Positions 1 through 64,000 of a stretch of 64,000 nt of DNA are shown in pieces. The notes beneath the pieces are model-generated. The model searched no databases, had not been told where the DNA came from, and worked only from the letters and a program-made list of their open reading frames with translations. Where the stretch lies: IMG/VR virus record IMGVR_UViG_2778261638_000005, positions 1-64,000 of that record. One strand, written 5' to 3'. The position numbers and the translations under genes are program-made. Source of the DNA: a virus (lineage: Duplodnaviria > Heunggongvirae > Uroviricota > Caudoviricetes). How positions within the stretch are numbered: position 1 is the first letter of the stretch; every line of letters starts with the position of its first letter.

Positions 1-2250
1 TCATGATTGGCTCCATGGCAACCACTTACCTTCAATCTTTAGTTGAGTCCAGATTCGCCCATTTACTGGCTCAGACTCATAAAAATTGATAATTCCTATT
101 GATTTATCTTTACTTTTTTCTTTAATAACAAAAATACCGGAAGTAACATTAATTGGTTTTCCTGTCGATTCTGGAAATGCATAATAGAATACTCCTCGTT
201 TTGCTCCATGAATATCCCCATTTGTCCAGTCATAAATATCGGCTGTATCTTTTTTCGACTGTTCGGCCGTAAGGCGTGCTTGACTCCAGAATTCTATGCC
301 GGAACAGAAAGCAGAACCGGTTGATACATTAACAGTAAGAGTATGCCAACCACGAGAGTTGATACGAAGATAGTTGTTAATTTCTGTCTTTGTCGTTGGT
401 TTCAAATAGCCTATGGGCTGATTAACAATATTAAATCCAAAGTTTATCCTCAACATTGAGGTATCATTCGAATATGAAAAATCTCGATTTATATCAAGAG
501 GTTTAGGTGGCATAATATTATTTCCATCAATATAAACATTAACCACCGAACCAGAAGGAACATAAAGGATAGGCCATGCTATAAGCTCATCGCTCTCTGC
601 AAAGAAAGACCATGTTACTCTTTCTCCTGCTGATATATCTAAGCATCGATTGCCAACGATATTATCACCATATGCAAAAGCAGCTTCAGCAGAATTATTA
701 TAGTATTTGTAAATGTCACTGGCTAACCTCGGTGAATTAATTACTATCGGATCGTAAAGTTTTCTGATAGTCAATTGTGAGCCATCAGAAACAACTGTTT
801 TTCGCATTACCAGATCACCGATAAATGCAGCGGCTATCTTAAATCCCCACGCAGAAGATGCATTGAGAACCAAGTGCACCGGATCTCCAAATCGAGTTCC
901 AGCATTAATTGATTGCGTGGCCTCAGCGTAGATATTGTCTCTGTAGCCTGCCATTAGCTCCACACTATCAATAACAGGAATCGAGTACTTATCGGCAAGG
1001 TATTTTAATGCATTCCCCATTTGTTGAACATCAACTCGCTTAACTGTCGGGAATGGATCGCTTGGGCTAGAAGTAGAATAAGTTTCGTATGCTTTATCAA
1101 ATCGCAACGGTAATGGCGTCAACAAAACAACTGGATGCCCCCAAGTTAGCTCCCTAATAATCAGCCTCTCAATCCAGAAAGTGTATTGCTCAATGTTACC
1201 TACTAATGCATAACCGTATTGTGCCGATGCGTCATTAGTACCGAAGTTAATCAACGAAATATCACCAGAATGATTATCCGTAAAAGTTTCAAAAGCATCT
1301 TGCGCGCAGAAACCTGACCTAGCTCGACTTATGGTGGTTACTTTGCCTGCCCCATATGCACTATTCATTGCTACGCGAAATTGAGTCTGGACGTTTTCAG
1401 AGTCTCGTACAGAGTTAGAGTCGCCGTACCAAGTTACAGAAAATACTTTTCCATCACGCAATTTTTTCAAATTTTCAGCTAATAAGTTTCTCTGAATATA
1501 ACTGAACCAGTCAGCATGAGAAAGAGCATCGCCGACTGTATTAGATGGATAAGTCAAATCTCCAGAAAAACCTGATAATCCAGCCCCTGTATTCTTGCCA
1601 AGCTCGATCATAATTTCTGTTGCCGACCCAGAAGGAGGAAGAACAACAATTGCATTACCTGAACTATCAAACACAGGCATTTTATTAGCTCTTTCTTTCG
1701 CTGATGGTAATTGGTTTATAGGCTCAGGAACACGAAGGCTCCTGTTCATATTTCCACTAACCTGTATATCTACATAGTTCTTAGTTGCTGCATCCTGTGG
1801 TTCAGTCGGATCACGCAAATTTTTGATATAATTATCCAGAGCATCATAATACTTTGCCACAAATAATGGTTTTCGAAGTGTAAGGCTGAACAAACTGCGA
1901 ACATGCTGGATTAGCATAGTTAGCTTATCAAAAGCATCCTCATGCACTTCTGCAAAGAACTTACCCTGATTGCGTAGATCAGTTTCCTGCGTAACCGGGA
2001 GTTCTCGTGATATAGAAATCTTATGACCGTTAGCCAATGCCTTTGACACAATTACATTTCCACCGTTGTATCCTCCAGCCCCGGTAACTGTGTAATCAGT
2101 ATCGAGAGCTAGCACAGCGATATTTTCATCAAGGTCAACCACTTGTACTACCAGATCAGATTTCTGGAAAATCCTGAAGGTATAAGGGAATGTCGTTGTA
2201 ACACCGTTACCAATGTATTCGTTGTGGTCAACTTCGGTTGAGACCGTCAT
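1..2250 (-). CDS. Tailspike/tail fibre protein with GDSL/SGNH esterase-like central domain (749 aa); stop codon at window position 1..3
   Basis: N-terminus MTVSTEVDHNEYIGNGVTTTFPYTF resembles conserved phage tail-fibre/tailspike adaptor domains; internal motif VTWYGDSNS fits a GDSL/SGNH hydrolase block I; last gene of the virion module. Confidence 0.6.
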   Translation of the reverse strand: MTVSTEVDHNEYIGNGVTTTFPYTFRIFQKSDLVVQVVDLDENIAVLALDTDYTVTGAGGYNGGNVIVSKALANGHKISISRELPVTQETDLRNQGKFFAEVHEDAFDKLTMLIQHVRSLFSLTLRKPLFVAKYYDALDNYIKNLRDPTEPQDAATKNYVDIQVSGNMNRSLRVPEPINQLPSAKERANKMPVFDSSGNAIVVLPPSGSATEIMIELGKNTGAGLSGFSGDLTYPSNTVGDALSHADWFSYIQRNLLAENLKKLRDGKVFSVTWYGDSNSVRDSENVQTQFRVAMNSAYGAGKVTTISRARSGFCAQDAFETFTDNHSGDISLINFGTNDASAQYGYALVGNIEQYTFWIERLIIRELTWGHPVVLLTPLPLRFDKAYETYSTSSPSDPFPTVKRVDVQQMGNALKYLADKYSIPVIDSVELMAGYRDNIYAEATQSINAGTRFGDPVHLVLNASSAWGFKIAAAFIGDLVMRKTVVSDGSQLTIRKLYDPIVINSPRLASDIYKYYNNSAEAAFAYGDNIVGNRCLDISAGERVTWSFFAESDELIAWPILYVPSGSVVNVYIDGNNIMPPKPLDINRDFSYSNDTSMLRINFGFNIVNQPIGYLKPTTKTEINNYLRINSRGWHTLTVNVSTGSAFCSGIEFWSQARLTAEQSKKDTADIYDWTNGDIHGAKRGVFYYAFPESTGKPINVTSGIFVIKEKSKDKSIGIINFYESEPVNGRIWTQLKIEGKWLPWSQS

Positions 2251-2353
2251 GTTAAATCTCCAGATAGTCGCAGCACCCGTTGCGCCGCATACCCGGCCAT
2301 TTTATTACCTTAAAAACCATATATGTATAGAAATGTCATCAATACGAACAGTA

Positions 2354-2368
2354 TTACCTTTCAGGTAA
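2354..2368. promoter_or_regulatory. Palindrome TTACCTTTCAGGTAA (TTACC-N5-GGTAA), upstream part of a repeated regulatory cassette preceding the tailspike gene
   Basis: Perfect inverted repeat; same motif at 18973..18987, 25564..25578 and 25626..25640. Confidence 0.5.
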
Positions 2369-2444
2369 TTTACAAAACGTGCTGGATAGCAAACAAATTA
2401 TTTGATACTGTATATTCATACAGTTATTGCATGGAGAAGATAAG

Positions 2445-2702
2445 ATGCAGCAGTATCACTATCCACTGGAAGACGGATTTACCGAAAGGGTTCACACGCC
2501 GGGAGGCGTCAGATCACTGGTGGAGGGATCGCACTTGATGAAATTACTCCGGGATCTCGATAAAGATGGATTCAATGTCGATGGCCCACTTGCCGAACTG
2601 ACTGCACTGATTAACTACGTAACCAGCTCACAGATGTCTATGCGGGATCTGCAAACACATCTCGACTATTGTGCCGAACAATTACGAAAACAAATCCGGT
2701 AA
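2445..2702 (+). CDS. Hypothetical small protein (85 aa from ATG; frame opens at TTG 2427), oriented opposite to the flanking virion genes
   Basis: ORF with GGAGAAG RBS about 8 nt upstream of ATG 2445; followed by a GAAA-tetraloop hairpin; no family recognised. Confidence 0.4.
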   Translation: MQQYHYPLEDGFTERVHTPGGVRSLVEGSHLMKLLRDLDKDGFNVDGPLAELTALINYVTSSQMSMRDLQTHLDYCAEQLRKQIR

Positions 2703-2709
2703 ATTTAAA

Positions 2710-2725
2710 GGCCGCGAAAGCGGCC
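2710..2725 (-). terminator. Stem-loop GGCCGC-GAAA-GCGGCC; U-rich tract on the minus-strand side
   Basis: 6-bp GC stem with GAAA loop; minus-strand reading gives hairpin then TTTAAATTT; sits between internal virion protein gene and tailspike gene. Confidence 0.35.
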
Positions 2726-2896
2726 TGTGGCATGTCACGCTCACGTTATGACAAACCTATGTACCCTGGCTACACCAGATAATATCAAAACAACTGCAAC
2801 AGCAAATTCACCATCACCAATGATACATTTACGGTTCATAACGCCAAGTGCAACAAGCGCAAACAAAACAAGAATAAAAGCAATCATTTCTCACCC

Positions 2897-5371
2897 TTAT
2901 TGCGGAGTGACATCCTGCGGTCGCCACCAGTATGTCTGGTTAAACTCTTTCTTCGAACGTTGCTCCATTTTACGCAAATAGCCTGGTGAAAAATACTCCT
3001 GCATCTGGTTAAAGATCATATGATCGAGAGCCGCCTTCAAGTACCAGAGATTCGCACCTGGCATCAGCCCCTTCCCAAGCTTAACCAGATCACCACCAGT
3101 CTGCTCATTCTTCCCTTCCACAGCATTTAACGGTATGCCCTGAGCAATCTTCACTACGTCATCAACCAGACCAGCTACCGGGCCAAACATCGACGCCAGC
3201 GCGCCGCTTCCGTACCTCGTGTGATCTGACAATAAAAAGTCACCGTAAAGGCCAAGACCACCACCTTTCAGCAGAGCACCAAGCCAAAATTTAGCAGCAT
3301 CTTCTCCTGTCATCTCTCGAGGATTACGACCAGACGCAAGGTCGTTAAGTTGCTGCGACAAAGCGCCAAGAATGGTCGTACTGGCAATAAACGTCGCAAT
3401 ATATGCCGCACGCCCACCAGCAGACGGCATACCCATAGCGCGTGACCAGTGACGCATAACCACCGAGATAGGGAACGATTTAAACAGGAAAACACTTCTC
3501 GTTAATTCACCTTTCCATGTTCCACGCTGAATACCAGAACCGGTTATCAGTTGCTCACGTGCTCCCGGTGTAATAACAGCCATATCAACTTCTTCAGTTA
3601 CGGCACCGAGCAGTTTACGCATTGCCTCAAATTTCACGCGTTCAGGCTCACCAAGATGTTTAACTGCTAAATCAGGGATACGCATAATGCTTTCCGGTGT
3701 CAGCATCGTATTATTACCGTTCCCCCAGTCCTCCTGTTGCGCCAGCTTCCATACGCTCCAGTCTGTGTCAGTAATCCCTTTGCTTTTCAGGATACGAAAA
3801 TCAGAGTCATCGAGGCTACGAAGGTCTGGTGTCCGTGACACTACTTCTCCCAGGCTTCCCATCATAGTTACGCCATAGGCGCGCTTGTGCGCATCTGACC
3901 ATGCTGTAAGCCCACTGGCACGCATTACCGCCGTTGCCGCCCAACGAGACACAGACGGCCCCATATTATCCATCGCCCAGCGGTTAACGCTGCCAAGTAG
4001 AGATTCCATCGCCAGACCAGCTCGGCGCGCCCGCGCAAGCTCAGTACGGTTCGTTGGGTCCATAGCTTCAAGCTGGTTGCGGAATAACTGGTTCATTGGA
4101 AGGTTGGTAACCTTCGCAGACAGATACATGGTTCCAAGATCAGAGAACGATGACAGCAACGCGGATCCGAGTCTGCTGGCAACCAGCCAGTTGCGGATAT
4201 TGTCAGACCATCGCGCGATGTGCGGATTCGCTACAGGCTGTGTCTTTCCGGAAATAAAGTTGTACAGATTCTCTGTGTTGTTCGCCAGCCGCTCGACTTT
4301 ACCGGTTTTACTCGGGTTAGCTGTTGCCGTTTCTGCCTTAACCTGATCAAGAAGGGAGCGGAAAACATGATCGGGGTTTGGACCATATGTTTCCACCAGT
4401 GCAATATCTTTACTGATACCTTCCAGGTGACCGACCATGATTTCCCATAGAGAGCGATCGCCATAAAGTTGCTGATATTGCAGATAGGAATCTGCATCTT
4501 TGAAATATATCTGTCGTGATGCATTACCACGGTTAGCACGTGCGCCGGAAATTCGCATTCCGGTATCAGTAAGCTTATTCAGCCCACCAGTAGCGATCGT
4601 GTTATAAGCCTCTCCAAGAAATGCAGACAACTCGGCATCGTTCATCAGTTGTCCATCGGCTCGGATATAATATTTGCGATCCAGCTTACCTATAACATCG
4701 CTAACCCACTTATCCTTTGATACCGCCCCAACCTTTTCCATAGAATGATGTTGAGGGATCCCCCAGTTTTCGAGATAGCCAATGTCCCCACCAGCATCAT
4801 TAAACCGGCGGCGCAGTAGCTCTGTCACTTCTCTCCACGCCTTAGCACCTTTTCTTGCTTTAGCATTGCCAGTATTTTGCCCCCGCATTTCATATACCAG
4901 GTCACGTACGCCCGCTTCATCTTCAAACAGACCAAAAAAGCGAGGATCAACTGCTTCGAATGCCTCCTGCAATTGACTCAATGCATAATCACGGGTGGCT
5001 TTTGTTCTGGATTCAACAGAGAGGAAATTCGATTTACCGTCTGCATTAAAAGCAATAGTACGGTTAAGAGCGCCAAGTTTCCCATCAGCCCCTTGATAGC
5101 TATTGATAAATTTATCCAATCTCTGACGTGCGGCTATAGTGAGGGCCACACGACGTTTCTTTAATGCCGCTTCTCGCTGTAATTCTTCAGATGCCAATTG
5201 TGCTGCACGATATAGCCGCTCTGATTCGGAAAGTTGTCTCCACGACATCGTGTCATCACGAGCAATGGAGCGCATATTTCGATAAATGCGGTCTTCAATG
5301 TTCTGTATTTCTCGCGCCGTTAACGTGCGCTGCGCCGCCTGCTGGACCGCTTGTATACATTCCTGTCTCAT
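2897..5371 (-). CDS. Internal virion / ejection protein (824 aa), T7 gp15/gp16-like position
   Basis: Large ORF in a run of three large genes between the tail tubular genes and the tailspike; coiled-coil-rich N-terminus; assignment by position. Confidence 0.45.
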   Translation of the reverse strand: MRQECIQAVQQAAQRTLTAREIQNIEDRIYRNMRSIARDDTMSWRQLSESERLYRAAQLASEELQREAALKKRRVALTIAARQRLDKFINSYQGADGKLGALNRTIAFNADGKSNFLSVESRTKATRDYALSQLQEAFEAVDPRFFGLFEDEAGVRDLVYEMRGQNTGNAKARKGAKAWREVTELLRRRFNDAGGDIGYLENWGIPQHHSMEKVGAVSKDKWVSDVIGKLDRKYYIRADGQLMNDAELSAFLGEAYNTIATGGLNKLTDTGMRISGARANRGNASRQIYFKDADSYLQYQQLYGDRSLWEIMVGHLEGISKDIALVETYGPNPDHVFRSLLDQVKAETATANPSKTGKVERLANNTENLYNFISGKTQPVANPHIARWSDNIRNWLVASRLGSALLSSFSDLGTMYLSAKVTNLPMNQLFRNQLEAMDPTNRTELARARRAGLAMESLLGSVNRWAMDNMGPSVSRWAATAVMRASGLTAWSDAHKRAYGVTMMGSLGEVVSRTPDLRSLDDSDFRILKSKGITDTDWSVWKLAQQEDWGNGNNTMLTPESIMRIPDLAVKHLGEPERVKFEAMRKLLGAVTEEVDMAVITPGAREQLITGSGIQRGTWKGELTRSVFLFKSFPISVVMRHWSRAMGMPSAGGRAAYIATFIASTTILGALSQQLNDLASGRNPREMTGEDAAKFWLGALLKGGGLGLYGDFLLSDHTRYGSGALASMFGPVAGLVDDVVKIAQGIPLNAVEGKNEQTGGDLVKLGKGLMPGANLWYLKAALDHMIFNQMQEYFSPGYLRKMEQRSKKEFNQTYWWRPQDVTPQ

Positions 5372-5376
5372 TTAAT

Positions 5377-7179
5377 TTAACCTCTCAAGAAACACGCCAC
5401 AGCGACATCAAACAGGCTGGAATCCTGTATTGCCTGCTCACTTTCCCTGTTCGCTTCATCCAGTACTTCACGCGCGCTGCGCGATTGTGGATTACCATCA
5501 TCATCCAGCACGGTGATTATCATGTCCGGAGATTCAAGCAGCGAGTCTTCAGCTATACGCAGATCAATATCTCCTGCCGGATCTGCCATCATTTTTTGTT
5601 CTGTCTGTTGCAATATCTTACCGGGCTCAAAAGGAGCTACTTCGTCTGGCGTCCTGACCTCTGCTGTTTTATAGAATGAAACAGCCTGAGCATTAAGTTC
5701 ACTTTCTGCCTGCTGTCGCCGTGCCAGTTCTGCTCGAGCTTCAAAAAACTGACCGCCAGGCTCATGCGGTGCCAACGCGTTACGGGAAAATTCCAGGCGT
5801 TCTTGTGCCTGCCGGATTCGTTGGTCAATATCGCGAAGTCTGGCCTGTTTATCTGATCGAGCACGAGATAAAGCCTTACCGCTACCGGTTGGCTCTTCTG
5901 CAAGAATTTGTGCGCGCTGTTCAGTGAGATTTTCAATAATTCGTTGGCTATTAGCGATTTCAGACTGGTAAACCTGTCTATCGCCACGCGGCAAAAGCTG
6001 CGCGGCCTGTTCTTCAAGCAACCGATTTTCTATAGCGCGCGCCGTTACTCCATCATCTACAGATGACAGAGCCTCATTAACTGCCTGAGACAGCAGACTC
6101 TTGCGCCCAGGAATTTCACTGAAAGATGCAGACTCAACAATGCTGGCAACGTCTACAGGTCTCCCCTGGCTAACATCAGACATGGCTTTTCGCAGAGCCT
6201 GAATGTGCGAATTACGCGAAAGCACGTTGATCGGAACGCCGGGAGCAATATCAATTTCAGCATGATGAGCGGCATTCGCCGCCAGTGCAGCATCGATATC
6301 AACTGGTGAAAAATTTGGTGCGCTTGTAGGCTCGCCGCGAGAGTTAATAAATCTGCCGACACCACCAAACGCCACCCCAAGAACAGCATCAATAGCAATT
6401 GCCTGTCGATCCAACACATCATACTGGTTAGCCATTTCGCTATAGCCACCATCACGAAGCGTTTTTGCAGTAAGCCCACGCTGTGCCATACCGAACGCAA
6501 TATTTGTACCTGCGGCATAGGCAATATCTGGCGTTGCACGTACTGCTGTTGCTGCGGCGCGTCGCACTGAACTTTCACCCGTCCGCGCAAGCTGAGCCGC
6601 CACACCTTCCGCCAGCGCACCACCAGCACGTAACCCGAGGCTCATAGGGATCAGTGTTCCGGCACCAGCAGTAATACCCTGCACTAATCCCGCTTCCTGC
6701 GCCGTCCTGAAATCAACACCCTGTGCTGTCAGCCGTTCAAACTCAGAAAAACCCTGTAGAGAAGTTACCGCCGCAGCACCTCCGACCGGACCACCGAGCG
6801 TTGTACCGACAACAGCCTGCCCGCCCATATCGAACAACCCATAAAGAACCTGCCCGGCGGTTCCGGTTGTCGCGGCATCAGGCGTCAGCCGCTTAACCTG
6901 CTGCTCTGCTAGTTTTCTCTGCTCAGCAATGTATGAAACTGAAGTGTCATTGAGCGAGGTGTTTTCGTTAACAAACTGAGCAATCGGGGATACGATTTTA
7001 TCCATCCCTGCCCATAGCAACTGATCTGGCTTTGCCACCAGCCCGGAGTACAAACCAGACAATGCCGCTCCTACAGCGTTGTCGAAAAAACCAACATCGC
7101 TGTTAAAGCCAGCTGGATTTGATGCTGCTTCGTCAAGCTGCTGATTCTGGTTTACTGGATTAAGGCCAAAGTAACTCAT
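5377..7179 (-). CDS. Internal virion protein (600 aa)
   Basis: Gly/Ala-rich large ORF, stop/start coupled to neighbours (7176..7179 overlap); position in virion module. Confidence 0.4.
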   Translation of the reverse strand: MSYFGLNPVNQNQQLDEAASNPAGFNSDVGFFDNAVGAALSGLYSGLVAKPDQLLWAGMDKIVSPIAQFVNENTSLNDTSVSYIAEQRKLAEQQVKRLTPDAATTGTAGQVLYGLFDMGGQAVVGTTLGGPVGGAAAVTSLQGFSEFERLTAQGVDFRTAQEAGLVQGITAGAGTLIPMSLGLRAGGALAEGVAAQLARTGESSVRRAAATAVRATPDIAYAAGTNIAFGMAQRGLTAKTLRDGGYSEMANQYDVLDRQAIAIDAVLGVAFGGVGRFINSRGEPTSAPNFSPVDIDAALAANAAHHAEIDIAPGVPINVLSRNSHIQALRKAMSDVSQGRPVDVASIVESASFSEIPGRKSLLSQAVNEALSSVDDGVTARAIENRLLEEQAAQLLPRGDRQVYQSEIANSQRIIENLTEQRAQILAEEPTGSGKALSRARSDKQARLRDIDQRIRQAQERLEFSRNALAPHEPGGQFFEARAELARRQQAESELNAQAVSFYKTAEVRTPDEVAPFEPGKILQQTEQKMMADPAGDIDLRIAEDSLLESPDMIITVLDDDGNPQSRSAREVLDEANRESEQAIQDSSLFDVAVACFLRG

Positions 7180-9689
7180 TGCGGAATATCTCCGGAGAAT
7201 CTCTGACGCTTCTGTGTCAGATTAAGAACAACGGGAGAACCATCATCTTTCAGCAGATAACCAGTACCAAGTTTCACCAGGTACTGACTATCGCCGTAAC
7301 TTTGCAAACCATACTGACCAGGCGGTGTTTTTATCCCGGTGCCGACAACTTGTTCATTCCAAGCCTGATTAACCTGCTTATCGAATTGCTCTGCAGACAT
7401 TCCCCACGGCAAAAGGACATTCCCCATTCCGTTATAGTCATGCACGCCACCTGTAGCTACGTTAACAGCCTGTTTCCAGATATCAGTGTCAATTTCGCCT
7501 GATATCACGCCTTTTTTCGCCATCACACCAGCGTAATAGTCCTTTGCGATCTCGTATGCCATTGATGCCCCCTGAGCATCACCAGCAAATGCATCCTTCA
7601 CCATGTCAGAAAACTCAAGGCGAAGATCAGCATCTTTAGGCATCGGAATACCTTTCGCATCATCAGTACCTTTACGAGCCGCCGCGCCAGCAAGAATTGT
7701 CTGCGCAGCGGTTTCAGGAGACACGGAAACATCCGGATTAAACCAGTTTGTTTCTGCCAAAATACCACCAGGCTTGTCCATCAGTATCCCGGCAACGGCA
7801 GCAGATGGAGCGTTGGCACTGATCTGCTGTAGTGCTGACATATACACCTGCCCACCACCAGTGCTCTGCCTGATGGTATCGAGATATGCTGCCTGTTGGG
7901 AAACTGGAGCATCACGAAAGAAAACACCGATCTGATTGGCCTCGTCTTTGGAAAAGAACGTCAGTGGAGTGCCATATGACTTAGCAAGGTCACTGATCTG
8001 AGCGGCACGCAAGGCAACGCTCTGTCCAAAGTTATCCTTATTGCTCATGTCGATAGGCTTTGCCTGTCCGGAGGCAAGAGAGAACTGCACAGGATCCGAC
8101 TGCCGCTGCTTTATCACCTGATTTGCAGCCGAAACAACGTTGTCATAAAGAGCTGCGCGAGACGCATAACCCTCTCCTGTCTCACCAGTATCCGGGCGTA
8201 ATTGCTCAACATATGCGGTAATGCTGCTTGTCGGCATGTTGCGGAAAGAGCCTATATACTGTCCGGCGATCTGCGTATTTCTGAACTCGGTATATCGCAG
8301 GTTTCCTTCTCTGACGCCATAAGCTGCAATAAAATCATCCTCACCAGGTGGGTTAGGAAATTCAACGCCACGCATATACGCAGCCGTCGCATCGCGAACC
8401 TTGCTGTCAATTATCGTTTTATATTCAGCCTGCTGCTGCCGACGCAGTTGATCCGCCTGTCGCATAAAACTTGCCTGAGCCTCAGGAGATGCCGCATCGA
8501 ATGCTGCATTACCGGTATAGCGTTTGGTGTTGGTTGGAATTGTTGATAAACCAAGTGCTGCACTGACACCAGCAGTTAACTGCTGATCACTGTATGGCTG
8601 GCTACCGTTCTCATGATGGATAATGGCTGCACAAAGCGCCTTCAGGGTATCAGGATTAGATGCATCGAGAGGATCATCAGCAGAAACGCCAAGTTGTTCG
8701 CACACTGCTTTGATATACGACATAGTATCATTTTTATCAGTAGGCGGTGCCCAGCGATTAATTATCTCGCTGACGGTATCAATACCCTGCCTCTGATACG
8801 ACATCAGGTTTCGCCCTAATGCACGAATCCCGTGTTCAGGTGTTTCGAATTTAGCAAATCGACCATCATCACCGGTCTGGCCTACCCACGGATTAGTTTT
8901 GCTGTATTCGAGATTTCCTGGGTTATTGTTGCGTATGCCACGGGCACGCTCGGAAGAGTCACTATCTGCTACAGCACGGCGAGCTCCAGCAGCAGTATCA
9001 CTTAACTCGCCATTATTTTGGATGAATGCGGTCGCATTGTTTGCCGACCACTGGGACAATGCGGCATCAGCAACCTTCTCTTTAAACTCGATTTTCTTGG
9101 CCTGGATTTGCTCGTCGCTCCAGCCATGCGCAATGCCGTAATCCTCAATTTGCTGGAAAGTTTGCTTATTAGCCAATACATATGCGGCATTGTCGCCATA
9201 CAATGCTGCGGCATTTTTACCATTATTCAGCAGCGTCGCCTGAAACTGACCTTCTTCGTAGGCATTAATTTGCCCTATCTCGTGCCGCCCGGCCTGCGTA
9301 GTGAACTGAATGCGCTGCTGCTGCGCCTGCTGCATGAAAGCATTACGAGTCTGTTCATCCGGCAGCGACATAGCCAGTTGCTCGACCTGGGCATCAAACT
9401 GCTGCGTATACTCCTGACCTTTTCCAATAGCATTTTTCCCTTTCAGGTTAAGCAAACCTGTTTCAGGGTTATTCAGCAGATCGCTGCTTATCTGGCTTAA
9501 GCTAAGAGAAGCATCCTGAGCCATAGCAACATTCGCACGCTGTTTTGCCTGCGCAATAATACCTGCATATTGCTCTGCAACATCGCCAAGTACATCACCG
9601 ACATTTGGTGTCTGAAACGATGAGAATCCCTGCGTCGAAATCCCTCTGCTCTGAACCTGACGGCCCGATGTTGTTGGTACAACTGGCAT
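7176..9689 (-). CDS. Internal virion protein with putative peptidoglycan-hydrolase domain (837 aa)
   Basis: Motif GIRNNNPGNLEYSKTNPWVGQ...FAKFETPEHGIRA resembles virion-associated muralytic domains of podovirus structural proteins; recollection, not a search hit. Confidence 0.45.
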   Translation of the reverse strand: MPVVPTTSGRQVQSRGISTQGFSSFQTPNVGDVLGDVAEQYAGIIAQAKQRANVAMAQDASLSLSQISSDLLNNPETGLLNLKGKNAIGKGQEYTQQFDAQVEQLAMSLPDEQTRNAFMQQAQQQRIQFTTQAGRHEIGQINAYEEGQFQATLLNNGKNAAALYGDNAAYVLANKQTFQQIEDYGIAHGWSDEQIQAKKIEFKEKVADAALSQWSANNATAFIQNNGELSDTAAGARRAVADSDSSERARGIRNNNPGNLEYSKTNPWVGQTGDDGRFAKFETPEHGIRALGRNLMSYQRQGIDTVSEIINRWAPPTDKNDTMSYIKAVCEQLGVSADDPLDASNPDTLKALCAAIIHHENGSQPYSDQQLTAGVSAALGLSTIPTNTKRYTGNAAFDAASPEAQASFMRQADQLRRQQQAEYKTIIDSKVRDATAAYMRGVEFPNPPGEDDFIAAYGVREGNLRYTEFRNTQIAGQYIGSFRNMPTSSITAYVEQLRPDTGETGEGYASRAALYDNVVSAANQVIKQRQSDPVQFSLASGQAKPIDMSNKDNFGQSVALRAAQISDLAKSYGTPLTFFSKDEANQIGVFFRDAPVSQQAAYLDTIRQSTGGGQVYMSALQQISANAPSAAVAGILMDKPGGILAETNWFNPDVSVSPETAAQTILAGAAARKGTDDAKGIPMPKDADLRLEFSDMVKDAFAGDAQGASMAYEIAKDYYAGVMAKKGVISGEIDTDIWKQAVNVATGGVHDYNGMGNVLLPWGMSAEQFDKQVNQAWNEQVVGTGIKTPPGQYGLQSYGDSQYLVKLGTGYLLKDDGSPVVLNLTQKRQRFSGDIPQ

Positions 9690-9701
9690 CTTATTATCCC
9701 C

Positions 9702-10241
9702 TTATCGACCGGTTGGAGTGCCAACAGCAGCAGAAATCGGCGCAGCCTTCTGAGAGAATGGGCTCCACGTTCCTCCGCCCATCTGGTATGCACCGTATGC
9801 TTTTAGTGGTGCCGTTAACAAAGTGCTGGTCATCGATGATTTAGCAGCCGACTGAGCAGCAGCCCCCTGTGCCTGAGCATTCATTCCCTGAACCTGATAC
9901 CCATATGCCTCACGCTGAGCATTATTCACTGTCGTTAACGCATCAAGAGTGCCGAACTGAGCATTATCCGCAAAAACGTCAAGAGCTGTTCCGCTACTTA
10001 ATTCCGCACCGGTAGCCCCCATAGTGGCCGCCGCAGTGCCTGAGCGTTGACGCATTTCACGACGACGCTGATCCGCTTCAATATTCCCACGATTGATTGA
10101 ATCCTGTGCCTGAGCTTCAGCAATTTCAGTATTCCGATCAGCTATGGCTGACTGGTATTTTGCCTGCTTGCTCTGGCTGTACATTGACGCGGCTGTGGAT
10201 GCCACTGTGACGGCAACCAAAGCGATGGCTGGGTTACACAT
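9702..10241 (-). CDS. Small internal virion protein (179 aa), T7 gp14-like position
   Basis: Hydrophobic N-terminus, Ala/Gln-rich; position after the tail tubular genes. Confidence 0.35.
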   Translation of the reverse strand: MCNPAIALVAVTVASTAASMYSQSKQAKYQSAIADRNTEIAEAQAQDSINRGNIEADQRRREMRQRSGTAAATMGATGAELSSGTALDVFADNAQFGTLDALTTVNNAQREAYGYQVQGMNAQAQGAAAQSAAKSSMTSTLLTAPLKAYGAYQMGGGTWSPFSQKAAPISAAVGTPTGR

Positions 10242-10705
10242 TATTTTCTCTCCATGTGAAATCTGTGGAAATTAAGACCAAGAGCACCATAAGGCGCGGC
10301 TTCTTCAAGCCTGAATCCAAGCCAGTGCAGCCATGCTTTGGCAACATGGTTTCGCTCGTCGACGTAGTTTTCCAGGCGCGGATAAACTGCCAGCATCTGC
10401 TGCAATACAGGGCGGCAGTGGCGAAGAAATGTCTTCTGATATTTTTCAATACGGCTGGTTCCGACCAGCCAGGGCGTACCATTGCCACCAATCATTGACG
10501 CCGGAGATACACCAAACATGGTTACCAGTTCTCCGTTTGCAAATCCTGACCAGGCCATGGTCGCAGTGCGCAGACCAACACGCAGCGCATCTTCGGTAGT
10601 CATCAGCGATACAGCATACAGTTCGTCAATATCAGCCTGACGAACATCCGGCAAAATCATCTGAAGATGCTCTTCGGTTGCGGGAATAATTTGAACATCG
10701 ATCAT
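10241..10705 (-). CDS. Virion assembly/internal protein (154 aa), T7 gp13-like position
   Basis: ATGA stop-start overlap with the upstream gene at 10705; position. Confidence 0.35.
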   Translation of the reverse strand: MIDVQIIPATEEHLQMILPDVRQADIDELYAVSLMTTEDALRVGLRTATMAWSGFANGELVTMFGVSPASMIGGNGTPWLVGTSRIEKYQKTFLRHCRPVLQQMLAVYPRLENYVDERNHVAKAWLHWLGFRLEEAAPYGALGLNFHRFHMERK

Positions 10706-13176
10706 CAGAATCCCCCAACAGTAAGGCGAGGAATAACGGCAAGAACAGACAGCGGCAACGGATCAAGCTGACGGATTTTTACACGTCCGTTTTTGCCCCA
10801 GTTACTGTCCAGTTTCACTTCTACTTTTCCGGTAGCGTCATCAACAGGATCATCGTAGAACTCGAATTCACGCTGTGGATATTCGTACCATTTACCGCCG
10901 GGAGTAGTCGCCCAGATGCCGCGACTGGCATTCACAACCAGAGTAACGGACGGGATCACCTGTTTTTTGTCCAGCAGCGTTTCCTGTCCGTTAATGTTGA
11001 TATCCAGTGTTTCGAATTCAGCAGTTATTGGCAGGCCGATGTGCACTACAGCCCCTGGTGATTCAAGCGTGACGGCACCTCCGGAAACTACTTTCTGTGG
11101 TTCCACGTTCGCATCAGAGAGGATGTTTACGGTCTGACCTTCAAGATGAGACAAGCCGCCAAATGCCCGGCGCGCCATCTGCCAGTTCGTGGTGGCCACA
11201 TTCCTGAGGGATGGCGGGACGTTCCTGTTAGCACGAACCACTACAGCGGTGTTGCTGGTTACAGAAATAATGTCGCAACGTAATTCTTTTGACACTTCAT
11301 CGCCAGTATCAGGATCAGTTCCGGTATAAGGGAACTGTAGTTGCGCACCGACATCACTACTGGTGAAGTACGCACCACCAGAAATACTGATTGTATATTC
11401 CGCGCGGTAATCCCATTCGCCAGAACCACCAGTGATGGTCATCGTTCTGTCAGACGTATTTCTTCCATCATAGCTAAGGCCAGAATCAACAAAGAAAGCA
11501 TCTTCATCGCTGGTAAATAAACGGCTGGACAGCCGCTCGATGTATCTCACTGTTTGCCCGTTAACGGTTCGGTTAACGACGAAATACACCGCATCTTCAT
11601 TGCCTTCGCTGATACTGCATGTGCTTTCATATTTTCCGGTACTGGATTGTGGTGCCCATGCAAAAACCTGCTGATCACGCAAATAGGTCATCACCAGTAA
11701 TTTACCGTCATCACGAATGCAGAAGGCGCTGGAGTAAGGGACAATAGAGAAGCACCAGTCAACAATGCTGTGCTTCTGAAAAAGATGATTGGCAAGGATG
11801 GTCAGGTCGTTCCCCTGATAGCCGTCAACATCGAATGAGTAGGCCAAATCACGGACAACACTGCCTTTCTCCTGGACGAACAGAGCAATATTCGCCACGG
11901 CAATTGGTGGGACATTGCTCGAGCCATTTGATCCCTGAGAGCTGAATGCAAATGATGATGGGGTTAACACTTTGTTCTGGTCGCCGGTGATGACGTACTC
12001 ACCTCCGGAAGTCAGTGCCACCAGCGAACCGACATCAATCAGGTGGCGGATCTCATTAACCTGACGCCCGGCATAGGTGTAGATAATTCTGTCGTCATCC
12101 TGCGTAGGATTGCTTTTGCCAAAATCCTTATAATCCCCGGTACGGCTGGCCCAGATAGTCTGAGGGAACGCAGTCGATGCGGCGAAGTAAAGACGTTGTT
12201 GATAATAAACAACAGTGCCAGGATAACCATTAACACTGTTCCAGGTATATTTAGCCCATTTATAGCTGGCATTATCCTCGCCAACTACCTGCGAAGGGAT
12301 ATAGGAAATCACCTCGGCAGTTGCAGTAGTTCCATTTGCAGCAGTGATACGGGCAATGCCAAAACCACTGTGCAGATATTCCCACTCAATGCCAGTATCA
12401 TCATCACCGGATCCGCCCCAGCCATCCCATGATGTGCCTTCTGTATGCGAAGGGCGCAAAGTACCTGTTTTGCCTGCTGTAACGGCGCGATAGTAGTTAC
12501 TGTCTGCACGGCGAATATCGCCAATCGACGTACTCTTACTGGTTTCCCATACCGGCACTGAATCCACTGCAGGCTGTTCCAGATAGAACAATTTTCCTAC
12601 CTGCTCCGCGCCAAAAATAGAGGCGCTTGCCGTTAACGTAATTGTCCCGGTGCTGGCGCTGGCATAAACCGTCACTGACTCGTCAATATTGATATCTTCA
12701 AATGGCCCGTTCTTCGTTACCACATCAACCAGTTGCCAGTTGTCATGAGCATATCGGCGCAACTCTTTCGGCGGGTATGCCGGGTGAACCAGCGTAAGCA
12801 CGTCGGCGCTTTGCGTGAATTTAATTCGGAACAGATCGGCTTCAGTATATGGCGTGGCAATTTCATAAATAACATTGCTGCTGTTCAGCACCAACGCACC
12901 ATCTTTGATAACGCGCATGTACTGGTGTCCGAACTCCAGAGCATAGGTCTGAACCGTCGAGAACTGGAACGGGATCAGGCGGCATTTCCGATTTGGGTAT
13001 TTGGCGGCACCGACAAAACGCGTACCAGGTCGATTCTCAACGCCGCCATACTGCCGCACGATAAAGTTATCGCACTTGCGCAATGCCACCTGGTACTTCG
13101 CCATGTCAATACGCCCGTACAACGACGGTCCAATCTCACCACCGGCAAAGCTGGGCTGGATCCAACTGATAGCCAT
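10705..13176 (-). CDS. Tail tubular protein B-like (823 aa)
   Basis: Size and position match T7 gp12-type nozzle protein immediately after the tubular-A-like gene. Confidence 0.5.
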   Translation of the reverse strand: MAISWIQPSFAGGEIGPSLYGRIDMAKYQVALRKCDNFIVRQYGGVENRPGTRFVGAAKYPNRKCRLIPFQFSTVQTYALEFGHQYMRVIKDGALVLNSSNVIYEIATPYTEADLFRIKFTQSADVLTLVHPAYPPKELRRYAHDNWQLVDVVTKNGPFEDINIDESVTVYASASTGTITLTASASIFGAEQVGKLFYLEQPAVDSVPVWETSKSTSIGDIRRADSNYYRAVTAGKTGTLRPSHTEGTSWDGWGGSGDDDTGIEWEYLHSGFGIARITAANGTTATAEVISYIPSQVVGEDNASYKWAKYTWNSVNGYPGTVVYYQQRLYFAASTAFPQTIWASRTGDYKDFGKSNPTQDDDRIIYTYAGRQVNEIRHLIDVGSLVALTSGGEYVITGDQNKVLTPSSFAFSSQGSNGSSNVPPIAVANIALFVQEKGSVVRDLAYSFDVDGYQGNDLTILANHLFQKHSIVDWCFSIVPYSSAFCIRDDGKLLVMTYLRDQQVFAWAPQSSTGKYESTCSISEGNEDAVYFVVNRTVNGQTVRYIERLSSRLFTSDEDAFFVDSGLSYDGRNTSDRTMTITGGSGEWDYRAEYTISISGGAYFTSSDVGAQLQFPYTGTDPDTGDEVSKELRCDIISVTSNTAVVVRANRNVPPSLRNVATTNWQMARRAFGGLSHLEGQTVNILSDANVEPQKVVSGGAVTLESPGAVVHIGLPITAEFETLDININGQETLLDKKQVIPSVTLVVNASRGIWATTPGGKWYEYPQREFEFYDDPVDDATGKVEVKLDSNWGKNGRVKIRQLDPLPLSVLAVIPRLTVGGF

Positions 13177-13781
13177 CAGGACAACCTCGCAATGGTAAAC
13201 TCATCAACCGGTGGCTGTGGTTCCTGTGATTCATTCTGGCTATGCGAGCCAGCACTAAGAATCACGCGATTGTACATATTGAGGGCAAACGTACCGAGGT
13301 CTGCATTCCCAGTCAGCGCCATGTTAATAGCTGCCGCAAGACGCCAGGCCAACGCCTCCATAAAAATGGCATCAAACATGTTCACATCTGTAACGCGAGA
13401 GACATACTTGAGCCATGCCTGAGGCTGGTCTGTGTAGATCAACTTTCCTGTTCCGTTGGTGTCTGCACCAACTTCGTACTGAACGCGCATTGCTGCTGTT
13501 GGATTGCGTACACCAGGAAGCATAATTTCAGTAATGCGCAGACAATCGGACGGGTACTGATACGCATATTCCCAGTCAGGCGGTGGATTGCTCGTATCTG
13601 CAAGCGACACGCGTTTGGTAGCAAAGTTCCAGTCAAAATCAGAAAGCACAGCATCACGGCAGGCCTCAAAGTGCAGCGAACATTCCCCCGCTTCCTTGCT
13701 GGCTTCCGTCAGGCTGTTAATGCTGCGGCTATTGCCAATATTGGACAGCGCACGATTGCAGATCTCTACTACAGAGGCCAT
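13176..13781 (-). CDS. Tail tubular protein A-like (201 aa)
   Basis: About 200 aa, N-terminal pattern NRALSNIGNS reminiscent of T7 gp11-family adaptor proteins; precedes the 823-aa gene. Confidence 0.5.
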   Translation of the reverse strand: MASVVEICNRALSNIGNSRSINSLTEASKEAGECSLHFEACRDAVLSDFDWNFATKRVSLADTSNPPPDWEYAYQYPSDCLRITEIMLPGVRNPTAAMRVQYEVGADTNGTGKLIYTDQPQAWLKYVSRVTDVNMFDAIFMEALAWRLAAAINMALTGNADLGTFALNMYNRVILSAGSHSQNESQEPQPPVDEFTIARLS

Positions 13782-14104
13782 TACTCACCCCCATTGCCGT
13801 ACAGGGTTTCAGCCGCTGATTTTTCTACATCCCCGGAAACAGGAGCGATCGCCATATCAGTGATCTGCAGATCGGCGCTGCGATTAACACCATCGTCAGT
13901 TTCTCTGGCAGACAGGCCTCGAATAACAGCCTTTGCAGTTATCATCACTTCTGTTCCGACGCCCTGAGGTTGCGCCTTCAGCTTATTCAATGTGTCGTTA
14001 TTAAGAGTGATGCACAGCCCCCACGGGTATTCATCGCGAGTTCTGGTTTCTCCGCTCTCATCCTGGTAGCTGTCAGTGCCGGTTTTGAGGTTTACGAGTT
14101 CCAT
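13781..14104 (-). CDS. Hypothetical virion protein (107 aa from ATG 14104; frame opens at GTG 14110)
   Basis: AGGAG RBS 6 nt upstream of ATG; in virion module. Confidence 0.4.
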   Translation of the reverse strand: MELVNLKTGTDSYQDESGETRTRDEYPWGLCITLNNDTLNKLKAQPQGVGTEVMITAKAVIRGLSARETDDGVNRSADLQITDMAIAPVSGDVEKSAAETLYGNGGE

Positions 14105-14116
14105 ATACACTCCTGC

Positions 14117-14137
14117 AATAAAGGGGCCGAAGCCCCT
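14117..14137 (-). terminator. Hairpin AGGGGC-UUCG-GCCCCU followed by U-rich tract (minus strand)
   Basis: 6-bp GC stem with UUCG tetraloop then TTATTGC on the minus strand, between the 114-aa and 107-aa genes. Confidence 0.45.
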
Positions 14138-14154
14138 TATCTGATTCGCGAGGC

Positions 14155-14499
14155 TTACACGCCCAGTTCTTTACGCTTATCTGCGATCTTCTCGCGGAGC
14201 GTTTCGGCTTTGGCGTTATGGTGTGGCTTCTCGTTAAAGAGCAATTCGTACTCTTCACGGAGCTTATCCAGTTCACCATCATCTGACACATCGTTGATGA
14301 TTTTGGTGCTGGTTGCTGCCATAGACACCTTTCCTGCTACCTTTGCTTTTGCCTGTCTGGCTGCATCGTTAACAGGTTCCAGTGCGCTACCAGGCTCACC
14401 TTCGTATTCGATTTCTGCCCCCTCCGGCCACAGTGTGTTATGGATATGAGAGAGGCGCAGAACGCGGTATCTTGGTTTCTCACCTGACATCGATATCAC
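14155..14499 (-). CDS. Hypothetical protein (114 aa)
   Basis: ORF in virion module, charged C-terminal half. Confidence 0.35.
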   Translation of the reverse strand: MISMSGEKPRYRVLRLSHIHNTLWPEGAEIEYEGEPGSALEPVNDAARQAKAKVAGKVSMAATSTKIINDVSDDGELDKLREEYELLFNEKPHHNAKAETLREKIADKRKELGV

Positions 14500-14500
14500 C

Positions 14501-14938
14501 TTAACCAGTTACTTTTGAGCGGATCGGATACGGCGTATTGGCATCAACATCAAGACTGATACCAGCAGTGAATTCGCCAGCCGTTAGTGGGCCAGTTGCG
14601 ACGGAGTAGTTAACACGCAGATATCGCTTAACACCGGCAGGCACCTTTGCAGAAACAATTCGTTTACCTGCTGTCAGGGCGGTCTTTGCCAGTGCGCCAC
14701 TATCATAAATAGTGGTCCATGAGCTGTTATTCTCACTCGTCTGCAACTGGATGTTTACAGTTGCATCACCGCTTGCCGCGGCGGCTGTGTTAACCAGCGC
14801 CCAAAACTCAAGCGGGTAACCCACGCCGATATCACGATGTTTTCCGTCAATTGGACCGAGATCGATTACGTCAGTAGAAGCCGCGGTATTCGTAACCGCC
14901 TGAGCTTCGGAGAACATCAACAGTTTGTCGGTGATCAT
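14501..14938 (-). CDS. Putative capsid decoration / head-associated protein (145 aa)
   Basis: Immediately downstream of major capsid gene; Thr/Ala/Ser-rich beta-type composition. Confidence 0.35.
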   Translation of the reverse strand: MITDKLLMFSEAQAVTNTAASTDVIDLGPIDGKHRDIGVGYPLEFWALVNTAAAASGDATVNIQLQTSENNSSWTTIYDSGALAKTALTAGKRIVSAKVPAGVKRYLRVNYSVATGPLTAGEFTAGISLDVDANTPYPIRSKVTG

Positions 14939-14953
14939 CTTCTTTCTCCATTA

Positions 14954-14973
14954 GTGGGTCTGTTACGACCCAC
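14954..14973 (-). other. Stable stem-loop GTGGGTC-N6-GACCCAC between capsid gene and next gene (possible processing or attenuation site)
   Basis: 7-bp stem, no U-tract; location analogous to the T7 post-gene-10 structure. Confidence 0.3.
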
Positions 14974-14989
14974 AGGTTAATAACAGGCG

Positions 14990-15982
14990 TTACACCACGC
15001 GGGCTTCTGTTTCCAGAAGCGCATCAGTTTCACGGATTGGTACACCACGGAATGAAGTCCACCACTCGCCTTCTGTCTCTTTTACGCTGATCGCCAGAGA
15101 TGTTTTCTCCAGAGATTGCAGATCAAGAGCCTGGCCTACAGTGCGGTTCATGTAGAACACTGGGCGCCCCATGCCACGGTTTGGAATGCGATGCAGTGCT
15201 TTAACCATCAACTTCGCAATATTTGCGGCAGAGGAAGGTTCTGAAAGATTGCTGACATCGATGTTTGCAATGCGAACGACATAACGCCAGTCACGCAGAG
15301 CAAGTCCGTTATCCCATTTGTAATGGGTACGGTAGCCTTCGTACTTGCCGCCATTAGCATCTTCCAGTGTCACTTGGCCTTTATCTTCCATCTGAATGCC
15401 AGCCTTCTGCCCTTTCGGGAAGATGCCATGCACGGTGTTTTCGCCCCACACCACTAACCAGATTGAGGTGTTATCTGTACCCGTGCCACCAGCATCAATG
15501 ATGTTCTGAGCATTACCCGCAGACAGGCTGGAATAGCGGGAGGACAGTCCCATAAACTGCTGAGGGTTAACGCTGGAATCACCATAAAACAGCGTCTGCG
15601 CCATCTGCTGATTCATCGCTTCAATAAATGCTCGGTCTTCAGACAGGCGGAATTCGGCGGTATTGCCGTTCAGATCAGCCAGTGACTTATCGACCTCAGC
15701 ATAGGTTTCCAGCATGCCAACGGAATCGGTGACCTGCACTGTGGTTGATTTGCTTGGCTGTACGCCATAGTTCAGCAAACGCCAGGTAGCTGAAGGTAAA
15801 CCAGAACGAATGGTGGTTCGGTGTCCGGTAGGAAGGTTCCCTTCGACAAAAGGCATATCCTGAAGGATCGGGTTAGTTTGACCGAGAAGCTCGATAATCT
15901 TATCGACTTTCCCGTTTGGATCGACGCGCTTACCCCAGTCAGCCAGCGTTAGCGCAGTTAAGCCTTTAACAGCCATTGTCAT
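14990..15982 (-). CDS. Major capsid protein (330 aa)
   Basis: Follows scaffold gene; size and composition typical of T7/epsilon15-type HK97-fold capsid proteins. Confidence 0.7.
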   Translation of the reverse strand: MTMAVKGLTALTLADWGKRVDPNGKVDKIIELLGQTNPILQDMPFVEGNLPTGHRTTIRSGLPSATWRLLNYGVQPSKSTTVQVTDSVGMLETYAEVDKSLADLNGNTAEFRLSEDRAFIEAMNQQMAQTLFYGDSSVNPQQFMGLSSRYSSLSAGNAQNIIDAGGTGTDNTSIWLVVWGENTVHGIFPKGQKAGIQMEDKGQVTLEDANGGKYEGYRTHYKWDNGLALRDWRYVVRIANIDVSNLSEPSSAANIAKLMVKALHRIPNRGMGRPVFYMNRTVGQALDLQSLEKTSLAISVKETEGEWWTSFRGVPIRETDALLETEARVV

Positions 15983-15990
15983 TTCCTCTC

Positions 15991-16692
15991 TTATTTGCCA
16001 TAGAGCACTTCGGCCGCACTACGCTGGCCTTCATTACCACCGGTGACCATGCCATCTTCAGACATCGCCTTTCCGATTTTCACGAACGTTTTGACCAGAT
16101 CAGGGTGATTACCCAGCCCGGTGGCGTTCAGATACTCTTTGAGTTCAGGTGTCCCGAACTGGTCAAGCGCACGCTGTGCGGCGCTAAGGTTAGAAATCAA
16201 CTTGTCGCCACCGATTTCTTTGTCAGCTTTTACATCCGCAGCCCACTGCTCGGTTGTTTTCTGCCAGGCTTCTGCCTGGCGCTGCTGAACACCTGCCAGA
16301 ATCTTCGGATAAGCATCAACCAGCTTTTGCGCTTGCTCGTTGGTCAGGTTAAGTTCTCGCGCCACCGGCTCGAATTCCTTCAACGCTTCTGTATCCAGCT
16401 CTACGCCTTCGGCAGCCTGAAACTCGTACTTCTCAGGCGCACCCTCCGGTTTATCGCCGTCCTTTTTTTCACCCTGCTTATCGCTTTCAGGCTTTTTGTC
16501 ATCAGCAGGTTTATCGCCATCAGCAACAGGTTGTGTCTTATCACCTTCCTGTTGTGATGGATCACCAACTGGAGCAGGGTTATCACCTGCAGGCGCTGAC
16601 GGTTCTGACGCAGCCGGAGCTGCTCCACCATCGACTGGTTGCTCATTGCAAAGACGGCGATACAGCAAACGCTCAAATAAATTCATGATCAC
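15991..16692 (-). CDS. Scaffolding protein (233 aa)
   Basis: Highly acidic, Pro/Ala/Glu/Lys-rich low-complexity N-half and helical C-half; between portal and capsid. Confidence 0.6.
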   Translation of the reverse strand: MIMNLFERLLYRRLCNEQPVDGGAAPAASEPSAPAGDNPAPVGDPSQQEGDKTQPVADGDKPADDKKPESDKQGEKKDGDKPEGAPEKYEFQAAEGVELDTEALKEFEPVARELNLTNEQAQKLVDAYPKILAGVQQRQAEAWQKTTEQWAADVKADKEIGGDKLISNLSAAQRALDQFGTPELKEYLNATGLGNHPDLVKTFVKIGKAMSEDGMVTGGNEGQRSAAEVLYGK

Positions 16693-16985
16693 TCCTGTTC
16701 ACTGGCCTCTTTGGCCATCTTCAAATACTGTTCAGGGCAATGCGCCATAACGCGCTGAAACAGTTCCAGCGCCAGATTGCGTTGCCCCTCATTAAATGCC
16801 ATTGCCATAGCGTCCATCGGTGAGATAGCGGAAAACACACGGCCTTTCTCCAGCACCGACCAGACAACGCGACGCCCCTGTTCACTGCTCATGACAAAGC
16901 GAATGTCATCAATTTCACGCTGCGCCATGTCACGTTGCTTACGGGCGTTTTCTTCTTTCAGTTGATCGTCTTCGTAATCTGTCAT
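16689..16985 (-). CDS. Hypothetical protein (98 aa)
   Basis: ORF translationally coupled between portal and scaffold genes. Confidence 0.4.
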   Translation of the reverse strand: MTDYEDDQLKEENARKQRDMAQREIDDIRFVMSSEQGRRVVWSVLEKGRVFSAISPMDAMAMAFNEGQRNLALELFQRVMAHCPEQYLKMAKEASEQE

Positions 16986-18661
16986 TGTGATTGCCCACCC
17001 TGACCACTAACTGCATTCGCCATAGCTGACAAAACACTCGGATCCGAAGTTTTAGCTTCGCTTAGCGTCTTGGCACCCTGTGCCGCCGCCATCCCCATCG
17101 CCATCATTTGTTGCTGCTGTTGTTGCTGTGCCCGTTGCTGGCGAGTCTGCTCAACCTGTTCCTGCGGAACAATGACGGTTGGAGACACTCCGGACATATC
17201 AGCGAATGCATCGATCGCCTGATCAACGTTGAGTTTGTCGAGAGCTTCTGGTTTCGCTTGCGCAAGTTGACCAATGAAGTTGACCGTAGACGCCAGACTG
17301 GACAGGCCGATAGACTTCTGCGCCTGAGCCATGACGGAAATGTATTCGACCTTCAGGGGCATACCTTCCATCGCGTCAGGCGGTGGCGGCAGCATTTTTT
17401 TACGCACCATCATCGAGAAAGCGCGGTCAATGAGAGGATTAAGACATTCGTCGTTCAGACGCTCCAGAACCGGCCCCAACATCAGAAGTTTTTCTTCTTT
17501 CATTTCGATCACCGCTTCAACAGGCATCGAGCGGGTATTGATGTTCTGCAACATCATGAACAGATCGACAAAGTAGGCGCTGTTAATGATTTGGCGAGTG
17601 TCCTGAATGTCTGCTACCAGATCTGCTGTACTGGGGTTAACCAGATAAGCAGGCCTGAAACCATCCTGACCAGTAATCTGATCGATATACGTGATGTCGC
17701 CAGGAAGAAGGGAGGCGCGCTGATTCTTGAGGGAAGTCGGAGCAACCATCGGCGGATTGGTGGCTTTATCAATCAACTGCGACTTGCGCTTCTGGAGAAG
17801 CTGCAATGCCTTAACAGGTCCAAGCGCCAGCATACCCGGGCATGATGATCCATAAACATCTTCGCCGTTAACTTCCCAGCGCGGAGCCATAATTGGAAAC
17901 TCATCGAATCCGGACTCACGCAACAACTTGTCGTTATCGCCACCAACCTCGTAATAAACCGATTTGAATGGCTTGTTCTTGCTATCCAGCTTCGATGTAT
18001 CGCGGTCAATGTTCGGGTAAACCGAATGCATCACTTCAATCCACTTCTCGTAGGTGCCGCTTTCCCACATGCTTTTTACGGATTCGCTGACGTTATTTAG
18101 CCCGAACTCCTGAACAAGCTGACGAACAGTCATAGAGAACTTGCGAAAACAGGTGTCCACACTGCCACGAGGTGAGTTAGCCAGGTAGTAACTGCCTATC
18201 GGGAATGGCATTGTGCGAATGATGTCCTCGTCATCCTCCAGCACTGCCATTGCACCAGTGCTGTATGTGCCGAGGCTTCCGTATAACTGCGGCAGAGACT
18301 GATAGAGATTCGACTTATTGAACATATCGTTCATGCGGTTCTGCACCGCCTCAAGCCACAACTTAACAGGGCCATAATCCATCATTTCAGGATCTGGCGT
18401 AGCCAGGCGAAACCACGGACGCGCGGGGCTTGTGATGCCTGACATCATGCCGCTGGCGAGAGTGCGCGCCGCCATAGTCCCGGTCGAATCAATAATGCGT
18501 GTATTGCGTCGATCGTTACGGTTGACCTCAGAAGTCAGAAAGCGGGAACCACGCGGGTTGATGTAATCACTCAACTCGCGCCAGTGCGGCTCGAACGACT
18601 GACGCTCGCTTTCAAGTTGTGCGAACTGTTTGTTCAATCGCTCTTTAGTTGTTTCCGCCAT
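16982..18661 (-). CDS. Portal (head-to-tail connector) protein (559 aa)
   Basis: Size and position upstream of scaffold/capsid; Gln-rich C-terminal tail typical of T7-type portals. Confidence 0.7.
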   Translation of the reverse strand: MAETTKERLNKQFAQLESERQSFEPHWRELSDYINPRGSRFLTSEVNRNDRRNTRIIDSTGTMAARTLASGMMSGITSPARPWFRLATPDPEMMDYGPVKLWLEAVQNRMNDMFNKSNLYQSLPQLYGSLGTYSTGAMAVLEDDEDIIRTMPFPIGSYYLANSPRGSVDTCFRKFSMTVRQLVQEFGLNNVSESVKSMWESGTYEKWIEVMHSVYPNIDRDTSKLDSKNKPFKSVYYEVGGDNDKLLRESGFDEFPIMAPRWEVNGEDVYGSSCPGMLALGPVKALQLLQKRKSQLIDKATNPPMVAPTSLKNQRASLLPGDITYIDQITGQDGFRPAYLVNPSTADLVADIQDTRQIINSAYFVDLFMMLQNINTRSMPVEAVIEMKEEKLLMLGPVLERLNDECLNPLIDRAFSMMVRKKMLPPPPDAMEGMPLKVEYISVMAQAQKSIGLSSLASTVNFIGQLAQAKPEALDKLNVDQAIDAFADMSGVSPTVIVPQEQVEQTRQQRAQQQQQQQMMAMGMAAAQGAKTLSEAKTSDPSVLSAMANAVSGQGGQSQ

Positions 18662-18675
18662 TTCAATGACTCCGG

Positions 18676-18882
18676 TTACTGACCAAGTAGCGTTTTACCG
18701 CTGGTATTAGCGGTTGATGTGTCGCCCTGAGAACCGGTAAGCAGCGTAGAACTACGACCAGCAGCAGCGCGACGGCGACGAGTTTCTTCGTCGCGGGCAT
18801 CAACAACGGCGGCATCCTGCTCCTGTGGTGCTGCCTGAACTTCTGGTGTTGCAGGCACTGATGGTGAGCTACCCATGCACAT
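18676..18882 (-). CDS. Small hypothetical protein (68 aa), low-complexity
   Basis: ORF just upstream of portal gene; may not be real. Confidence 0.25.
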   Translation of the reverse strand: MCMGSSPSVPATPEVQAAPQEQDAAVVDARDEETRRRRAAAGRSSTLLTGSQGDTSTANTSGKTLLGQ

Positions 18883-18972
18883 ATCAATGACTCCGTACGC
18901 AATTAAATTATTACCAATTTAACCACATATGATTTATTTATCGTAGTCGGTTGACATTTAACGCACGAATTA

Positions 18973-18987
18973 TTACCTTTCAGGTAA
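18973..18987. promoter_or_regulatory. Palindrome TTACCTTTCAGGTAA, second copy of the regulatory cassette (upstream of portal-region genes)
   Basis: Identical 15-mer to 2354..2368; nearby CATATGTGGTTAAATTGGTAA element at 18911..18931. Confidence 0.5.
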
Positions 18988-19309
18988 CCAAAAAGTTCAT
19001 TCCGGTTACTAACCTGACTGGCTTGTCGTTAAATTGAACAGGTGGAGTGAGCTTTTATTTTGAGCAGTACGGCGTATGGCACATGCGCCGATAGCGGCCT
19101 GGATACGTTTAAGGGGCACCCTCCCTTGCTCGGGCAAACGAACCAGGTAGCCGGAATGTGCAAGTCGAGCGGTTTTATTCCGCGCACGGGGATTCACCAT
19201 CCCGGCGATTCGGTGTGACGCCTCGGAAGAGACGAGGGTACAACGATGAGAGCATTTATGGAGCCGCGACAAAGTGTGGTGCCTTAACAGGCTAAGTGCT
19301 CTCAGCGTT

Positions 19310-19386
19310 GTGGCATTAGCTCAGTCGGACAGAGCAACCGCCTTCTAAGCGGTTGGTCGCAGGTTCGAATCCTGCATGCCACGCCA
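19310..19386 (+). tRNA. tRNA-Arg (anticodon UCU), phage-encoded
   Basis: Cloverleaf by eye: acceptor GTGGCAT/ATGCCAC, D-arm GCTCAGTCGGACAGAGC, anticodon arm ACCGC-CTTCTAA-GCGGT, T-arm GCAGG-TTCGAATC-CTGC, 3' GCCA. Confidence 0.85.
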
Positions 19387-19548
19387 GAATCACGCCTAAG
19401 GACCGTGATGCCAGAAGTTCCAGTGCTTGGCGGTGATGGTTTCCCTTGAAGGACTATCACCGCACTTTTTACAGCAGGACGCCATTGCGATGACTTCATG
19501 CTGTAAACCCGTACAGCCACGGAAGGAAGAACTCATTGCTTCCAGTTC

Positions 19549-19572
19549 GCCCGGTTCGCCGGGCATTTTTTT
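19549..19572 (+). terminator. Intrinsic terminator GCCCGG-UUCG-CCGGGC + U7 downstream of tRNA, 12 nt upstream of the Gp49-like start
   Basis: GC stem, UUCG loop, run of 7 T. Confidence 0.6.
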
Positions 19573-19583
19573 AAGGTGAGATT

Positions 19584-19940
19584 ATGAACGACCAGCAAAT
19601 CGAAAAAGAAATCGTTGAGAAAGGCAAAACGGCACCGCGAGTTACGCCTCAATATATCGAAAGCATCATTCTTGAAGAGCATTTCTTTACTGCTTATGAC
19701 GGCATTCGTGCCGCCAATATGGGCGTTGGCGATTCATGGACAGCGCATAACTCTACAGACCTCCTGACTTTCTGCGTACTGGTGCTGAAGAATGGCTTCA
19801 CCGTCACCGGAGAGAGTGCCTGTGCAAGCCAGGAAAACTTTGATGCAGAAATTGGTCGGAAGATTGCCCGGCAGAATGCTGTAAACAAAATCTGGATGCT
19901 CGAAGGTTACTTGCTGAAGCAGAAGCTAAGCGAGCAATAA
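19584..19940 (+). CDS. Gp49-like (N4 gp49 / Sf6 gene 66 family-like) protein, 118 aa
   Basis: Sequence resembles the small prophage protein family common in enterobacterial prophages (recollection); AAGGTGAG RBS; opposite strand to flanking genes. Confidence 0.5.
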   Translation: MNDQQIEKEIVEKGKTAPRVTPQYIESIILEEHFFTAYDGIRAANMGVGDSWTAHNSTDLLTFCVLVLKNGFTVTGESACASQENFDAEIGRKIARQNAVNKIWMLEGYLLKQKLSEQ

Positions 19941-19960
19941 CACCGTGACATGTCACAAAC

Positions 19961-19987
19961 AGCCAGCCGATGAGCTGGCTTTGTTTT
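19961..19987 (+). terminator. Intrinsic terminator AGCCAGC-N6-GCTGGCT + UUGUUUU after Gp49-like gene
   Basis: 7-bp stem followed by T-rich tract; lies between convergent genes. Confidence 0.5.
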
Positions 19988-20030
19988 ATCCTCACCAGAG
20001 GATATCAGCAGCATTATCCCCTCCAACGGA

Positions 20031-21506
20031 TTAAGCATAGGGATCGTAATCTGTGATGGCCTTGCCTTGCTGGTTCTGCTGCCCGGGAATTCGCAGACGC
20101 TTCGACACAGGGAACGCAAACGTCAGCAGTAGCGCATCGCCTTTACCCGGCGAACGCCCAAGCCGCTCCTTGATATCTTCCTTCGGTTCGATAACGATTT
20201 TACCGTCCACTCGAACTTTGTACTCAGCCGCCGACAGGTCGTCCGCTGTTTCCTGGTCATCAAGCATGCCACCCAGCCTCAGCCATGTCTTGCATGAGTT
20301 GAACATCTCCCCACGCTTGTTGAGCATCTGCGGGTCAGTAGACGCGCCACCGAACGGAACAAGTTGCCATGTACGACCCCAGCCGTCACCGATTGACTTC
20401 AGACCAGTTCCGTAACCGAAGTCGATGAACACTGCGTCAGCCTGGTACTGGTCTTCAAAGTCAGCGATACGCTTCGCCATAATCAGATCGTCAGTGGTCT
20501 TGTTGCCAGTCCACAGCACCTTACTGTGCAGCCCCTGCCGCAGGTATATCACAGCGTCATCAACGCCGGAGTATGCCGGGTCAACGCCGATTATCACCGG
20601 AGCATGTGCAACCTGCGCAGCGGTTACCACCCGTTTCATTGCCTCGTCAGTAAGGCCAGTAGGGATAAACTGCAATTCAGATGCATCCGGGAATATGCCG
20701 CGCACACGGATTTTAACGAAGTCGCTGTCTTCCCCGTAGTCATCAACCCATTTCTGCAACTGCTGTTTGTTAGTGCCTTCCACCGTCCGGCTGTCAATCT
20801 GCGCACACTTCCAGCGGTGTTTGTACTTGCGGAAACATTCACGGAAACGCCCGGTGTTACGCGTCGGGTTTCCGAACGCCACCCAGATAATCTCAGTGTC
20901 TTCGTCCGTTAGCGCACCCTCGGCAACTTCCCACACCAGATCCGCAATGTTCGACGCTTCATCGAATACCACGATGATGCGTTTGCGCTCGTTGTGTAGT
21001 CCGGCGAATGCCTCAGTGTTGTGCTCAGACCAGGGGATTGCGTCAGCTCGCCACCGCTTGTCGTGCCCAGGGTCATTGCTGTACATCGCGGTAGCGGTAC
21101 AGGTAAACCAGTCTTTCGTGATAGCAAGGTTCGACCACTTGATAATTTCCGGCCAAGTCTTCGTTCGTAGCTGGTTGTCGGTGTTGGCGGTCACCACGAC
21201 CTTACAATCCTCGCAAGTGGACATGCCCCAGTTGATCAGCATTGAGATGAATGCGGATTTACCAATACCGTGACCCGAAGCACGTGCCAGCATAAGCGGC
21301 TGATAGCGCGTCTCTGGATTCTGCAGGTGATCACGTATCTCTCGGAACGCATCAGCCTGCCACTGACGTGGACCGGTGGCATGTGCTAATTCAGTCCCCT
21401 CTTCCCCCCACGGGAACGCATAGAGGGCATAGCCAAGCGGATCGTGAGTGAACCCTGCAATATCCTCGATCAACTGCTCTTCAGGAGATAACGCTGTATC
21501 TGTCAC
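20031..21506 (-). CDS. Terminase large subunit (491 aa)
   Basis: N-terminal ATPase with Walker A-like GHGIGKS, C-terminal nuclease-type acidic residues; overlaps small-subunit gene. Confidence 0.85.
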   Translation of the reverse strand: MTDTALSPEEQLIEDIAGFTHDPLGYALYAFPWGEEGTELAHATGPRQWQADAFREIRDHLQNPETRYQPLMLARASGHGIGKSAFISMLINWGMSTCEDCKVVVTANTDNQLRTKTWPEIIKWSNLAITKDWFTCTATAMYSNDPGHDKRWRADAIPWSEHNTEAFAGLHNERKRIIVVFDEASNIADLVWEVAEGALTDEDTEIIWVAFGNPTRNTGRFRECFRKYKHRWKCAQIDSRTVEGTNKQQLQKWVDDYGEDSDFVKIRVRGIFPDASELQFIPTGLTDEAMKRVVTAAQVAHAPVIIGVDPAYSGVDDAVIYLRQGLHSKVLWTGNKTTDDLIMAKRIADFEDQYQADAVFIDFGYGTGLKSIGDGWGRTWQLVPFGGASTDPQMLNKRGEMFNSCKTWLRLGGMLDDQETADDLSAAEYKVRVDGKIVIEPKEDIKERLGRSPGKGDALLLTFAFPVSKRLRIPGQQNQQGKAITDYDPYA

Positions 21507-22099
21507 TGATTACCATCCTGACGTTCTTTGAGTCGCTTCCTGGCTGCTGCTATGCGATCAGCAATTGTCACATTCACATTAACATCCAGACGTTCTTTGA
21601 ACGCGTTGACATCAACATGCTTACCAATCAGCTCAAGGTTCTTCACCTTGTCAGGCCATTTAATTTTTTTGAGGATTGTCTCTATCGAATCCTCGTTCAT
21701 GTTCATGATGGTCGATGACAGATCAAAGCCACTAAGCGTAGTGCGCCAAATTTTCGGCCACTCACGGATTGGTTTAAGGCTCCCATCGTCGTTGAGGATG
21801 TCGATCACGTCCATCTGGTCGATCTCCACCAGGCGCATGAGAACGTAATCAGCACTGACGCGCATTCGTTTGTTGCGCTCCTCCATCAACTCGGCAATCC
21901 GTTTTTGAATGCGTTCATCGCGCATCATGACACTGGCTTTAACTGCCGCTGTATTTGGGGAGAATCCTGCGTTAATCGCTGCCTGAGTCTGGTTTTCAGG
22001 CGTTTTGATGTATGACTGGCAATAAGCCTCCTGCATTGCTGTTAGTGGCTTAAATTGCGTTGATTTGCGTTTATAGGTTTTAGGTTCAGCAGGCATCAT
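21503..22099 (-). CDS. Terminase small subunit (about 198 aa; start set at MMPAEPK)
   Basis: Precedes and overlaps large subunit; upstream part of the long ORF contains a terminator hairpin, so the internal ATG is preferred. Confidence 0.6.
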   Translation of the reverse strand: MMPAEPKTYKRKSTQFKPLTAMQEAYCQSYIKTPENQTQAAINAGFSPNTAAVKASVMMRDERIQKRIAELMEERNKRMRVSADYVLMRLVEIDQMDVIDILNDDGSLKPIREWPKIWRTTLSGFDLSSTIMNMNEDSIETILKKIKWPDKVKNLELIGKHVDVNAFKERLDVNVNVTIADRIAAARKRLKERQDGNQ

Positions 22100-22150
22100 A
22101 ACCACCGTGGTAATAGTTACCGTTGTGGTAATAGTATCATGCAAAATAAA

Positions 22151-22168
22151 GCCGCCATAGTTGGCGGC
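22151..22168 (-). terminator. Hairpin GCCGCCA-N4-TGGCGGC + UUUAUUUU (minus strand) upstream of terminase operon
   Basis: 7-bp stem and U-tract when read on the minus strand. Confidence 0.5.
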
Positions 22169-22217
22169 AGTATTCAAAACCCATCAAATTCATCATGCAT
22201 AATCTACTCGTGACATG

Positions 22218-22556
22218 TCACACTATTAATTTCGTTTCATGCCAGCCTTTAGTCACCCAGCATTGCGAGTCACCATTACACGGGCATGAATTAACTGGAA
22301 CTCTCTCGCCGCACTTACCGCAACGTTTTCTGCTGATCGATTTTATACGCCCGCGCACGCGTGCATCATCCTGGCGGATCAGTAACGCTATATACTCACC
22401 AAATTCGTAAGGCGCACGCCCGGGGCGACGCGTGGCACAGTTACGCTCCAGCATTTCAATTTCCTGAGCATCAAGCACAATTTCCAGCTTACGCACACCA
22501 GATGCAGCTTGTCTGGCTCTCTGAGCGGCTTTGCGCTCTGCTGATGATTTAGCCAT
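22218..22556 (-). CDS. Hypothetical protein with C-terminal Cys-rich zinc-ribbon-like motif (112 aa)
   Basis: CGKCG...CPCNGDSQC motif; basic N-terminus. Confidence 0.4.
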   Translation of the reverse strand: MAKSSAERKAAQRARQAASGVRKLEIVLDAQEIEMLERNCATRRPGRAPYEFGEYIALLIRQDDARVRGRIKSISRKRCGKCGERVPVNSCPCNGDSQCWVTKGWHETKLIV

Positions 22557-22917
22557 TCTGATTTTCCTGCATCATGAGAAATACAATCATGGCGGCGCGG
22601 AGTGGGTTGTTGTCTATGGTAATAAATTCACAAAATCTATCCGCCTCCCACCAATATTCATTCTTCATTCCAGGATTATTTCTTTCGTATGCACATATGC
22701 TGATCTGATGTTTTGCGATTACAGGCCATGAGGCGCTCGGATCATTGCAGTAGTCAGGTAAAGGGTTTAATGGCTCAAAAGTTGTATCAGCATTTCCGTA
22801 ATACCATTTGTTGGTGTTATTCCCTGATGTTTCCGGTTTACATGCCCAAAGGCCTTTAAAAATTATGTCTCCTACCATTCTGTTAATTTCAAAATCACTT
22901 AACTGTGAATAGTCCAT
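22549..22917 (-). CDS. DUF2591-like phage protein (122 aa from MDYSQLSDFEINRMVGDI)
   Basis: N-terminus resembles the DUF2591 family seen in enterobacterial prophages (recollection); TAATG stop-start overlap with upstream gene. Confidence 0.45.
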   Translation of the reverse strand: MDYSQLSDFEINRMVGDIIFKGLWACKPETSGNNTNKWYYGNADTTFEPLNPLPDYCNDPSASWPVIAKHQISICAYERNNPGMKNEYWWEADRFCEFITIDNNPLRAAMIVFLMMQENQNG

Positions 22918-23300
22918 TACTTCACCTCCTGCGGCGGTTCTGGTAGCGGCATCCAATTGATTACATCGCATTCAGGGATGCTGATATCATCACCAAGCCA
23001 CCCTTGACCTTCAGACCAGCATTGCACGTAATACCCGTATTCTGTGTTCACTACGCACCACTGCGCGTCGTCCGGCATTTGCTCACTACAGCTTATCCAA
23101 TCATCCGGAGTTACCGGAGAGTTGCCCGATAGCTGGTTCAACTTGTAAGTTTGGCTTACAGGTTCTGCTTCCAGCGATGCCAGTGCAATTCGTGCCAGCT
23201 CTTCCGCTTCTTCTGCTGGCAGTACAACGTTGCTACCAGGTCCGTATGTTTCGCGCCACTGCTTGATTGTCAGCAGTCGCTCTTTGGTTATAGTGGTCAT
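22917..23300 (-). CDS. DUF551-like phage protein (127 aa)
   Basis: C-terminal W/C-rich motif WISCSEQMPDD...WCVV...W typical of DUF551 (recollection). Confidence 0.5.
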   Translation of the reverse strand: MTTITKERLLTIKQWRETYGPGSNVVLPAEEAEELARIALASLEAEPVSQTYKLNQLSGNSPVTPDDWISCSEQMPDDAQWCVVNTEYGYYVQCWSEGQGWLGDDISIPECDVINWMPLPEPPQEVK

Positions 23301-23557
23301 TTGTTAATCCTCAAAACTTTATGCCCGGGCGCAAAAGCACGCGTTTTGTCTTTGCTTATTCGCCAGCCATCCTTGCGCGCCTCTTTTGCACAGCCAGCCC
23401 ATGACGTACCTATATACTCACCGAAGTCTGGCGACTTATATTTGCCATCTGTACATTGGAGGCAATCACAATAGAGATGCATGGTGTAACTTGCAGCGAT
23501 AGCCATATCACTCTCCTTTAGTGCGCAAGTGGTTTTTCCAGCGGTTTTGCGCCGCAC
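23297..23557 (-). CDS. Hypothetical Cys-rich protein (86 aa; start uncertain)
   Basis: ORF coupled to downstream gene; several Cys. Confidence 0.3.
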   Translation of the reverse strand: MRRKTAGKTTCALKESDMAIAASYTMHLYCDCLQCTDGKYKSPDFGEYIGTSWAGCAKEARKDGWRISKDKTRAFAPGHKVLRINK

Positions 23558-23865
23558 TGGGCTTTTTGCAACAGCTGTGACCCATCACCCCGCAACACCC
23601 CGTCAACCTCACTCGTCTGTTACTAATCCTCAACCATCGCCAGACCCCAACACCGTTTCTGCTAGCTAACAGAATTTTTGCCTTACGGTTTTTCATCGTT
23701 TTGTTCTCCTGCGTTTCCTTGCTGCTCGTTTCGCCGCTGCAACGCCTGTACGGCGTTTCGGTGCCGGAATGATGCTGTCAGCCATCAGGACATACGGCTT
23801 TGCAATTAGCGCAGAAGCCCAAAAACGAGTCGGGTACGGTAACAAGCCGATACATGCCACACGCA

Positions 23866-24537
23866 TTACTCACCTCCTTTGATGCGAATGCCTGCGGCGC
23901 GTGGCACATTAACTTCCACGATGCGCACTGTTGGTTTGTACATCTCAATCGCTGTCAGCCAGTCAGCTCCTGTCATGCGCTTTTCCGCATCGCCATTAGT
24001 CCACTGAACCGGTACACCAATAGCCTTCATCGCAATTTCTATTTCCCCGGCAATGGCGCTTTTCCCGCAACCAGTAAAACCAGATACAACGACAAGAACT
24101 TCGCCTTTGGCTGGTTTTATTTCCCGAGCTTCCAGTTCTGCTATGCGCTTACTTCCATCCGCGATTACTCCCTCGTAATACTCACGCTGCTCGTTGAGTT
24201 TTGATTTTGCTTCCTCAAGCTCAACACGCAGTTCCCTTACCGTTAGCGCAATTTCCTCGTTCTCCTGGTCACGGCTTTTGATGTATTGCTGGTTTCTTTC
24301 CCGTTCATCCAGCAGCGCCTGCACTACTTCAGGGTTGAAATCTGCGATATAACGAGCGTTGTTCTCTGCGTTTTTCTGCCCATCAAAGCCGGGCCATTTG
24401 ATAACGTCTTCACATCGTTTATCACCAGGTGTATGCACCGCATATGTACCAGTACCAGACGAAATAAATGCGACCCATTCACCCTGTGTTGCCAGTTGCG
24501 CCGCTTCACGCAGTGCCTGATAGTCAATCTTGCTCAC
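23866..24537 (-). CDS. Ea22-like (ead/Ea22 family) protein, 223 aa
   Basis: N-terminus MSKIDYQALREAAQLATQGEW matches the Ea22-like signature (recollection); coiled-coil middle. Confidence 0.55.
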   Translation of the reverse strand: MSKIDYQALREAAQLATQGEWVAFISSGTGTYAVHTPGDKRCEDVIKWPGFDGQKNAENNARYIADFNPEVVQALLDERERNQQYIKSRDQENEEIALTVRELRVELEEAKSKLNEQREYYEGVIADGSKRIAELEAREIKPAKGEVLVVVSGFTGCGKSAIAGEIEIAMKAIGVPVQWTNGDAEKRMTGADWLTAIEMYKPTVRIVEVNVPRAAGIRIKGGE

Positions 24538-25154
24538 TGGTTGCCTCCTTTGCGAAGCTGGGCGGCGATATCTTCGAGAACGCCATCAGAGAATGAACGG
24601 TCAAAATCGCCTTCCGGCGCATTAGCCATAAACTCAGTAGAGGTAAGAATCATCCGGGCAATATCAGCGGCGTTCTTCGCAGTATCATCAATAAAACCAG
24701 CTTCCCAGGCAGCCAGCATTCTGTTCGCCACAAAGTAAGCGCCCTCCTTGCGTGCTTCAGTCTTCACTTCAGCCAAGAAAGCGTCGGTGGCTGGGGTTTT
24801 TATTTCGTTAAGTGCATCACTGAATCCACCTCTCTCCATACCTAGCTCTGCTTCGTAATCGGCATCGAATGCAGCGTCTTTGCAGAACTTCTTCAGCTTT
24901 GCATTCTCCGCTGCCAGCGCCGAAAACTTCTCGTGTGCCAACTTAACAGCTGCATCAGCCTGCTTAATTGACTCAATCGCTCTCTGGTGGTCTTCGGCCA
25001 GCGCATTAGCACGCACCAGTTGCACTTCCAATTGCGTTGCCAAATTGCTGATCAGCTTTGCCACACTACGCATATCAACGGCCCCACATTCTGCTTTCAG
25101 TTCCGAAGCCATCTCATGCCCGGCGGAAACTAACCCTTTGATATTACTTTCCAT
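24534..25154 (-). CDS. Ea22-like/coiled-coil phage protein (206 aa)
   Basis: Coiled-coil protein coupled to the downstream Ea22-like gene. Confidence 0.4.
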   Translation of the reverse strand: MESNIKGLVSAGHEMASELKAECGAVDMRSVAKLISNLATQLEVQLVRANALAEDHQRAIESIKQADAAVKLAHEKFSALAAENAKLKKFCKDAAFDADYEAELGMERGGFSDALNEIKTPATDAFLAEVKTEARKEGAYFVANRMLAAWEAGFIDDTAKNAADIARMILTSTEFMANAPEGDFDRSFSDGVLEDIAAQLRKGGNQ

Positions 25155-25215
25155 CTTTACCCTCGCTTATCCACATAACTTATTGATTACATTGATAACT
25201 AAAAAGATCGTCGAT

Positions 25216-25560
25216 TCAGAACTCTTCGATATTCCAGCCGCCACCTGCTTTCTTTGGCTTAACCGTTACCCCGATGATTCGGAACGGATACTGATCTGCG
25301 GCGACTTTGGTTTTCACCCTGGCGTCGTCGGTCCAGAAACCTTTCACTTCATGCAGTTCCATCTCACCAGTGGCGAGCATCACAGCGAAATCTGGCGTAT
25401 AGAACGTGTTGTCAGCCAGCCGCAGCTTGATACCCTCGAACCGATACCAGGCGATTTCCCCTGCACGTTTACGCTGCTCAAGGTGCTGGCAATACGCAGA
25501 TTCTGTTTTGTTCATCTGGCCTGTTTTGAGTCGACCAAGAGCCTGTATCTGCTTTCTCAT
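25216..25560 (-). CDS. DUF1064-like phage protein (114 aa)
   Basis: Sequence resembles the DUF1064 family common in lambdoid nin regions (recollection). Confidence 0.5.
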   Translation of the reverse strand: MRKQIQALGRLKTGQMNKTESAYCQHLEQRKRAGEIAWYRFEGIKLRLADNTFYTPDFAVMLATGEMELHEVKGFWTDDARVKTKVAADQYPFRIIGVTVKPKKAGGGWNIEEF

Positions 25561-25563
25561 GAT

Positions 25564-25640
25564 TTACCCCTGAGGTAATTAAAAACCACATAAGACACGA
25601 AATCAATAGATTTTAGAATATTTCATTACCCAGAAGGTAA
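25564..25640. promoter_or_regulatory. Third copy of regulatory cassette: palindromes TTACCCCTGAGGTAA (25564..25578) and TTACCCAGAAGGTAA (25626..25640) flanking a TTGATT-17-TTTAAT promoter-like element
   Basis: Minus-strand reading: TTGATT, 17 nt, TTTAAT, then the palindrome overlapping the leader/RBS of the DUF1064-like gene. Confidence 0.5.
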
Positions 25641-25785
25641 TTATTGAGGCGTAAAAAAATGCGCTATCGCGCTGGTATTACTTGATAAATCCTGCCGCCT
25701 TTCCCCGCCTGTATTCCTCCATCAGCCACTGCGCCGGTGTTATTCCCCCCAGGGTGGCGGCGTTAGGCATGCACTAAAGCGCGCA

Positions 25786-25859
25786 AAATCATTTGATACC
25801 GTTTTGAATTTTTTTTGATACCACCCAAAACGGCACAACGAAAAATTATTTGATACTAA
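25786..25859. repeat. Right-end transposase-binding-type repeats (ATTTGATAC motif x3)
   Basis: AAATCATTTGATAC 25786..25799, TTTTGATACC about 25814..25823, AAATTATTTGATACT 25843..25857; inverted relative to the left-end copies. Confidence 0.6.
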
Positions 25860-26593
25860 TCGGGAGTGCTTTTAGGGTATGGCTGAACCCTGAATAGCTT
25901 AGTATTTAGCCGCTTCCTTGCTCGCTTGTTCAGGAACCTGATGTAGCGATACTGATTAAATTTGTGCACCACGGCACGCTCTTTATTAGCCCGTAAATAC
26001 ACGCCTCGTTGTCCACCGCGCTTAATTGCGTTCATCGTTATCTCGTGATACCACTCACCATCCAGCTCGTAGAACGTGCTTTCATGGCTGCCAATAAAAT
26101 CAAAATTCGACGCCTGATACACAACGCCTGCGCGTCCGCAGCGTTCGTCAGCAAAGGACTGAACCCACTCCACTGACGGATACAGTAATCTGATAACTTT
26201 CAGCGCGTAGCTGATGGCCCGTGATTCAGAGTTGCGGGGCATGTCGTCGTGTAGCCACATGCGATTCAACTCCATATAGCCCCGGTTATCCGTTTCAAGC
26301 ACGACACGACGACCTGAGTTGGGGTTAAGGGCATATCCCCACTGGAGAACGCCAACCAGATCGCGTCCGCTGAATACTCCCAGGTGGAGGTAAGAGTTAT
26401 TCACAAAACGGCGGGAATAGTGCTTTGTCTGAATAATTGTGCGGGCCAGCCAGCAGGATATGGTTTCAACGCGCAGCTCCTTTGAACCATAGCCAACAAT
26501 CTGGCCTTCATACTCAATAACGCACGGTTTCGTCAGAATGCGTGATTTTTTCTCTTTTCCCACAATGTTTCTCCGTGGGATGCTCGCAGGCAT
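25856..26593 (-). CDS. mom: Mom DNA-modification protein (start codon uncertain)
   Basis: Directly downstream of and overlapping com, last gene before the element end as in Mu; about 245-aa ORF. Confidence 0.7.
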
Positions 26594-26702
26594 TCAGCAT
26601 TATGATGTGACGTTTGCAACGCGGACACCTGATTTCAATGTGATCAAAGGAATCCGCCTTAAATAACAGTTTGTTGCAGTTTTTACAGCGAATTGATTTC
26701 AT
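26514..26702 (-). CDS. com: Com zinc-finger translational activator of mom (62 aa)
   Basis: [32 protein letters not shown]..., Cys4 zinc finger, 62 aa, overlaps mom start; matches my recollection of Mu Com. Confidence 0.85.
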
Positions 26703-26776
26703 CTCACCTCCTTTGCATCAATTCGCCACTATCTTAAAAAACATCATGGGTTGAGTGTGGTTATTGGGGCATAATC

Positions 26777-26811
26777 GATCTGTATTACCGATCGATTTAA
26801 TTGATTCGATC
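26777..26811. promoter_or_regulatory. Cluster of three GATC (Dam) sites upstream of com-mom (Mu Pmom-type regulatory region)
   Basis: GATC at 26777, 26790 and 26808 within 35 bp; in Mu the equivalent cluster governs methylation-sensitive repression of mom. Confidence 0.65.
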
Positions 26812-27378
26812 GTCGTTTTCTATATGCGCTCGTTTCGCGGGGTGTTTTTTATACAGAGTTGACAGGGCCACATCGTAGATCAATGCAACCTGCTTGCGGG
26901 GGATTCCTTGTGCTAATAAACGCCCGGCCTGCTCCCATTCCGCTTTGGTTAGTTTAGGTGGTCGCCCACCAATACGGCCTTTATTTCTGGCGGCAGCAAG
27001 TCCAGCCATCGTTCGCTCGATGATTAGTTCTCGTTCCATTTCAGCCAGGGCACCCATAACGTGGAAGAAAAAACGCCCCATTGGAGAAGATGTGTCTATG
27101 CTGTCGGTCAGACTGCGAAAATTAATCCCTCGCTCCCGTAGTTCCCCGACGAGAGAAATCAGATGTTTCATGCTTCGCCCGAGGCGATCCAGTTTCCAGA
27201 CAACCAGCGTGTCACCTTTTTGAAGGCGCTTTAAAGCGCGTTTTAATCCCGGTCGGTCTGTCTTTGTCCCGCTTAATTTATCTTCAAATATTTGTTCACA
27301 TCCTGCACAAACAAGAGCGTTTCGTTGCAGGTCTGTATTCTGGTCATTTGTTGATACCCTTACATAGCCAATCAGCAC
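26797..27378 (-). CDS. gin: Serine DNA invertase, Gin/Hin/Pin/Cin family (193 aa)
   Basis: N-terminus MLIGYVRVSTNDQNTDLQ with catalytic Ser, C-terminal HTH; adjacent to invertible fibre segment. Confidence 0.9.
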   Translation of the reverse strand: MLIGYVRVSTNDQNTDLQRNALVCAGCEQIFEDKLSGTKTDRPGLKRALKRLQKGDTLVVWKLDRLGRSMKHLISLVGELRERGINFRSLTDSIDTSSPMGRFFFHVMGALAEMERELIIERTMAGLAAARNKGRIGGRPPKLTKAEWEQAGRLLAQGIPRKQVALIYDVALSTLYKKHPAKRAHIENDDRIN

Positions 27379-27432
27379 TCTGGATCTCCCGTTTAAAAGC
27401 GCAAATCATGCCATGCAGGCCGGAAACAACCA

Positions 27433-27460
27433 TTATCTAAAACCTCGGTTTACAGGAAAC
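27433..27460. repeat. gix-type recombination site (left inverted repeat) TTATCTAAAACCTCGGTTTACAGGAAAC
   Basis: 26 of 28 nt identical to the reverse complement of 30496..30523; fits gix/hix-type crossover sites. Confidence 0.8.
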
Positions 27461-28463
27461 GGTAAACAGGGCTGGTAACGCCGTTCAAAAGACAGGCGAT
27501 ACCTTATCCGGTGGGCTTACTTTTGAAAACGACTCAATCCTTGCCTGGATTCGAAATACTGACTGGGCAAAGATTGGATTTAAAAATGATGCCGACAGCG
27601 ACACAGATTCATACATGTGGTTTGAAACAGGCGACAACGGCAATGAATATTTCAAATGGAGAAGCAAACAAAGCACCACAACAAAAGACCTGATGAATCT
27701 TAAATGGGATGCTTTGTCTGTTCTTGTTAAAGCCCTTTTCAGCAGTGAAGTAAAAATATCGACAGTCAATGCACTGAGGATATTTAATTCATCTTTTGGT
27801 GCCATTTTTCGCCGTTCTGAAGAATGCCTGCATATCATCCCTACACGAGAGAATGAGGGGGAAAATGGTGATATAGGGCCACTACGTCCCTTTACGCTTA
27901 ATCTCAGAACTGGCCGCATAACTATGGGGCATGGTCTGGATGTTACAGGAGATATAACAACTAACGCCTGGGTGTATGCAAACAGGTTTGCTATTAATAG
28001 TGGCTCAACCTCATGGATTGATATGCGAAACCAGAATGTCATTTTTGGTAGAAACGCAGTATCAACAAGTTCTGCGCAGGCTTTGTTAAGACAAGACCAT
28101 GCAGAACGCAAATTTTTTGTCGGTGGACTTGGTAACTACCAGTTTGGTTTTTACATGATTAATAACTCAAGGACAGCCAATGGCACCGATGGTCAGGCGT
28201 ACATGGATAATAACGGTAACTGGCTTTGTGGCTCGCAAGTTATTCCTGGCAACTATGGCAATTTTGATTCCAGATATGTGAGAGATGTTCGCCTGGGTAC
28301 GCGAGTTGTTCAATTGATGGCGCGTGGTGGTCGTTATGAAAAAGCCGGACACGCAATTACCGGATTAAGAATCATTGGTGAAGTAGATGGCGATGATGAA
28401 GCCATCTTCAGGCCAATACAAAAATACATCAATGGCACATGGTATAACGTCGCACAGGTGTAA
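27441..28463 (+). CDS. Alternative tail-fibre C-terminal segment (Sv'-like), promoterless in the present orientation
   Basis: Frame is open back through the gix site (starts NLGLQETVN, the same junction peptide found in the expressed fibre); ends ...INGTWYNVAQV like the expressed fibre. Confidence 0.7.
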   Translation, partial: NLGLQETVNRAGNAVQKTGDTLSGGLTFENDSILAWIRNTDWAKIGFKNDADSDTDSYMWFETGDNGNEYFKWRSKQSTTTKDLMNLKWDALSVLVKALFSSEVKISTVNALRIFNSSFGAIFRRSEECLHIIPTRENEGENGDIGPLRPFTLNLRTGRITMGHGLDVTGDITTNAWVYANRFAINSGSTSWIDMRNQNVIFGRNAVSTSSAQALLRQDHAERKFFVGGLGNYQFGFYMINNSRTANGTDGQAYMDNNGNWLCGSQVIPGNYGNFDSRYVRDVRLGTRVVQLMARGGRYEKAGHAITGLRIIGEVDGDDEAIFRPIQKYINGTWYNVAQV

Positions 28464-28994
28464 ATGATGCAGCATTTAAAAAATATTAAGTCTGGAAATC
28501 CTAAAACGAAAGAACAATATCAGCTAACAAAGAATTTTGATGTTATCTGGTTATGGTCCGAAGACGATAAAAACTGGTATGAGGAAGTGAAAAACTTTCA
28601 GCCAGACACAATAAAGATTGTTTACGATGCAAATAATATTATTGTCGCCATCACTAAAGATGCCTCCACGCTTAACCCTGAAGGTTTTAGCGTCGTTGAG
28701 GTTCCTGATATTACAGCCAACCGCCGCGCTGATGATTCAGGAAAGTGGATGTTTAAGGATGGAGCTGTAGTTAAACGGATTTATACGGCAGACGAACAGC
28801 AACAACAGGCCGAATCACAAAAGGCCGCATTGCTTTCCGAAGCTGAATCAGTCATCCAGCCGCTGGAACGCGCTGTCAGGCTGAATATGGCAACAGACGA
28901 GGAACGCACACGACTGGAAGCATGGGAACGCTACAGTGTTCTGGTCAGCCGTGTGGATACGGCAAATCCTGAATGGCCACAAAAGCCTGAATAA
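28464..28994 (+). CDS. Tail-fibre assembly protein (U'-like), 176 aa
   Basis: Paralog of 29023..29556 (shared motifs [36 protein letters not shown]). Confidence 0.75.
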
Positions 28995-28999
28995 AAATT

Positions 29000-29019
29000 A
29001 AGGCCCGCTATCGGGCCTT
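29000..29019. terminator. Bidirectional hairpin AAGGCCCG-CTAT-CGGGCCTT between convergent tail-fibre assembly genes
   Basis: 8-bp stem; A/T-rich flanks on both sides. Confidence 0.5.
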
Positions 29020-29022
29020 GTC

Positions 29023-29556
29023 TCATTCAGGTTGTTCGGGAAATGTTACTGGCAGGCTGGAGGTGTCTGTAGATTCGACTTTCTGCGCATAGAGCATCCA
29101 CTCAGTTAATTTTTGTTTATTCTCGTCGGAAATGATGCCCAGCCGTAGCTGTGAGTCCCATAGCTGGGTTTTATCCCTGACAAGTTGCAACAGGCTTTGT
29201 TTTTCATTCTCTGCCTGCTGCCTTTGTTCCTCCTCGGTATAAGTTCGCTTTATCACTACGCCATCTTTGAACATCCATTTACCCGAAATATCAGCCCGGC
29301 GATTTGCTGTAATATCAGGAACCTCAACGACGCTTGCGCCTTCTGGATTAATTGCTGAAACATCCTTTTCAATACAAATAATAACGTCGTTGTGGTCATA
29401 GACCATTTTCAACGTATCAGGCTGAAAGTTCTTTTGTTCCTCATACCAGTTTTTCCCATCCTCTGTATAAAGCCATTTGATGTTAAATTGTTTCGTTAGC
29501 TGGTATTGCTCTTTTGTTTTAGGGTTGCCAGCAGTAATGTTTTTTAAGTGCATCAT
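29023..29556 (-). CDS. Tail-fibre assembly protein (U-like), 177 aa
   Basis: Follows the expressed tail-fibre gene; paralog of the + strand copy. Confidence 0.8.
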   Translation of the reverse strand: MMHLKNITAGNPKTKEQYQLTKQFNIKWLYTEDGKNWYEEQKNFQPDTLKMVYDHNDVIICIEKDVSAINPEGASVVEVPDITANRRADISGKWMFKDGVVIKRTYTEEEQRQQAENEKQSLLQLVRDKTQLWDSQLRLGIISDENKQKLTEWMLYAQKVESTDTSSLPVTFPEQPE

Positions 29557-29558
29557 CG

Positions 29559-31019
29559 TTAAATACTCCCCGCGTTATACCACGTCCCATTAATGCAATA
29601 CTGAATTGGCCTTGCCTGAGTTGTATCAATTAATTCATCACGGTTTCCGTTAACTGAACCTGTAACGACATAACCTGACCTGTCAGACCAGCCGGGACCA
29701 TTCCATGTCTGAACAGATGACAGACCGCCCAGGCGAATACCTGTAATAAACCTTGAGTTACATTCTGCCTGCGTATATGCACCAACATCCCCCGCAGAGG
29801 GTTTGCGGGTTGTGGTGTAAAACTCTGACCAGTTAGCTTCAAAGCCATAACCATCACGCGCTGAACGATAAAAGATACCGCCGTTCTTATAATTCACGCG
29901 GAACTGTACAGCAGGGCAACTCCCCGCATTCATATTGAAGTGGAGGATTAATGTCGATGCGCCACTGATATCTGCATCATAAACGCCGCTATTCCAGTTC
30001 CAGCCAACAGCTTTATCATTTGCAACCCTGCTTCCTGTTTGCCCTAAAGCAAATGCAGGCTGCTGGTTTTTCGTGTTGTAGTCTCTTCGCCAGCCAGGAG
30101 CATAAGCATCACCATGATTAATATAAGTGAATTGAGCGTTAGTAATTCCGCCACCGCTGGACGTGCTCGGGGTGGTTACACGGATGGTCATGGCTCCTTT
30201 ATTACCCATAACCTCAATAACGCAACCTGCAAGATGAATAGTTCCACAGCCAGTATCGGTAATAATTTTATTATTGCCGTATGACCATGAACATTTGCAC
30301 ATCCAGTATGGGTGATTGAATGCCCCTTGAGAATCCAGCCATTCAATCAATTGTGCCGTCGTCCAGTTTCCTGCACCTGTGCTAATAGCACTGTGAAAAG
30401 CGCGACATGCACCAATATTTTTTGTGAAAGTATCTTTTCCTGGAATATCTGCGCCGTTCTGGTTTTTCTGTAATGCGCCAGAAGCCTGATTTACCGTTTC
30501 CTGTAAACCGACGTTTTGGATAAACAGCGGCTTATTGGGAATATCTGCTCCGTTCCGGTCTTTTGCCAGACGGGCATTGGCATTATCCATCGCAATTTTC
30601 ACCGCTTTTGCGGTGGCTGCCAGCGTTTCACTGGGGCTGTCAGTGGCACTGGTTAGCTGAACGAGTCCTTTTTTGTTCAGGCTGGCATCATAGATATCCA
30701 GATTTTCACGTGCTGTACGCTGTGCTGATGCCCCGGCAGTTTTAATTTCACTGAGGTTATTTTTTATCAGCAGCGCGTTATTGCTCATAATGGCTTTAAT
30801 GGACAGTGCAAGCTGGTTTAATTTTGTTTTATCCGGTTGAATACCGGCTTCTTCCAGCGTGTTTAATAACTCCGCCTGCACAATATTAAACCAGTCCATG
30901 CCGGGCCATGTGATAACATTATTCCCGTCACCTTCTGAAAACCAGCGAACGATAGCACTACGCTGGGCGGATACGGGCGGCATGACGGTTACGCCGCTGT
31001 CGTTATCAATATAAAACAT
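29559..31019 (-). CDS. Tail fibre protein (S-like), 486 aa; constant N-terminus outside and variable C-terminus inside the invertible segment
   Basis: gix site lies in codons for GLQETVN at 30496..30523; repeated NGADIP(N/G)K motifs. Confidence 0.8.
   Translation of the reverse strand: MFYIDNDSGVTVMPPVSAQRSAIVRWFSEGDGNNVITWPGMDWFNIVQAELLNTLEEAGIQPDKTKLNQLALSIKAIMSNNALLIKNNLSEIKTAGASAQRTARENLDIYDASLNKKGLVQLTSATDSPSETLAATAKAVKIAMDNANARLAKDRNGADIPNKPLFIQNVGLQETVNQASGALQKNQNGADIPGKDTFTKNIGACRAFHSAISTGAGNWTTAQLIEWLDSQGAFNHPYWMCKCSWSYGNNKIITDTGCGTIHLAGCVIEVMGNKGAMTIRVTTPSTSSGGGITNAQFTYINHGDAYAPGWRRDYNTKNQQPAFALGQTGSRVANDKAVGWNWNSGVYDADISGASTLILHFNMNAGSCPAVQFRVNYKNGGIFYRSARDGYGFEANWSEFYTTTRKPSAGDVGAYTQAECNSRFITGIRLGGLSSVQTWNGPGWSDRSGYVVTGSVNGNRDELIDTTQARPIQYCINGTWYNAGSI
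30496..30523. repeat. gix-type recombination site (right inverted repeat) inside the tail-fibre gene
   Basis: GTTTCCTGTAAACCGACGTTTTGGATAA, inverted copy of 27433..27460. Confidence 0.8.
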
Positions 31020-31561
31020 TAGTTATCTCCGTCATGGTAAACAAATTTATAAATCTGATGTGCGGGTTTATATTTCTCCAGTAAACATTCCAGCGCACCC
31101 GATTCATAAACACGTAACGGCGTCAGAACATTATCCAGCACCGTTGCGTTGCGATAATTTTTAATACCGTAAATATTGACCTGCGTAACCCACTGGCCTT
31201 CTGTGGAATCCGTCAGCCTGACGGTAAAACCGTACTGTGCAGCCAGCCATTCATAAAAGCGCCGACTCAGATTGCCGGTCATACGCATTTTATTCGCGGC
31301 AGCCCGCTGGCGTTCGGACAAGGTGCCGTTTTCGCTGGTACAGTCCGGCAACCCCAGAAATGATTCCCACTCCCCCAGATACCAGCGGGATGTGGACGGG
31401 AAACGCTCCCGCAGCATTTGCCGCGCATCATCCGCCGCAGTGGCAATCACGTCGCTGATGGCCTGCGCCAGCGCAGATAATTTGCTGTCGGGGCTTTTAT
31501 TCCAGGCAAGCCCTGACGGCAGTAATTGCAGAAAGGCCGTCTGATAGGGTGTTACAGCCAT
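31019..31561 (-). CDS. Mu gp48-like tail protein (180 aa)
   Basis: Position between baseplate J and fibre; family resemblance to YmfQ/gp48 (recollection). Confidence 0.6.
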   Translation of the reverse strand: MAVTPYQTAFLQLLPSGLAWNKSPDSKLSALAQAISDVIATAADDARQMLRERFPSTSRWYLGEWESFLGLPDCTSENGTLSERQRAAANKMRMTGNLSRRFYEWLAAQYGFTVRLTDSTEGQWVTQVNIYGIKNYRNATVLDNVLTPLRVYESGALECLLEKYKPAHQIYKFVYHDGDN

Positions 31562-32634
31562 TCAATTGTCCCCGGTGTTAACAGTTCCGTATTCTCCGAA
31601 CGCTGGATCTCTGTCGGGAAACGCACTTCAAAATCATCCAGACCGGTAACACCTGCCACCGCACGGATAATACGGGAGGGGGCAAGTGCGCCGCCCGGCG
31701 TCACCTCATTAAAAAACATGGTATTAATGGCGTGGGTAATAGCCTGTTTCAGTTCGGCTGTCTTCGGTGATATATAAATCCGTGGATTTACCGGCTTTGC
31801 CTTTGGCGCAAATACAGTGACATTTACACCGTCAGGCTGTCCGACAATCAGACCGGTGATCGGGTCAGTATGACCGGCGATATAATCTGCCACGCGTTCC
31901 ACGTCTGCCGGTTGTGGAAAAATATTGCTCCGGTTATCCATAACAAACGTCACCCCGACTGTGCCACCGCCTTTCCATGTCGGAAAACACCAGGCACGGG
32001 TAACGCCGCTGACTTCACGTGCCCAGCGGACGTAATCAAACTGATTACCGCCGAACGGAGGATACTGGACACGATATTCCAGCCGTGACAGCAGCTCCGC
32101 TGCACTCTCAATATCAGCCCCACCGGAAAACCCTTTTACAGTGATGGCATCGGAAACAACACAGGCAACCGGGGTGATCAACGTTAAAAGGGTATTCTCA
32201 CCGGTATTTCCTGCTTCACCGGCAGCCAGTGCGGTAACGGTAATTTCCGTCGTTCCTGCACGGTCAATCACAATGGCATCAGCCAGGCTGTAAACCACAC
32301 CATCAGCACGCTGCCAGCGTGTACCGGCAGGAATGGTGGTCGCTGCCGATGTGGTGACAGTCAGCGGGCCGCTGGCGGCTGTCGCCTGTTTGCGGCGCAC
32401 GCCCCAGAACCGGCAGTGCTCCAGCAACTCATCTTCATCTGCTGTCGACGGGATAATCTGCCGTCCAACCCATGAAATATGCTCGTGACAACCGGCAGCA
32501 AGGCCCGCCTGAGCATAAGCAATGGCACTCAGCGTTTTTTCACGGGCCTGAGGCCAGCTACCCGGCAGGCGCTGTTCAATATTCTGTTCTGTACGGGCAA
32601 TCAGCGATGATAATGTCGGTGGTGAATAAGCCAT
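31552..32634 (-). CDS. Baseplate J-like protein (Mu gp47-like), 360 aa
   Basis: Size and position in Mu-type baseplate cluster. Confidence 0.7.
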   Translation of the reverse strand: MAYSPPTLSSLIARTEQNIEQRLPGSWPQAREKTLSAIAYAQAGLAAGCHEHISWVGRQIIPSTADEDELLEHCRFWGVRRKQATAASGPLTVTTSAATTIPAGTRWQRADGVVYSLADAIVIDRAGTTEITVTALAAGEAGNTGENTLLTLITPVACVVSDAITVKGFSGGADIESAAELLSRLEYRVQYPPFGGNQFDYVRWAREVSGVTRAWCFPTWKGGGTVGVTFVMDNRSNIFPQPADVERVADYIAGHTDPITGLIVGQPDGVNVTVFAPKAKPVNPRIYISPKTAELKQAITHAINTMFFNEVTPGGALAPSRIIRAVAGVTGLDDFEVRFPTEIQRSENTELLTPGTIEWL

Positions 32635-33072
32635 TTAAACCCCGTTAAATGCTGCTTTAAACTCATAAGGAATAACGGAACCATCCGGTAATGTCAGTGC
32701 AATGTAGAGGTATAACCAGCCCTGATGTAACTGTTCCGCTCTGATGTTAATCGCACTTACCCGGCCCGCTGTTTTCAGCCATTCCAGCGCCTCTTCGGCA
32801 TACCCTCTGGCGCGTTCCAGCGTATCCGGTGTGGCTTTTTCACGTGATAACAGCCATAACCGCGAACCGATGGGGCGGTCGCGGTAACTGTCACCCCACC
32901 ATCCACGGCGATCATCTGAACCATCCGGCAGCGTGTCAGAATCCAGCGCGCGCCGGTCTGTAAACAGGGAGATTGTCACATCGGTTGTCAGGCTGTCGTC
33001 GGTCAGCATATCAATGCCATCCTGTGCAATATCGCCGCGTCCGTTCGTCCAGATAATGGCTAAATCGGTCAT
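32635..33072 (-). CDS. Baseplate wedge protein (gp25/W-like; Mu gp46-like), 145 aa
   Basis: Size and position. Confidence 0.6.
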   Translation of the reverse strand: MTDLAIIWTNGRGDIAQDGIDMLTDDSLTTDVTISLFTDRRALDSDTLPDGSDDRRGWWGDSYRDRPIGSRLWLLSREKATPDTLERARGYAEEALEWLKTAGRVSAINIRAEQLHQGWLYLYIALTLPDGSVIPYEFKAAFNGV

Positions 33073-33662
33073 TGCATTGGCCCCGTGGTTCCGCCGCTGT
33101 CGCCACGGTGGATATGCTTATCCGTCGATTTGCCATTGATGATGGCATCCGGGGCAGTAATATTGCTGTCGAACTGGCTTTTACCTTTAACGCCCAGACC
33201 TTTCTGGATCTCAACGTCGCCGGTAAACGTGGTTCTGGGTGTGTCAACGGTCATACTTTCATCAGCGTAAACCTCAACCGTTTTACAGGTAATGATGCAG
33301 CGTCCGTCCTTTGTCAGCCTGATACGATGCCCCTCGTGGTGGTAAATGCCTGCATCACCCGGTTCAAGATTTGTCGGGCGGTAGCGGCGGTCTTCCACCA
33401 CAACGGCAATCCCCTGATCACGTTGTGCGCCTACACAGGCAATCAGCGCCTCTGCGCCCGGCAGGGGAACGCTGAAATGCCCGTAATTTTGCAGGCGCTC
33501 CACTTCATCAGATTCCTCATCATCCAGCAGGCCGACCTGCAGGTTCTGAACCTTTCGCCCGTCGTTAATCACGTTAACAACAGCGCGCGCAAGCATCAGG
33601 CGCACACGACGCATCAGCGGCGTCAGCAGGCGGTTCAGGGCGGAATCATTTACTCTTTCCAC
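33069..33662 (-). CDS. Baseplate assembly/spike protein V-like (Mu gp45-like), 197 aa
   Basis: Size and position. Confidence 0.6.
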   Translation of the reverse strand: MERVNDSALNRLLTPLMRRVRLMLARAVVNVINDGRKVQNLQVGLLDDEESDEVERLQNYGHFSVPLPGAEALIACVGAQRDQGIAVVVEDRRYRPTNLEPGDAGIYHHEGHRIRLTKDGRCIITCKTVEVYADESMTVDTPRTTFTGDVEIQKGLGVKGKSQFDSNITAPDAIINGKSTDKHIHRGDSGGTTGPMQ

Positions 33663-34789
33663 GGCGGCGTTTTCTCCGGGTGTCTGCGATAATAATCTTC
33701 AACCAGCGCATCAATACCGCCGTTACTGTCGCCGCCTTTCCTGTTTTTACGGTCGCTTTCAACCGGCACCAGAAAGCCTTCGCGTGGTGCAAGGCTGACG
33801 CGGGTTTTCAGCCCGTCCTGGTCATTCAGTATCAGGGTGACTTTGCTGACCAGTAATTCCGTGGTTTTGATGGCATATTTCGAGGCATCAATAGTGACCA
33901 GCAGGTTCGGCATCCAGAGTTGCCCGTCCTTGCGAGTCCATCCGTCAATTTCAGCCTCAAAGGTGATGGATTTTGCCAGTCTGCGGCGTTGCTCACGCAG
34001 GGCGCGGGCCTGTGCATCCTTCGCCGTAATTTTGCTGTCAGCAATGATGATCATCGGTCTGTAACGGGTTACATCACTGTCAGTGGCGGTCCCTTTCCGG
34101 GAGACGATACTTTTCGCATCAATATCATCACCCTCAGCACCGTTTGCGCGGGCATACCCCTTGACGGTGTATTCGCTGAACCGGTCGCGGAAGTCTTCCT
34201 CAAAATCCAGTGTCAGCAGATTTTCTCCGAGAACCAGCTCATCAGTGGCTGTGCTGGCAGCCCGGCTGAATACCAGCTCTCCTGCGGCATTGCTGGTCAT
34301 CAGTACACCGCGTGCGCGGGAGGCACGCACCAGCGCCTCATAAACGGTTTCTGAATGGTCCAGCGTGAAGCCGGGAAAAGCTGCCGAACTTTCCTTATCG
34401 GAAAGCTCCCAGCGAACGGTAACGCCATAAGGAGCGCACAGGTCACGCGCAATCTGCTCCAGTGTGCGGTTTTTCCACTGTCCGCCACTGTAAACGGCAG
34501 CACAGTCAATCAGGTCAGCCGTTTTGTCACGTCCGGCGATAGTGATTTTCATGCTGTCAGCGGTCATCTGGCGTCGCCGCGAATCGATATAACCGGTGCA
34601 GACAATCTGCCCGTCGATTTCCAGCGTGAACGCCTTCCCCGGTGCCAGCCCGGATAAATCTGTACCCGGTGGCACATTCACCCCCAGCTCAAAATATCCG
34701 GCTACGGATTCAATGGAGCGGGTGACAGAGACTGACGTCCAGCCGGTAAAAAGCCTGCCATCCGTTCGCAGCGTGACGGTATTACTCAT
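33650..34789 (-). CDS. Baseplate hub / late control D-like tail protein (Mu gp44-like), 379 aa
   Basis: Size and position after DNA-circularisation-protein gene. Confidence 0.65.
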
Positions 34790-36269
34790 TAATCACCTCA
34801 ATACTGACACCACCGGGAACAAACAACGGGTTGCTGATACCGTTCCTGCGGGCCAGCCGTTGCCAGTTCCGGCTGTTTCCTGTGTAACGGTACAGAGCCA
34901 CCATTGCAGGCATCGTCTCCGGCAGGCGGTGCGTTTCACTGCCCGCCAGTTGCAGCCCGCGTTTTTCCAGGTCGGCAACAACCAGCAGACGCAGTTGCGT
35001 AAGCTGAACGCTGTCTGTCGAAAAGCCCTGCTCAGATGCCGTCAGAATGACGGTATCCAGCGCTGCCCCCAGCATGGTGGCTGTTTTTCCGATATCGGAC
35101 ACACTTTCAAATACCGGGGGCGTGGCTGTACCACTGTCTGAAAAGGATACCTGTGAAAAGCCGCCGTCCGGGGTTATGGCAGTTAACTGTAACTGTCCCT
35201 GTGTGACGGTAGCAGATGTGCTGCTGGCCCCGCTGGCTGTGCCGGTTGTGGTGGACGGAGCATCCAGTACAGGTGCACGGGCGGCATTATCCATCCGGCG
35301 ACTGAAATCCAGTGCCGCAGTCAGTGCCTGGCTTGCTGCCTCCGCCCGGTATGTCTGCGCCGCTGCCAGCATGACGTAGTTCAGTGTGGCAATATTTTTT
35401 TCTGCAACCGGACTGTTGTACGAGGTTGTGATTGTCCCCTGTCTGCCTGTGGTGGCGGCATGGCGACGTTCGAATCGCTGCGCCAGACGGTTCCAGGTGG
35501 AAAATGCTGTCCGGGTATCGCATAACGATGAAACGCCGGACAGCGCCCCCATCAGCGAGGAGGCCAGCATGGCAGGCTGGTTAATCAGGCTGGTCACAGA
35601 GCCTTTCATCGCAGAAAGCGATCCCATCAGACCGCTGACAGTCTGCGTAACCCCCAGATTGTCCACCGCATCACTGATATCATCGATGACACCGGTTACA
35701 GCTTCCATCACGGCGGTTGCCGCCGCAGTGCCATCTTTTACGGTCTGCCAGACAGAGGACAGCGTATCTCCCAGAGAACCGGTTACAGCAACGGCCTGTG
35801 CCGGTACGGCTGCACTGGTGTCTGTCTCTGAGTCCGGGGCAGTATCCTGCAACGACGGATAAACGGTAACGGTGAACGCGTAATAATTCAGTTCATCCGC
35901 TTTAGTGCGGCATTCCCATGAATCCACCATGACGTCCACAGTGCCGAAATCAGGATGTACCAGCTCACCGCTACCCGGAGCATCAAGAGCATCCATCAGC
36001 GCACCCGCTTCATCTCTGGCTGTTTCTGCGTTGCTGTTCAGAATGCAGGCGCTGAATGTACGGGAGCGAAGCTTTTTCCCCAGGTCATTGACGCCGCCGG
36101 TATCACGTAACGGGTACTCGCGTTTAACCAGGCGACGTCCGCCAGCCTGTTTTTGCTCCTCGATGACGAGAAACGGCACGTTACGAAACGTGCCTTTGCC
36201 GGTTGTTTTCTTACCACCGCTGATTTTATCCCGGACAGCATTAACGGCATTTAAAGCATCTTCAAACAT
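34782..36269 (-). CDS. DNA circularisation protein N-like (Mu gp43-like), 495 aa
   Basis: Position after tape measure; Ala/Thr-rich middle typical of the family. Confidence 0.65.
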
Positions 36270-36273
36270 GGTT

Positions 36274-38346
36274 TTACCAGCCTGTAATGTAGTTATCGCC
36301 CGCGTAAATATTCAGCCCCATACCGTCCTCGGTGACGCGGGAACTGGTCAGACGTAACCCCTCGCCAAGTTCGACGCGCAGCGAGGCTTCCGCATTCACT
36401 TTTTGTTCCTGCGGTTCCTTATCCGGGGCCGTCCATTTCTGATACAGGTCGGTTACAAAACCGCCCAGATACTCCCCGGCGACACTGCCCAGCGTGGCAC
36501 CGGCAACCGTACCCAGCGGTCCGGCAAGGCTGCCAACGGCACCGCCGAGCCATGCACCGGCTGTACTGCCAATTGCGCCTGCTTTTTCATGGGTTGACGC
36601 CTGCTCATCCATCAGGACGGGGGCAAGCTGGAGTGCCCCCATTACCGGGCCACCCAGACGTGACAACGCACGACCGGCACCTTTCCCCATCCAGCCCAGC
36701 GCCCCGGCACCTTTTGTCACAACCCGACCGATCGCACTGCCTGCAAGTTTGTTTCCGATACCGGAAAACCACCCGCCAACAGCACGCCCGGCATCAGCCA
36801 GCTTTCCGACCGTTCCCGTAACCAGTTGCCCGGCAGCACTGCCTGCAAGCCTGCTCAGAAGACCGGATTTACCGGGTAAAGGTAATGGTGCAGGCCGTGC
36901 TGTTACCGGTACGCCGGGTGGGGGTAATGCCAGTACAGGGCGTGGTGCAGGTAATGCCAGCGGCTGTGGCCCGGACAGCAATAACGGCTGGCGGGGTAAC
37001 AGCGGGGCCATTCTTCCGCCGCTCCGTCCGCGACGACCGCCGCCACTCCCGTAGCCACCAAATCCACGGGGCCAGTTGATGACAAACACACGCTGAATGC
37101 CAATACCCTGCAACAGCGTCTCAGACGTCATGGCATCCGGGACCGGCAGACCTGCCTGCCCACGTTTGCGGTTTCGCATCCAGCGCCACATACGACGCCC
37201 GGTTTTAAACGGATAACTGGCAACCTGCCATGAGGGTTTTGCCACGGCCCAGCCTGCTCTCAGGGCTTTATTGGCAAGCCAGACAGACACCAGAACAGCA
37301 GCCAGTTTTTTCAGGCTGACAATATTCTGGTCAACCCATGCCAGCGCATCTTTACCCGGTTTCAGCCAGCGCCATAATTCCTGCGCCGCGATTTTTACCG
37401 TTCTGAACGTGGTCAGAAATTTCTGACCAATGTTTTCTGCCAGTGCATCAAGTTCCCCGGATTTATCCGCCATGTCGTGCCAGTTAAGCACCCGGCGCAT
37501 CTCGTTCTTGATTTCTTCAAAGGGGCCGCTGTTTGCCACCTTTATGCGAAATTCAAGCAGGTTGGCTTCCATCTGGGCGAACATCCCGTCCCAGGAGTTC
37601 ATCGCACTGGCCTGTGCACCTTTTGACTGTTCTGACAGCGTACTGAATACCGTCAGAATGGATTTCATGCCCAGCTTGCCCTTTGTACCCAGATCACGGA
37701 TTTTTTTAACGTCCGTTCCCGTTGCATCCGCCAGCGCCTGATAAACGTTGATACCGTAACCGGTCAGCAGGTTGGCATCCGCCGCTGTGATTTGCTGGCG
37801 GGCAAACATCTGTTTCAGTTGCAGTGAGGCACCCTGTGCAGTGGGTAAATCCCAGCCGTGCATGGCCCCCTGATCCTGCAACATGGTGATGAACTGTTTC
37901 GTCTGTTCATCCGTCATGCCGAAGCCTTTCGACGAACGGATCTCATCAAGAACACCACTCAGCCCCCACGTGGTGTCCTTCGCGTTCTGCTTCGCCCAGG
38001 CCATCATGGCCTGCGCTCTGACCTTATCGCCGTGATACAGCGAGTTCATGGCGATGATCTGCTGCTCACGCTGGGCGGCTGCACCAATAAACAGTTTATT
38101 GGCGGTGTAACCCACGCCAGCGATACCCAGCGCCCCGGCTGACAGCATTCGGAATGTACGGGTTGACAGTGAACCCATTCTGTCAATGGCACCAGAAACG
38201 CGCACAACCTCCATACGCAGGGCACGAAGGGAACTTTGCCCGCTACGGGACAGGGCGTTTATCTGGTTCGAATACTGGCGGGAACGCCGGGAAAGATTGC
38301 CATTAAGATCAATAATGACAGACGCCTTTAAGCGTTTCCCGGTCAT
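36274..38346 (-). CDS. Tail tape measure protein (690 aa)
   Basis: Long helical N-half, Gly/Ala/Pro-rich C-half; between tail chaperone and baseplate genes. Confidence 0.7.
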
Positions 38347-38490
38347 AGAGATTTCCTGATTTAACGGTGATATTGAGAGAGGGTTTTAGCCTGCTGGCAG
38401 TGCCGGAAAAAGCGGGACAGCGGGAGAGACAAGGCCCATTCCGGGCCACTTTTCAGAATAACGCCAATCGCTGTCGCCGCTTTCTCAATA

Positions 38491-38925
38491 TCATTCCGGC
38501 ACCGCAGCCACTCGCCCCCGTTCTTGTGTCAGCGATGCTGCCACAGCCATGTCGTACATTTCTGTAGCCAGCGACAGACGCTGGAAGTCATCAACAGACA
38601 GCTTGCGCATCAGCGCCAGCGATAACGGGCCTTTGATGCAACCCACGCTGGCAATCTGTCGGCGCAGCATTTCCAGTCCCATCCGGGACGGGGAACTGAC
38701 CAGCACCGGGCCTTCCTTGCTCATTACCAGCTTTTCAGCAGCCGCCTGGGCATCAATCAGATCGCCTGCGGTCAGTTCACGCAGCGTCACGTCATACTGC
38801 ATTTCAGTCTCGTCACCGGTGCCGAACGGCAGGCCGTCTTTCAGTTTCAGCACGCCGGACTGAATTTCTGCCACAATGCTGTCATGCAGTTCCTGTGCTT
38901 CAGGACCTAAATTCATTTCGTCCAT
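38491..38925 (-). CDS. Tail assembly chaperone-like protein (Mu gp41-like), 144 aa
   Basis: Position between tube and tape-measure genes. Confidence 0.5.
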   Translation of the reverse strand: MDEMNLGPEAQELHDSIVAEIQSGVLKLKDGLPFGTGDETEMQYDVTLRELTAGDLIDAQAAAEKLVMSKEGPVLVSSPSRMGLEMLRRQIASVGCIKGPLSLALMRKLSVDDFQRLSLATEMYDMAVAASLTQERGRVAAVPE

Positions 38926-38934
38926 TGTTTCCCC

Positions 38935-39291
38935 TTATGCAATGCGTTTGCTTTGTTTTGCCATCAGTACCAGCGAAATTTCGCCGCCGTCGTTTTTCGG
39001 TTCATCTGCCTGCCAGGCATTCGCCATCATCCAGGTTTCACCGGTGTCTGCCTGAAACTCTGCCGTGATGTTTTCCCAGCCGATGATTTCATCCAGACCG
39101 ATATCACCACCGCCCGGAATTTTGCATTCCAGCTTTGCGGCACGTGGTTTACCTTTCCAGCCATAAACCCGCGAGCCGGTCACTTCTTCACGGGTGATAC
39201 CGGAAGGCGTGAAGGAGGCACCTTCCATCGTTTCAAGCTCCATGCCATTGACACGGATGAACGCCACCCCCTGACGCTGATTTCCAGCCAT
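38935..39291 (-). CDS. Tail tube protein (Mu M/gp40-like), 118 aa
   Basis: Size and position directly after sheath gene. Confidence 0.7.
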   Translation of the reverse strand: MAGNQRQGVAFIRVNGMELETMEGASFTPSGITREEVTGSRVYGWKGKPRAAKLECKIPGGGDIGLDEIIGWENITAEFQADTGETWMMANAWQADEPKNDGGEISLVLMAKQSKRIA

Positions 39292-39300
39292 AAATGCTCC

Positions 39301-40788
39301 TTACAGAATGAACTGAACTTGTGCCGCGAAAATGCGGAACTGGTTAATCAGATTCGGGCCGCACAGCACATCAAGACGGTCTTTGTCGTCCTTGTTACGT
39401 GCCACATACAGCTCCTCTTTGAACGTGTCGAAATCCTCGACCAGTCCGGCGTTTTCCCATTCTTCAAACAGTGCCAGCAGCTCCGTTTTGATCACGGATG
39501 GCGTCACCACGGCCTGACCGGTGGCAAAGCGGGTGCCATCACTTGCCAGCTTGTAGTTCGGGAATTTCTGCGTGATGCGGGTTCGCAGTGAATAACGCAG
39601 ATAACTCAGCGTGGCGATGGTATTCACGTTCAGATAAGACGGATCACTGTCACCGTACTTGTTTGTGCGGTACATCGTGATCATGCGTTCAATCTGCATT
39701 TCACCACCATCATTCACGTTAAACGTGGAGATGCCGTCAAACAGCAGCGCATTACGTTCTGACCAGGTGAAACGATCCCCCACCGCAGGCGGCATTCTTC
39801 CGGGCAACGTCAGCGTCTGGAGAGGACGCGCCGGGTCGATGGAAAGCGCCTGGCTGGCAACGGCACACAGTGTGGCGGCGTACAGATATGACGGTTCCGG
39901 TGCACCGGCAATCCCCATACAGGAGATCAGATGATCATTACGACTGACACCAAACGTGGAAATATCCCCATACGTGCCGGACAGCACTGTCACGGCAAAG
40001 CCATCAGCCTGATTGACCGGTCCCCAGCGTTCCTGCAATTCAGTGCGTAACAGATTCAGGTTCGGTTCATCGGTATAGGGCATCACAATATATTTGTATT
40101 GCAGATCGCCCATTCCCGCGATACTTGCGCTGATATCCGGGTTGCCATTTTTCCCGGAGGCGGCTTTGAATGCCGTGATAATCCCGTAAGGGGTGGTTTC
40201 ACCCGCGTAATAGTTCCAGCGCACATCCACGGCAGATAATGCACCCGTAAATTTTGCACTCAGAACCACATCTGCATGGGTGTCATCATCCCCGCTGTCT
40301 GCGCGAACTTCTGCCGTCACCGGTAAATCCGGCTGGCCTTTGATTCGGGCAACCAGCAGGTCAGCCAGCGCCGCTCCCGTTGCACCTGCTGCGACAGATA
40401 CCGCCAGTCGCTGACCGGCAATGTAAGTCACAAGCGAGCCGTTTTCGCCTGCCGTTCCTGACAGTGAAATTTCACCGACAGCAGCATTACCGGTGCCGTT
40501 CCCCTGCGGAATACACCACAGCTCCGCCACGCGGTTAGCGTTCAGGAATGCATCTGCCATCAGTGCCAGCATGGAACCCTGACCAAACGCCGCACTGGCC
40601 TGTGAGCCGGAACGGATACGGACAGGCACGTCTGGTGCCGCACTGGCTTTACTTCCGCTTTGCCCGAACATCAGCACGCGCTGACGGGGTGCCGGTGTTC
40701 CGCTGACGGCATTACTGTTATCAAATTCGATATACGTCAGAGGAACGCGAACATCTGACGGGATCGCGTTAAATGAAATATCGCTCAT
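39301..40788 (-). CDS. Contractile tail sheath protein (Mu L/gp39-like), 495 aa
   Basis: Size and position; myovirus sheath-type composition. Confidence 0.8.
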
Positions 40789-40991
40789 TTCGATTTACTC
40801 CGTTTTTTCGGCGCAGCGTCGGTATCATCCGCCGTGTTTTCGGTGCTCCCGACTTCAACCACATCACCGGCTGCAAGGCGACGTATCCAGAAACTGTTAC
40901 GGGGCTTTTCTTCTCCCTCCGGAGCCAGTAATTTCATCGTGAGCGGGTCACGGATGGCTTTTCCCGCTGCGGGTTTAATTTTCAGCATCAT
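40785..40991 (-). CDS. Small Mu gp38-like protein (68 aa)
   Basis: Position, translational coupling. Confidence 0.45.
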
Positions 40992-41523
40992 GATCCTTTT
41001 CCTGATTCACATTGATATGTGCGGCAAATTCCGGGGTTTCGTCCGGGAATTTCCAGGTCTGCCAGTGACGCTCGTAATCATCCAGCGAATCCATGTCCAC
41101 CACGGACGGCAGCGGGGTAGTGCCACTGAACAGAACGCCGTAAAGCACCACACCGGCATTGATACGGTTGTCGTCACAAAGATTTCTGACCTGCGTCAGG
41201 CTCATCCCGGTGGTCGGGCCAAACGTCTGACCGTTAACGCCGGCAATCAGTCGCTCCACAATCTGATAAATACCGGGCCGGTTTACCGGTTCCCCGTTCA
41301 GCAACTCCGCCACGACAAAAAATGCCCAGCGACTTTCAACTTCCCGACGCGTACGCCCCTCACCACAGCCCATCCATGCCAGAAATACCGATGGCGGGGC
41401 CAGAAAGAGACGGTGCACATCCTCGTTAGTCCATGTGCCGGTAAGGGGTTCCACCTGCCGCAGGGTTGCCCCAAACGACTCACGAACGCGCGCCAGCAGT
41501 GCGGCTTCGGTTTCTTCCAGCAT
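40975..41523 (-). CDS. Mu gp37-like head-tail joining protein (182 aa)
   Basis: Position in Mu order. Confidence 0.55.
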   Translation of the reverse strand: MLEETEAALLARVRESFGATLRQVEPLTGTWTNEDVHRLFLAPPSVFLAWMGCGEGRTRREVESRWAFFVVAELLNGEPVNRPGIYQIVERLIAGVNGQTFGPTTGMSLTQVRNLCDDNRINAGVVLYGVLFSGTTPLPSVVDMDSLDDYERHWQTWKFPDETPEFAAHINVNQEKDHDAEN

Positions 41524-41948
41524 CAGATAAACCCCTTCTGTTTTCGTGAAAAAACAGGCGGATCAGACTGAACCTGCACAAGATCCTCTCCCTCCGGCGA
41601 CGCTGCCGTTCTGCTTTCCACGCCGGGATCTGTTTTGCCATCGCGCACCTGTTCCAGCCAGCGCACCGTGTCCCTGTAAGTTGCGGTGATCTGCTCGGTG
41701 GGTTGTGATTCATTCAGATAAAACCAGGCCACCACGCAACACTGCCGTTTCAGCAGTGAGGGGACGACGGTAAGCGGCAGAACAAAGCGCGCGGCGAGAT
41801 AGCCATCAATAAAAGCCGAAGCATCTGCCAGTGCCTGTTCTGCCACGGCATCATCCGGCTGCCCGTCCGCTGTTTTAGGGCGGGTGAGAATATCCAGCCG
41901 CGTACGTGTATAGCGGGCGCACAGGTCATTTACCGTCGCGTAATTCAT
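41523..41948 (-). CDS. Mu gp36-like protein (141 aa)
   Basis: Position in Mu order. Confidence 0.55.
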   Translation of the reverse strand: MNYATVNDLCARYTRTRLDILTRPKTADGQPDDAVAEQALADASAFIDGYLAARFVLPLTVVPSLLKRQCCVVAWFYLNESQPTEQITATYRDTVRWLEQVRDGKTDPGVESRTAASPEGEDLVQVQSDPPVFSRKQKGFI

Positions 41949-42355
41949 GCATCCGCCTCAGCCAGCGCCGCTTTGATTTGCGCACTGCTCACCGGTTCCC
42001 CCAGCGCCGCACTGACGGCTTTCACTTTGGGTTCTCCCCCTGCGGTAAAGTGCTCCGGGTTTGCCTTATCCAGACCGGCAACGGTCGCACGGATACGGGT
42101 ATTCAGATCGCCCACACCCAGAACGTCCAGCCCCCCAGCCTCAGCGAGCGTTTCTGCTGACGATGCAGATACCACAGACAGCACGCTGTCGGCACGAATG
42201 ATCGCCAGTTGTTCTTCGGTGACTTCCACGGTGTTTTCGCCACGCGTAAAGGCGATTCCGGCGCGGCGGTAGACCGGACGAAGGCATTTAATAATCGCCG
42301 TGCAAGTGATGCGAGAAGTGTCCAGCCGTTGTGAATTAAGCGAAGTGCCTGACAT
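41945..42355 (-). CDS. Mu gp35-like protein (start uncertain)
   Basis: ORF downstream of major head gene. Confidence 0.4.
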   Translation of the reverse strand: MSGTSLNSQRLDTSRITCTAIIKCLRPVYRRAGIAFTRGENTVEVTEEQLAIIRADSVLSVVSASSAETLAEAGGLDVLGVGDLNTRIRATVAGLDKANPEHFTAGGEPKVKAVSAALGEPVSSAQIKAALAEADA

Positions 42356-42389
42356 AACACATGCTCCTCCTTTTCCTTTAAATCAGGTT

Positions 42390-42413
42390 AAAAGGCGGTC
42401 TGAACCGCCTTTT
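42390..42413 (-). terminator. Strong hairpin AAAGGCGG-N6-CCGCCTTT immediately after the major head gene
   Basis: 8-bp perfect stem with U/A-tracts on both sides. Confidence 0.55.
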
Positions 42414-42421
42414 AATGACGG

Positions 42422-43339
42422 TTACAGGTAGTCAGCGACAACCAGTTGCAGCTTGCCCTTCATCTCGTTGGAGACGGTGGTATTGCCATCCGCGAACAGT
42501 TCACGGTTAAGCAGTTGCTCTGCGGCTTTTTCCAGCCCGACCGGTACAACGATATGCGTCGGCTTCAGGCCCAGCTTCTTACCGCCATCACCTTCAAAAG
42601 ATCGCATCAGTTGCCAGCCCTTCCAGAGGTTATCCAGCGTCAGATCGCCTTTTACCGCGACAGCCATCTGCCAGAAGCCGTAACCGGCAGCACGGCGGGC
42701 GCTGGCACCAAACAGGAACTCGTTATCCATAAAAACGTGGTCGTCATCGATACGGGTACGTGCGACCAGCTCCGGTTTGCGGCGCTCCTGGAAAATCAGC
42801 GGTTTGACTGCGCGGGAGCAGTCCAGCAGATAGAACGGCAGACCGCTGAAGCTGTCCTGCTCAACGATGTTGGAGGTATTAACCGCGCTGCCCGTGCCGT
42901 CCACATTCGGATATACCGGATGCTCCTTGTCGAAGAAGTTCTGACCGTCATAGCACGGCTGGGTAAAGCCATCTTTCAGAAGTTTAAAAATCAGCTCATC
43001 CGGCTGAACTGCCGCAGAACGGCCCATCTCCTGAAAAATCGGCGCATAAATACCCAAATTGTCATCGTCAAAGTCATCGCGGGAAATACCCACGGTGCCT
43101 TCAAACGTTTTATTGGCGATGGAGTAGCCATGCGCTTCCATTTGCTGAATGGTTCGCTTACCCACCCATTCTTTCAGGGTCGGGAATTTACCCAGCCAGC
43201 CATAGGTATTACTGCGGGTGGAAGAGTTCACCACCATTGCAATTTTGCTGTACTGCGACGGGGCGTCTTCAAGACCGCCCTGAAAATCCTTACGCCAGGA
43301 GGTCATCAGGGCTTTAATGGATGCCGGGGTGACAATCAT
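42422..43339 (-). CDS. Major head subunit (Mu T/gp34-like), 305 aa
   Basis: Follows protease/scaffold gene; followed by a strong terminator. Confidence 0.8.
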   Translation of the reverse strand: MIVTPASIKALMTSWRKDFQGGLEDAPSQYSKIAMVVNSSTRSNTYGWLGKFPTLKEWVGKRTIQQMEAHGYSIANKTFEGTVGISRDDFDDDNLGIYAPIFQEMGRSAAVQPDELIFKLLKDGFTQPCYDGQNFFDKEHPVYPNVDGTGSAVNTSNIVEQDSFSGLPFYLLDCSRAVKPLIFQERRKPELVARTRIDDDHVFMDNEFLFGASARRAAGYGFWQMAVAVKGDLTLDNLWKGWQLMRSFEGDGGKKLGLKPTHIVVPVGLEKAAEQLLNRELFADGNTTVSNEMKGKLQLVVADYL

Positions 43340-44421
43340 TTTTCTTGTTCCTGTTTCATTTTCAGATACTCAGCCTCAGTAATGCCGAGCGCCTTCACTG
43401 CTGCCTGTTCATCAGCAGACAGCACCGCCACCGCCGGTTTTTCCTGCGACGGGATTTTCGCTGTGGTGGTCTGCATGGCAGATAACGCAGCGATGGGCTG
43501 TTTTTTCTCAAGCTGTGCCGACAGTGCCGCCACGCCAATCTGACCGCCAAGCTGTTCCAGATAGGTACGTTCGCTTTTGAAAATGCGGCCTTCCTGTTCC
43601 GCCTTGTCCAGAACGGCGCTCAGGCTGGCTGTGGCGCTTTGTGCAGTCGCCTGTGCCAGTTCATCACGCAGGGCGTTGTAGCTTTCCACAGGGACGTATT
43701 TCGTCAGGTCAACGGCGGCTTTCTGTGCCTTTTCCAGTTCGGCGGATAACGACGCCACTTTTCCGGCATCTGTTTCGAGCGCATCAAGCGCACTCAGGGC
43801 CGCGCTGGCCTGTTCATCGGTGATGTCTGCATTTTCGGGGACAGTCACCCCAAGACGCGCAAGCAGCTTGCGCAGCGTTTCATTCATGGGTTTGTTCTCC
43901 TGTTGAAGGATGTCGGGAAGGTCTGCCGCCAGTGCGGTCAGCTTTTTCATGCCGGTGGCACCGGGGTCATTGGTCAGCGCAGCAAGGCGGATTTGCAGCA
44001 CCGCACCGGAGGCGGTGTCATACGGAAAAACAGCAGAGAGATAACCAAATTCGCCGTCATCGATGCGCTGCTGGGCCGCCGCCGTCCAGCGTGGGTGGAT
44101 AAATAACCCTTCACCTTCACGCCACTGCATTTCATCGGCGTTAAACCAGCCAGCCGCGACGAGTTGTTCCGGGGGTAATCCTTTGTCCTTACGTAGCTGG
44201 TTATGCTCGTAATCAATCAGCACGTCCTGGTTGAGCGCGCGAACGCCTTCAACCAGACGCCCGGCAATCTCACCGTCGATGAACCACCCCTGACCACCTG
44301 TCACATCAAACGGGCGACCATCACGGGCACTGAAATGACCGGCAGGCAATAGCTGGCACCAGCCGTCATCGTCAATGGACAGCGCATTCAGTGCGGCAAT
44401 GCCAATCGCGTGTTTTTTCAT
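43336..44421 (-). CDS. Head maturation protease / scaffold (Mu I/Z-like), 361 aa
   Basis: Ala/Glu-rich helical C-terminal half (scaffold) after an N-terminal protease-sized domain. Confidence 0.75.
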   Translation of the reverse strand: MKKHAIGIAALNALSIDDDGWCQLLPAGHFSARDGRPFDVTGGQGWFIDGEIAGRLVEGVRALNQDVLIDYEHNQLRKDKGLPPEQLVAAGWFNADEMQWREGEGLFIHPRWTAAAQQRIDDGEFGYLSAVFPYDTASGAVLQIRLAALTNDPGATGMKKLTALAADLPDILQQENKPMNETLRKLLARLGVTVPENADITDEQASAALSALDALETDAGKVASLSAELEKAQKAAVDLTKYVPVESYNALRDELAQATAQSATASLSAVLDKAEQEGRIFKSERTYLEQLGGQIGVAALSAQLEKKQPIAALSAMQTTTAKIPSQEKPAVAVLSADEQAAVKALGITEAEYLKMKQEQEK

Positions 44422-44617
44422 GTCCTGCTGCTCATCATGGTTTGTGAGCAGTCAGTTTGCGGGAGGTGCGGGAAAATCTGGGGTTATGCTATTTGAGTAC
44501 TGGAGAAAGAAAGTGGAAGGAAGATAAAACGGGATTCATACACCGTTAAATACCGGTTTAAAAATCCCGTGGCGCGTTTTAAAAAATCTGTGCGGCTGAT
44601 TTCATGTCTGATTCCGT

Positions 44618-45088
44618 TTATTGCCTCAGAGCGGCGCTGACGCGTTTTCTGATGGCATCAAAAATTTCCTGTTCCCCGGTCTTATCCAGCCCCATATAAG
44701 GACGCGCAGGAACGCCTGCCGGGCGGGGTGCCATATCGGGTGTACCGCCCCACTGATGAATGGCAGCATAAATTTTTGGCGAACCAATCAGGGCATAATC
44801 CTGTCCATAATCGGTGGTAATGCTGCGCGCCAGATCGCCATGCAGGGTAAGAATACTGCCCGGAACAAATCCATGATCCTGACGCCATGCCTGCCACGAA
44901 TCGCTCCATGCTTCCCAGCCTTTCCCTGTATCCGGGTCTGCCTGCCGTTCAAATGCCTGTTCCGTGGATGACAGCAGCGCCGCAGCCATCACACGGGGAA
45001 TGGCGCGGTCACGTGTAACGGTTCCCAGTTCATCCAGTGCAAGCTGAATACGTCGCACATCCACGGCAACGTTCATATCAAGACTCAC
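44618..45088 (-). CDS. Virion morphogenesis protein (Mu G/gp31-like), 156 aa
   Basis: Position after F. Confidence 0.65.
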   Translation of the reverse strand: MSLDMNVAVDVRRIQLALDELGTVTRDRAIPRVMAAALLSSTEQAFERQADPDTGKGWEAWSDSWQAWRQDHGFVPGSILTLHGDLARSITTDYGQDYALIGSPKIYAAIHQWGGTPDMAPRPAGVPARPYMGLDKTGEQEIFDAIRKRVSAALRQ

Positions 45089-46404
45089 TTATTCACCTCC
45101 ACATGCCCCTCCAGTACGTCAATCATCCCGTCAGCAATCGCGGCTTCAAGCGACTGTGCAGATACGCGGCTGATACTGACCAGCACATCCGCACGGTCAT
45201 TCTGCCTGCCGACTGTCTGTGATGTTCTGACCACAATCCGGGCCATGCCGTCACGGGTTGCCACAACATACAGCAACTGGTGGTTCTCCCTGTCCCACAA
45301 TACCGCCTGTGGTTTTGCCATCAACGACGGCAGACGCTGTAAATCCTCCGGTTTCAGGGCGGCATCAGCAGTGGTCGCCAGACTTTTTCCATTCATTACA
45401 AGCAGACGGGCGGGCATATTCCCGGTGCGCTGATATACGGCCTTCGCCACGGATCCCGTCATAAACCCCAGCGCCCGGATTTCATGTCCGGCCCGGCGTG
45501 ATTTCGCCAGACGTTTAAGCCAGAGGGAAAAAGCAAGCTGACGCTCCCGGCTGTTATTCAGTGTCTGCACAACCTGCTCACGCAGCTGCGCGTCGTGAAT
45601 TTCCACCAGTTTTCGAATCAGTGCCTGATCCGTACCAAACGCCGCCGAACCCGGGTTATATGACCAGCCCACATCCGGCGTCATTTTTACCCGACCGTTG
45701 TCAAACGTGGTTGACGATGTGCGGAAAATCTCTCCGGTGCTTTCATCCGTACCGGCATCCACTTCGCGGGTATTCATGAATGATGCACCATAACTGACCT
45801 GTAGCCCTGGTTCTTTCATGCGGGCCGCAGACAGCGCCCGGACGCGACAGCGGCAGTTCCAGCCATTGGGCGGGTAATGCGTCTGCCAGAAAATGTCGTC
45901 ATACCGGAAAACCATATTGTGCAGCCGCGCATGTTCCGGGCGTGTTCTGCCATCCATAACGGCAACGTACTGCCAGTACGGATACAAATCTGCGGTATTC
46001 ATCATCTGTGCATAACGTCCCGCCCCGTACGCTGTACGGGTATTGACGTTATAAATGGTTGCCAGACGACGCGGACTGCCCAGTTCGATTTCCTTCGCGT
46101 TTCCCTCTGCATCCACGATGATTTGTTTTCCCCACCATCCGAGTTTTTGCAGCCGGGGGGCCAGTGTGCGGGTAAATTCCTCACGGGTGATGCCTTCACT
46201 GACAGCCCGCTCCACTTCCTCACGGATTGTGGTCAGGACATCCATCCGGGTGGCTTTGGCAACGGTAAAGGCGCGGGCGTGCGCGTCTGCCAGTTGTTCG
46301 TACCAGTTCCAGGTGATGTTGTAGCCTTTGGCGCGGAAATACGCGACAGCCTCCTTTGGCGGGAGGCGTGCGGCATACGCCAGATCAATGGTCTGCTGCG
46401 GCAT
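45085..46404 (-). CDS. Minor head protein (Mu F/gp30-like); ATG at 46404 preferred over GTG at 46440
   Basis: Position after portal; G-rich RBS before the ATG. Confidence 0.7.
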   Translation of the reverse strand: MPQQTIDLAYAARLPPKEAVAYFRAKGYNITWNWYEQLADAHARAFTVAKATRMDVLTTIREEVERAVSEGITREEFTRTLAPRLQKLGWWGKQIIVDAEGNAKEIELGSPRRLATIYNVNTRTAYGAGRYAQMMNTADLYPYWQYVAVMDGRTRPEHARLHNMVFRYDDIFWQTHYPPNGWNCRCRVRALSAARMKEPGLQVSYGASFMNTREVDAGTDESTGEIFRTSSTTFDNGRVKMTPDVGWSYNPGSAAFGTDQALIRKLVEIHDAQLREQVVQTLNNSRERQLAFSLWLKRLAKSRRAGHEIRALGFMTGSVAKAVYQRTGNMPARLLVMNGKSLATTADAALKPEDLQRLPSLMAKPQAVLWDRENHQLLYVVATRDGMARIVVRTSQTVGRQNDRADVLVSISRVSAQSLEAAIADGMIDVLEGHVEVNK

Positions 46405-47923
46405 CCAGACGCCCCCATATATCGGCAACAAAAATGGCACGGGTCAGCATGTCGATAAGTTCTGCATCATCCATCTGCGGATATAATGAAGCGGCTTTGT
46501 TCATGGCGGCTTCCGGGCCATCTTTCAGCACAGAAAAAATGACGGGTTTCAGCAGGGGATCAACCGAACGCTGCCAGTCTTCCGGTGAGACGCCCATCCG
46601 GTCGATATCATCCTCCTGCGGGATATCTTCAGCGGATAATGCGGCCTCTTTCTGCGGACCGTTATCCATGACGACCGGTTGAGCAGTAAACACGGCTTCA
46701 TCACCGACCGGTTGTGGAATATGGAGTTTTTCCTGTATCCAGGAGACCGGAATACGCATTCCCGCCGCCAGTTTCGGAATGGCGTCAGACAGTGCCGTAA
46801 TATCACCCGCTTCACTGGTATCAAATACAATGCCCGGCAGGCGGTTAATATCAATGGTGCTGTCACTGTTCAGTGCCAGCAGGGGATAAATCAGGTCACG
46901 GTTAATACTGCGGGCAAGCTGGCCCACATCCGCATTACGGATTTCCCGGCGAACCTCATCATGCACTTCACCCAGCGACCGCGCACCTTTATCGCCAGCC
47001 TCTGTGGTCAGGGTGCCGCCCAGAATGGCTTTTGAAATCGCTTTTTCTGCCCAGCCAATCATCGCCATAAAAGGGTCTGACTGACCATCTGCGGCGCTCT
47101 GAAAATCCAGCGTCATCCCCATCGGAATAATGCCACCGGCACGTCGCCCGATATCCATCACGGCCTGCATCAGCGTGGCTTTCTCGCGGTTCGTTGAGCC
47201 GGTCGGATATTTACCGACGCGCATGGGGAGTCCGTAAATTTCCAGAAACTCTGCAAAATCACGCACGGAATAGTTTTTAAAAATAAAAGGCCAGATAAGC
47301 GTGCGCACAAGGCCATTGGTGCCGACATACCCGGTGCGGGATTTGGCCCGGTGCATAAACCAGCCGAACGGTTGCAGCTCCAGCCCGTGATAAGACGCAT
47401 CACGCAGGCGTAATTCGTTCAGATTGTCGGGGTTCGCGCAGAACAGCGCCGGATCGCGATGATGCAGCGCCACCGGCACGCGCATTTTCCCCAGCCAGCC
47501 CCATTCAATCTCCTGCATGGAATAGCCCTTGAGAATGGCATCACCGGCATCAAACAGGGCATCTTCAAACCACGCCGCATCATGCAGATATTCATTCAGC
47601 ATGTCGGCGTCTTTTTTCTCCTGTGCGCTGGCATCACGTGCCGGAGCGATGCGCCATTCCAGCGCCTGAATGGCAAGGCGGCGTTTGCTCAGTTCGGAAA
47701 AAAGGTGGGTGTCCTTTTCTTCCATATCAAAGGCCAGGTCAGCCTGTGCTGTCAGATCACCGCGTTCGGCATCACGCAGCATCTGCGCGGCCCGGTTCGG
47801 CGTCACACCACTGGAAGGATGCTCCTGCGTACGCTTCATGACCATTGCCAGCTCATCGCTGCGGGTCTGCATTTCATCGTCAAAATCAAACGGCTGCCCG
47901 GAAATATCCAGAATACGGCCCAT
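46385..47923 (-). CDS. Portal protein (Mu H/gp29-like), 512 aa
   Basis: ATGA overlap with terminase large-subunit stop; size. Confidence 0.8.
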   Translation of the reverse strand: MGRILDISGQPFDFDDEMQTRSDELAMVMKRTQEHPSSGVTPNRAAQMLRDAERGDLTAQADLAFDMEEKDTHLFSELSKRRLAIQALEWRIAPARDASAQEKKDADMLNEYLHDAAWFEDALFDAGDAILKGYSMQEIEWGWLGKMRVPVALHHRDPALFCANPDNLNELRLRDASYHGLELQPFGWFMHRAKSRTGYVGTNGLVRTLIWPFIFKNYSVRDFAEFLEIYGLPMRVGKYPTGSTNREKATLMQAVMDIGRRAGGIIPMGMTLDFQSAADGQSDPFMAMIGWAEKAISKAILGGTLTTEAGDKGARSLGEVHDEVRREIRNADVGQLARSINRDLIYPLLALNSDSTIDINRLPGIVFDTSEAGDITALSDAIPKLAAGMRIPVSWIQEKLHIPQPVGDEAVFTAQPVVMDNGPQKEAALSAEDIPQEDDIDRMGVSPEDWQRSVDPLLKPVIFSVLKDGPEAAMNKAASLYPQMDDAELIDMLTRAIFVADIWGRLDAAADH

Positions 47924-49578
47924 TACCAGCCCCCTCGTTCAAACTGGTGATAATCATCAAAATCATCGTTATCAACATCATCACCACGGTGGCGTGGTGG
48001 CAGCGCCTGTATGCTGTCCTCGTCGATAACAAAACCATTCATATAAGACGCTCTGACAGCCATACAGAGCGCCACGGCAAAGTCGCCATGTCGTCGGCCT
48101 TTACCGCCTTCATCTTTTGTGCGCCCCTTATCAATCTGCGGAATACCTTTGTCCACCTTGATATGAAGCAGGTCATCAAGTGTGGTCTGGTGCCGGGCAA
48201 TCGTGATGTTCTGCGCTTCAAACTCGCCTTTCAGTTTTGGCATCCACTCCTGATACCAGGATGCGGTCAGATTCACACAGTCGATCATCTCCGGGCCATA
48301 AATCAGACGGGCGGCTTCTGCCAGATAACCGCCGTTACCGGTGGCATCAAATGCAGCGCCGGTAAAACGGGGCAAACGGGACAGAATGAATAAAAGGATT
48401 TGTCGCTGCTGGTCATAGGTCACATTACGCAGCTCCACGCGGAAACATTCGCGTTTGCGTAAGTCAGGCGTGATGGCAAGTGGCACAAACACCGTCAGGT
48501 CGCCACGGCGTGCAAAGTCTTCGCCCAGTACGTGTTTATTGAGCGGCGACAGCGCATCGAGCAACGGGAGCAGCTCCTGTTCACACCAGTCCTGAACGAT
48601 GCCGTGGCGCATTTGTGGTGTCAGCGATTCAAAATCGTCCGGTGCTTCAAAACGCAGAATCGGGATATCCCGCGCTGGCGTCATGGCGGCTTCAATCAGC
48701 ACGCGTGACAGATAAGCGCCCCCGGATTTTTTAGGAATGCAGCCGTATTCCTCGTCGGCACTCTCTTTATTCGGCGCATTCCGGTACAGGCCATCACGCC
48801 AGGCTTTTTCCGCTTCCGGCGACCACGGCTGATTCGTGACGTAACAGATACGTCGGTACAACCCGTCAGCGATGGCATCATCCAGCGTGATGCGGTGAAC
48901 GCTGTAATCCTTGCGCCCCTCGCGCGCATCCTGAATGTACTGATTAAACAGATTATCGACGCCGTTATGTGTCGATATGATCCGCACGCGGGCACCCCAC
49001 ATGGTGAGAGCAAAAGCCGCTTTCAGGAGTTCGTCCAGGGCTTCATGAAATGCCGCCTCATCAATCACCACGTCCCCCTGCAAACCACGCAGGTTAGACG
49101 GACGGCTTGACAGCGCCTGCACCTTAAATCCGCTGTTAGGGAAACGGATCATATAAGTGAGGATTTCTTCTTTTTTGTCGCTGTCCCAGAAGGTCTGCTC
49201 CCATACGTCAGCCTTTGCCAGTTGGTTAAAGGCGCGGGCAAACAGGGCACAGGCGGCAATGTATTCCAGCGCCATTTCCTGACGGGACCCCACATAAAAG
49301 ACGTTGCGACCACCGCGACGCCTCGGCTTTGCGGCCGTCATGACATTGCGGCCCGCTTCGGCCCATGTCAGACCGGTACGACGGGATTTTTCAGCAATAC
49401 AAATCTGGCTTTCATCCTCAAACCAGCGGCGCTGATAACCCAGAAAAACCGGTTCATTGCGAGGCTGTGCTTCCCCGATATCGGTAACGATATTCACGCC
49501 CAGCAGTTCGGCTTCCTCACGCAGGTCGATTTTTCGGGGGGCATGAAGGGCTTTAAGATTGTTTTCTCTGGTGTTCAT
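47923..49578 (-). CDS. Terminase large subunit (Mu gp28-like), about 551 aa from MNTRENN
   Basis: GAGAGGG RBS before ATG 49578, four nt after small-subunit stop; C-terminal acidic nuclease-type region. Confidence 0.8.
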   Translation of the reverse strand: MNTRENNLKALHAPRKIDLREEAELLGVNIVTDIGEAQPRNEPVFLGYQRRWFEDESQICIAEKSRRTGLTWAEAGRNVMTAAKPRRRGGRNVFYVGSRQEMALEYIAACALFARAFNQLAKADVWEQTFWDSDKKEEILTYMIRFPNSGFKVQALSSRPSNLRGLQGDVVIDEAAFHEALDELLKAAFALTMWGARVRIISTHNGVDNLFNQYIQDAREGRKDYSVHRITLDDAIADGLYRRICYVTNQPWSPEAEKAWRDGLYRNAPNKESADEEYGCIPKKSGGAYLSRVLIEAAMTPARDIPILRFEAPDDFESLTPQMRHGIVQDWCEQELLPLLDALSPLNKHVLGEDFARRGDLTVFVPLAITPDLRKRECFRVELRNVTYDQQRQILLFILSRLPRFTGAAFDATGNGGYLAEAARLIYGPEMIDCVNLTASWYQEWMPKLKGEFEAQNITIARHQTTLDDLLHIKVDKGIPQIDKGRTKDEGGKGRRHGDFAVALCMAVRASYMNGFVIDEDSIQALPPRHRGDDVDNDDFDDYHQFERGGW

Positions 49579-49585
49579 AACCCTC

Positions 49586-50176
49586 TCATGCCTTACCCAG
49601 CAGCACATCACGGATACGCTGCTCCAGCTCTTCGCTGATGCCATCCTGCCCGCGCAGTTCTTCACTGACGGCGTTTGCCGCTTCTTCTGCGAATGCCTGG
49701 CGGATTTCTTTCTCGCGCCGGTGGCTGGACATTGCCGTGGATTCCAGACGCTGTGCCGCCAGCATGGCATTTTTCAGCAGGTCAATATCCACGTCAGATT
49801 CCGGGTTTTCGATTTGCCGCATCATGGCCTTAAAAAGCTGGCTGCGGGCCATTTCCAGAATCAGCTTTGTGGTTTCTCCCATTGGCTTGTCACCAAGTTC
49901 TGCGGTCAGTGCTGACGTCATTTCACGCATCTGTCGCAGGTTATGGCCTACCTGCTCGACGTTCGTCGCGTAACGGTTCAGACCGGAACGGGAGAGTTTC
50001 ATCTCATCCGGCAGGCCAGCGTCTTCAATCAGTACGTTAATTTCTTCCAGAATGCGGGCCTGTGGGATCGCTTTATCACGCAGCATTTCATGCAGCGTTT
50101 TACGTACGTTTTCCGGCAGTAAATCCACTTTTGAAGCCCGGCCCCGTGTTTTCCTGTCCATCACGCCTCCTGTCAT
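49586..50176 (-). CDS. Terminase small subunit (Mu gp27-like), 196 aa
   Basis: Position before the large subunit; helical DNA-binding-type N-terminus. Confidence 0.65.
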   Translation of the reverse strand: MTGGVMDRKTRGRASKVDLLPENVRKTLHEMLRDKAIPQARILEEINVLIEDAGLPDEMKLSRSGLNRYATNVEQVGHNLRQMREMTSALTAELGDKPMGETTKLILEMARSQLFKAMMRQIENPESDVDIDLLKNAMLAAQRLESTAMSSHRREKEIRQAFAEEAANAVSEELRGQDGISEELEQRIRDVLLGKA

Positions 50177-50463
50177 GCACGGGGACGAGGACGCTTGACA
50201 CCGGCAACGCGGGCACGACCTTCCGCCACATCCTGACCTCGGGAGGTCAGCGTTACGACATAAAAGCCGCGCAGGTTTTCCACGGTGACCAGTTGCTGCT
50301 CTGCCAGCCAGTCAATCTGGCCGCGAACCACATCGCGGGAAACGTTGTGTCCGTATGCATCCAGACAGTCCTGAAGGATGGATTCGTTTGCTTCGTTATT
50401 GCAGTCCATCAGGGAACGCAGGATGACCAGACGACGGTCTTCGGTCAGAATATCGTTAATCAT
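50173..50463 (-). CDS. Mu gp26-like protein (96 aa)
   Basis: Position. Confidence 0.45.
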   Translation of the reverse strand: MINDILTEDRRLVILRSLMDCNNEANESILQDCLDAYGHNVSRDVVRGQIDWLAEQQLVTVENLRGFYVVTLTSRGQDVAEGRARVAGVKRPRPRA

Positions 50464-50777
50464 GAATTACTCCGGTTTACTGCGTTTTCAAGCAGCAGCT
50501 CCAGTTGATGGGAAAATGACTGCACCCGCTGGGACAGCACCCGGATATCGCCGGACAGCTCTGCAATTCGCAGGCGCATTTCGTGTACATCTTCTGTGCC
50601 AGGGATGCTGGCGTAGCGGGTTTCCATTTCGGTCATCCGGTTTTCAAGACGCTCCACACGCTCAGTGCTGGCAAAACTACGACGCATTGCCCAGACGGCC
50701 CCACCGGCCACAACAGGCAACAGGTAAGGCCATAACGCTAAAACTGAAATCAAATCCATTATTCTGCTCCACGGCAC
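50460..50777 (-). CDS. Mu gp25-like membrane protein (105 aa), possible lysis accessory (releasin-like)
   Basis: N-terminal hydrophobic segment ISVLALWPYLLPVVAGGAVWA then coiled coil; position in lysis region. Confidence 0.45.
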   Translation of the reverse strand: MPWSRIMDLISVLALWPYLLPVVAGGAVWAMRRSFASTERVERLENRMTEMETRYASIPGTEDVHEMRLRIAELSGDIRVLSQRVQSFSHQLELLLENAVNRSNS

Positions 50778-50953
50778 CAGTGGCAGTAGTTCGCCATCGG
50801 CTGCTGTCTCAGCACATCAGGCCGCAGCTCACGACCGCAACCGGCACACAATACAGGCGGGTCATACGCCGCCGGGCGGGGAATATCACGGGTATCCCCC
50901 TGCCAGAGTTCAGCGAGCAGCAGCGCCACCGCCCGGTTCTGGTCTTCGTTCAT
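50759..50953 (-). CDS. C4 zinc-finger protein (TraR/DksA-like, Mu gp24-like), 64 aa
   Basis: CxxC...CxxC motif. Confidence 0.45.
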   Translation of the reverse strand: MNEDQNRAVALLLAELWQGDTRDIPRPAAYDPPVLCAGCGRELRPDVLRQQPMANYCHWCRGAE

Positions 50954-51251
50954 AAATTTCTTTCCTTCGGGTCTCCTGTTCCCGGACTGATGCCTTGTCG
51001 CGGTTGCACTGCCCGAGCGCCATCAACAGGTCAGCATTCCAGAGAAGGGATGCTCCCCACGTCAGGGGCTGTGGCATGGGCGGAACGGGCGTTGCTTCCG
51101 TCAGTTCTGCATCAGTTTCGGGCAGGATCACCACCGATGGCACGGGTGCGTTTTTCGAGTTCCCGCAACCTGTCAGCAGCAACGGCAGGCACAGGACGAG
51201 TGCTGCAATTGTCACCGGTAATGGCGGTTGTAATTTTTTGTTTTGCATCAT
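50910..51251 (-). CDS. o-spanin (Rz1-like outer-membrane lipoprotein), about 113 aa, overlapping the i-spanin gene in another frame
   Basis: Signal peptide with lipobox LLLTGC, proline-rich mature part; starts inside Rz-like gene. Confidence 0.6.
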   Translation of the reverse strand: MMQNKKLQPPLPVTIAALVLCLPLLLTGCGNSKNAPVPSVVILPETDAELTEATPVPPMPQPLTWGASLLWNADLLMALGQCNRDKASVREQETRRKEIYERRPEPGGGAAAR

Positions 51252-51498
51252 GATGTTCTGTCTCGTCTGCCAGCCGCGCGGCACGATTTGCGGCACGGAT
51301 AGCGGAAAATACCTGCATCGTCTGTTCCTGACCGTGTAACAACCATTCAGCCGTGTTGCGGGCCTGTTGCTCCGTCTGTAATTCACGGCGCAGCGTCTGG
51401 TTATCGTGGCGGGTGCTGTCCAGCCTGTGCCACAACACCCCGGACAGAACGGCGGCAAACACGGCTGCCAGCAGTAAACTTTTACTGGCGAAGGTCAT
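51112..51498 (-). CDS. i-spanin (Rz-like), 128 aa
   Basis: N-terminal TM helix then coiled-coil; directly after the endolysin gene. Confidence 0.65.
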   Translation of the reverse strand: MTFASKSLLLAAVFAAVLSGVLWHRLDSTRHDNQTLRRELQTEQQARNTAEWLLHGQEQTMQVFSAIRAANRAARLADETEHHDAKQKITTAITGDNCSTRPVPAVAADRLRELEKRTRAIGGDPARN

Positions 51499-52000
51499 CC
51501 GCCCCCCTGATATTCCAGATAGCCATTTCCACTTCGCGACGGTTCATCAGTCCTTTCCATTTATGGCCTGCGGCAAACACCCAGCGGGCCATCTGGTCAC
51601 GCGCTCCGGCGTAATCACCGGCATTGAGTTTTTTCAGCAGCGTTGATTTACTGAATGCGGTAACACCGGTGTTGAAAATAAACGTTGCCAGCGCCGTTTT
51701 CTGATATGGCGTCAGCGGCACCCTGACAAGACGATCGATTGCCGCATAAACCGGTTTTAAATCACTGTCGAGAAGAGCCATACACTCCGCATGGCTGTAA
51801 CGGCGCATTTCGATATCCGGCCCGGTATGTCCCACACAGACCGTAAGCACACCGGCAATATCGCGGTAAGGCATATAAGCGATATTTTCCAGATGGATCA
51901 GAGACTGACGGGTCATTTCCTGATAACCACCCACACCGCCACCGGCAATCGTTGCCGCCAGCAGTGCGGCTTTCAGTTTTTTTGGTATCCCCGCCATCAT
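51482..52000 (-). CDS. SAR endolysin (T4-lysozyme-like muramidase with N-terminal signal-arrest-release helix), 172 aa
   Basis: N-terminal Gly/Ala-rich weakly hydrophobic helix followed by E...D...T catalytic spacing (ENIAYMPYRDIAGVLTVCVGHTG). Confidence 0.75.
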   Translation of the reverse strand: MMAGIPKKLKAALLAATIAGGGVGGYQEMTRQSLIHLENIAYMPYRDIAGVLTVCVGHTGPDIEMRRYSHAECMALLDSDLKPVYAAIDRLVRVPLTPYQKTALATFIFNTGVTAFSKSTLLKKLNAGDYAGARDQMARWVFAAGHKWKGLMNRREVEMAIWNIRGADDLRQ

Positions 52001-52091
52001 GCTTCCCTGAAAAAATGCGCTGATGGCAGTCTAAAAAATCAGATGGCAGGTGCGGGATTATGGTGACAGGAAATAACCGGCAGGATGCCGG

Positions 52092-52514
52092 TTATTTTGG
52101 GCTTTCAGGTGAGAACAGATCAGGCTGATGACGTCGTGTATGCAGCTTTCTCTGGCGGGCAATAATCTGGTAGATCTGCGGCTGGGACAGGCGGTACTGG
52201 CGACGCAGTTCTTCCATGTTACGACCATTAAACTGGCAGTAAAGCAAATCGTCACGTAACGCGGTCAGGATCGTATCGCCGCAGGGGATGTAAAACTGCC
52301 GTCCGCCCAGAAAACAGGACAGGGCAACGGCCTGTTTACGGGCAAGCTCACGGGGATTGCTGACGTTCTGGCGTTTCAGTTCGTTTTCCAGAACATCAAT
52401 CAGATCAACCACCGAACGGGGCCAGCGTGATTCCAGTTCCGGGGCCGGGATGTTATCAATATGTCCGATTAACTGGCGAATTGCCGGATCGTGTTCAAAT
52501 AAATCATGCTGCAT
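52092..52514 (-). CDS. Late-gene transcriptional activator C (Mor/C family), 140 aa
   Basis: Paralog of 53493..53882; C-terminal HTH; position directly upstream of lysis genes as in Mu. Confidence 0.7.
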   Translation of the reverse strand: MQHDLFEHDPAIRQLIGHIDNIPAPELESRWPRSVVDLIDVLENELKRQNVSNPRELARKQAVALSCFLGGRQFYIPCGDTILTALRDDLLYCQFNGRNMEELRRQYRLSQPQIYQIIARQRKLHTRRHQPDLFSPESPK

Positions 52515-52526
52515 ATTTTCCCCCGG

Positions 52527-52646
52527 TTAACAGACAGAAAGATACACCACGGCACTGATGGTTATCAGAACCACAAGGGCAATCACTTTTATCGCACTCA
52601 TCAGCGTGGACGGCCCGAAACATTCATCACTGAATTTTCTGTACAT
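52527..52646 (-). CDS. Possible 39-aa single-pass membrane peptide (MYRKFSDECFGPSTLMSAIKVIALVVLITISAVVYLSVC)
   Basis: Short ORF in the gap between GH108-like gene and C; one hydrophobic helix; weak RBS. Confidence 0.25.
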   Translation of the reverse strand: MYRKFSDECFGPSTLMSAIKVIALVVLITISAVVYLSVC

Positions 52647-52849
52647 GGTATTTTTCTCTGTAGCGCCGGCAATGGTGGATAATTTCTGGCATATCAACGG
52701 ACTGCCAGCCTTTCATGTAATAGCTCCCGTGGGTGCCATCGTGCCCTGTGTAATCCATTGGCTTTGGTGGCGGGCCTCCGGCCTCCCGATGTAATACCTC
52801 CTGTTGTAAACGTTCGCGCCTGCCGAACTGAAAGGACGCATCCCACCCT

Positions 52850-53410
52850 TTACCCATGCAGAACCTCCCGACAGGCGCTGGCGAGCAGATCCAGACGGTT
52901 AAACCAGCCATTCAGATATTTCCCCTGCGAGGCACTGGATTTGATAATCCCTGCGTAATAGCGGGAACGACGCAGGAAGCACTGCAACAGCAGCCAGTCA
53001 GTATCGGCACGCAGAACGGCTGCGCGTGTGTTTTTACCGACGATGCCATCATCATCAACACCTGCTGCCGCCTGGAGGATCTGAATCGCGCGTTTAACAC
53101 CGAGCTGAACGGCAGCATCAAAAACGAATAAGGAAACGCCATCAGGCCATTCGTTACACTTTGCCGCCAGCCAGTAATCACGCCAGTAGATCTGCGCCGC
53201 CTGCTCGCGGGTTAAATCCTTAATGCGGGTATCAGGTTTTCCGTCACCGTTAACATCGGTTTTGCCATCAATAACGCCGTCGCGACGGTCAGAGATACCG
53301 TATTTCGTTTCGCCGCCACGGTCAGTGGGATCATCAACATATCCACCTTCAACATCAGGTCGTATAACGAAATTCAGCGAATGAAGGAATGCAGGGGAAA
53401 ACTCAGGCAT
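52850..53410 (-). CDS. Glycoside hydrolase family 108-like muramidase with C-terminal peptidoglycan-binding domain (186 aa)
   Basis: Motif EGGYVDDPTDRGGETKYGI (GH108 signature) and DGIVGKNT (PG_binding_3-like). Confidence 0.65.
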   Translation of the reverse strand: MPEFSPAFLHSLNFVIRPDVEGGYVDDPTDRGGETKYGISDRRDGVIDGKTDVNGDGKPDTRIKDLTREQAAQIYWRDYWLAAKCNEWPDGVSLFVFDAAVQLGVKRAIQILQAAAGVDDDGIVGKNTRAAVLRADTDWLLLQCFLRRSRYYAGIIKSSASQGKYLNGWFNRLDLLASACREVLHG

Positions 53411-53492
53411 GTTGCCCTCCAGTCATGAACGTTTTGTCGTCACAACAGAATATTGAGGGCGTAAAAAAAGCCGGATTAACCGGCTTTACTGT

Positions 53493-53882
53493 TTACAGAA
53501 GTGAAGGCTGGTACTGGCGGTATTTCAGCCGTCGCATCCGGCGAATGGCCTTGTAAACCGTATTGAAAGTGACACCATAACGGGTGGTCAGTTCGCTGAC
53601 GTTGCGACCGTTAAAATCATTCCAGATACGCAAATCCCGAATCAGCGAGTCCAGAACCTGACCGCGCGGAATGTAGACCTGACCGCCCCCCAGATGCTTA
53701 CAGATAGCCACAACAATCTCCAGTGAATGAGCAGGATCAACACCCAGCCGGGACAATTCCCCGCGCAGTAAATCGTTCAGCTCCGCCAGCAGTGCCGGAA
53801 AGCGTGACGTATCCTCTGCGGGATTGTCAAGATGTGCCAGGATGGTGTCATCCTGCAAATCACCAAATAAATCTTCCGTCAT
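53493..53882 (-). CDS. Middle-operon regulator Mor (Mor/C family), 129 aa
   Basis: Paralog of C with conserved C-terminal HTH block; position after gemA. Confidence 0.7.
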   Translation of the reverse strand: MTEDLFGDLQDDTILAHLDNPAEDTSRFPALLAELNDLLRGELSRLGVDPAHSLEIVVAICKHLGGGQVYIPRGQVLDSLIRDLRIWNDFNGRNVSELTTRYGVTFNTVYKAIRRMRRLKYRQYQPSLL

Positions 53883-54430
53883 TGTGCCATCCTCCGCGTC
53901 TTTCTGGCATGGGCATAAGCCGCCGTCATGGCATCATAGCCGCGCAGTTCACGACCGGACGGACTGACCGGCAATGGAAGCCCGTGACGGGAAAAGGCTT
54001 CACGAATACAGCGGATGTGCCACTGCTTGAGTGTTTCGAGGACTGTCAGCAGCGTGTCGCCATGACACCACGCCAGTGTGGAAACGCCCTGTCCGCCGTT
54101 GCGTTTCGCGGTCAGGCGTTGAACATATCTGTCCAGCGCCACATCACCGCCATCGGTAATAAAACCGTCTTCTGCCATCTGCTGCCAGATTTTATACACC
54201 TTCTCGCGGGGTGTGACATGCCCCTTAAACCGACGGCGTGGGTGTTTATTCTGCTTCTTAAAGCCGCGTTCTTTCATGGCATCGAGCACCTGTTTCAGTT
54301 GCGTAACCGTAAGCTCGCGGCAACTGATTTTGCCCGTTTTCTGCATCAGAAAAGCGCGGTAAGTGTCGTCGTCGAGTTGTAGATCACGACGGGCGACATG
54401 AATTAATTTAATCAGGGATGTGCGACTCAT
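53879..54430 (-). CDS. GemA-like regulatory protein (about 183 aa from MSRTSLIKL)
   Basis: GGAGG RBS before ATG 54430; position before mor. Confidence 0.6.
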   Translation of the reverse strand: MSRTSLIKLIHVARRDLQLDDDTYRAFLMQKTGKISCRELTVTQLKQVLDAMKERGFKKQNKHPRRRFKGHVTPREKVYKIWQQMAEDGFITDGGDVALDRYVQRLTAKRNGGQGVSTLAWCHGDTLLTVLETLKQWHIRCIREAFSRHGLPLPVSPSGRELRGYDAMTAAYAHARKTRRMAQ

Positions 54431-54503
54431 GATCGTACCTCCGGAAAGGGGGCGGTGCTGCAACACCGCCTGTACTATTGATAACACTGAAAATGGAGAC
54501 AAC

Positions 54504-54743
54504 ATGTCTGTAGAAAACAATGCGTCAATCACTTTTAACCTGGTTTCAGGTCTGATGGTGAAACTTGTTCGTAACAAGATTCTGACAAAGTGGGAAGCTC
54601 AATCCATACTGGCCTCTGCAATTCTTGAAAACGTTCAGAACCAGGAGGGGGTTACTGATTCGGATCTTGATGCACTTCGTCTGAAACTTGCTATGTCGGA
54701 TTTCAGCGTTGAAAAAGAGCCTCCACAAGACGATCAGGCGTAA
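54504..54743 (+). CDS. Hypothetical 79-aa protein on the strand opposite to the Mu early operon
   Basis: ATGGAGACAAC-ATG (GGAG RBS) at 54504; overlaps the 3' end of the minus-strand gene 54703..54999. Confidence 0.4.
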   Translation: MSVENNASITFNLVSGLMVKLVRNKILTKWEAQSILASAILENVQNQEGVTDSDLDALRLKLAMSDFSVEKEPPQDDQA

Positions 54744-54999
54744 TCACGTCTGATGGTTTAAGTCCCAGCCTGCGGCGAATAAATGCGTCGCGGGCTTTTT
54801 TGTTATCCAGTGAAACTTCATCTGCAATAATATTAATTTCATGCTGGATAATATTCACAGTAACACGAGCAGAAAGCCCTTCACGGATAGCAATATCAAT
54901 AATATCGCGCATACGCTCAAGCATTTTAGCTTTCACCAGTTCTTCATCCAGGTCTTTAGGCGTAAATTTAGTTTCATTATTCATATTATTCACCTTCAC
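54703..54999 (-). CDS. Hypothetical early protein (98 aa)
   Basis: ORF in Mu semi-essential early region. Confidence 0.4.
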   Translation of the reverse strand: MKVNNMNNETKFTPKDLDEELVKAKMLERMRDIIDIAIREGLSARVTVNIIQHEINIIADEVSLDNKKARDAFIRRRLGLKPSDVITPDRLVEALFQR

Positions 55000-55168
55000 A
55001 ATTCATGCACGCCGTGTCATCGCCCATATCGCAGTGGTTGCATTTCAGCCCGCCACAATGAGGGCACTCTTTCAGATATTCAGGGGCTTCATTACCGCAG
55101 GTCGGACATGCCTGTTTCACCGTGGTAAATTTCCCCAGCCACGAATACGATGTTTCATTGTTTTCCAT
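54986..55168 (-). CDS. Hypothetical zinc-ribbon protein (60 aa)
   Basis: CPTCG...CPHCG...CNHC...CMNC motifs. Confidence 0.4.
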   Translation of the reverse strand: MENNETSYSWLGKFTTVKQACPTCGNEAPEYLKECPHCGGLKCNHCDMGDDTACMNCEGE

Positions 55169-55706
55169 TGTTTACCCCCGCCTGTTCCAGTGCCATAACT
55201 GGTGCGTCAGAACAGTCAAGAATGAGATAGCGCAGTACATGGTCGGTGATATTCCATGCGTTTGAGCTGCAAATAAAACGCCCTGGCCGGATATCAATAT
55301 AAGCCATCACAAAACGGGGCATTCCCTGTTCGCACATCCTGTTATCCACTTCTGCAACGATGTGAACGGATTCACAGGTCAGCACGCCCGTTGCAAACTC
55401 TTTTGCCAGCGCGGGGATGGTATTACCTTCCACCCAGGGTAATGAGCGACGCCAGTTGCACCACACCGCATCATCAACAGCAGGCTGCTCAGTTGCGTTT
55501 CGTCTTACAGGCGGCGTCGGACGTGGGCGCGGAACGTCATAAAATCCGTTGCATTCGGTGAGAACACCGGCATCAACCGCATCACGCAGGAAATACACCA
55601 TTGACGAGGGCAGCATATTCATTTTTTCAGCCAGAACCCCGCAGGTCAGACGCCCGTAAGCCCGTAATAATGTGCTGACACCATTCAGAACTTTTGCATC
55701 AATCAC
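55155..55706 (-). CDS. Hypothetical early protein (183 aa)
   Basis: ORF, translationally coupled. Confidence 0.45.
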   Translation of the reverse strand: MIDAKVLNGVSTLLRAYGRLTCGVLAEKMNMLPSSMVYFLRDAVDAGVLTECNGFYDVPRPRPTPPVRRNATEQPAVDDAVWCNWRRSLPWVEGNTIPALAKEFATGVLTCESVHIVAEVDNRMCEQGMPRFVMAYIDIRPGRFICSSNAWNITDHVLRYLILDCSDAPVMALEQAGVNNGKQ

Positions 55707-55709
55707 CGG

Positions 55710-56264
55710 TTATTCCTCCGTCAGCGCCACAAATTCAGAATGTTTAATGCGCTGGCATTCGGCGGGAACCGGTCCCTTCACTTCGCCAGCCAGAAGGTAC
55801 ACCGCAAACAAAATGCTGAATCCGTCACGGCTGTGGTGCATTTTCCACACGGACCTGATGTCAAACAGGTCAACGTCGGTAGCCACGTTAAGTTCATTGC
55901 ACAGCCAGCGCGGAAAATCCGGGTTTTTTTCGAGCTGATTTTCACAGTCCCGGATGAGCTTCCCGTACTCACGGCCTGCCGGTATTGTCATATCCGGCAT
56001 TGCGCCCCATAACTGAATATCACCAATGAAAAGTGTCCTTGATTTAATCTCCCATCCTTCCGGTGGTAAGTAGCTAAACCAGACATGCGTAACCCTCTCA
56101 GGCCCTTTGTCACCAGACAAAGACACACCGATTGCTTTCACTGATTGCTGTAATGACTCAATAATCTCACCACGCTTAACAGAAACCTCTTTCAGCCAGC
56201 GAATCGTATAACCGTTAGCGGCTGTGTCACTCAGTTTAAAATAAGCACATGCTTTCATTTTCAT
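55710..56264 (-). CDS. Hypothetical early protein (184 aa)
   Basis: ORF downstream of gam. Confidence 0.45.
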   Translation of the reverse strand: MKMKACAYFKLSDTAANGYTIRWLKEVSVKRGEIIESLQQSVKAIGVSLSGDKGPERVTHVWFSYLPPEGWEIKSRTLFIGDIQLWGAMPDMTIPAGREYGKLIRDCENQLEKNPDFPRWLCNELNVATDVDLFDIRSVWKMHHSRDGFSILFAVYLLAGEVKGPVPAECQRIKHSEFVALTEE

Positions 56265-56355
56265 TCTCTCCGGTTCTGATTAAGGCGCGAGTAGTCCTCT
56301 GACGCATCGCGCCATAATTAAACGAATGTGAATTAATTAAATATTAATGGTGGTA

Positions 56356-56880
56356 TTAAATACCGGCTTCCTGTTCAAACGGAATAATGGAAAAATCTTC
56401 AATTCCCGATTTAACCGTAATTCCGGCAACACCTGCGACGGCTTTTGGTTCCAGTAAAATCGCCTCCTTGTTGATTTCCTGCTTCGTGCGAATAAAGCGT
56501 TGCAGGCCAAGACGCTCCAGCGTTTCCATCACTGCATCCATACCACGAATACTTACTGATGGTGGACGGACCCGCCACGATACATCACCGGTGACAAGAT
56601 TCGCCGTCTTCACTTTGCCGCCGTTCGTCAGTTCGTCGCGGTTCGCTTCACACCATCCCTGAACGCCTTTTGAAAGGGTTTCAATATCGGTTTTAATCGG
56701 TGCAATTCGGGCCGCAAATTTCTCCGTAATTTCCGCGATGGCATCATTCATTTCCGTTTCCAGACGTGATGCTTCGCGCTGTAAATCCCCGATGCGTTTA
56801 ATATCGGTAATCACCGCATCGCGGTTTTGTGGCACATAAGCCGCTGCGGCACTCTTGATACGTTTTGCTGGTTTAGCCAT
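56356..56880 (-). CDS. gam: Gam host-nuclease inhibitor (Mu Gam-like), 174 aa
   Basis: Size, coiled-coil N-half, position in Mu early region. Confidence 0.75.
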   Translation of the reverse strand: MAKPAKRIKSAAAAYVPQNRDAVITDIKRIGDLQREASRLETEMNDAIAEITEKFAARIAPIKTDIETLSKGVQGWCEANRDELTNGGKVKTANLVTGDVSWRVRPPSVSIRGMDAVMETLERLGLQRFIRTKQEINKEAILLEPKAVAGVAGITVKSGIEDFSIIPFEQEAGI

Positions 56881-56899
56881 AAATTAAAGCTCCTGTTAA

Positions 56900-57199
56900 T
56901 TAATATCCGCTGTATACAATGCTGGATACAGCTCGATTGCTTAATTCCATCTTTCGGGCAATGACATGAATATCCAGTCCTTCTTTATAAAGTTCACGAC
57001 ATAAATATTTGTCGTGTTCACTGATTCGGTATACACACAATGATATTCCGTGCCTTCTGGCATGTGCCCGGAGGGCGGTTGTGGCGACTTTCAGTTTTTC
57101 CGCCATTTCTTCAACGGTCATTTTCCCGACGTTGGCTTCGATAAATTCCCGGTCTTCGCGTGACCAGCGCTTACGATTATACTTCATGTCAGCCACCAT
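56900..57199 (-). CDS. Hypothetical HTH-like early protein (99 aa)
   Basis: Two helix-turn-helix-like segments. Confidence 0.4.
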   Translation of the reverse strand: MVADMKYNRKRWSREDREFIEANVGKMTVEEMAEKLKVATTALRAHARRHGISLCVYRISEHDKYLCRELYKEGLDIHVIARKMELSNRAVSSIVYSGY

Positions 57200-57619
57200 T
57201 CAGTACAGCAGAGGCTCGCGCAGTGATGCCGGAATATGCCGCAGCGATAACTGAACCGCTTTCAGGGCAAGCGAGGAATAACAGCAGCGCGCCCAGCCTT
57301 TTGCCATTAACCGGTAATCGCGCCAGATACGCTGCCACATTTCACGGGCTTCAGGGTCTGATGCGCAGATGTATTCCCGGTCCATGACGTACTCCCATAA
57401 ATCCACGTTGAACGCACCGCCAAATGCAATGGCGCGGGATATGCTTTCGCCGCAATAACGCGCACAGATGCTGTAATGGTCGAAAGCAATCAGGTAAGTC
57501 TTTTCACCACAATCATCAACTTTTCGGGCGCAAATAAACTCGCGTAATTCACCACCGTTGTTATTGCGTTCCTGAATTCGGATTAATGCCTGAATTTCAT
57601 TTCGGATTTTGACGTTCAT
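57200..57619 (-). CDS. Hypothetical early protein (139 aa), Cys-rich
   Basis: ORF between B and gam (kil-region position). Confidence 0.4.
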   Translation of the reverse strand: MNVKIRNEIQALIRIQERNNNGGELREFICARKVDDCGEKTYLIAFDHYSICARYCGESISRAIAFGGAFNVDLWEYVMDREYICASDPEAREMWQRIWRDYRLMAKGWARCCYSSLALKAVQLSLRHIPASLREPLLY

Positions 57620-57639
57620 TGTCAGCGTTCCTTTGCGAA

Positions 57640-57909
57640 TTAATGTTTAACCACATTCACCGGACGTGGTACTAAATCACATTCAGCTTCCATACCCACT
57701 TTCTTCATAGTGGTCAGCATCTCATCTTTGGCCTTTTTAATAATTTCAGGAGCCATAGTCAGGACTATATTTGCCAGTAAATCATGAGGCCCGGTATTTT
57801 CCGTTGGCGAGATATCTGCAAGACATGCTTTTGCATCCAGAACTTCTCTGCGCCCATTGCAACTGTCACTACTTTCCAGCCATGTAAACTCAAAGATAAC
57901 CTTTGCCAT
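57640..57909 (-). CDS. Hypothetical early protein (89 aa)
   Basis: ORF. Confidence 0.35.
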   Translation of the reverse strand: MAKVIFEFTWLESSDSCNGRREVLDAKACLADISPTENTGPHDLLANIVLTMAPEIIKKAKDEMLTTMKKVGMEAECDLVPRPVNVVKH

Positions 57910-57929
57910 TTTTCTTCTCCTTATTGATT

Positions 57930-58175
57930 CTAAATAACTGCGCTGGCTTTTACCTTCGCGCCTTTTACCTGCTTAAAGAAAACTGCGCTGCACCACGGAC
58001 AACATGTCAGGGAATCCCGAATTTCCTTTTCGGGTGAGCATTGCGTCATAATCTGTTCACCGCATCCTGGGCATTTATATGTCGTCAGCGGCACCCCGTG
58101 GCACTGACAGTGTTTAACCCATTCAATATATTTTTCAGCTTTAATACACATCGTTATCTCCAGATAATCTGGCAA
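57930..58175 (-). CDS. Hypothetical Cys-rich early protein (81 aa)
   Basis: ORF with CPGCG and CCPWC motifs. Confidence 0.35.
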
Positions 58176-58381
58176 CCATTAAGACGGGCCGTCCATACAG
58201 AACGGGCCACCCCGGACTTATGCTCCATAATTCTGACCGCGTTTTTTACCAGTTCCACCGGTGGGTAAGTGATTTCAAGAATCGGACGCGCCACGCCGAG
58301 ATATGATTCATTTACATGACTCCCGCGCGCCTGTAACCAGTTCTGCGCATCCGTTGCCATTTTTATATTTCGTGACATCAT
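58154..58381 (-). CDS. Hypothetical early protein (75 aa)
   Basis: ORF directly downstream of B. Confidence 0.35.
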
Positions 58382-58392
58382 TATTTATCCCC

Positions 58393-59325
58393 TTACCACC
58401 AGTTCAGTAATTTCGGGTTGCTGTAAACCTCTTTAAAAGCTGCTTTAATGTAGCCTTTGGATAGAGGAACGCCTTTCCCGCTGGCAGCCAGCCACGCCTG
58501 ATTCAGCGTATGAGTTAATACACGTAATGCACCTGGTTTTTCCGCGATGCTCTGCATGAGTGATAATTCATCTTCGCCCTCAATGCCCCAGGCTTTCGCA
58601 ATTGCCACCACGTCAGCCTTTTTGGCTTTACGTAGTTGCTTTGTTCTGGCGAAACGACTGAACAAACGTGCAAGGTCATCTGTTCCCCGGTGTGTGGCTT
58701 TGGCTAACTGGTGTGGGTTGCCAATCAATACCATCCCGACGCCGGTTGCATCCTGAATGGCGCGTAACTGCTCCAGCCCGTCCATGCTCAGGTGGTCAGC
58801 TTCATCCACAATAACCAGACCGCGTGTGCCATTCAGTTTTTTGCGAATGGCGCGGGTCAATGCGCCTTTATTCCTTTGCGGATTATCAATTCCCAGCGCG
58901 TCTGCCAGCTCCAGCAGACACTCAGTCACTGTTGAGTGTGCAGGGGAAAGGGTCACCATCCAGGTATTAGATACACGGTTACTGTATTCACGGGCCGCAA
59001 CGGTTTTACCAACACCCGGCACACCAACCAGAACGCTGATACAGCCCATAACACGCACGGTCTGAAACAGCTCGCGCAAATCACGGAGGGTTTGTGTTTC
59101 CACAAGTTGTGGTGCGCCAGGTAACTCCAGACTTTTTTGCCAGCTCTGATGCCACATCAGTAATTTGTCATGCATCCCTTCGGTATCACCTTTGTAACGG
59201 CCTTTGCGAAGTTCAGAAAGAGTGGCCTCCGACACCCCCGCTTCTTTAGCAATAGCGCTTTGTGTTTTTACGCCGTCAGTAATAAGTGTGTTAATCGTGT
59301 TGAAAACATCATTAATATCGGTCAT
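58393..59325 (-). CDS. Transposition ATPase B (MuB-like AAA+), 310 aa
   Basis: N-terminal HTH, Walker A GVPGVGKT, Walker B VIVDEADHL; follows A. Confidence 0.85.
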   Translation of the reverse strand: MTDINDVFNTINTLITDGVKTQSAIAKEAGVSEATLSELRKGRYKGDTEGMHDKLLMWHQSWQKSLELPGAPQLVETQTLRDLRELFQTVRVMGCISVLVGVPGVGKTVAAREYSNRVSNTWMVTLSPAHSTVTECLLELADALGIDNPQRNKGALTRAIRKKLNGTRGLVIVDEADHLSMDGLEQLRAIQDATGVGMVLIGNPHQLAKATHRGTDDLARLFSRFARTKQLRKAKKADVVAIAKAWGIEGEDELSLMQSIAEKPGALRVLTHTLNQAWLAASGKGVPLSKGYIKAAFKEVYSNPKLLNWW

Positions 59326-59398
59326 ATTATTCTCCGTTTATTCAAATCAGCTTTGTTTCCTTCGTTTAACAGTCCGTTCCCGCGGACTGTTTTTTTAT

Positions 59399-61486
59399 TC
59401 AGGCCAGCGGATCATCCTGTTCCTGTATGGCTACAAGCTTCTGCAAACCCAGCCTGAAATCGCGTTCATAATCTTCGTCGTAATCCTCCTCATAATCCTG
59501 TTGCTGGATGGTTACCGTATTGCCAACCGGGCGATAAACATTATCCAGCCAGGGTTCAGCCTGTTTGTGCTCCAGTATCTGAATGCCTTCATCCTCAGCA
59601 TCACGAATTTTTTCCTCAGCACGTTTGCGCATTCCTTTAATACGCTGCTGTTGTTTGTGATATTCAGCACTGACAGCAAAGGCTGCGCGTTTATTGCCGT
59701 TCCATATCGCCTCACAGATAAAGCTGCCGTCCTTGCGACGTACCGTAATTCGCTCGGCGTCATGAATGTCATAACTGATAAGTACTTTGCGACCGTGTTC
59801 GTCACGCAACTCCGGCGCGTAGTAAATATTGTTCAGCCACTGAATTTCGCACCGTCTTACCGGGCGTTCCACCATCGGGCGGAACATGTCGCGCAGCTCA
59901 AGATCACTCAGCCACTCAATTTCGGTGCCTTCTTCTGCCAGGCGTTTTTTTCTGAACTCTGCCGGGCTGTAATGCCGCCCGTTCGGTTTCATTGGCAGCT
60001 CAGAATGCGGGCGGTTGTTGTACCATTCCACGCCTTCACGAATAGCCTCAATAAGCTCCGCCCACGATGGTAGCTCGCGCATTGCAGCTTTCTGGCGGTC
60101 GTTCAGAGGCTTGTCCTGTTGCATGGCGTTAAACGCTGAACGCAGATCACGGTTAAGTACACGCAACGATTCCCGGTCAGCACCCTTGCCAAAATAGGTG
60201 CGATACCTCCTGGCTATACGCATCGGCAGTGTCCGGTTCAGGCGTTCAATAATGCCGCGCCCCTGTGGATTACCGGCAATACCGGTAGGGTGTTTAATCC
60301 CCAGGCGGGGCAGAATACCCACGATCTCTTTGTCCAGTATGTCAGCCGTTTCACCAGAACCATTATCCGAGTAATACAGAAACGGTTTTCCGTGGTTGCG
60401 AATGCCGTGCTGTATCGCACCGGCAACGGCGAACACGTTCTCGGCAAGGTCAAGACTCCAGCCAACAACAAACCGGGTTCCACCGTCGATCACAAATGTA
60501 ACTTCCGGTGAGAATGGACGCCCGTGGATCGGATGTGCACATTTCAGCTTCATACCGTGACCGTCACCAATCCAGACATAATTCACCGGCATAGCTGTCC
60601 AGTCGCGGCGGGTGAATCCTTCAAGCTGACGGTATTCACTGCCGGTAACGCGCCCTTTTTGTTTCACCACTTCCGGCAGTTTTTTCATGGCATACCGGAC
60701 AACATCATAGGAAGGCATCACCTCCAGCATGTATGGTTCGTCCGCATGGCGACGCTGCCAATCAGCGACAAAATCCTCATAGGCTTCAGACATAGGCCTG
60801 CCGTTAGCCTGACGATACTGCGCCAGAAATTCAGGCAGCCAGCTAATTTCTTCCGGTTTTATTTCGTCGCGCTTTCCTGGTGCCAGTAACAGCAGTCGTT
60901 CTGCGGCATTCTGTGCTTTGTTAAACGCAGCTATCCAACGTTTGAGCGTAATTGCGCTCAGAGTTCGCTCTTTTCCTTTACGGGCATTAGCAGTAATGAC
61001 CAAAGATTCCAGGCGTTCTTCCAGGTTACCCTGCGCTAACCGCGACACAATAAAACGTATAGCGCTGGCACAACTGAATCCCGGCTCCTGGCTAATTCGT
61101 AGAACTTCACAGACAAGAGCAATGCGCGCTTCTGCAACTTTACGTTGATTTTCCGTAAGCGCATTCAGACGCTCTTCTACCAATTGTGGCGAACCGCGAT
61201 ATGCCTCAACAGGCTGTACAACATTTTGTTTGCGTTCACGCTTTACAGGAGGCTGGGTAGTTATCTCCCGCGGGGCGCTTGCCATCAGTTGAGCTACATG
61301 TCGCTCACGTAACGCCCGTTGTGTAACCGGAGGGAGGCAGTCGATGCTGTATTCAATGGTTTTTGAACCCGCACGTTTGCGCCTGAAATGCTCAGATGAG
61401 GCCAGTTTCCTTATGGAATACCGCACCCCTTGCGCAGTTCCCGGCATACCTGGTAACCCTACAAGCTCATTAACTGATACAAACAT
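59399..61486 (-). CDS. DDE transposase A (MuA-like), 695 aa
   Basis: Size, position after ner, N-terminal end-binding-type domain, acidic C-terminus. Confidence 0.85.
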   Translation of the reverse strand: MFVSVNELVGLPGMPGTAQGVRYSIRKLASSEHFRRKRAGSKTIEYSIDCLPPVTQRALRERHVAQLMASAPREITTQPPVKRERKQNVVQPVEAYRGSPQLVEERLNALTENQRKVAEARIALVCEVLRISQEPGFSCASAIRFIVSRLAQGNLEERLESLVITANARKGKERTLSAITLKRWIAAFNKAQNAAERLLLLAPGKRDEIKPEEISWLPEFLAQYRQANGRPMSEAYEDFVADWQRRHADEPYMLEVMPSYDVVRYAMKKLPEVVKQKGRVTGSEYRQLEGFTRRDWTAMPVNYVWIGDGHGMKLKCAHPIHGRPFSPEVTFVIDGGTRFVVGWSLDLAENVFAVAGAIQHGIRNHGKPFLYYSDNGSGETADILDKEIVGILPRLGIKHPTGIAGNPQGRGIIERLNRTLPMRIARRYRTYFGKGADRESLRVLNRDLRSAFNAMQQDKPLNDRQKAAMRELPSWAELIEAIREGVEWYNNRPHSELPMKPNGRHYSPAEFRKKRLAEEGTEIEWLSDLELRDMFRPMVERPVRRCEIQWLNNIYYAPELRDEHGRKVLISYDIHDAERITVRRKDGSFICEAIWNGNKRAAFAVSAEYHKQQQRIKGMRKRAEEKIRDAEDEGIQILEHKQAEPWLDNVYRPVGNTVTIQQQDYEEDYDEDYERDFRLGLQKLVAIQEQDDPLA

Positions 61487-61488
61487 TT

Positions 61489-61725
61489 TTATGCCACCTT
61501 ACGAGCGTAACGGCTGGGCCAGATCTCCTCCGGCGCAACACCAATAGCATCAGCAATAATGCGCTCATATTTTGGGCATTTGCGGTACAGGGCATTCTTT
61601 AAAGAATCCTGGTTTAAACCGGCTTCAATGGACAGAGAGCGTAAAGTAAAACCTTTTACATGCACCGCCGCGACAACATGCGCGGGGTGCCAGTCCTGTT
61701 TAACAACTTCATTTATAGACATCAT
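61489..61725 (-). CDS. ner: Ner-like DNA-binding regulator (78 aa from MMSINEV)
   Basis: C-terminal ...EEIWPSRY matches the Ner signature; AAGGA RBS before ATG 61725. Confidence 0.8.
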   Translation of the reverse strand: MMSINEVVKQDWHPAHVVAAVHVKGFTLRSLSIEAGLNQDSLKNALYRKCPKYERIIADAIGVAPEEIWPSRYARKVA

Positions 61726-61865
61726 TCGTTTATCCTTAAAAGTTATCTGCGCGGATAACACCGCCGGATAATCTCTACAGATAAATATTTGATCACTACA
61801 AAAGAAAAGTAAAGGTGTTTTATCTCTTTCTTTGGTTGTTTTTATCTACAAAAGGATATTTCTTT
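61726..61865. promoter_or_regulatory. Divergent early/repressor control region with repeated TTATC/GATAA half-sites (putative operators)
   Basis: TTATCTGCGCGGATAA palindrome at 61733..61748 and further GATAA/TTATC repeats between ner and c. Confidence 0.5.
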
Positions 61866-62450
61866 ATGAATCATATGGTTAACAGAAAAGAAAGAAGCAC
61901 TGAAAAAGAAAGTGATTTTTCTTTTCCTGTGTTTCAAAAAGAAAGCATTAAAGAGCGCCTAGCCATGCTAATGCGCGGGCGCTCCAAGACTGCCGTGGCG
62001 AAGGCGTGGGGGCTACCGTTCTCAACACTTAACAACTACTTTGAGAAAGATGCGACACCATCTCTACAAGTAGCTAGTCAGATTGCTTTTGCAGAAGGGG
62101 TGAGCATTGATTGGCTTGTTTTTGGCAAGGAGGATATAGAACCAATATCACCTAAAATAGATGAAAACGTCCAATTGCCCCTAGATATAACGCTACAGCG
62201 CCTTCTTGCTATACTAAGTGCTTTAGAAGCATCAGAGGCAGAGCGATTATCAAAAATCCTCGCGCTAAATGGAGCTAAGTACTTGTCACGGTTACTTGAA
62301 CCAGAGAATCAAGAACTAATCCAACTTGAAGGACGAAAACGTGCAGCAGCTCTACTTTTAGATCATTTATCGGATGAAAGAGTTAGAGAGATTTTGGCAG
62401 AAATTGAAAGCGATAAACTCTCAAGTAGTTTAGAATCGAAGGCGGGCTAA
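61866..62450 (+). CDS. Repressor c (Mu Rep-like), 194 aa from MNHMVNRK
   Basis: Divergent from ner at the element left end; N-terminal HTH-like segment; AAAGGA RBS. Confidence 0.6.
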   Translation: MNHMVNRKERSTEKESDFSFPVFQKESIKERLAMLMRGRSKTAVAKAWGLPFSTLNNYFEKDATPSLQVASQIAFAEGVSIDWLVFGKEDIEPISPKIDENVQLPLDITLQRLLAILSALEASEAERLSKILALNGAKYLSRLLEPENQELIQLEGRKRAAALLLDHLSDERVREILAEIESDKLSSSLESKAG

Positions 62451-62507
62451 TTCCAATAGCCCGCGGCTGGTTTTTTAACCTGTTTAAAACGTTAAAATCG
62501 CAGAAAT

Positions 62508-62672
62508 CAGTAGTATCAAATATTTTTTCGTTTTTAGCTTTCTTTGCGACAGTAGTATCAAATCACATGTTGTGCGCATAACACTGTTTTACGTCATAAC
62601 TGTTTGTTTTATCCCATCAAATCCCGTTTGATCCACTTTCCTCCCGGATTTTTCAGCAGTATCAAATGATTT
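62508..62672. repeat. Left-end transposase-binding-type repeats (CAGTAGTATCAAAT x3)
   Basis: Copies at 62508..62521, 62550..62563 and 62654..62667 (third is CAGCAGTATCAAAT); reverse complement of the motif at the right end. Confidence 0.6.
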
Positions 62673-63391
62673 ACCTCTCTATAGCACCCGAAACTTCGCC
62701 CTGGTGGATGGTAAACGTCTCTCCCTGTTTCCGGAGGCGTACTCATGGGTTCTGGCTTTGCCTGTATGCTGATCACCGGATCGGGTATCTGCTGTCCGGA
62801 AGCCACCTTTTTCGCCCAATCATCGAGCAGCCTGCGCGCGTGTTTCTCAACCTCAATCTCGCTAAGCTGGCGCTGATACATTGCACGGCGGGTATCACAT
62901 ACGACCCAGTACATAACCGGATGCCGCCACGGGAATCTTTCGGGACCACCAGGATATAAACTTTTTTCCTTGCTGTACCGGTGAAACTCCGTCATCACAT
63001 CGTCAATGGTGACGCCAAGAACCATCTTGCTGTCTTTGCACCACTTGATGAATTGCCCTGGCGACGGCCAGAACGGAGAATCACTGGCGCGGGCGTGGCG
63101 CATACCAGCAGAAACCTGTTCACGGGTTCGGATCCCCCCTTCAGCAAACGCAGCAATCCACTGCTGTTTTGCAGCAACTTCCTGCTCTGGCGTCTTCAGG
63201 TTGGTTACCACTGCCGCCGGAAACAGTTGTTTCAACTGTTTGAAAAGGGCATCAACAAGCCTCTCTGCTGACATGTTCACTACGTTGTCATTGTTGGTGT
63301 ACTGATGCTCATAACCTGACATGCGAGAAAGGGCCTCTCCGTCACGGTTTTGTATTGCGGTAAAAACGTTGTTCACAAGAAATCCTCCCAT
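62609..63391 (-). CDS. Lambda P-like replication protein (helicase loader); 3'-terminal about 25 codons derive from the Mu-like end
   Basis: VSAGMRHARASDSPFWPSPGQFIKWCKD aligns with lambda P VNAGMRVARRQNRPFLPSPGQFVAWCRE (recollection); reading frame runs across the inferred insertion junction. Confidence 0.7.
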   Translation of the reverse strand: MGGFLVNNVFTAIQNRDGEALSRMSGYEHQYTNNDNVVNMSAERLVDALFKQLKQLFPAAVVTNLKTPEQEVAAKQQWIAAFAEGGIRTREQVSAGMRHARASDSPFWPSPGQFIKWCKDSKMVLGVTIDDVMTEFHRYSKEKSLYPGGPERFPWRHPVMYWVVCDTRRAMYQRQLSEIEVEKHARRLLDDWAKKVASGQQIPDPVISIQAKPEPMSTPPETGRDVYHPPGRSFGCYREVNHLILLKNPGGKWIKRDLMG

Positions 63392-64000
63392 GCTTCAGGG
63401 CTGTTCCAGTGCGGAACGTTGTTATCAGGTAATGTTGATTGCTTCTGTCTGCTAATCTGCAGCCGCCTTGCCAGCTTCTGCTCCCACTGTGCCTGATGGT
63501 ATGCCTTACCCTCAGCCATCCAGTAAATTCTGAACTCTGCAAGTTCCTGTGCCGTTGGCAGACTGTCCAGGTAGATCCCCTGCAATGAGCTTTTCCGAAG
63601 AAAGTCATCTGATGGCTGCCATTGTTCATGCATGACAAATTTGCCTAATTGCCCTGGCCCACCAGGAGGAACAAAGTTATTCATCACGGCGTTGTTTGCG
63701 CCGGGGTCATGAGGCACAGAATTCCCGTTTTTTGTCCTGCTCTCCCTCTCTTGGTTAAATGACTGGTTATATGACTGGTTCTGGATCCCGTTTTTGGGAT
63801 CATTCAACATCCCGTTTTTGGGATCATTCAACATCCCGTTTTTGGTTATATTACCGTTTTCGGGAACATTACCGTTTTCGGGTTCATTCCCCCCTTCCCG
63901 GTTGCCTTTAATGTTCCCGTTTTTGGTTATATTAAGAGAGAAAACCCGCACTCTTTTCGTCGCTCCCTTTCTCTCTTCGGTATCTGAAATAAGCCCCATT
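63373..64000 (-). CDS. Lambda O-like replication initiator, C-terminal part (5' end outside window)
   Basis: Immediately upstream of P-like gene; coding region contains iteron array; Asn/Gly-rich repeats encoded by the iterons. Confidence 0.55.
   Translation of the reverse strand, partial: MGLISDTEERKGATKRVRVFSLNITKNGNIKGNREGGNEPENGNVPENGNITKNGMLNDPKNGMLNDPKNGIQNQSYNQSFNQERESRTKNGNSVPHDPGANNAVMNNFVPPGGPGQLGKFVMHEQWQPSDDFLRKSSLQGIYLDSLPTAQELAEFRIYWMAEGKAYHQAQWEQKLARRLQISRQKQSTLPDNNVPHWNSPEAWEDFL
63722..63936. repeat. Iteron array (ori-lambda-type) inside the O-like gene
   Basis: Core CCCGTTTTT(G)G about six times; two full 24-bp units (C/G)ATCCCGTTTTTGGGATCATTCAA at 63785..63832, each an ATCCC...GGGAT inverted repeat; A/T-rich on the low-coordinate side. 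Confidence 0.65.

Follow-up and report, generated by a model that had tools for sequence, protein, structure and literature searches.

Esterase tailspikes are established in Acinetobacter phages. With the further cases of G7C (2017), Moo19 and B2 (2024), the petal of epsilon15 (2026 preprint) and Klebsiella prophages, this type of protein is already well documented. The tailspike gp63.1 of G7C (PDB 4QNL; Prokhorov et al. 2017) is an esterase whose activity was measured and which leaves the O-polysaccharide backbone intact; G7C depends on acetylation of the O-antigen. The tailspikes of Moo19 and B2 hydrolyse p-nitrophenyl acetate, and both depend on O-acetylation of the O-antigen (PMC11654681). 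In Klebsiella prophages, SGNH receptor-binding proteins are widespread, two such proteins of Klebsiella phages were confirmed as esterases, and acetyltransferase genes are common in the prophages concerned (PLoS Biol 2026, PMC13123978). The tailspike gp20 of epsilon15 (1,070 residues) comprises a flexible phage-binding arm at its N-terminus, which is trimeric according to the preprint, followed by a beta-helix endorhamnosidase, a beta-sandwich and an SGNH esterase that forms the C-terminal petal (10.64898/2026.07.31.742079).

The protein described here is probably the tailspike of a temperate epsilon15-like podovirus in which the beta-helix body has been replaced by an SGNH acetyl-esterase and a beta-sandwich, and which acts on O-antigen of the O168 family. 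It is new and divergent but ordinary in kind, an esterase-only member with an epsilon15-type scaffold. Its gene stands at the beginning of the window, i.e. the whole stretch of 64,000 nucleotides that was analysed. The gene and its parts are:

1..2250, minus strand: complete tailspike gene, 749 amino acids, ATG start, stop codon in bases 1-3 (from the list of open reading frames and the sequence)
1516..2250, minus strand: N-terminal virion-binding arm of the epsilon15 gp20 / Uetakevirus type, residues 1-245, 71% identity to gp20 residues 1-252
796..1515, minus strand: predicted SGNH/GDSL esterase domain, residues 246-485
4..795, minus strand: C-terminal beta-rich region, residues 486-749, mostly strands in the structure model

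The reading frame of 749 residues noted in the first-pass annotation is real and complete, and it lies on the minus strand, which that annotation had not given. The protein is 100% identical to WP_000218895.1, a 'hypothetical protein' of E. coli AP022036. Over its full length, the DNA has 99.9-100% identity to a chromosomal gene of AP022036, CP067426 and CM135810, which are complete E. coli genomes, and all three copies are annotated 'hypothetical protein'. Members of the protein cluster (at least 90% identity) occur in E. coli, E. albertii, Shigella boydii and S. dysenteriae. The NCBI names within this cluster are inconsistent: the full-length protein of 749 residues is a 'hypothetical protein', a start-truncated version of 619 residues is an 'SGNH/GDSL hydrolase family protein', and one member of 896 residues, perhaps a fusion that arose in gene calling, bears the name 'replication protein P'. 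A scan of window positions 1-3000 for promoters and terminators gave counts no higher than those of shuffled sequence.

At the DNA level, only the first ~500 nucleotides are shared with other phages, such as the Uetakevirus-like TL-2011b, PAS61 and VB_ST_E15. This is the usual pattern of a conserved attachment domain combined with an exchangeable receptor-binding module. The conserved phage fibre N-terminus that had been claimed at first reading was recovered at the protein level as well. The arm is homologous to that of gp20 (71% over 245 residues) and is matched by PHROG 1640 'tail protein' with an E-value of 4e-139; residues 1-128 match the solved Dpo31/Dpo36 tailspikes with an E-value of 5e-26, and the N-terminus of the KN1 depolymerase was also matched among PDB sequences. 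[quoted passage not shown] Compared to gp20, the whole distal part is replaced, and the spike is esterase-only. Judging from the structure model, residues 486-749 form a beta-sandwich, with a probable role in carbohydrate binding and in packing at the spike's distal end.

The motif VTWYGDSNS, which the first-pass annotation had taken for block I of an SGNH hydrolase, is present at residues 272-280 (nucleotides 1411-1437). The assignment to block I held, but not on the strength of this motif: GDS by itself is weak evidence, as it arises in 25% of shuffles of the tailspike protein. In contrast, the ordered four-block SGNH pattern (GDS, G, GTND, DPVH) did not occur in any of 20,000 shuffles. The blocks and their conservation in 79 sequences are:

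1417..1425, minus strand: block I, G276-D277-S278, with Ser278 as predicted nucleophile; G276 and S278 invariant, D277 conserved in at least 90%
1309..1320, minus strand: block II, R311-S312-G313-F314, with Gly313 as predicted oxyanion-hole residue; G313 invariant
1231..1242, minus strand: block III, G337-T338-N339-D340, with Asn339 as predicted oxyanion-hole residue; G337 and D340 invariant, N339 conserved in at least 90%
874..885, minus strand: block V, D456-P-V-H459, predicted acid and base of the triad; H459 invariant, D456 conserved in at least 90%

The 79 sequences were those aligned out of 189 cluster representatives found by an exhaustive HMMER search at E <=0.001. In the eight closest relatives, residues G276, D277, S278, S312, G313, G337, T338, D340, D456 and H459 are all invariant. 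Because the ordered pattern is missing from all shuffles and the key residues are invariant or conserved in at least 90% of the 79 homologues, the SGNH signature lies far beyond chance. The Pfam model Lipase_GDSL_2 (PF13472) scored the tailspike at 20.7 bits (E 6.6e-4), which is below the curated cut-off of 32.9, and a scan of the protein with NCBIfam gave no match. Seven of the eight close relatives match the Pfam model at E <=0.01, the best of them with 1.2e-12. The low score of the tailspike is a sensitivity limit of the Pfam model; no defining residue is missing.

The structure model comprises residues 231-749 and was computed with AF2 on the alignment of 79 sequences. It replaced a full-length AF2 model based on eight sequences, which had a pLDDT of 46.8 and was unusable. 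The modelled domain has the three-layer alpha/beta/alpha, flavodoxin-like fold of the SGNH superfamily, and a strand formed by residues 270-275 directly precedes the G276-D277-S278 block. The hairpin bearing D456 and H459 is one of the regions that were modelled with less confidence (pLDDT 66-72). The check on the SGNH fold and the Ser-Asp-His triad that had been advised at first reading supports the esterase interpretation: the model shows the fold, and the predicted triad residues Ser278, Asp456 and His459 as well as the oxyanion residues Gly313 and Asn339 are conserved. It could be argued that the SGNH motif is a chance match in a conventional beta-helix glycosidase or lyase tailspike, given the frequency of GDS in shuffles and the Pfam score below threshold. 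The probability of this explanation is negligible, since the model and the structure matches already refute it: neither the structure matches listed nor the Pfam search contained a beta-helix, and a beta-helix glycosidase lacking an SGNH domain, the outcome named by the first-pass annotation as contradicting its claim, was not found there.

The solved structures nearest to the tailspike are phage tail proteins: the family profile very strongly matched Moo19 gp82 (9D80/9D81) with an E-value of 3e-52, SFP21A Gp09 (9LNA) with 6e-50 and B2 gp48 (9D84) with 2e-46. The PDB entry of Moo19 was identified by tblastn and those of SFP21A and B2 by the entry descriptions. The tailspike shares with solved esterase tail proteins a homologous SGNH domain and homologous distal beta-sandwich domains without a beta-helix. 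Pairwise similarity to Moo19 gp82 is weak and local (BLASTP, 30% over 102 residues), and the tailspike is therefore a divergent member of the family. In structural alignments, its identity to the proteins of the Shigella phages Moo19, B2 and SFP21A is ~14-18%. Most relatives have an insertion of ~25 residues after block I, which is absent from the close subfamily of the tailspike. Further differences concern the N-terminal adaptor, which is of the epsilon15 type here and N4-like or T7-like in Moo19, B2 and SFP21A, and the carrier, which is a temperate prophage with hosts other than those of the three phages.

Two closer kinships were considered and rejected. BLASTP found no pairwise similarity between the tailspike and G7C gp63.1, and the hhalign value is 77%, so that the relation to this protein is remote only. 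G7C differs in that it is virulent and N4-like and adsorbs by means of a branched apparatus of two proteins, and its substrate is an O-antigen of the 4s/O22 type, whereas the tailspike tracks an O168-type cluster. Kinship of the esterase module to the petal of epsilon15 was dismissed because the hhalign probability is 0.4% and BLASTP found nothing past residue 252.

The esterase module (window 4-1560), used as query in a sensitive blastn search, had hits in exactly 8 of 5,426 complete E. coli genomes. The wzx-wzy segment designated 'O168 family' likewise occurs in 8 of the 5,426, and these are the same eight genomes, which may be partly clonal, so that the concordance may be inflated by shared ancestry and need not represent eight independent events. 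Three of the eight carry the epsilon15-type spike. Five carry a version of 665 residues with a TSP1-type N-terminus and 73% nucleotide identity; CP067426 possesses this version as a second copy. In E. coli M10 (CP010200), the 665-residue version, with its TSP1/gp66-type N-terminus, adjoins a gene for a tail protein of the TipJ family (L008 5822-10923). It is located in a siphovirus-type prophage at tRNA-Arg/yfdC, with two AT3 acyltransferase genes beside it. Two unrelated temperate prophages, a podovirus and a siphovirus, thus carry the module, and within complete E. coli genomes it is found only in those of the O168 type. More generally, the C-terminal module (residues 231-749) occurs fused to the TSP1/gp66-type N-terminus (P0002, 81% identical in the module), to a P22-type head-binding domain (P0007, 44% identical) and to other attachment domains. 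Fusion to such varied attachment domains is typical of receptor-binding domains.

The O-antigen cluster of CP067426 was used to characterize the putative receptor:

L006 30026-35001 and L010 1-7315: O-antigen cluster of CP067426, with its genes in the order wzx, hexapeptide acetyltransferase, GT2, GT4, wzy, GT, gmd, fcl, gmm, manC, GT2 and manB

PGAP names the flippase and the polymerase of this cluster 'O168 family'. In descriptions of O168, the glycosyltransferase gene wfeY is placed between manC and manB; the fucose pathway and this layout fit them (PMC10606467). A close relationship between the O168 polysaccharide and the polysaccharide of S. dysenteriae type 4 is stated in the title of Perepelov et al. 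2007, which PMC7685785 cites. CP067426 itself is titled 'O22:H8 strain 154', and this title disagrees with its O-genotype, which is of the O168 type with genes for GDP-fucose. An O22 receptor, suggested by the O22:H8 title and the O22 link of G7C/4s, was therefore dropped: the cluster is of the O168 type and contains gmd, fcl, manC and manB, with a glycosyltransferase between the last two. The one sign that the O168-type O-antigen is O-acetylated is the acetyltransferase gene in the cluster.

At first reading, the spike had been supposed to define receptor specificity. This view gains support from the genome comparison: in the set of 5,426 E. coli genomes, the module and a single O-antigen cluster occur together in 8 of 8 cases. 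Specificity of the module for the O168-type O-antigen is the most economical reading of these genomic data. The substrate is most likely the fucose-containing 'O168 family' O-antigen, whose cluster encodes its own hexapeptide acetyltransferase.

An active esterase tailspike might instead have a different acetylated glycan of the cell surface as its substrate, e.g. colanic acid, a K capsule or ECA. SGNH receptor-binding proteins of Klebsiella prophages, which are likewise prophage-encoded tail proteins and whose SGNH domains predict the type of surface polysaccharide, are proposed to act on capsules and are linked to capsule (K-locus) types, unlike the tailspike with its link to the O-antigen (PMC13123978). 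A colanic acid cluster that encodes the acetyltransferases WcaB and WcaF is likewise present in the eight carrier genomes, and the link to the O-antigen cluster could in part reflect shared ancestry of the strains. However, nearly all E. coli possess genes for colanic acid, while the module is limited to eight genomes with one O-antigen cluster. Moreover, the Uetakevirus tailspikes studied to date are O-antigen specific (PMC10408124), and the closest characterized relatives, Moo19, B2 and G7C, depend on acetylation of the O-antigen. Another glycan is consequently an unlikely substrate, and the O168-type O-antigen is preferred.

The most likely function of the tailspike is the removal of O-acetyl groups from the O168-type O-antigen during adsorption. 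The N-terminal arm (residues 1-245) would attach the spike, which is presumably a homotrimer, to the tail, and the distal module would bind the O-polysaccharide of the host. Ser278 is predicted to attack the O-acetyl ester, with His459 and Asp456 acting as charge relay and with Gly313 and Asn339 forming the oxyanion hole that would stabilize the oxyanion. By analogy to G7C gp63.1, acetate would be released and the sugar backbone left intact. A further alternative is that the SGNH domain has lost its hydrolytic function and serves either solely as a carbohydrate-binding adhesin or as an acyl transferase, as do the SGNH domains of OatA, PatB and OafA. This is considered very improbable.

In the matching genomes, the tailspike gene is part of an epsilon15-like prophage integrated between yfgI and guaA. 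In the window, the tailspike gene is followed on the same strand by genes for large proteins, which stand where epsilon15 has its virion/ejection-protein genes gp15-gp17, and by:

14990-15982, minus strand: GP7-type major capsid protein
16982-18661, minus strand: portal protein

The gene of the large terminase, listed after the portal, also belongs to this series. The tailspike thus combines a virion-attachment N-terminus with a location in a tail module, as is characteristic of esterase tailspikes. Its gene has the same position as that of gp20, i.e. after the ejection-protein genes and before the genes for seroconversion and lysis. Between the ejection-protein genes and the tailspike gene, in the region of window 2427-2726, there is a small divergent open reading frame of 91 amino acids on the plus strand, which has no Pfam match. 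A GC-rich hairpin is found on the minus strand at 2709-2726; the overall counts of the scan were no higher than in shuffled sequence. Together, these two elements mirror the annotated arrangement gp18 / terminator / gp19 / gp20 of epsilon15.

Just beyond base 1 of the window, as seen in the matching genomes, are genes for two AT3 acyltransferases, a membrane-anchored GDSL protein of 231 residues, two holins, a GH19 endolysin and a spanin. This matches the order of epsilon15, whose tailspike gene gp20 precedes seroconversion genes and, after these, the lysis cassette. The AT3 and GDSL genes are located where epsilon15 carries its seroconversion genes:

L007 3315-6364 (AP022036) and L001 8801-11852 (CP067426): putative seroconversion module between the tailspike gene and the lysis cassette

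The AT3 proteins of this module comprise 339 and 316 residues (PF01757), and the GDSL/SGNH protein of 231 residues has a hydrophobic segment at its N-terminus. In CP067426, the second AT3 gene is split into open reading frames of 186 and 122 amino acids. AT3 genes directly adjoin the spike gene in both carrier prophages; the separate membrane-anchored GDSL protein is found in the epsilon15-like one.

The early region of the epsilon15-like prophage in the window is interrupted by a complete Mu-like prophage (window ~25800-62500):

25856-26593: Mom of the Mu-like prophage
27485-31019, both strands: tail-fibre and assembly genes of the Mu-like prophage
31552-34789: baseplate J and hub of the Mu-like prophage
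36274-38346: tape measure of the Mu-like prophage
39301-40788: sheath of the Mu-like prophage
47923-49770: terminase of the Mu-like prophage
58393-59325: MuB of the Mu-like prophage
59399-61486: MuA transposase of the Mu-like prophage
62609-63391: epsilon15-like replication protein P, where the epsilon15-like prophage resumes

The AP022036 copy of this epsilon15-like prophage has no such interruption, and an integrase beside guaA forms its end. It follows that the window belongs to another genome; the epsilon15-like prophage in the window has probably lost its inducibility.

The neighbourhood of the spike gene allows for a more speculative interpretation. Tentatively, and with less weight than the esterase assignment itself, the esterase spike, the downstream AT3 pair and the membrane-anchored SGNH partner may be seen as a matched pair that erases and rewrites marks on the O-antigen. 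In this scenario, susceptible cells of the O168 type are marked by an acetyl group, which the virion would strip. Subsequently, the prophage would acetylate other positions, such that the same esterase could no longer bind or clear the chain. Re-acetylation of this kind would exclude superinfection by phages with the same esterase. Alternatively, acetyl marks introduced by competing converting prophages might be what the esterase evolved to remove. The recurrence of the pairing of spike and acyltransferase in an unrelated siphovirus-type prophage of the same serogroup suggests that the combination was selected for and is not a coincidence.

The tailspike is mostly entered as 'hypothetical protein' at NCBI, and the analysis provides a sequence-based and testable prediction of its receptor specificity. 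The O168-type cluster concerned is rare (8 of 5,426 complete E. coli genomes), and sources of its carriers include cattle, ground beef and lettuce. Modules of this kind are useful as reagents for O-typing and for the retargeting of phages or tailocins. With the proposed function, the epsilon15-like phages, whose type member has an endorhamnosidase plus a separate and unrelated esterase domain, would gain an esterase-only spike. Finally, the repeated pairing of an esterase spike with O-acyltransferases is a small lead towards a role of acetylation as a receptor mark and in superinfection exclusion by temperate phages.

Follow-up and report, generated by a model that had tools for sequence, protein, structure and literature searches.

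The T7-like virion gene series of an Escherichia coli prophage is most likely the late operon of a phiV10/epsilon15-type podovirus

A run of virion genes that reads like T7 genes 8 to 17 lies next to terminase genes in a temperate prophage with lambdoid replication genes. Is it a T7-type module in an unusual context, as the preliminary description of this locus implied, or the late operon of a known phage type? In the window (the whole 64,000-nucleotide stretch that was analysed), positions 1-25774 and 62684-64000 very probably, at about 96%, are part of a temperate E. coli podovirus prophage of the phiV10/epsilon15 type (genus Uetakevirus), with the flagged region as its intact late operon. 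The virion module is ordinary and already known, with nothing novel left in its head, tail or ejection genes; the only oddity of this prophage is a second, Mu-like phage inside a replication gene.

The portal-to-tailspike series does exist: none of its 17 structural ORFs is truncated, Pfam and PHROG give concordant assignments, the series is intact and far beyond chance, and the genes from TerS to the tailspike lie on the minus strand, two plus-strand entries aside (Table 1). The interval first proposed for it, 10705-22099, holds TerS to the nozzle and leaves the internal proteins (2897-10705) and the tailspike (1-2250) outside; its upper end is an internal ATG of TerS, which starts at a TTG. 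The terminase genes do precede the portal gene, and the overall order is as described, except that capsid and adaptor are not adjacent, being separated by three genes (Bbp16-like cement, gp9-like and gp10-like staple), and that a Bbp19-like gene stands between portal and scaffold.

Table 1. Features of the window, with positions and the evidence for each assignment.
Feature	Positions	Strand	Evidence
Complete tailspike, 749 aa	1..2250	-	PHROG tail-fibre/tailspike families over residues 1-230
Epsilon15 gp17-like internal virion protein, 824 aa	2897..5371	-	phrog_684; 99% aa to phiV10 p20
Epsilon15 gp16-like internal virion protein, 600 aa	5377..7179	-	phrog_1145; 97.7% aa to phiV10 p19
Large internal/ejection protein, 837 aa	7176..9689	-	phrog_992; phrog_7182 'tail injection transglycosylase'
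Internal virion protein B (IVP-B), 179 aa, T7 gp14 family	9702..10241	-	PF24072 E 7.3e-8, 33 bits vs cutoff 27
Internal virion protein A-like (IVP-A), 154 aa	10241..10705	-	phrog_308 'internal virion protein'; T7 gp13 position
Tail nozzle ('tubular B-like'), 823 aa, T7 gp12 fold (predicted)	10705..13176	-	PDB 8ck1_A 'Tail Nozzle' E 1e-216; AF2 pLDDT 89.5
Tail adaptor ('tubular A-like'), 201 aa, T7 gp11 fold (predicted)	13176..13781	-	AF2 model pLDDT 80; Foldseek
gp10-like capsid staple/decoration protein, 109 aa	13781..14110	-	PF21628 E 1.2e-51
gp9-like protein, 114 aa	14155..14499	-	phrog_590; 100% aa identity to phiV10 p12
Bbp16-family capsid cement protein, 145 aa	14501..14938	-	PF21190 E 3e-47; so named by RefSeq in twin prophage
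Major capsid protein, 330 aa, epsilon15 gp7/BPP-1 family	14990..15982	-	PF20911 E 2e-149
Scaffolding protein (probable), 233 aa	15991..16692	-	phrog_458; between portal and capsid
Bbp19-like small protein, 98 aa, between portal and scaffold	16689..16985	-	PF25181 E 2.8e-17
Portal, 559 aa, T7 gp8 family	16982..18661	-	PF12236 E 2.5e-187; PDB 8ck0 Carin-1 portal E 1e-178
Small gp3-like protein, 68 aa, directly upstream of portal gene	18676..18882	-	ORF; collinear with phiV10 p06 and a 207-nt CDS of twin prophage
tRNA-Arg (anticodon TCT), terminase/portal interval	19310..19386	+	ARAGORN; annotated also in related phages and twin prophage
Accessory gene on opposite strand, N4 gp49/Sf6 gp66 family	19584..19940	+	PF13876 E 2.7e-34
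Large terminase subunit TerL, 491 aa, not T7-type	20031..21506	-	phrog_2 E 9e-53; 99.4% aa to phiV10 p02
Small terminase subunit TerS, 224 aa, TTG start	21503..22177	-	PF03592 E 1.4e-29; phrog_51; 99.6% aa to phiV10 p01
Early-right genes upstream of terminase: phiV10 p55-like regulator, NinX, DUF551, Ead/Ea22, DUF1064	22218..25560	-	Pfam; alignment to phiV10 34936-39104
Mu-like transposable prophage, 36,909 bp, interrupting gene P	25775..62683	-	Collinearity break vs phiV10 and twin prophage; junction sequences
Lambda-P-family helicase-loader gene P	62609..63391	-	PF06992 E 1.6e-56
DnaT-like replication initiator, C-terminal 208 aa, gene runs past window	63373..63999	-	PF17948 E 7e-16; phrog_1032

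The module DNA is 96-98% identical to that of phiV10. From TerS to the gp17-like gene a single 19.5-kb alignment to phiV10 runs at 96.2%, and the segment 10705-22177 matches phiV10, the O157 typing phages 9/10, ZX5 and phiv142-3 at 98% identity over 98%, and epsilon15 at 77.6%. With the exception of IVP-B and the tailspike, the module proteins share 94-100% of their residues with phiV10, and every module gene has a collinear counterpart in both phiV10 and epsilon15 (PF20911, PF21628 and PF21190 all matched). The Uetakevirus gene set is found in order (gp4 portal, gp7 capsid, gp10 staple, gp11/gp12 tail, gp13-gp17 core, gp20 tailspike N-terminus). Genus membership is set at a genome-wide nucleotide similarity (identity x coverage) to a member of at least 70%; against phiV10, the window part gives an aligned fraction of 0.89 and an identity-weighted value of 0.85, and the complete twin prophage described below gives 0.80 and 0.76.

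This twin, in E. coli WP3-S18-ESBL-09 (NZ_AP022036.1), is 99.9% identical and lies between guaA and yfgI; it spans 39,885 bp, with 17-bp att repeats, an integrase and a lysis cassette. Together with the prophages of O22:H8 strain 154 and WGI31CT, it is one of three intact guaA-integrated prophages in complete E. coli genomes, all 99.7-99.9% identical over window positions 1-23165, 24765-25774 and 62684-64000, the same tailspike included. All three carry an integrase, two acyltransferases, a GDSL esterase, holins, an endolysin and a spanin. They differ from the present copy in their intact gene P, in having no Mu-like insertion and in a different 2-kb early segment. The window itself contains no integrase, lysis or O-antigen-modification genes. 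The lack of lysis genes and integrase, noted earlier, is true of the window and not of the phage: it is an edge effect, because the window stops at the tailspike stop codon, and in the intact twin they are found just past the tailspike and at the end next to guaA. ZX5 is 98.1% identical over the module, and experiments have shown that this phage is short-tailed, forms lysogens at the 3' end of guaA and is spontaneously induced (PMC9782041). By likeness to ZX5 and the twin, the present copy would also have a short tail and sit at the guaA 3' end.

The wider phiV10 group (phiV10, O157 typing phages 9/10, vB_EcoP_ZX5, phiv142-3 and TL-2011b) agrees with this prophage in its genes and their order between TerS and the gp17-like protein, in the DnaT-like and lambda-P-like replication genes, in the late regulator upstream of TerS and in the tRNA-Arg between terminase and portal. 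The differences lie in the tailspike body, IVP-B, the gp49-like accessory gene, some early genes and the Mu-interrupted P found here. We note that phiV10 differs in the receptor-binding part of the tailspike, in the IVP-B patch and in some early genes, so that this prophage is a mosaic relative of it and not phiV10 itself; no observation speaks against placing it in this group. Epsilon15, the Salmonella phage that typifies Uetakevirus and serves as a model system for cryo-EM, has the same architecture and gene order, with amino acid identities of 81% for the portal, 85% for the adaptor, 88% for the nozzle and 95% for TerL. In contrast, the capsid, Bbp16-like, gp9-like and gp10-like proteins are only 36-43% identical to those of epsilon15 and the gp17-like protein 28%, and a lambda-P-family gene is not annotated in that phage. 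The capsid protein here is closer to Bordetella BPP-1 (PDB 3j4u, E 9.5e-129) than to epsilon15 gp7 (3j40, E 2e-85). The closest solved structures are those of Cobetia marina phage Carin-1 (PDB 8CJZ, 8CK0, 8CK1), which resemble the portal (E 1e-178), the nozzle (E 1e-216, 44% identity, TM 0.90), the adaptor (33% identity) and the N-terminal domain of the tailspike; Carin-1 differs in its marine host and tailspike body, and similarity to it was seen at the protein level and not at the DNA level.

Among the packaging and head genes, TerL has no Pfam or PDB sequence match, the T7 gp19 families PF22530 and PF03237 included. The patch around the accessory gene (19341-20017) diverges, with identity to phiV10 down to 69-89%. 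The probable scaffold gene has no Pfam or NCBIfam match, its 'protease/peptidase' label in databases is without domain support, and its best match among 12 T7 proteins is a marginal one to gp9 (E 0.008).

In the tail, neither adaptor nor nozzle matches the Pfam families PF17212 (tail tubular protein A) or PF25675 (nozzle) by sequence, and T7 gp11 and gp12 are unmatched by phmmer. The predicted structures tell more. In Foldseek, the adaptor model matches the Carin-1 connector (E 1.4e-15) and T7 gp11 (7box, 6r21, 7ey7; E ~1e-6, prob 1.0), and the nozzle model, whose protein has 18,270 representative relatives, matches T7 gp12 (7ey9, 6r21, 9jyz, 7boy) at E 1e-21 to 1e-24 and TM ~0.5. On these models, the two proteins appear to be remote homologues of gp11 and gp12 and not family members by sequence. 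The IVP-A-like protein matches T7 gp13 only marginally (E 0.025). IVP-B shares only 63% amino acid identity with phiV10, its neighbours 94-99%, and its gene lies in a recombinant patch, divergent at about 9360-10340. An embedded cell-wall hydrolase domain occupies about residues 249-398 of the 837-aa protein (PDB 9vvp Gp29 N-terminus, E 7e-38; 7q47 endolysin, E 2e-17), and gp17 of the epsilon15 group is a homologue of T7 gp16 (IVP-D; PMC4819975). The tailspike combines a conserved, particle-binding N-terminus with a different receptor-binding part: its N-terminal third alone aligns to phiV10 (72% over 232 residues) or epsilon15, and also matches Carin-1 Dpo31 (E 5e-26), while the receptor-binding part gives a weak GDSL/SGNH-esterase-like signal below cutoff (PF13472, E 6.6e-4).

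These assignments support a podovirus (short-tailed) morphotype and delimit the likeness to T7. PF12236 is common to the portal and T7 gp8 (E 2.8e-113 for the latter), PF24072 to the 179-aa protein and T7 gp14, and the folds predicted for adaptor and nozzle match those of gp11 and gp12. T7 also shares the succession portal, scaffold, capsid, adaptor, nozzle, internal proteins, receptor-binding protein, and one internal protein in each phage carries a cell-wall hydrolase domain. However, that domain is in a different protein here and is not Pfam SLT, the terminase genes are upstream instead of downstream, additional genes encode capsid decoration proteins and a fourth large internal protein, and a tailspike replaces the fibre. 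The 'T7-like' label suits the portal, adaptor, nozzle and internal virion proteins, in both their order and their ancestry, and not the capsid, scaffold or terminase: the T7 families PF21703 (gp10A capsid), PF05396 (scaffold) and PF22530 (terminase) are unmatched by the window's capsid, scaffold and TerL, which come from other families.

The portal and gp14 families, the two tail folds and an order like that of genes 8 to 16 are also what an Autographiviridae-derived T7 structural module, recently recombined into a lambdoid prophage to give a new chimeric temperate phage, would display. Such a chimera is extremely improbable, since direct sequence similarity to 12 T7 proteins is remote and stays at noise level (best portal E 1e-3, gp14 E 8e-3). 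A phage single-subunit RNA polymerase is absent among the window ORFs and in the annotated complete twin prophage; the temperate twin has an integrase and a repressor where T7-like phages have an RNA polymerase and are obligately lytic. In fact, phiV10, a phage described in 2006-2009, matches the whole arrangement, P-like gene included, at 96-98% identity, and this near-identity, with the mismatch of capsid and terminase families, rules the chimera out. A T7-type module in such a temperate, lambdoid setting would have been new, as the preliminary description implied, but this architecture is native to the epsilon15/phiV10 group. T7 homology of the tubular tail and internal proteins of the epsilon15 group is published (PMC4819975, 2016; PMC8954989), as are the group's temperate life cycle and its lambda-P-like gene.

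Short-tailed lambdoid prophages in enterobacteria are usually P22-like podoviruses (Lederbergvirus), and such a phage would fit the temperate context, the tailspike in place of a fibre, the NinX and Ead/Ea22 genes common to P22-like phages and a distant match of the nozzle to the P22 gp10 tail hub structure (E 1e-7). Yet the nozzle fits the T7 gp12 fold far better (E 1e-24), the capsid family PF20911 is that of epsilon15 gp7, and the best matches throughout are phiV10, epsilon15, Carin-1 and BPP-1. Best matches, capsid family and nozzle fold together exclude this origin, whose probability we regard as negligible.

For the phiV10/epsilon15-type virion, a mechanism can be drawn from the literature and structures of epsilon15, T7 and Carin-1, and set beside the observed gene content, order and intactness, the family and fold assignments and the near-identity to characterised phages. 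TerS and TerL would package DNA via the T7-gp8-type portal into a scaffold-built capsid of the epsilon15-gp7 family, strengthened by the gp10-like staple and Bbp16-like cement proteins. An adaptor ring with the gp11 fold and a nozzle with the gp12 fold would close the portal and bear six O-antigen-specific tailspikes. An internal core, probably made of IVP-A, the gp14-family IVP-B, the 837-aa hydrolase-domain protein and the gp16-like and gp17-like proteins, would be packed in the head and, on infection, be ejected to form a channel across the cell envelope. Epsilon15 supplies the structural basis for capsid gp7/gp10, the core and the six tailspikes; by analogy, the geometry of the capsid, the stoichiometries of the proteins and the ejection channel may be expected to follow these models.

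The early genes call for some revision. 'O/P replication' is right for P, a member of the lambda P family; the adjoining initiator is DnaT-like and not lambda O. NinX (PF10765) is the sole nin-type gene found. No Q-family match was seen in the window, and the 112-aa gene before TerS corresponds to phiV10 p55, a 'transcriptional regulator' with no Pfam or NCBIfam match. A DnaT-like initiator (p43), a lambda-P-like gene, a repressor and an integrase are likewise present in phiV10.

The replication genes (62609-63999) are cut off from the rest of the podovirus prophage by the Mu-like prophage, a feature absent from the preliminary description. The insert runs from mom/com at 25775 to c, ner, A and B at 62683, and Pfam identifies Mom, MuA-like and MuB-like domains in it. 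Compared with P as it stands uninterrupted in phiV10 and the twin, the gene has lost its last 30 codons, and its reading frame continues instead into the end of the Mu-like prophage. In this strain the podovirus prophage has probably lost its viability as a phage, because the 36.9-kb insertion in P splits the early-right operon and makes a composite of ~77 kb, about double the genome size of this phage type (39-40 kb). Against this, the Pfam domain of P (residues 45-205) is intact and the late genes could have their own promoter. That the prophage is still fully inducible, yielding infectious podovirus particles despite the insertion, would agree with that retained domain, with the full-length structural ORFs and with the spontaneous induction of close relatives (PMC9782041); we nevertheless consider it unlikely, given the loss of the last 30 residues of P, the 36.9 kb of foreign DNA between initiator/P and the nin-like genes, late regulator and late genes, and a composite that, beside genomes of 39.1-39.9 kb, would be too big in its entirety for the head.

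As a discovery this is small, a routine annotation of a phiV10-like prophage. The phiV10-like group is used in O157 phage typing and reporter-phage work and has been studied for serotype conversion. What changes is that the module is of the epsilon15/phiV10 type and not a T7 chimera, that the absent lysis and integrase genes reflect the window edge, and that this copy is interrupted by a second prophage. The last point bears on any induction or electron-microscopy work, since any particles that appear after induction might be Mu-like myoviruses.

The Mu-like prophage belongs to an E. coli/Yersinia lineage of the vB_YpM_5 type, and its transposase shares 44% amino acid identity with a Mannheimia phage transposase and ~31% with those of Pseudomonas D3112-type phages. 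Canonical Mu makes a 5-bp target duplication and has TG...CA termini. We tentatively suggest, at somewhat less than even odds, that the transposase/ends module of this prophage is not Mu-type, with an apparent 4-bp duplication and TA...TA ends, and that, if undescribed, it would be a previously unrecognised form of Mu-type transposition and the insertion a clean natural case of one prophage disabling another. Across the lineage, five independent insertions display 4-bp target duplications and TA...TA termini.

Over positions 10705–22177, a megablast search of a phage collection returned phiV10, O157 typing phages 9 and 10, vB_EcoP_ZX5, phiv142-3 and PAS61 at 98% identity over 96–98% of the query, followed by TL-2011b (97.7%), Enterobacter phage Tyrion (82%) and Salmonella phage epsilon15 (77.6%). 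Local alignment joins phiV10 1–19523 to window 22217–2708 in a single 19.5-kb block of 96.2% identity. The encoded module proteins, from TerS through the tailspike, are 94–100% identical to those of phiV10, save the 179-aa protein (63% aa identity) and the tailspike (72%, first 232 residues only). Weighted by identity, similarity to phiV10 amounts to 0.85 in the window part and 0.76 in the complete twin prophage, a 99.9%-identical intact copy at guaA of E. coli WP3-S18-ESBL-09 (NZ_AP022036.1), and both values fall between the genus criterion of 70% and the species line of 95%. On these sequence comparisons, we place the phage in the genus Uetakevirus, close to phiV10 but probably not conspecific with it.

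Three complete E. coli genomes carry a 99.7–99.9% identical prophage with the same tailspike. In WP3-S18-ESBL-09 a 17-bp direct repeat flanks the 39,885-bp twin prophage, which is located between guaA and yfgI. The genes run in the order integrase, recombination genes, repressor, DnaT-like initiator, P, nin-like genes and late regulator, then TerS through tailspike, two acyltransferases and a GDSL esterase, holins, endolysin and spanin. ZX5 has been shown to have short tails, to lysogenise at the 3' end of guaA and to be induced spontaneously (PMC9782041). The module is real, was well read by position in the preliminary description, and is ordinary: the phage type is already known.

The preliminary description had placed a T7-like virion module, extending to internal virion proteins and tailspike, at 10705–22099. 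The ORF coordinates, collected below, reveal that this interval therefore spans only TerS to the 823-aa nozzle (called tubular B-like), while the internal virion proteins and the tailspike lie outside it, further left. Position 22099 is an internal ATG of TerS; the phiV10 annotation of the same 224-aa ORF uses the upstream start. Public databases label the 233-aa protein “protease”, “peptidase” or “endoprotease”. Neither Pfam nor NCBIfam detects a protease domain in it, and both its acidic composition and its place in the gene order are consistent with a scaffolding role. NCBIfam gave zero matches for ten module proteins, and a search of TerL against PDB sequences returned no match.

Features of the virion module and its surroundings (window positions)
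Feature	Position	Strand	Type or location
phiV10 p55-like regulator, NinX (PF10765), DUF551, Ead/Ea22, DUF1064 genes			upstream of TerS
TerS	21503-22177	minus	ORF
TerL	20031-21506	minus	ORF
tRNA-Arg(TCT) and N4 gp49 / Sf6 gp66-family gene	19310-19940	opposite strand	between TerL and portal
portal	16982-18661	minus	ORF
98-aa protein	16689-16985	minus	ORF
233-aa acidic protein	15991-16692	minus	ORF
capsid protein, 330 aa	14990-15982	minus	ORF
three small proteins	13781-14938	minus	ORFs
adaptor, 201 aa	13176-13781	minus	ORF
nozzle, 823 aa	10705-13176	minus	ORF
154, 179, 837, 600 and 824-aa proteins	between 2897 and 10705	minus	ORFs
tailspike, 749 aa, complete	1-2250	minus	ORF

The designation “T7-like” finds no support from sequence comparison alone. 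With phmmer and BLASTP, the 17 module proteins gave only marginal, noise-level matches to T7 gp8–gp19; four weak best matches were the positional counterparts (portal/gp8, scaffold/gp9, IVP-A/gp13 and IVP-B/gp14), and the adaptor, nozzle and capsid had no match in this set. Similarly, when HMM profiles of the adaptor and nozzle (24 sequences each) were searched against PDB sequences, the hits were limited to Carin-1, LME-1 and a single “nozzle gp13” chain (E 3e-5) and included neither T7 gp11 nor gp12; fold comparison was therefore needed. The AF2 model of the adaptor, called tubular A-like in the preliminary description (pLDDT 80), matched T7 gp11 chains in Foldseek with E ~1e-6, probability 1.0 and TM 0.55–0.6, with Carin-1 and LME-1 ranking ahead. 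The nozzle model (pLDDT 89.5) matched T7 gp12 chains with E 1e-21 to 1e-24 and TM ~0.5, and the Carin-1 nozzle with TM 0.90. As judged from these predicted models, the likeness to T7 gp11 and gp12 is at fold level only. Literature searches on PDB 8CK0, 8CK1 and 8CJZ found nothing relevant.

Pfam places the portal in PF12236 (E 2.5e-187), the family of T7 gp8, and the 179-aa protein (IVP-B) in PF24072, the T7 gp14 family, above cutoff (E 7e-8). In contrast, the capsid belongs to PF20911, the epsilon15 gp7 family, whereas that of T7 belongs to PF21703, and Pfam detected neither PF05396 in the scaffold nor PF22530 in the terminase, the respective T7 families. Residues 249–398 of the 837-aa protein form a cell-wall hydrolase domain, with matches to an endolysin and to the N-terminal part of a 1295-aa phage core protein. 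The N-terminal SLT domain of T7 gp16 is a functional analogue, but the two domains reside in different proteins and differ in Pfam type. The phage lacks an RNA polymerase gene and, unlike T7, has extra capsid decoration genes, a Bbp16-like cement (PF21190) and a gp10-like staple (PF21628). The family and fold tests thus identify the tail hub and ejection apparatus, but not the head and packaging genes, as remote T7 relatives in conserved order. Consequently, the T7-like reading stands for the portal and IVP-B by family, for the adaptor and nozzle by fold, and for gene order, but not for capsid, scaffold and terminase.

Distant T7 affinities of this phage type are already documented. Hardies et al. 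2016 defined the epsilon15 homology group, matched its gp12 to T7 gp12 by HMM-HMM comparison (E <1e-10), could not confirm an IVP-C homologue, and found terminase and capsid to cluster with siphoviruses (PMC4819975). Swanson et al. 2022 include epsilon15 in their list of phages whose gp14/gp15/gp16-like ejection proteins occur in matching synteny (PMC8954989). For epsilon15 gp11, RefSeq already records that HHpred matches it to T7 tail tubular protein A, and it gives the 179-aa protein of the twin prophage the name “virion core protein, T7 gp14 family”.

From the protein families and the cited structural work, terminase would package DNA via the portal into a scaffold-built capsid reinforced by staple and cement. 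A 12-fold adaptor and a 6-fold nozzle would seal the portal and carry six tailspikes, which may bind and modify O-antigen, and the internal core proteins would be ejected, leading to peptidoglycan digestion and a trans-envelope conduit.

phiV10 natively has this temperate, P-like replication context, encoding a DnaT-family initiator (p43) and a lambda-P-family protein (p44). The “O/P replication” of the preliminary description holds for P, of the lambda-P family (PF06992), but the adjoining initiator is DnaT-like rather than lambda O. As had been described, no Q-family protein was detected, and lysis genes and integrase are absent from the window; the twin prophage has both, and their absence here is purely an effect of the window starting right at the tailspike stop codon.

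The capsid-shell genes are mosaic within Uetakevirus: they are phiV10-like and only 36–43% identical to epsilon15, while portal, adaptor and nozzle are 81–88% identical to epsilon15. The capsid protein itself is 99.7% identical to that of phiV10 and only 43% to that of epsilon15, being nearer to Bordetella BPP-1. Two patches diverge from phiV10 inside otherwise 98–99% identical DNA. The first (19341–20017) is the N4 gp49 / Sf6 gp66-family gene beside tRNA-Arg(TCT). The second (~9360–10340, 62–79% identity) is recombinant and runs from the IVP-A C-terminus across the whole of IVP-B into the N-terminal part of the 837-aa ejection protein. With phiV10 and epsilon15 the tailspike has only its N-terminal, particle-binding part in common; over the remainder, a GDSL/SGNH-esterase-like signal is weak and stays under the Pfam cutoff. 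Among complete E. coli genomes, just three carry an identical gene, one being O22:H8. The acyltransferases and GDSL esterase downstream of the tailspike in the twin prophage suggest a theme of O-antigen acetylation and deacetylation.

The sole part of the window that merits a further look is a nested element. Collinearity with phiV10 and the twin prophage is lost at 25774/25775 and regained at 62683/62684, and the intervening 36,909 bp form a Mu-like transposable prophage, inserted after codon 231 of the 261-codon gene P in the orientation of the host prophage's early-right operon. It encodes Mom, Com, an invertible tail-fibre region, sheath, tape-measure protein, Mu-like head genes, and MuB-like and MuA-like proteins, with mom/com at the 25775 end and c, ner, A and B at the 62683 end. 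In the P ORF (62609–63391), read-through replaces the last 30 native residues with 25 foreign ones; its length is nearly unchanged (260 versus 261 aa) only because translation continues for 75 nt within the left end of the Mu-like insert. The insertion splits the early operon and yields a composite of ~77 kb, twice the genome size of the phiV10 phage type, which makes viability doubtful; we infer that the phiV10-like prophage is probably no longer viable. The P::Mu junction is absent from all complete RefSeq E. coli genomes, and an exact-match scan found none in species-representative genomes.

Canonical Mu generates 5-bp target duplications and has TG...CA ends. In contrast, the lineage found here duplicates 4 bp and ends in TA...TA in five independent insertions. 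The intact target in gene P reads GGGTGCATGCC; the junctions (25770–25779 and 62679–62688) reveal the duplication GTGC, and the element termini are 5'-TATAGAGAGG...GCGCGCTTTA-3'. Four further insertions, each with TA termini, show GTGA (ydcO), TTAA (between ydcV and patD), AGCC (glpT) and TACT (yciH). At a distance of 12 nt, each end has the motif AATCATTTGATAC or a close variant of it; at the left end of the yciH copy the variant is TTTATTTGATAC. A 5-bp duplication with shifted element ends was rejected, since none of the five insertions yields matching 5-mers under any shift. In the papers searched, we found no published description of the 4-bp duplication length of this lineage, which is not proof of its being undescribed.

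Compared with the transposase (59399–61486), that of Yersinia phage vB_YpM_5 shows 97% identity, one from a Mannheimia phage 44% and those of the Pseudomonas D3112/JBD type ~31%; phage Mu is absent among the matches listed (25 of 244 records, a spread sample). Nor does the c-ner-A-B region have a nucleotide match to Mu or D108. The kil-gam region is 92–98% identical in DNA to Mu and D108, and the late genes are Mu/D108-like. The insert is thus a hybrid, combining Mu/D108-like late genes and kil-gam with a non-Mu transposase.

Follow-up and report, generated by a model that had tools for sequence, protein, structure and literature searches.

A probable divergent control region with a putative Rep operator between the head operon and a structured RNA of a phiV10-type prophage

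The interval 18903–18988 of the DNA analysed here (64,000 nucleotides in full, referred to as the window) probably forms the centre of a divergent control region in which two promoters stand back to back. It would combine an operator for the phage repressor Rep, a rightward sigma-70 promoter and an activator-dependent promoter of the head genes, with repressor bridging between two sites. This reading builds on sequence, repetition, conservation and homology to annotated sites, from which we infer that Rep binds here, that the two promoters exist, that one of them depends on an activator and that Rep bridges two sites. A divergent control region had been suggested in an earlier note on this DNA, and it is supported by a homologue of the operator that is annotated as a repressor site, by a TTGACA hexamer at fixed distance from the operator, and by a shared module of a conserved box and a −10-like hexamer. 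The 400-bp noncoding stretch described in the same note does exist as an intergenic gap, i.e. the 427 bp between a gp3-like ORF (18676–18882, minus strand) and a tRNA-Arg(UCU) gene (19310–19386, plus strand), but most of it is occupied by a conserved structured RNA. The cassette itself is of a known kind: a repressor operator that carries an annotation in a sister phage and that is placed here in a divergent promoter region.

Judged by its sequence, the window carries a phiV10/epsilon15-type (Uetakevirus) prophage of the phiV10 lineage, whose host is E. coli. Region 18600–19600 is 98% identical to phiV10, the O157 typing phages 9 and 10, TL-2011b, ZX5 and phiv142-3, while the identity amounts to 70–82% for the Salmonella phages epsilon15, SPN1S and SPC32H, the Enterobacter phages Tyrion and BUCT554, and Klebsiella phages. 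Collinearity with phiV10 covers positions 1768–25774 and 62684–64000. These two stretches are split by a Mu-like prophage of 36.9 kb (25775–62683) that has inserted into the P-like replication gene phiV10p44 (phiV10 position 34936–34939); it carries a Mom gene (25856–26593, minus strand) and end motifs with repeated TTTGATAC at about 25790–25860. Since this element interrupts the phiV10-type prophage, the Rep system may be inactive here.

To the left of the gap, the gp3-like ORF (68 aa, PHROG 831) is the first gene of the head operon and is followed by the portal gene (16982–18661, minus strand; Pfam Head-tail_con, E = 2.5e-187). On its right side, the tRNA-Arg with anticodon UCU, which was called by ARAGORN as well as by Rfam (tRNA, 73.3 bits), adjoins the 3′ end of the RNA. 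Two hairpins resembling intrinsic terminators, each with a T run after it (19430–19463 and 19549–19564, plus strand; region 19430–19572), separate the tRNA from an ORF of the gp49/66 family (19584–19940, plus strand; Pfam Phage_gp49_66, E = 2.7e-34). In phiv142-3 (MN187550, our locus L002, 3717–3785), the tRNA-Arg is annotated on the strand opposite to the ARAGORN and Rfam call.

The putative Rep operator ATTACCTTTCAGGTAAC occupies positions 18972–18988 and, as a palindrome, has no strand. It corresponds to the 17-bp consensus ATTACC-N5-GGTAAT with one mismatch, i.e. 11 of the 12 specified bases. The inner 15-mer TTACCTTTCAGGTAA was found at 18973–18987, exactly where it had been placed before, and forms a 6+6 inverted repeat around a 3-nt centre. 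Its exact second occurrence at 2354–2368 is part of the site ATTACCTTTCAGGTAAT (2353–2369, no strand), which matches all 12 specified bases and is flanked by the tailspike gene (ATG at 2250, minus strand) on one side and by ant, the anti-repressor gene, on the other; the homologous epsilon15 site at 19895–19911 is annotated as a repressor site. The picture of a palindrome in two copies nevertheless has to be replaced by that of a genome-wide operator, for which the window contains six sites with at most one mismatch to ATTACC-N5-GGTAAT (starts at 2353, 18972, 22098, 22116, 25563 and 25625). The shorter pattern TTACC-N5-GGTAA likewise yields six sites, as opposed to 0.9 expected, and the 15-mer with up to three mismatches has nine matches in the window as opposed to 0.86 expected.

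Two of the further sites, ATAACCACCGTGGTAAT and GTTACCGTTGTGGTAAT (22098–22132, no strand), stand in tandem between a terminator and the probable ATG start codon of the small-terminase gene terS (22097, minus strand), and their epsilon15 homologue at 12–27 is annotated as a repressor site. In the ORF list, as in the phiV10 annotation, terS begins with a TTG at 22177, and this extension encloses both tandem operators as well as the terminator. The ATG at 22097, just after the second operator, is more likely the true start and is shared by epsilon15, SPC32H and Tyrion. A third assembly (25563–25641, minus strand) is located upstream of the DUF1064 gene (25216–25560, minus strand) and consists of operators at 25563–25579 and 25625–25641 together with the box CTTATGTGGTT (25594..25584).

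The second element of the cassette was likewise recovered as proposed, with CATATGTGGTTAAATTGGTAA as the minus-strand reading of 18911–18931. This 21-mer is unique in the window at up to three mismatches, and the supposed first copy at 2304–2325 is only a degenerate relative (CATATATGGTTTTTAAGGTAATAA versus CATATGTGGTTAAATTGGTAATAA). Moreover, palindrome and box are separated by 27 nt in one cassette and by 40 nt in the other, the box near the tailspike gene being CATATATGGTT (2325..2315, minus strand), which matches the assembly with the operator at 2353–2369. Given the different gaps and the merely degenerate second element, the cassette is not the second copy of a duplicated block, as had been assumed; rather, the two cassettes are independent assemblies of two kinds of site.

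The same operator is dispersed over the genomes of related phages. Epsilon15, SPC32H, phiV10 and Tyrion contain 12–18 sites each when up to two mismatches are allowed, compared with 1.4–2.3 in shuffled sequences. All perfect ATTACC-N5-GGTAAT sites are intergenic and occupy equivalent places in each of these four relatives: a tandem pair immediately ahead of the terS start codon; single sites roughly 100 bp upstream of gp3, in the interval separating ant from the tailspike gene, upstream of the lysis cassette and upstream of int; clusters flanking rep on either side, which overlap the spacer or −10 hexamer of the early leftward and rightward promoters PL and PR; sites upstream of gp40; and a pair upstream of the RuvC/DUF1064 gene. 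In the epsilon15 record (NC_004775.2), seven such sites are annotated as "protein_bind: repressor (lysogeny)". The epsilon15 site at 2931–2947 (ATTACCTAAAAGGTAAT), annotated as "repressor", aligns with the window site at 18972–18988, and the operator is kept in all 8 aligned phages. The GenBank record of phiV10 annotates none of these operator sites. For the phiV10-type prophages of E. coli, including the O157 typing phages, the cassette confirms the same dispersed operator network as annotated in epsilon15. A mere chance repeat, or a purely historical duplication devoid of function, would fit the fact that only two exact copies of the 15-mer are present in the window. This explanation can be given next to no credence, as none of 100 shuffles reached the nine matches observed, all perfect sites are intergenic, and the site positions are maintained across phages whose flanking sequences are only about 70% identical; the conservation data effectively refute it.

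From these homologies, 18972–18988 is best read as a putative operator for the phage's own Rep repressor, an HTH protein of the SPC32H family. The Rep protein of phiV10 matches the solved SPC32H Rep structure (PDB 5D50) with E = 4e-42. Rep is reported to bind palindromic sites as a tetramer, which the anti-repressor Ant disassembles (PMC9638917). A tblastn search of the 64-kb window with SPC32H and phiV10 Rep gave no match to a rep gene, which reflects the window boundary rather than absence of the gene, since collinearity with phiV10 places rep just past position 64000. The anti-repressor gene ant is present at 2445–2702 (plus strand; PHROG anti-repressor match). Kim and Ryu reportedly described ant as LexA-controlled in 2013. 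A canonical LexA box, CTGTATATTCATACAG, at 2408–2423 overlaps the ant promoter of the window and is consistent with such control; LexA box and ant together constitute the SOS-controlled induction switch known from SPC32H.

On the plus strand, the TTGACA hexamer reported earlier was indeed found at 18951–18956, where it serves as the −35 element of a predicted sigma-70 promoter (18951–18979) with a 17-nt spacer, the −10 hexamer TACCTT at 18974–18979 and a predicted start near 18986. In each of 7 phages scanned by position weights, the arrangement TTGACA-17-TACC(T/C)T ranked first at an identical offset, with 9.3–11.4 bits compared with 10.7 bits for the 95th percentile of the best score in random 140-nt pieces of this prophage. 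The −35 element matches the consensus in 6 of 6 positions and the −10 hexamer in only 3 of 6 (T1, A2 and T6), which is why a strict consensus scan does not call this promoter. Across the 8 aligned phages, the distance between TTGAC(A/C) and the operator is constant at 15 nt, while the bases in between vary.

The −10 hexamer lies inside the left half of the operator. Hence, in a lysogen, Rep bound at 18972–18988 would occlude the rightward promoter. The promoter would fire away from the portal gene into a structured RNA of about 240 nt and the tRNA-Arg(UCU), both of which follow downstream on the same strand, the RNA being conserved. If both terminators were read through, the rightward transcript would also reach the gp49/66-family ORF. 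Two further ideas about this site were rejected: for the IHF site that epsilon15 annotates next to the operator, the corresponding sequence of the window is not conserved across the 8 phages, and a role of the palindrome as an RNA hairpin or terminator is at odds with a stem of only six A/U-rich pairs and the lack of a terminator call.

Toward the head genes, a near-invariant block of 37 bp (18903..18939, minus strand) is read as the head-operon promoter, without a −35 hexamer. Its minus strand, AAATAAATCATATGTGGTTAAATTGGTAATAATTTAA, contains the box CATATGTGGTT (18931..18921) and the −10-like sequence TAATAA/AATAAT (18913..18907), and an operator half-site ATTACC (18910–18915) is embedded as well. 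The gp3 ATG (18882) follows 25 nt past this −10-like sequence, after a GGAG Shine–Dalgarno sequence. In 8 of 8 phages, the block is near-invariant, and its conservation exceeds that of the beginning of the gp3 reading frame. The box, with the general form CATATRNGGTT, recurs on the coding strand upstream of gp3, the tailspike gene, gp23/lysis, DUF1064/RuvC and the replication gene gp40 in every genome examined, the comparison for the latter four loci comprising 4 relative genomes. In the three structural and lysis operons, the box is followed after 7–10 nt by a −10-like hexamer (TAATAA/AATAAT, TAGAAT/TAAAAT or TATGAT), which is a perfect TATAAT at the lysis operon of phiV10.

A position-weight scan of 7 phages revealed no conserved sigma-70 −35/−10 pair toward the portal gene. 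The head operon needs its own promoter, since it is separated from the large-terminase gene terL by a terminator as well as by the tRNA and an ORF on the opposite strand. A −10 hexamer lacking a −35 partner and a conserved box near −30 across operons are features resembling those of T4 MotA-box or Mu Mor/C promoters, and we infer that the block 18903–18939 drives the head operon as an activator-dependent promoter. Here the −35 hexamer would be substituted by the CATATGTGGTT box (about −31 to −21), and the promoter probably needs an activator made by the phage. A candidate for this function is a 112-aa "transcriptional regulator" (PHROG 536) encoded at 22218–22556, just upstream of terS; another one is the PerC-like early gene of phiV10. 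The position of the box relative to the −10 hexamer differs at gp40, and the box also occurs at PL of phiV10 and Tyrion, so that it may not be a late-specific element. A sigma-54 or DnaA-box interpretation of TGGTT/TTAACCACA was dismissed, as these motifs are at odds with the required spacing and consensus and are missing from the copy at the tailspike gene.

Alternatively, the invariant block could only assist the rightward promoter, as its UP element or upstream region, or could bind an architectural protein such as IHF, with the head genes being transcribed from elsewhere. Its A/T-richness and location at −40 to −70 of the TTGACA promoter would suit this role, the record of epsilon15 lists predicted IHF sites for these regions, and a well-scoring sigma-70-like promoter toward the portal gene is lacking. 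We nonetheless regard this alternative as rather unlikely. Four other operons are preceded by the module of box and −10-like hexamer, which in every case lies on the strand that encodes the gene behind it and is also present at sites without a divergent TTGACA promoter. In addition, a terminator and opposite-strand genes intervene between terL and gp3, and the IHF site predicted in epsilon15 falls on the other side of the operator, where it is not conserved.

The placement of the palindrome relative to these promoters could also be taken to mean that it is no repressor operator at all but an upstream activator site of the late promoters (head, tailspike and lysis), where a late activator dimer, bound at about −65 to −79, would bring in RNA polymerase. 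In favour of this, a distance of 45–58 bp separates the palindrome from the −10-like hexamer downstream of it at three late operons, within the range of class I activators, and these late promoters have no −35 hexamer. However, the palindrome clusters that flank rep overlap the spacer or −10 hexamer of PL and PR, and the palindromes at terS and DUF1064 lie directly over the ribosome-binding and start regions; both are positions of a repressor. The distance of the operator centre to the late −10 hexamer, at about −78.5 for gp3, −65.5 for the tailspike gene and −69.5 for lysis, also follows no constant helical phase, and the annotators of epsilon15 assigned the palindrome to the repressor. An activator site is therefore quite improbable, and the repressor operator is retained here.

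With the operator located so far upstream and out of helical phase, direct occlusion of the late promoters by Rep is unlikely as well. Conceivably, they are silenced in another way. At PL and at the DUF1064/RuvC promoter, full operators come in pairs whose centres are 62 bp apart in 4 of 4 complete relatives; the window holds the DUF1064 pair only, with centres at 25571 and 25633 and the same 62-bp distance. Such a spacing amounts to about six helical turns and points to one Rep tetramer that bridges both sites. Upstream of gp3, the half-site ATTACC at 18910–18915 is part of a 17-mer that overlaps the late −10 hexamer and has its centre at a distance of exactly 62 bp from that of the full operator. 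A single Rep tetramer could hence bridge this half-site and the full operator and cover the late −10 hexamer, too. At the tailspike gene, the register is 49–50 bp, so bridging over 62 bp is not general, and silencing of the late promoter at gp3 by bridging is put forward with low confidence.

Behind the rightward promoter, positions 19067..19310 (plus strand) encode a conserved structured RNA of roughly 240 nt that is supported by covariation and scores 154 bits with its covariance model. Its core helices were delineated in an alignment of 49 non-redundant sequences made with MAFFT, which was not fitted to any structure. P1 pairs 19070–19077 with 19083–19090, and P2 pairs 19094–19095 and 19098–19102 with 19143–19147 and 19150–19151. 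P4 (19189–19192 with 19200–19203) presents a loop that forms a pseudoknot with a downstream GGTG (19195–19198 with 19212–19215), and P5 pairs 19221–19225 with 19233–19237. Between helices with compensatory changes, the alignment shows invariant strands such as GGTAGCCGGAATGTGCAAG (19146–19164). The terminal helix P6 (19241–19310) folds at −31.9 kcal/mol (z = −5.6), has different yet complementary sequences in other phages, and abuts with its 3′ end the first base of the tRNA.

In the five core helices (P1, P2, P4, P5 and the pseudoknot), 94.8% of the alignment cells pair, compared with 27–49% if the partners are slid by 1–3 columns. Changes on both sides were observed for 13 of the 28 core pairs, over 119 cells, and the observed values were reached in 0 of 500 shuffles. 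Among the examples are an exchange of G-C for A-U in P1 (23 versus 25 sequences), of C-G for G-C in P5, and of CACC:GGTG for AACC:GGTT in the pseudoknot. The abundance of G-U pairs assigns the RNA to the plus strand, as is the case for the TTGACA promoter and the tRNA. A protein-coding reading of 19009–19300, for which the records offer ORFs on either strand (e.g. PhiV10p04 and mEp460 gp37), was rejected, as compensatory base changes mark the conserved parts and the length of the variable parts is not the same from one relative to the next. The hypothetical proteins over the RNA (19009–19272, minus strand, in the window, and homologues) are probably spurious. ORFs annotated there comprise PhiV10p04, mEp460 gp37, Stx2k_16, one of BUCT554 and one of a Klebsiella ST11 record, and their strands differ. 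The sequence that links promoter and RNA core in Uetakeviruses (19020–19066, GTCGTTAAAT...GGTGGAGTGCGCTTTCAGGTGTG; our locus L009, 3834–3900, minus strand) resembles the 3′ half of P6 in other members; it may be what is left of a tandem copy, or else mark a recombination boundary.

The RNA extends far beyond this group of phages. Region 19069–19313 shares about 83% identity with noncoding DNA from lambdoid phages (cdtI, mEp460, Stx2c and Stx2k phages), and 19069–19231 is about 80% identical to P1 and P7. A covariance-model search of phage genomes revealed one copy per genome, with 133–175 bits for intact copies, and no second copy in the same phage. Epsilon15 retains a truncated remnant of 40 bits (our locus L003, 1840–1960) that consists of the first hairpin only, the remainder having been lost along with the tRNA; the module is accordingly dispensable for this phage. 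The RNA was further detected in 1,071 of 5,426 complete E. coli genomes (about 20%), in at least 120 viral contigs of IMG/VR, and in 27 species-representative genomes, mostly of Enterobacteriaceae and including an Azonexus. Nothing is annotated over it by PGAP in 1,170 E. coli records, Rfam 15 gave no match other than the tRNA even at E values up to 10, and literature searches on the invariant strings of the RNA and on small RNAs downstream of cI returned nothing relevant and nothing matching, respectively. The RNA hence appears to be undescribed, and it is widespread and well supported by covariation.

Its genomic context is recurrent. In lambdoid phages and in one Stenotrophomonas phage, the RNA is positioned 100–400 nt downstream of a cI-type repressor gene on the same strand, heading the early-left operon, and wherever these loci could be scored, a sigma-70 promoter was found 46–115 nt upstream of it. 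In P1, the RNA belongs to the ban operon, which is under C1 control, and is flanked by trnI and ban. A strong hairpin with a T run follows within 300 nt of the RNA in 50 of 80 distinct loci; in the window, two of them come after the tRNA. A general linkage to tRNA genes was considered and abandoned, given that a tRNA is adjacent only in some Uetakeviruses and P1 and absent from most loci. By this context, the RNA of the window is predicted to be an early transcript under control of the phage's own repressor.

Its position behind repressor-controlled promoters and the frequent terminators downstream suggest either a cis-acting modifier of RNA polymerase or a processed riboregulator. We tentatively propose, as a possibility that does not quite reach even chances, that the operator-controlled promoter drives an undescribed class of structured RNA (about 190–240 nt, with P1, P2, P4, P5, P6, a pseudoknot and the invariant strand GGUAGCCGGAAUGUGCAAG) that acts as a cis antitermination device or as an early riboregulator. 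In the first case, the RNA could modify RNA polymerase for processive antitermination and would functionally resemble the put elements of HK022. The second option, a riboregulator released by processing, is raised by the direct contact between the 3′ end of the RNA and the tRNA in the window.

The cassette itself adds little, and the larger value resides in the unannotated RNA behind its promoter, just outside the cassette's own coordinates. This RNA is always part of the leader of an early operon that is controlled by the phage's own repressor, in P1 as in about one fifth of the complete E. coli genomes. Should it modify transcription elongation, it would constitute a second antitermination system made of RNA alone; with any other function, it would still be a new early RNA of phages that is readily accessible to genetics. 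For the cassette, the analysis maps one promoter under repressor control and a box shared by late promoters in a form open to testing. This map is useful for the engineering of reporter phages based on phiV10 and helps to understand how structural genes are turned on by an anti-repressor under SOS induction.

Among known RNAs, the put elements of HK022 and HK639 are comparable by position only, as they too are structured RNAs that occur shortly after a repressor-controlled early promoter and are followed by terminators. They differ in their size of about 70 nt with two stems, as opposed to about 190–240 nt with six helices and a pseudoknot for the RNA of the window, and HK022 contains both putL and putR, whereas the latter RNA is present in a single copy per phage. 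For this comparison, HK022 putL was recovered via a primer sequence given in PMC9378689 and read in the HK022 genome, while the putL-like feature of HK639 was read and searched with the model; homology to put was rejected, as neither of the two showed similarity in sequence or model.

The operator network itself is shared with the annotated sites of epsilon15 and the Rep/Ant/LexA switch of SPC32H. The 17-bp consensus ATTACC-N5-GGTAAT is the same, the positions at gp3/portal, ant/tailspike, terS, the flanks of rep and the RuvC/DUF1064 gene are homologous, and a LexA box stands in front of ant in the window, too. In contrast to epsilon15, which has partly deleted the RNA and tRNA module, the operator of the window additionally overlaps the predicted promoter of this module. 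The C1 system of P1 is analogous in that one immunity repressor acts on many operators dispersed in front of separate operons, and the C1-controlled ban operon carries the same structured RNA. C1 is, however, unrelated to Rep, and its operators are asymmetric 17-mers. The late genes of P1 are switched by Lpa, the late-promoter sequence of which is unrelated to the box of the window. As in OL and OR of lambda, operators overlap the −10/+1 region of lytic promoters, and paired sites are likely bridged by an oligomeric repressor; yet lambda has only six operators, all of them at the switch, while sites of the type found in the window also occur at the promoter regions of late operons. The stoperators of mycobacteriophages, finally, are asymmetric, orientation-dependent and placed inside transcription units, whereas the sites of the window are palindromic and located in promoter regions.

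Follow-up and report, generated by a model that had tools for sequence, protein, structure and literature searches.

Organization of the locus

The window (the whole 64,000-nt stretch of DNA analysed here) carries a Uetakevirus prophage of the phiV10/epsilon15 type, and phiV10 and its relatives match the locus at 96–97% identity with the same gene order. A block of plus-strand features lies there between minus-strand genes, as follows.

16982–18661, minus strand: portal gene, flanking the plus-strand block
18676–18882, minus strand: 68-aa gp3-like ORF (phrog_831), flanking the block
18951–18979, plus strand: putative promoter identified by conservation; −35 TTGACA (18951–18956), 17-nt spacer, −10 TACCTT (18974–18979)
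18973–18987, either strand: operator palindrome TTACCTTTCAGGTAA (TTACC-N5-GGTAA), overlapping the −10 hexamer
18991–19056, plus strand: 5′ leader stem; long hairpin, variable at its tip, forming the outer stem in the minimum-energy fold
19065–19246, plus strand: RNA core with helices P1, P2/P3, variable P4, P5 and P6, located with covariance model R1
19240–19311, plus strand: closing stem ACAACGAUGAGAGCAUU ... AAGUGCUCUCAGCGUUGU, 17 covarying pairs
19310–19386, plus strand: tRNA-Arg, anticodon UCU, CCA encoded (ARAGORN; Rfam RF00005)
19389–19409, plus strand: small hairpin AUCACG...CGUGAU after the tRNA, read from the sequence
19430–19472, plus strand: predicted terminator T1, a 13-bp hairpin (19430–19463) with loop UUUCCCUUGA, then CUUUUUACA
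19549–19572, plus strand: predicted terminator T2, GCCCGG-UUCG-CCGGGC (hairpin 19549–19564), then A and U7
19584–19940, plus strand: Acb4-family gene, 118 aa, PF13876 (N4 Gp49/Sf6 gp66)
19961–19988, plus strand: predicted terminator T3, a hairpin (19961–19980) between the convergent Acb4-family and TerL genes
20031–21506, minus strand: TerL gene, flanking the block and convergent with the Acb4-family gene

The original prediction had placed a tRNA, a Gp49-like ORF and terminators on the plus strand between the terminase and portal genes, and all of these are present. It had also called the block an insert; this is not a recent one, the block being kept, with variations, in all Uetakevirus relatives examined. 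The roughly 400 bp upstream of the tRNA, described as noncoding, GC-rich in parts and unexplained, are noncoding (no ORF with a Pfam match in 18883–19309) and unevenly GC-rich (35% in 18883–19064 versus 58% in 19065–19309), but they hold a promoter and operator followed by a structured RNA and so are no longer without explanation.

Promoter and operator

The promoter hexamers and their spacing are conserved in an alignment of five divergent Uetakevirus sequences. The −10 hexamer TACCTT is weak, and a scan for consensus promoters therefore missed it. From the sequence, we infer that this promoter is active. Of the six matches that a scan gave for the palindrome overlapping it, five fall within the phage (2354, 18973, 22117, 25564 and 25626); the other, at 36869, is outside it and has half-sites separated by 7 nt. 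Chance would give 0.16 matches, and none of 100 shuffles reached the six of the scan. The epsilon15 record labels the homologous site as a repressor binding site, and the site at 2354, identical in sequence to that at 18973, lies upstream of an antirepressor-like ORF (2427–2702).

The promoter and operator are thus followed by some 600 nt of untranslated, highly structured RNA, with a variable cargo gene at the end. Tentatively, and with slightly less than even confidence, we read the block as a repressor-controlled accessory cassette of phiV10-like phages that runs opposite in direction to the virion genes.

A conserved structured RNA

The core is a conserved structured RNA of about 165–185 nt, with at least five helices plus a pseudoknot, whose helices are kept through two-sided changes at a level above controls. 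Covariation was measured over 29 pairs in a MAFFT alignment of 40 diverse copies: these were 98.3% paired and 12 of them had changed on both sides, a result that none of 500 shuffles reached, with slid controls at 30–48%. Conserved G–U pairs set the strand of the RNA as plus. The R1 covariance model scores the window copy at 136.8 bits (E = 2e-40) and finds it once in the window. Among its parts are the loop region of the helix P1 hairpin (UAUGGCACAUG), an invariant stretch (GGUAGCCGGAAUGUGCAAG), the CACC:GGUG pseudoknot of P5 and the GAAGAGA loop of P6; the loops of P3 and P6 may contact each other.

Long stems flank the core. The 5′ leader stem covaries, reading AAAAGUUCAUUCC/GGAGUGAGCUUUU in the window versus GAAAGCGCAC/GUGCGCUUCC in Klebsiella and other relatives, and its 3′ strand shares a motif with the closing stem. 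The 17 pairs of the closing stem are 92.1% paired, with 27 cells changed on both sides (score reached by 0 of 500 shuffles); the stem encloses a hypervariable insert, 37 nt in the window (19257–19293) and about 40 to 130 nt among relatives. Its 3′ strand runs 2 nt into the tRNA. This junction, GCGUU|GUGG, is shared: the tRNA begins there in relatives, and in every tRNA-bearing copy the closing stem meets the 5′ end of the tRNA at this point; more generally, the closing stem is always followed by a tRNA or a tRNA-like cloverleaf.

Neither outcome that would have refuted the original prediction occurred: the tRNA holds up, and no known RNA family accounts for the region upstream of it. In a permissive search of Rfam 15 (E up to 10) with the window block and one lambdoid copy, tRNAs were the only matches, and at gathering thresholds ten loci yielded tRNAs alone, all other scores being far below gathering; the families covered include ROOL, GOLLD, C4, AgvB, AsxR, Y RNA, RNase P, tmRNA and ribozymes. 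None of the records examined annotates the core RNA. Our literature search found no description of it, and full-text searches with its invariant strings returned unrelated primers only.

Of the readings that we considered, the least probable is that the region functions not as RNA but as a gene for a small protein or as a site in the DNA, for instance for packaging, recombination or replication. Short ORFs are sometimes annotated over the core (mEp460, mEp390 and Ayreon) and some frame is open across the short core in 35 of 40 copies; against this, the copies fall in all modulo 3 length classes (19/13/8), variable columns lack codon periodicity (32/30/27), the ORFs of the core have no Pfam match, two-sided helix changes with strand-specific G–U pairs are an RNA signature, and the core is found at four unrelated places in genomes, each time on the strand that the local operon transcribes. 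A protein-coding reading of the core was rejected on the first three of these grounds.

Terminators and the cargo gene

Terminator-like hairpins are enriched on the plus strand of 18600–20200, with five sites versus 1.4 ± 1.1 in shuffles. T1, T2 and T3 each have the sequence of an intrinsic terminator, a G+C-rich hairpin followed by a U-run. The T1 hairpin folds at −20.1 kcal/mol (z = −4.4). That of T2 (−12.7 kcal/mol), with six G–C pairs and a UUCG loop, has the canonical form; T2 is kept in relatives, and the epsilon15 record calls it a rho-independent terminator. T3 folds at −13.0 kcal/mol, and the phiV10 record annotates a terminator at this place. The small hairpin after the tRNA is kept in all Uetakevirus variants compared.

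The original prediction had one terminator between the tRNA and the ORF, ending 12 nt before the start codon. The distance stands, the U-run of T2 stopping 11 nt (11–12 nt, depending on the count) before the ATG of the Acb4-family gene. There are, however, two terminators there, and the one next to the gene is not the first after the tRNA but the second. A consensus scan found no promoter-like site between the terminators and the ORF, and expression of the ORF must therefore depend on read-through, as had been proposed.

The ORF matches PF13876 at 118 bits (cut-off 27; E = 2.7e-34) over profile positions 1–82 of 82. The founding member of PF13876 is SPO1 Acb4, and 3′3′-cGAMP was bound by each of the eight homologues assayed (bioRxiv 10.1101/2024.12.30.630793). 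The mode of action known for SPO1 Acb4 and these homologues is that of a tetramer which binds 3′3′-cGAMP or related signals and blocks CBASS. The ORF is far above the family threshold yet only weakly similar to SPO1 Acb4 itself (direct match to PDB 9e4w, E = 0.0076). Its 118-aa product is probably a cyclic-dinucleotide sponge against CBASS, and the family assignment gives a functional label to a gene called hypothetical in phiV10-like phages. What fills the cargo slot varies: a Klebsiella relative has a Tad2-like (PF11195) protein in it, and elsewhere there are different ORFs or hardly any. Aligned with each other, the Acb4-family product and the Tad2-like protein from Klebsiella showed no similarity, and these are therefore distinct cargo genes in one slot. 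In the window, the core would be transcribed together with the tRNA and this putative anti-CBASS gene.

Distribution of the core

The core occurs in 1,071 of 5,426 complete E. coli genomes and is annotated in none of them; about one fifth of these genomes thus hold a structured RNA without an Rfam entry, an annotation in the records examined or a mention that we could find. Its taxonomic range, as defined by searches of phage, plasmid, E. coli and IMG/VR sequences, includes phage P1, Stx-converting and other lambdoid phages, and the phiV10/SPN1S group. Among 80 genome-contig loci picked by a 14-mer and searched with R1, a Kosakonia sacchari locus (L135) held the only real copy.

In lambdoid phages without a recognisable N gene, the core lies just 3′ of the early-left promoter beside the repressor gene, starting about 45–50 nt past the predicted early-left start and directly after the repressor gene. 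It sits where temperate phages put their earliest regulatory signals. In P1-like phage-plasmids, it lies between trnI and ban; in P1 itself it is 2.6 kb from Pban, with no terminator before ban, and consists of the core alone without flanking stems. In SopranoGao (Lastavirus), it follows the lysis genes. In all four settings the core has the same orientation as the operon around it, and across these unrelated contexts it keeps a 19-nt invariant single-stranded segment, the pseudoknot and invariant loops. R1 found one copy per phage and none on the early-right (PR) side.

Parts of the leader come and go independently. Of 124 distinct loci, 85 have TTTTTAC (a T-run plus AC) at 200–800 nt 3′ of the core, and most of these, though not all, show a T1 hairpin. 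T1 hairpins also occur in lambdoid early-left leaders, where the stems differ in sequence yet remain self-complementary (GGCGGUGAUGG/CUAUCACCGCC, GGCGGUACCAG/CUGGUACCGC and GGCGGUGGCAG/CUGACCACCGCC). The core is absent from 65 of 80 prophages that share the first early-left gene, and the tRNA-like module and T1 are retained in most of the core-less ones whose sequence was inspected. The core is deleted in epsilon15, where T2 and the cargo gene remain, in locus L119, where the cargo gene remains, and in L093, where T1 remains; conversely, locus L059 has lost the cargo ORF and kept every RNA module. The core is a self-contained, separable module: core-less leaders, the cargo-less L059, the core-only copy of P1 and the position in SopranoGao all identify it as separable cargo.

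Possible functions of the core

With confidence that falls a little short of even, we favour the reading that the core is a processed, trans-acting early RNA carried in an accessory cassette, a cis-acting antiterminator being the main rival. The cassette would be off in the lysogen and be switched on soon after infection or induction. Its primary transcript would be cut at both flanking long stems, which resemble RNase III substrates, and by RNase P at the tRNA 5′ end, freeing a stable RNA of about 180–250 nt. Through its invariant loops this RNA would bind, in trans, a factor conserved across Enterobacterales, and would join the tRNA and sponge protein as cargo of a host-takeover or counter-defence cassette. 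The tRNA may aid the decoding of rare AGA codons or replace a targeted host tRNA, and the sponge gene would be expressed from transcripts that read through T1 and T2.

Beyond the conserved promoter and operator, the covarying RNA structure and the separability of the core, further observations favour such a model. The invariant stretches, the 19-nt segment and others, are kept across unrelated phage backbones that have no neighbouring protein in common, which points to a partner from the host rather than the phage. The closing stem abuts the tRNA 5′ end and covarying long stems flank the core, which supports processing. Finally, the Acb4-family and Tad2-like genes in the cargo slot support a counter-defence setting. 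Against the model, most copies stand right at the start of an early operon, ahead of terminators, where a cis element fits equally well; in addition, two canonical terminators precede a sponge gene that should be expressed early and abundantly, and suppression of termination by the leader is the easier account of that arrangement. Complementarity of the core to the rest of the 64-kb window was limited to 11–12-nt matches in chance number, and an antisense or immunity RNA with targets in the same phage was rejected on this count. More broadly, and with a little less confidence than in the trans-acting reading itself, the core may represent a new class of host-factor-binding phage RNA, either an antiterminator that replaces N or a trans decoy that disables a conserved enterobacterial defence or RNA-processing factor and is delivered with the tRNA and the nucleotide-signal sponge. 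A true trans decoy would add an RNA member to the counter-defence repertoire of phages.

Unlikely in our judgement, although it is the main rival, is a cis-acting processive antiterminator. The nascent core would bind its own polymerase, either alone (put-like) or with Nus factors (rrn-like), rendering it resistant to T1, T2 and Rho, letting it cross the long untranslated leader into the downstream genes, and replacing N/nut in N-less lambdoid phages; if true, this would explain the early programme of phages of the ST64B/SfV/mEp460/LLS type. The position of the lambdoid core is that of nutL and putL. The first ORF of lambdoid carriers is acidic and has no arginine-rich motif, and no N-like gene is seen; an N-like protein encoded 3′ of the lambdoid core was rejected for the same reason. 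LLS/mEp460-type phages were described as lacking N by Casjens and colleagues, whose guess was a put-like RNA (PMC12315714). Both T1 and T2 have the canonical form and precede the cargo gene with no promoter between. There are also resemblances in sequence, judged against the boxA, boxB and boxC consensus sequences: the GAAGAGA loop of P6 is like the boxB loop of lambda nutL, and the 3′ strand of the closing stem reads (G)UGCUCUUU...GUUGUGG in many copies, similar to rrn boxA followed by boxC in the rrn order.

Several observations weigh against antitermination. T1 is kept in most of the inspected early-left operons among the 65 of 80 that lack the core, so that read-through of T1 needs no core; likewise, the core-less L093 has T1 and the core-less epsilon15 has both T2 and a cargo gene. 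No terminator follows the P1 core, which directly precedes ban, the SopranoGao core follows lysis genes, and no second copy is found at the early-right promoter. Comparison with lambda nut and rrn leaders gives a mixed picture. The leader position, the purine-rich loop, the UGCUCUUU-like segment and the GU-rich segment after it are shared, but N protein is absent and the likeness is short and post hoc. A boxA would be GCUCUUUA, single-stranded and by boxB; the UGCUCUUU-like segment is found in about half of the copies, varies (GCUCUC, GCGCUC), is paired within a covarying stem and is missing from P1.

HK022 put offers the closest parallel for an RNA acting in cis. It too is an early-left leader RNA in a lambdoid phage without N, with terminators after it, and it needs host factors only; this setting is true of the lambdoid copies of the core and untrue of P1 and SopranoGao. 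In contrast, put has two stem-loops in about 70 nt and is present at the early-left as well as the early-right promoter, whereas the core is larger, occurs once per phage and, unlike put, is often missing from otherwise identical leaders. Identity of the two was rejected: neither BLAST nor inspection by eye of the early-left leader, putL included, revealed similarity, and R1 is silent on the HK022 immunity region.

Less probable again is that the structured region is a processing and stability scaffold with no role in trans, which would shield the leader from Rho and RNase E and whose stems would give RNase III and RNase P sites, yield mature tRNA and protect the 5′ end of downstream mRNA. The modules are indeed bordered by long stems that reappear throughout the leader, an RNase III site is annotated in this region of epsilon15, and a tRNA or tRNA-like cloverleaf always follows the closing stem. 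A scaffold has no need, however, for a 19-nt invariant single-stranded segment, a pseudoknot and invariant loops in four contexts; the P1 copy has the core without the stems, and the core is often gone where the tRNA-like module and T1 persist.

We regard as very improbable a riboswitch- or attenuator-like sensor of a cellular or immune signal that would tune termination at T1 and T2 and expression of the sponge. A complex, pseudoknotted and highly conserved fold 5′ of terminators and a regulated cargo gene is what such a sensor would look like, and GUUGU has two possible pairing partners, one in the closing stem and one in the 3′ strand of the tRNA-like module. Yet 150–500 nt, including the whole tRNA, separate the core from T1, so that no overlapping alternative fold with the terminator is apparent; the genes 3′ of the core are wholly different from one context to the next, and the P1 copy has no terminator.

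Comparison with other RNAs

Other identities were considered and fit less well. RNase P RNA, suggested by an apparent likeness to E. coli rnpB (GUGCAAC..GAGAGCA), was rejected, the best local alignment score of 18 being equal to the shuffled mean (18.3 ± 2.0). The prophage sRNAs AgvB, AsxR and Pas are located elsewhere or are in Rfam, and none matches the core. P1 c4 and P4 CI are antisense immunity RNAs of the lysogen, about 77 nt long, cut by RNase P and with target sites nearby; the core, by contrast, has no Rfam C4 match and no complementary sites in the window. Lambda PreS (LPR1) is a precedent: this phage RNA is transcribed from the early-left operon and its action on the host is in trans (bioRxiv 10.1101/2024.10.31.621285). 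PreS, however, is 68–88 nt, Hfq-dependent and base-pairing, and ends at tL2a, whereas the core, a bigger RNA of several helices with no pairing target found in the window, has no sequence in common with PreS.

Structured phage RNAs next to tRNA genes, or transcribed together with them, include ROOL, GOLLD and T4 RNAs C and D. ROOL and GOLLD measure 580–800 nt versus about 180–250 nt for the RNA described here, which matches no Rfam model; unlike them, it has Enterobacterales as hosts, and its units are early and repressor-controlled.

The tRNA itself had been predicted correctly: tRNA-Arg(UCU) is solid in both ARAGORN and Rfam (RF00005, 73.3 bits against a gathering threshold of 29; E = 9e-16). 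The suggestion that it supplies AGA decoding is plausible but modest in effect, since AGA makes up 47 of 7,882 codons in 25 phage ORFs (6.0 per 1,000), compared with an E. coli average of about 2 per 1,000. These codons are concentrated in tail genes and two small genes, with zero in the head, portal and terminase genes. The argN and argO genes of lambdoid and Stx phages also encode tRNA-Arg(UCU), for the rare AGA codon; unlike them, the tRNA of the window lies in an opposite-strand early cassette, with its 5′ end fused to a structured RNA.

Organization of the opposite-strand block

Between the portal-side genes and the large terminase gene (TerL) lies a + strand block with the following features:

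16982–18661, minus: portal gene, flanking the block
18676–18882, minus: gp3-like ORF of 68 aa (phrog_831)
18951–18956 and 18974–18979, +: candidate promoter (−35 TTGACA, 17-nt spacer, −10 TACCTT)
18973–18987: perfect palindrome TTACCTTTCAGGTAA, overlapping the −10
18991–19056, +: long stem 5′ of the core, found in Uetakeviruses and similar to the closing stem
19065–19246, +: structured RNA core (helices P1–P6)
19240–19256 with 19294–19311, +: closing stem of 17 bp, 3′ of the core
19310–19386, +: tRNA-Arg(TCT)
19430–19463, +: terminator-like hairpin T1 (−20.1 kcal/mol)
19549–19564, +: hairpin T2 (−12.7 kcal/mol), its U-run ending 11 nt before the ORF ATG
19584–19940, +: ORF of 118 aa, the cargo gene
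19961–19980, +: hairpin T3 (−13.0 kcal/mol)
20031–21506, minus: TerL gene, flanking the block

The original prediction had a tRNA-Arg(UCU) and a Gp49-like gene here, opposite to the surrounding operon. ARAGORN and the Rfam tRNA model (73.3 bits) accept the tRNA, the sole one in the 64-kb window, the ORF matches Pfam PF13876 ('N4 Gp49/Sf6 gene 66', E = 2.7e-34), and the bounding portal, gp3-like and TerL genes are all on the minus strand. Terminators also follow both the tRNA and the ORF as predicted, but two of them, not one, separate the tRNA from the ORF. A consensus scan of 18600–20200 returned five terminator-like sites versus 1.4 expected, three of them strong + strand hairpins; folding z for T1, T2 and T3 lay between −3.3 and −4.4. 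Because the sequence contains no minus-strand U-run after T1, T2 or T3, late minus-strand transcription can probably cross the block.

The block is 96–97% identical, with the same gene order, in phiV10, O157 typing phages 9 and 10, ZX5 and other Uetakevirus genomes, and relatives from Klebsiella, Enterobacter and Salmonella retain the arrangement at 67–84% identity. Close and divergent relatives share the block, which is therefore conserved in the genus rather than recently inserted. Past about 25.8 kb (25856–28463 onward), a Mom-family gene, a Gin/Cin-type invertase and a tail-fibre gene adjoin the Uetakevirus genes, and another set of phage structural genes comes next. The window thus spans either two phage-derived regions or a mosaic.

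Candidate promoter and operator

The roughly 400 bp upstream of the tRNA, earlier called unexplained, are indeed noncoding and GC-rich in parts, and now resolve into a candidate promoter and operator plus a structured RNA. The first 180 bp (35% GC) are highly conserved among divergent Uetakeviruses, and the candidate promoter is conserved in the same promoter-region alignment. TTACC-N5-GGTAA occurs at five sites within the Uetakevirus part of the window; the scanned palindrome pattern gave six matches versus 0.16 expected, a number reached in 0 of 100 shuffles. The homologous palindrome in the epsilon15 record is annotated as a repressor binding site. We infer repressor control of the block as a unit that would be silent in the lysogen and switched on early; an operator-controlled promoter is a reasonable reading, partly anticipated by the epsilon15 annotators.

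An identical copy of TTACCTTTCAGGTAA lies at 2354–2368, with a similar upstream arrangement. The + strand ORF behind it (2427–2702, 91 aa) matches phrog_450 and also, at a weak level, an antirepressor family; 2354–2702 forms a second opposite-strand unit, in the gap between two minus-strand tail genes.

A structured RNA core upstream of the tRNA

In a MAFFT alignment of 40 diverse core copies, RNAalifold predicted 24 pairs, 11 with compensatory changes. Curating the fold by hand gave 29 pairs, some of them in a pseudoknot that joins the P5 loop (CACC) to a GGUG further downstream. This structure was 98.3% paired, with two-sided changes at 12 pairs (93 cells); 0 of 500 shuffles reached any measure, and slid controls gave 30–48% pairing. 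Conserved U-G and G-U pairs identify the + strand as the folded one. Among the invariant segments are UAUGGCACAUG (first hairpin), AGCGG, GGUAGCCGGAAUGUGCAAG, GGCG..GGUGUGAC and the P6 loop GAAGAGA. The closing stem pairs at 92% and has 27 cells with two-sided changes; it encloses an insert that ranges from about 40 to 130 nt among copies. Protein coding was ruled out by analysis of the region's reading frames.

Long stems with the 3′ strand (G)AGUGCKCUY...GKUGUG repeat two to three times per leader (19240–19311 and 18991–19056 in the window; 2915–3000 in comparison locus L006). The motif is reminiscent of rrn boxA plus boxC, and its stems of RNase III substrates.

The Rfam scan proposed for the upstream region matched no family to the core, and no known RNA family accounts for it. 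The core is absent from Rfam 15, from the annotation of all records examined and from full-text literature searches; it is a new family among phage structured RNAs co-transcribed with tRNAs.

Distribution of the core

The core is common, and present in model phages. Unrelated phages carry unannotated DNA that is about 82% identical to the GC-rich part at 19065–19309 (58% GC). Among lambdoid phages (cdtI, mEp460, Ayreon, Stx2c phages and others) the core comes immediately after the repressor gene and shares its strand; in P1, P7, D6, SJ46 and RCS47, the first 165 nt of the region are found between trnI and ban. The core region was found in 1071 of the 5426 complete E. coli genomes and also in 591 plasmids, most of them P1-like; no annotated feature lies under any of the matches listed. 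A pattern from the first core hairpin recovered at least 120 IMG/VR contigs with 102 distinct cores. The IMG/VR loci include about 40 from Uetakeviruses, between gp3/portal and TerL, about 65 lambdoid ones, 100–150 nt after a LexA-type repressor gene, and a few that are P1-like. The covariance model built from the core alignment found one copy in the window (136.8 bits) and full copies in BUCT708, mEp390 and Klebsiella phage SopranoGao.

The BUCT708 copy (OM816834, 'Stenotrophomonas phage', L252 2439–2598; 158.6 bits) is much like those on several IMG/VR contigs (L036, L048) whose host is unknown. Phages of Enterobacterales make up most of the other carriers, and the deposited host, or a recent transfer, may be worth a look. 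The lambdoid contig L022 (oriented) has, downstream of its repressor gene, two diverged cores on one strand, at 6659 and 7464 and so about 800 nt apart.

Leader modules around the core

Where a true tRNA follows the core, it is tRNA-Arg(UCU), starting at the same junction of GCGUU and GUGG. In most lambdoid copies its place is taken by a fold resembling a cloverleaf, GUUGUGGU...ACCACAAC, which is accepted by no tRNA detector and no Rfam model. Of 124 distinct loci, 85 have TTTTTAC downstream of the core, and most of these matches, lambdoid included, comprise a GGCGG...CCGCC hairpin and then CUUUUUACA. T1 stem sequences vary between groups yet stay self-complementary, with a pyrimidine-rich loop; T1 is a conserved module in its own right. 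In L006 (2737–2860) and L255–L334 (about 2650–2900), a tRNA-like module, GUUGUGGUGAAU...CACCACAAC, precedes a T1 hairpin, and many SfV/ST64B-type prophages keep both in their early-left leaders, including most of those inspected among the 65 of 80 without a core.

Epsilon15 (L004 1809–1990) has neither core nor tRNA; judging from its junction, DNA appears to have been deleted between two copies of the UUCCCUUGA motif, one in the P3 loop and one in the T1 loop. In L093 another deletion joins P3 to the tRNA-like module; L119 is also core-less.

AGA has a frequency of 6.0 per 1000 codons across the phage ORFs, about threefold the E. coli average, so supplementation of AGA decoding by the phage tRNA is plausible but modest. 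It is concentrated in tail genes and two small genes; codon counts found none in head, portal, terminase or Acb4-family genes. Use is densest in a pair of small minus-strand ORFs (22218–22971) lying upstream of the terminase genes, with four AGA each in 112 and 140 codons.

A variable cargo slot

PF13876 was founded by Acb4 of Bacillus phage SPO1, a tetrameric sponge for CBASS cyclic dinucleotides, and 3′3′-cGAMP was bound by all eight Acb4 homologues tested (bioRxiv 10.1101/2024.12.30.630793). The window ORF matches the Acb4 crystal structure 9e4w weakly when compared directly (E = 0.0076). Klebsiella phage ST512-KPC3phi13.3 has in the same slot a Tad2-like (PF11195) anti-Thoeris domain protein with no sequence relation to the window ORF on pairwise comparison; other relatives have different ORFs, or just eight codons. 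The position behind T2 is therefore a variable cargo slot, whose known occupants are, from family matches, predicted counter-defence sponges. Placement in such a cassette would also fit a spare tRNA replacing a targeted host tRNA. The tRNA, terminators and Acb4-family gene are ordinary and already in public records, where the gene is still labelled hypothetical.

Action of the core in trans or in cis

In cdtI, a terminator and then a TTGACA-16-CATAAT promoter come after the repressor gene, and the core starts about 50 nt further on; the Ayreon record annotates a terminator and promoter at matching spots. No N-like gene was found in the core-bearing lambdoid phages examined.

Tentatively, we favour a processed, trans-acting early RNA that would bind a conserved host factor. 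RNase III at the flanking long stems and RNase P at the tRNA 5′ end would release the core, which would need only transcription. Core-less leaders that keep the other modules, together with bare or displaced copies in phage P1 and SopranoGao, argue for such separable cargo.

That the core is instead a cis-acting antiterminator appears unlikely. Its early-leader position in N-less lambdoid phages would suit that role, as would two canonical terminators preceding a gene expected to be expressed early and short resemblances to boxB, boxA and boxC, in rrn order. However, of 80 prophages whose first early-left gene is identical, 65 lack the core, and most of those inspected keep the tRNA-like module and T1; without a core, L093 retains T1 and epsilon15 retains T2 and the cargo gene. 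L059, lacking the cargo ORF, retains all RNA modules. The phage P1 copy is a bare core 2.6 kb from the promoter, with no terminator before ban, and the SopranoGao core is located after the lysis genes. A passive processing scaffold is improbable and a sensor or attenuator very improbable, and we give almost no credence to the region not being an RNA.

HK022 putL shows no similarity to the core. Core function is directly testable and bears on the question of N-less lambdoid phages. A 2025 lambdoid survey found no N in phage LLS either, guessed at a put-like RNA, and placed the LLS repressor and Cro closest to those of mEp460_4F5 (PMC12315714).
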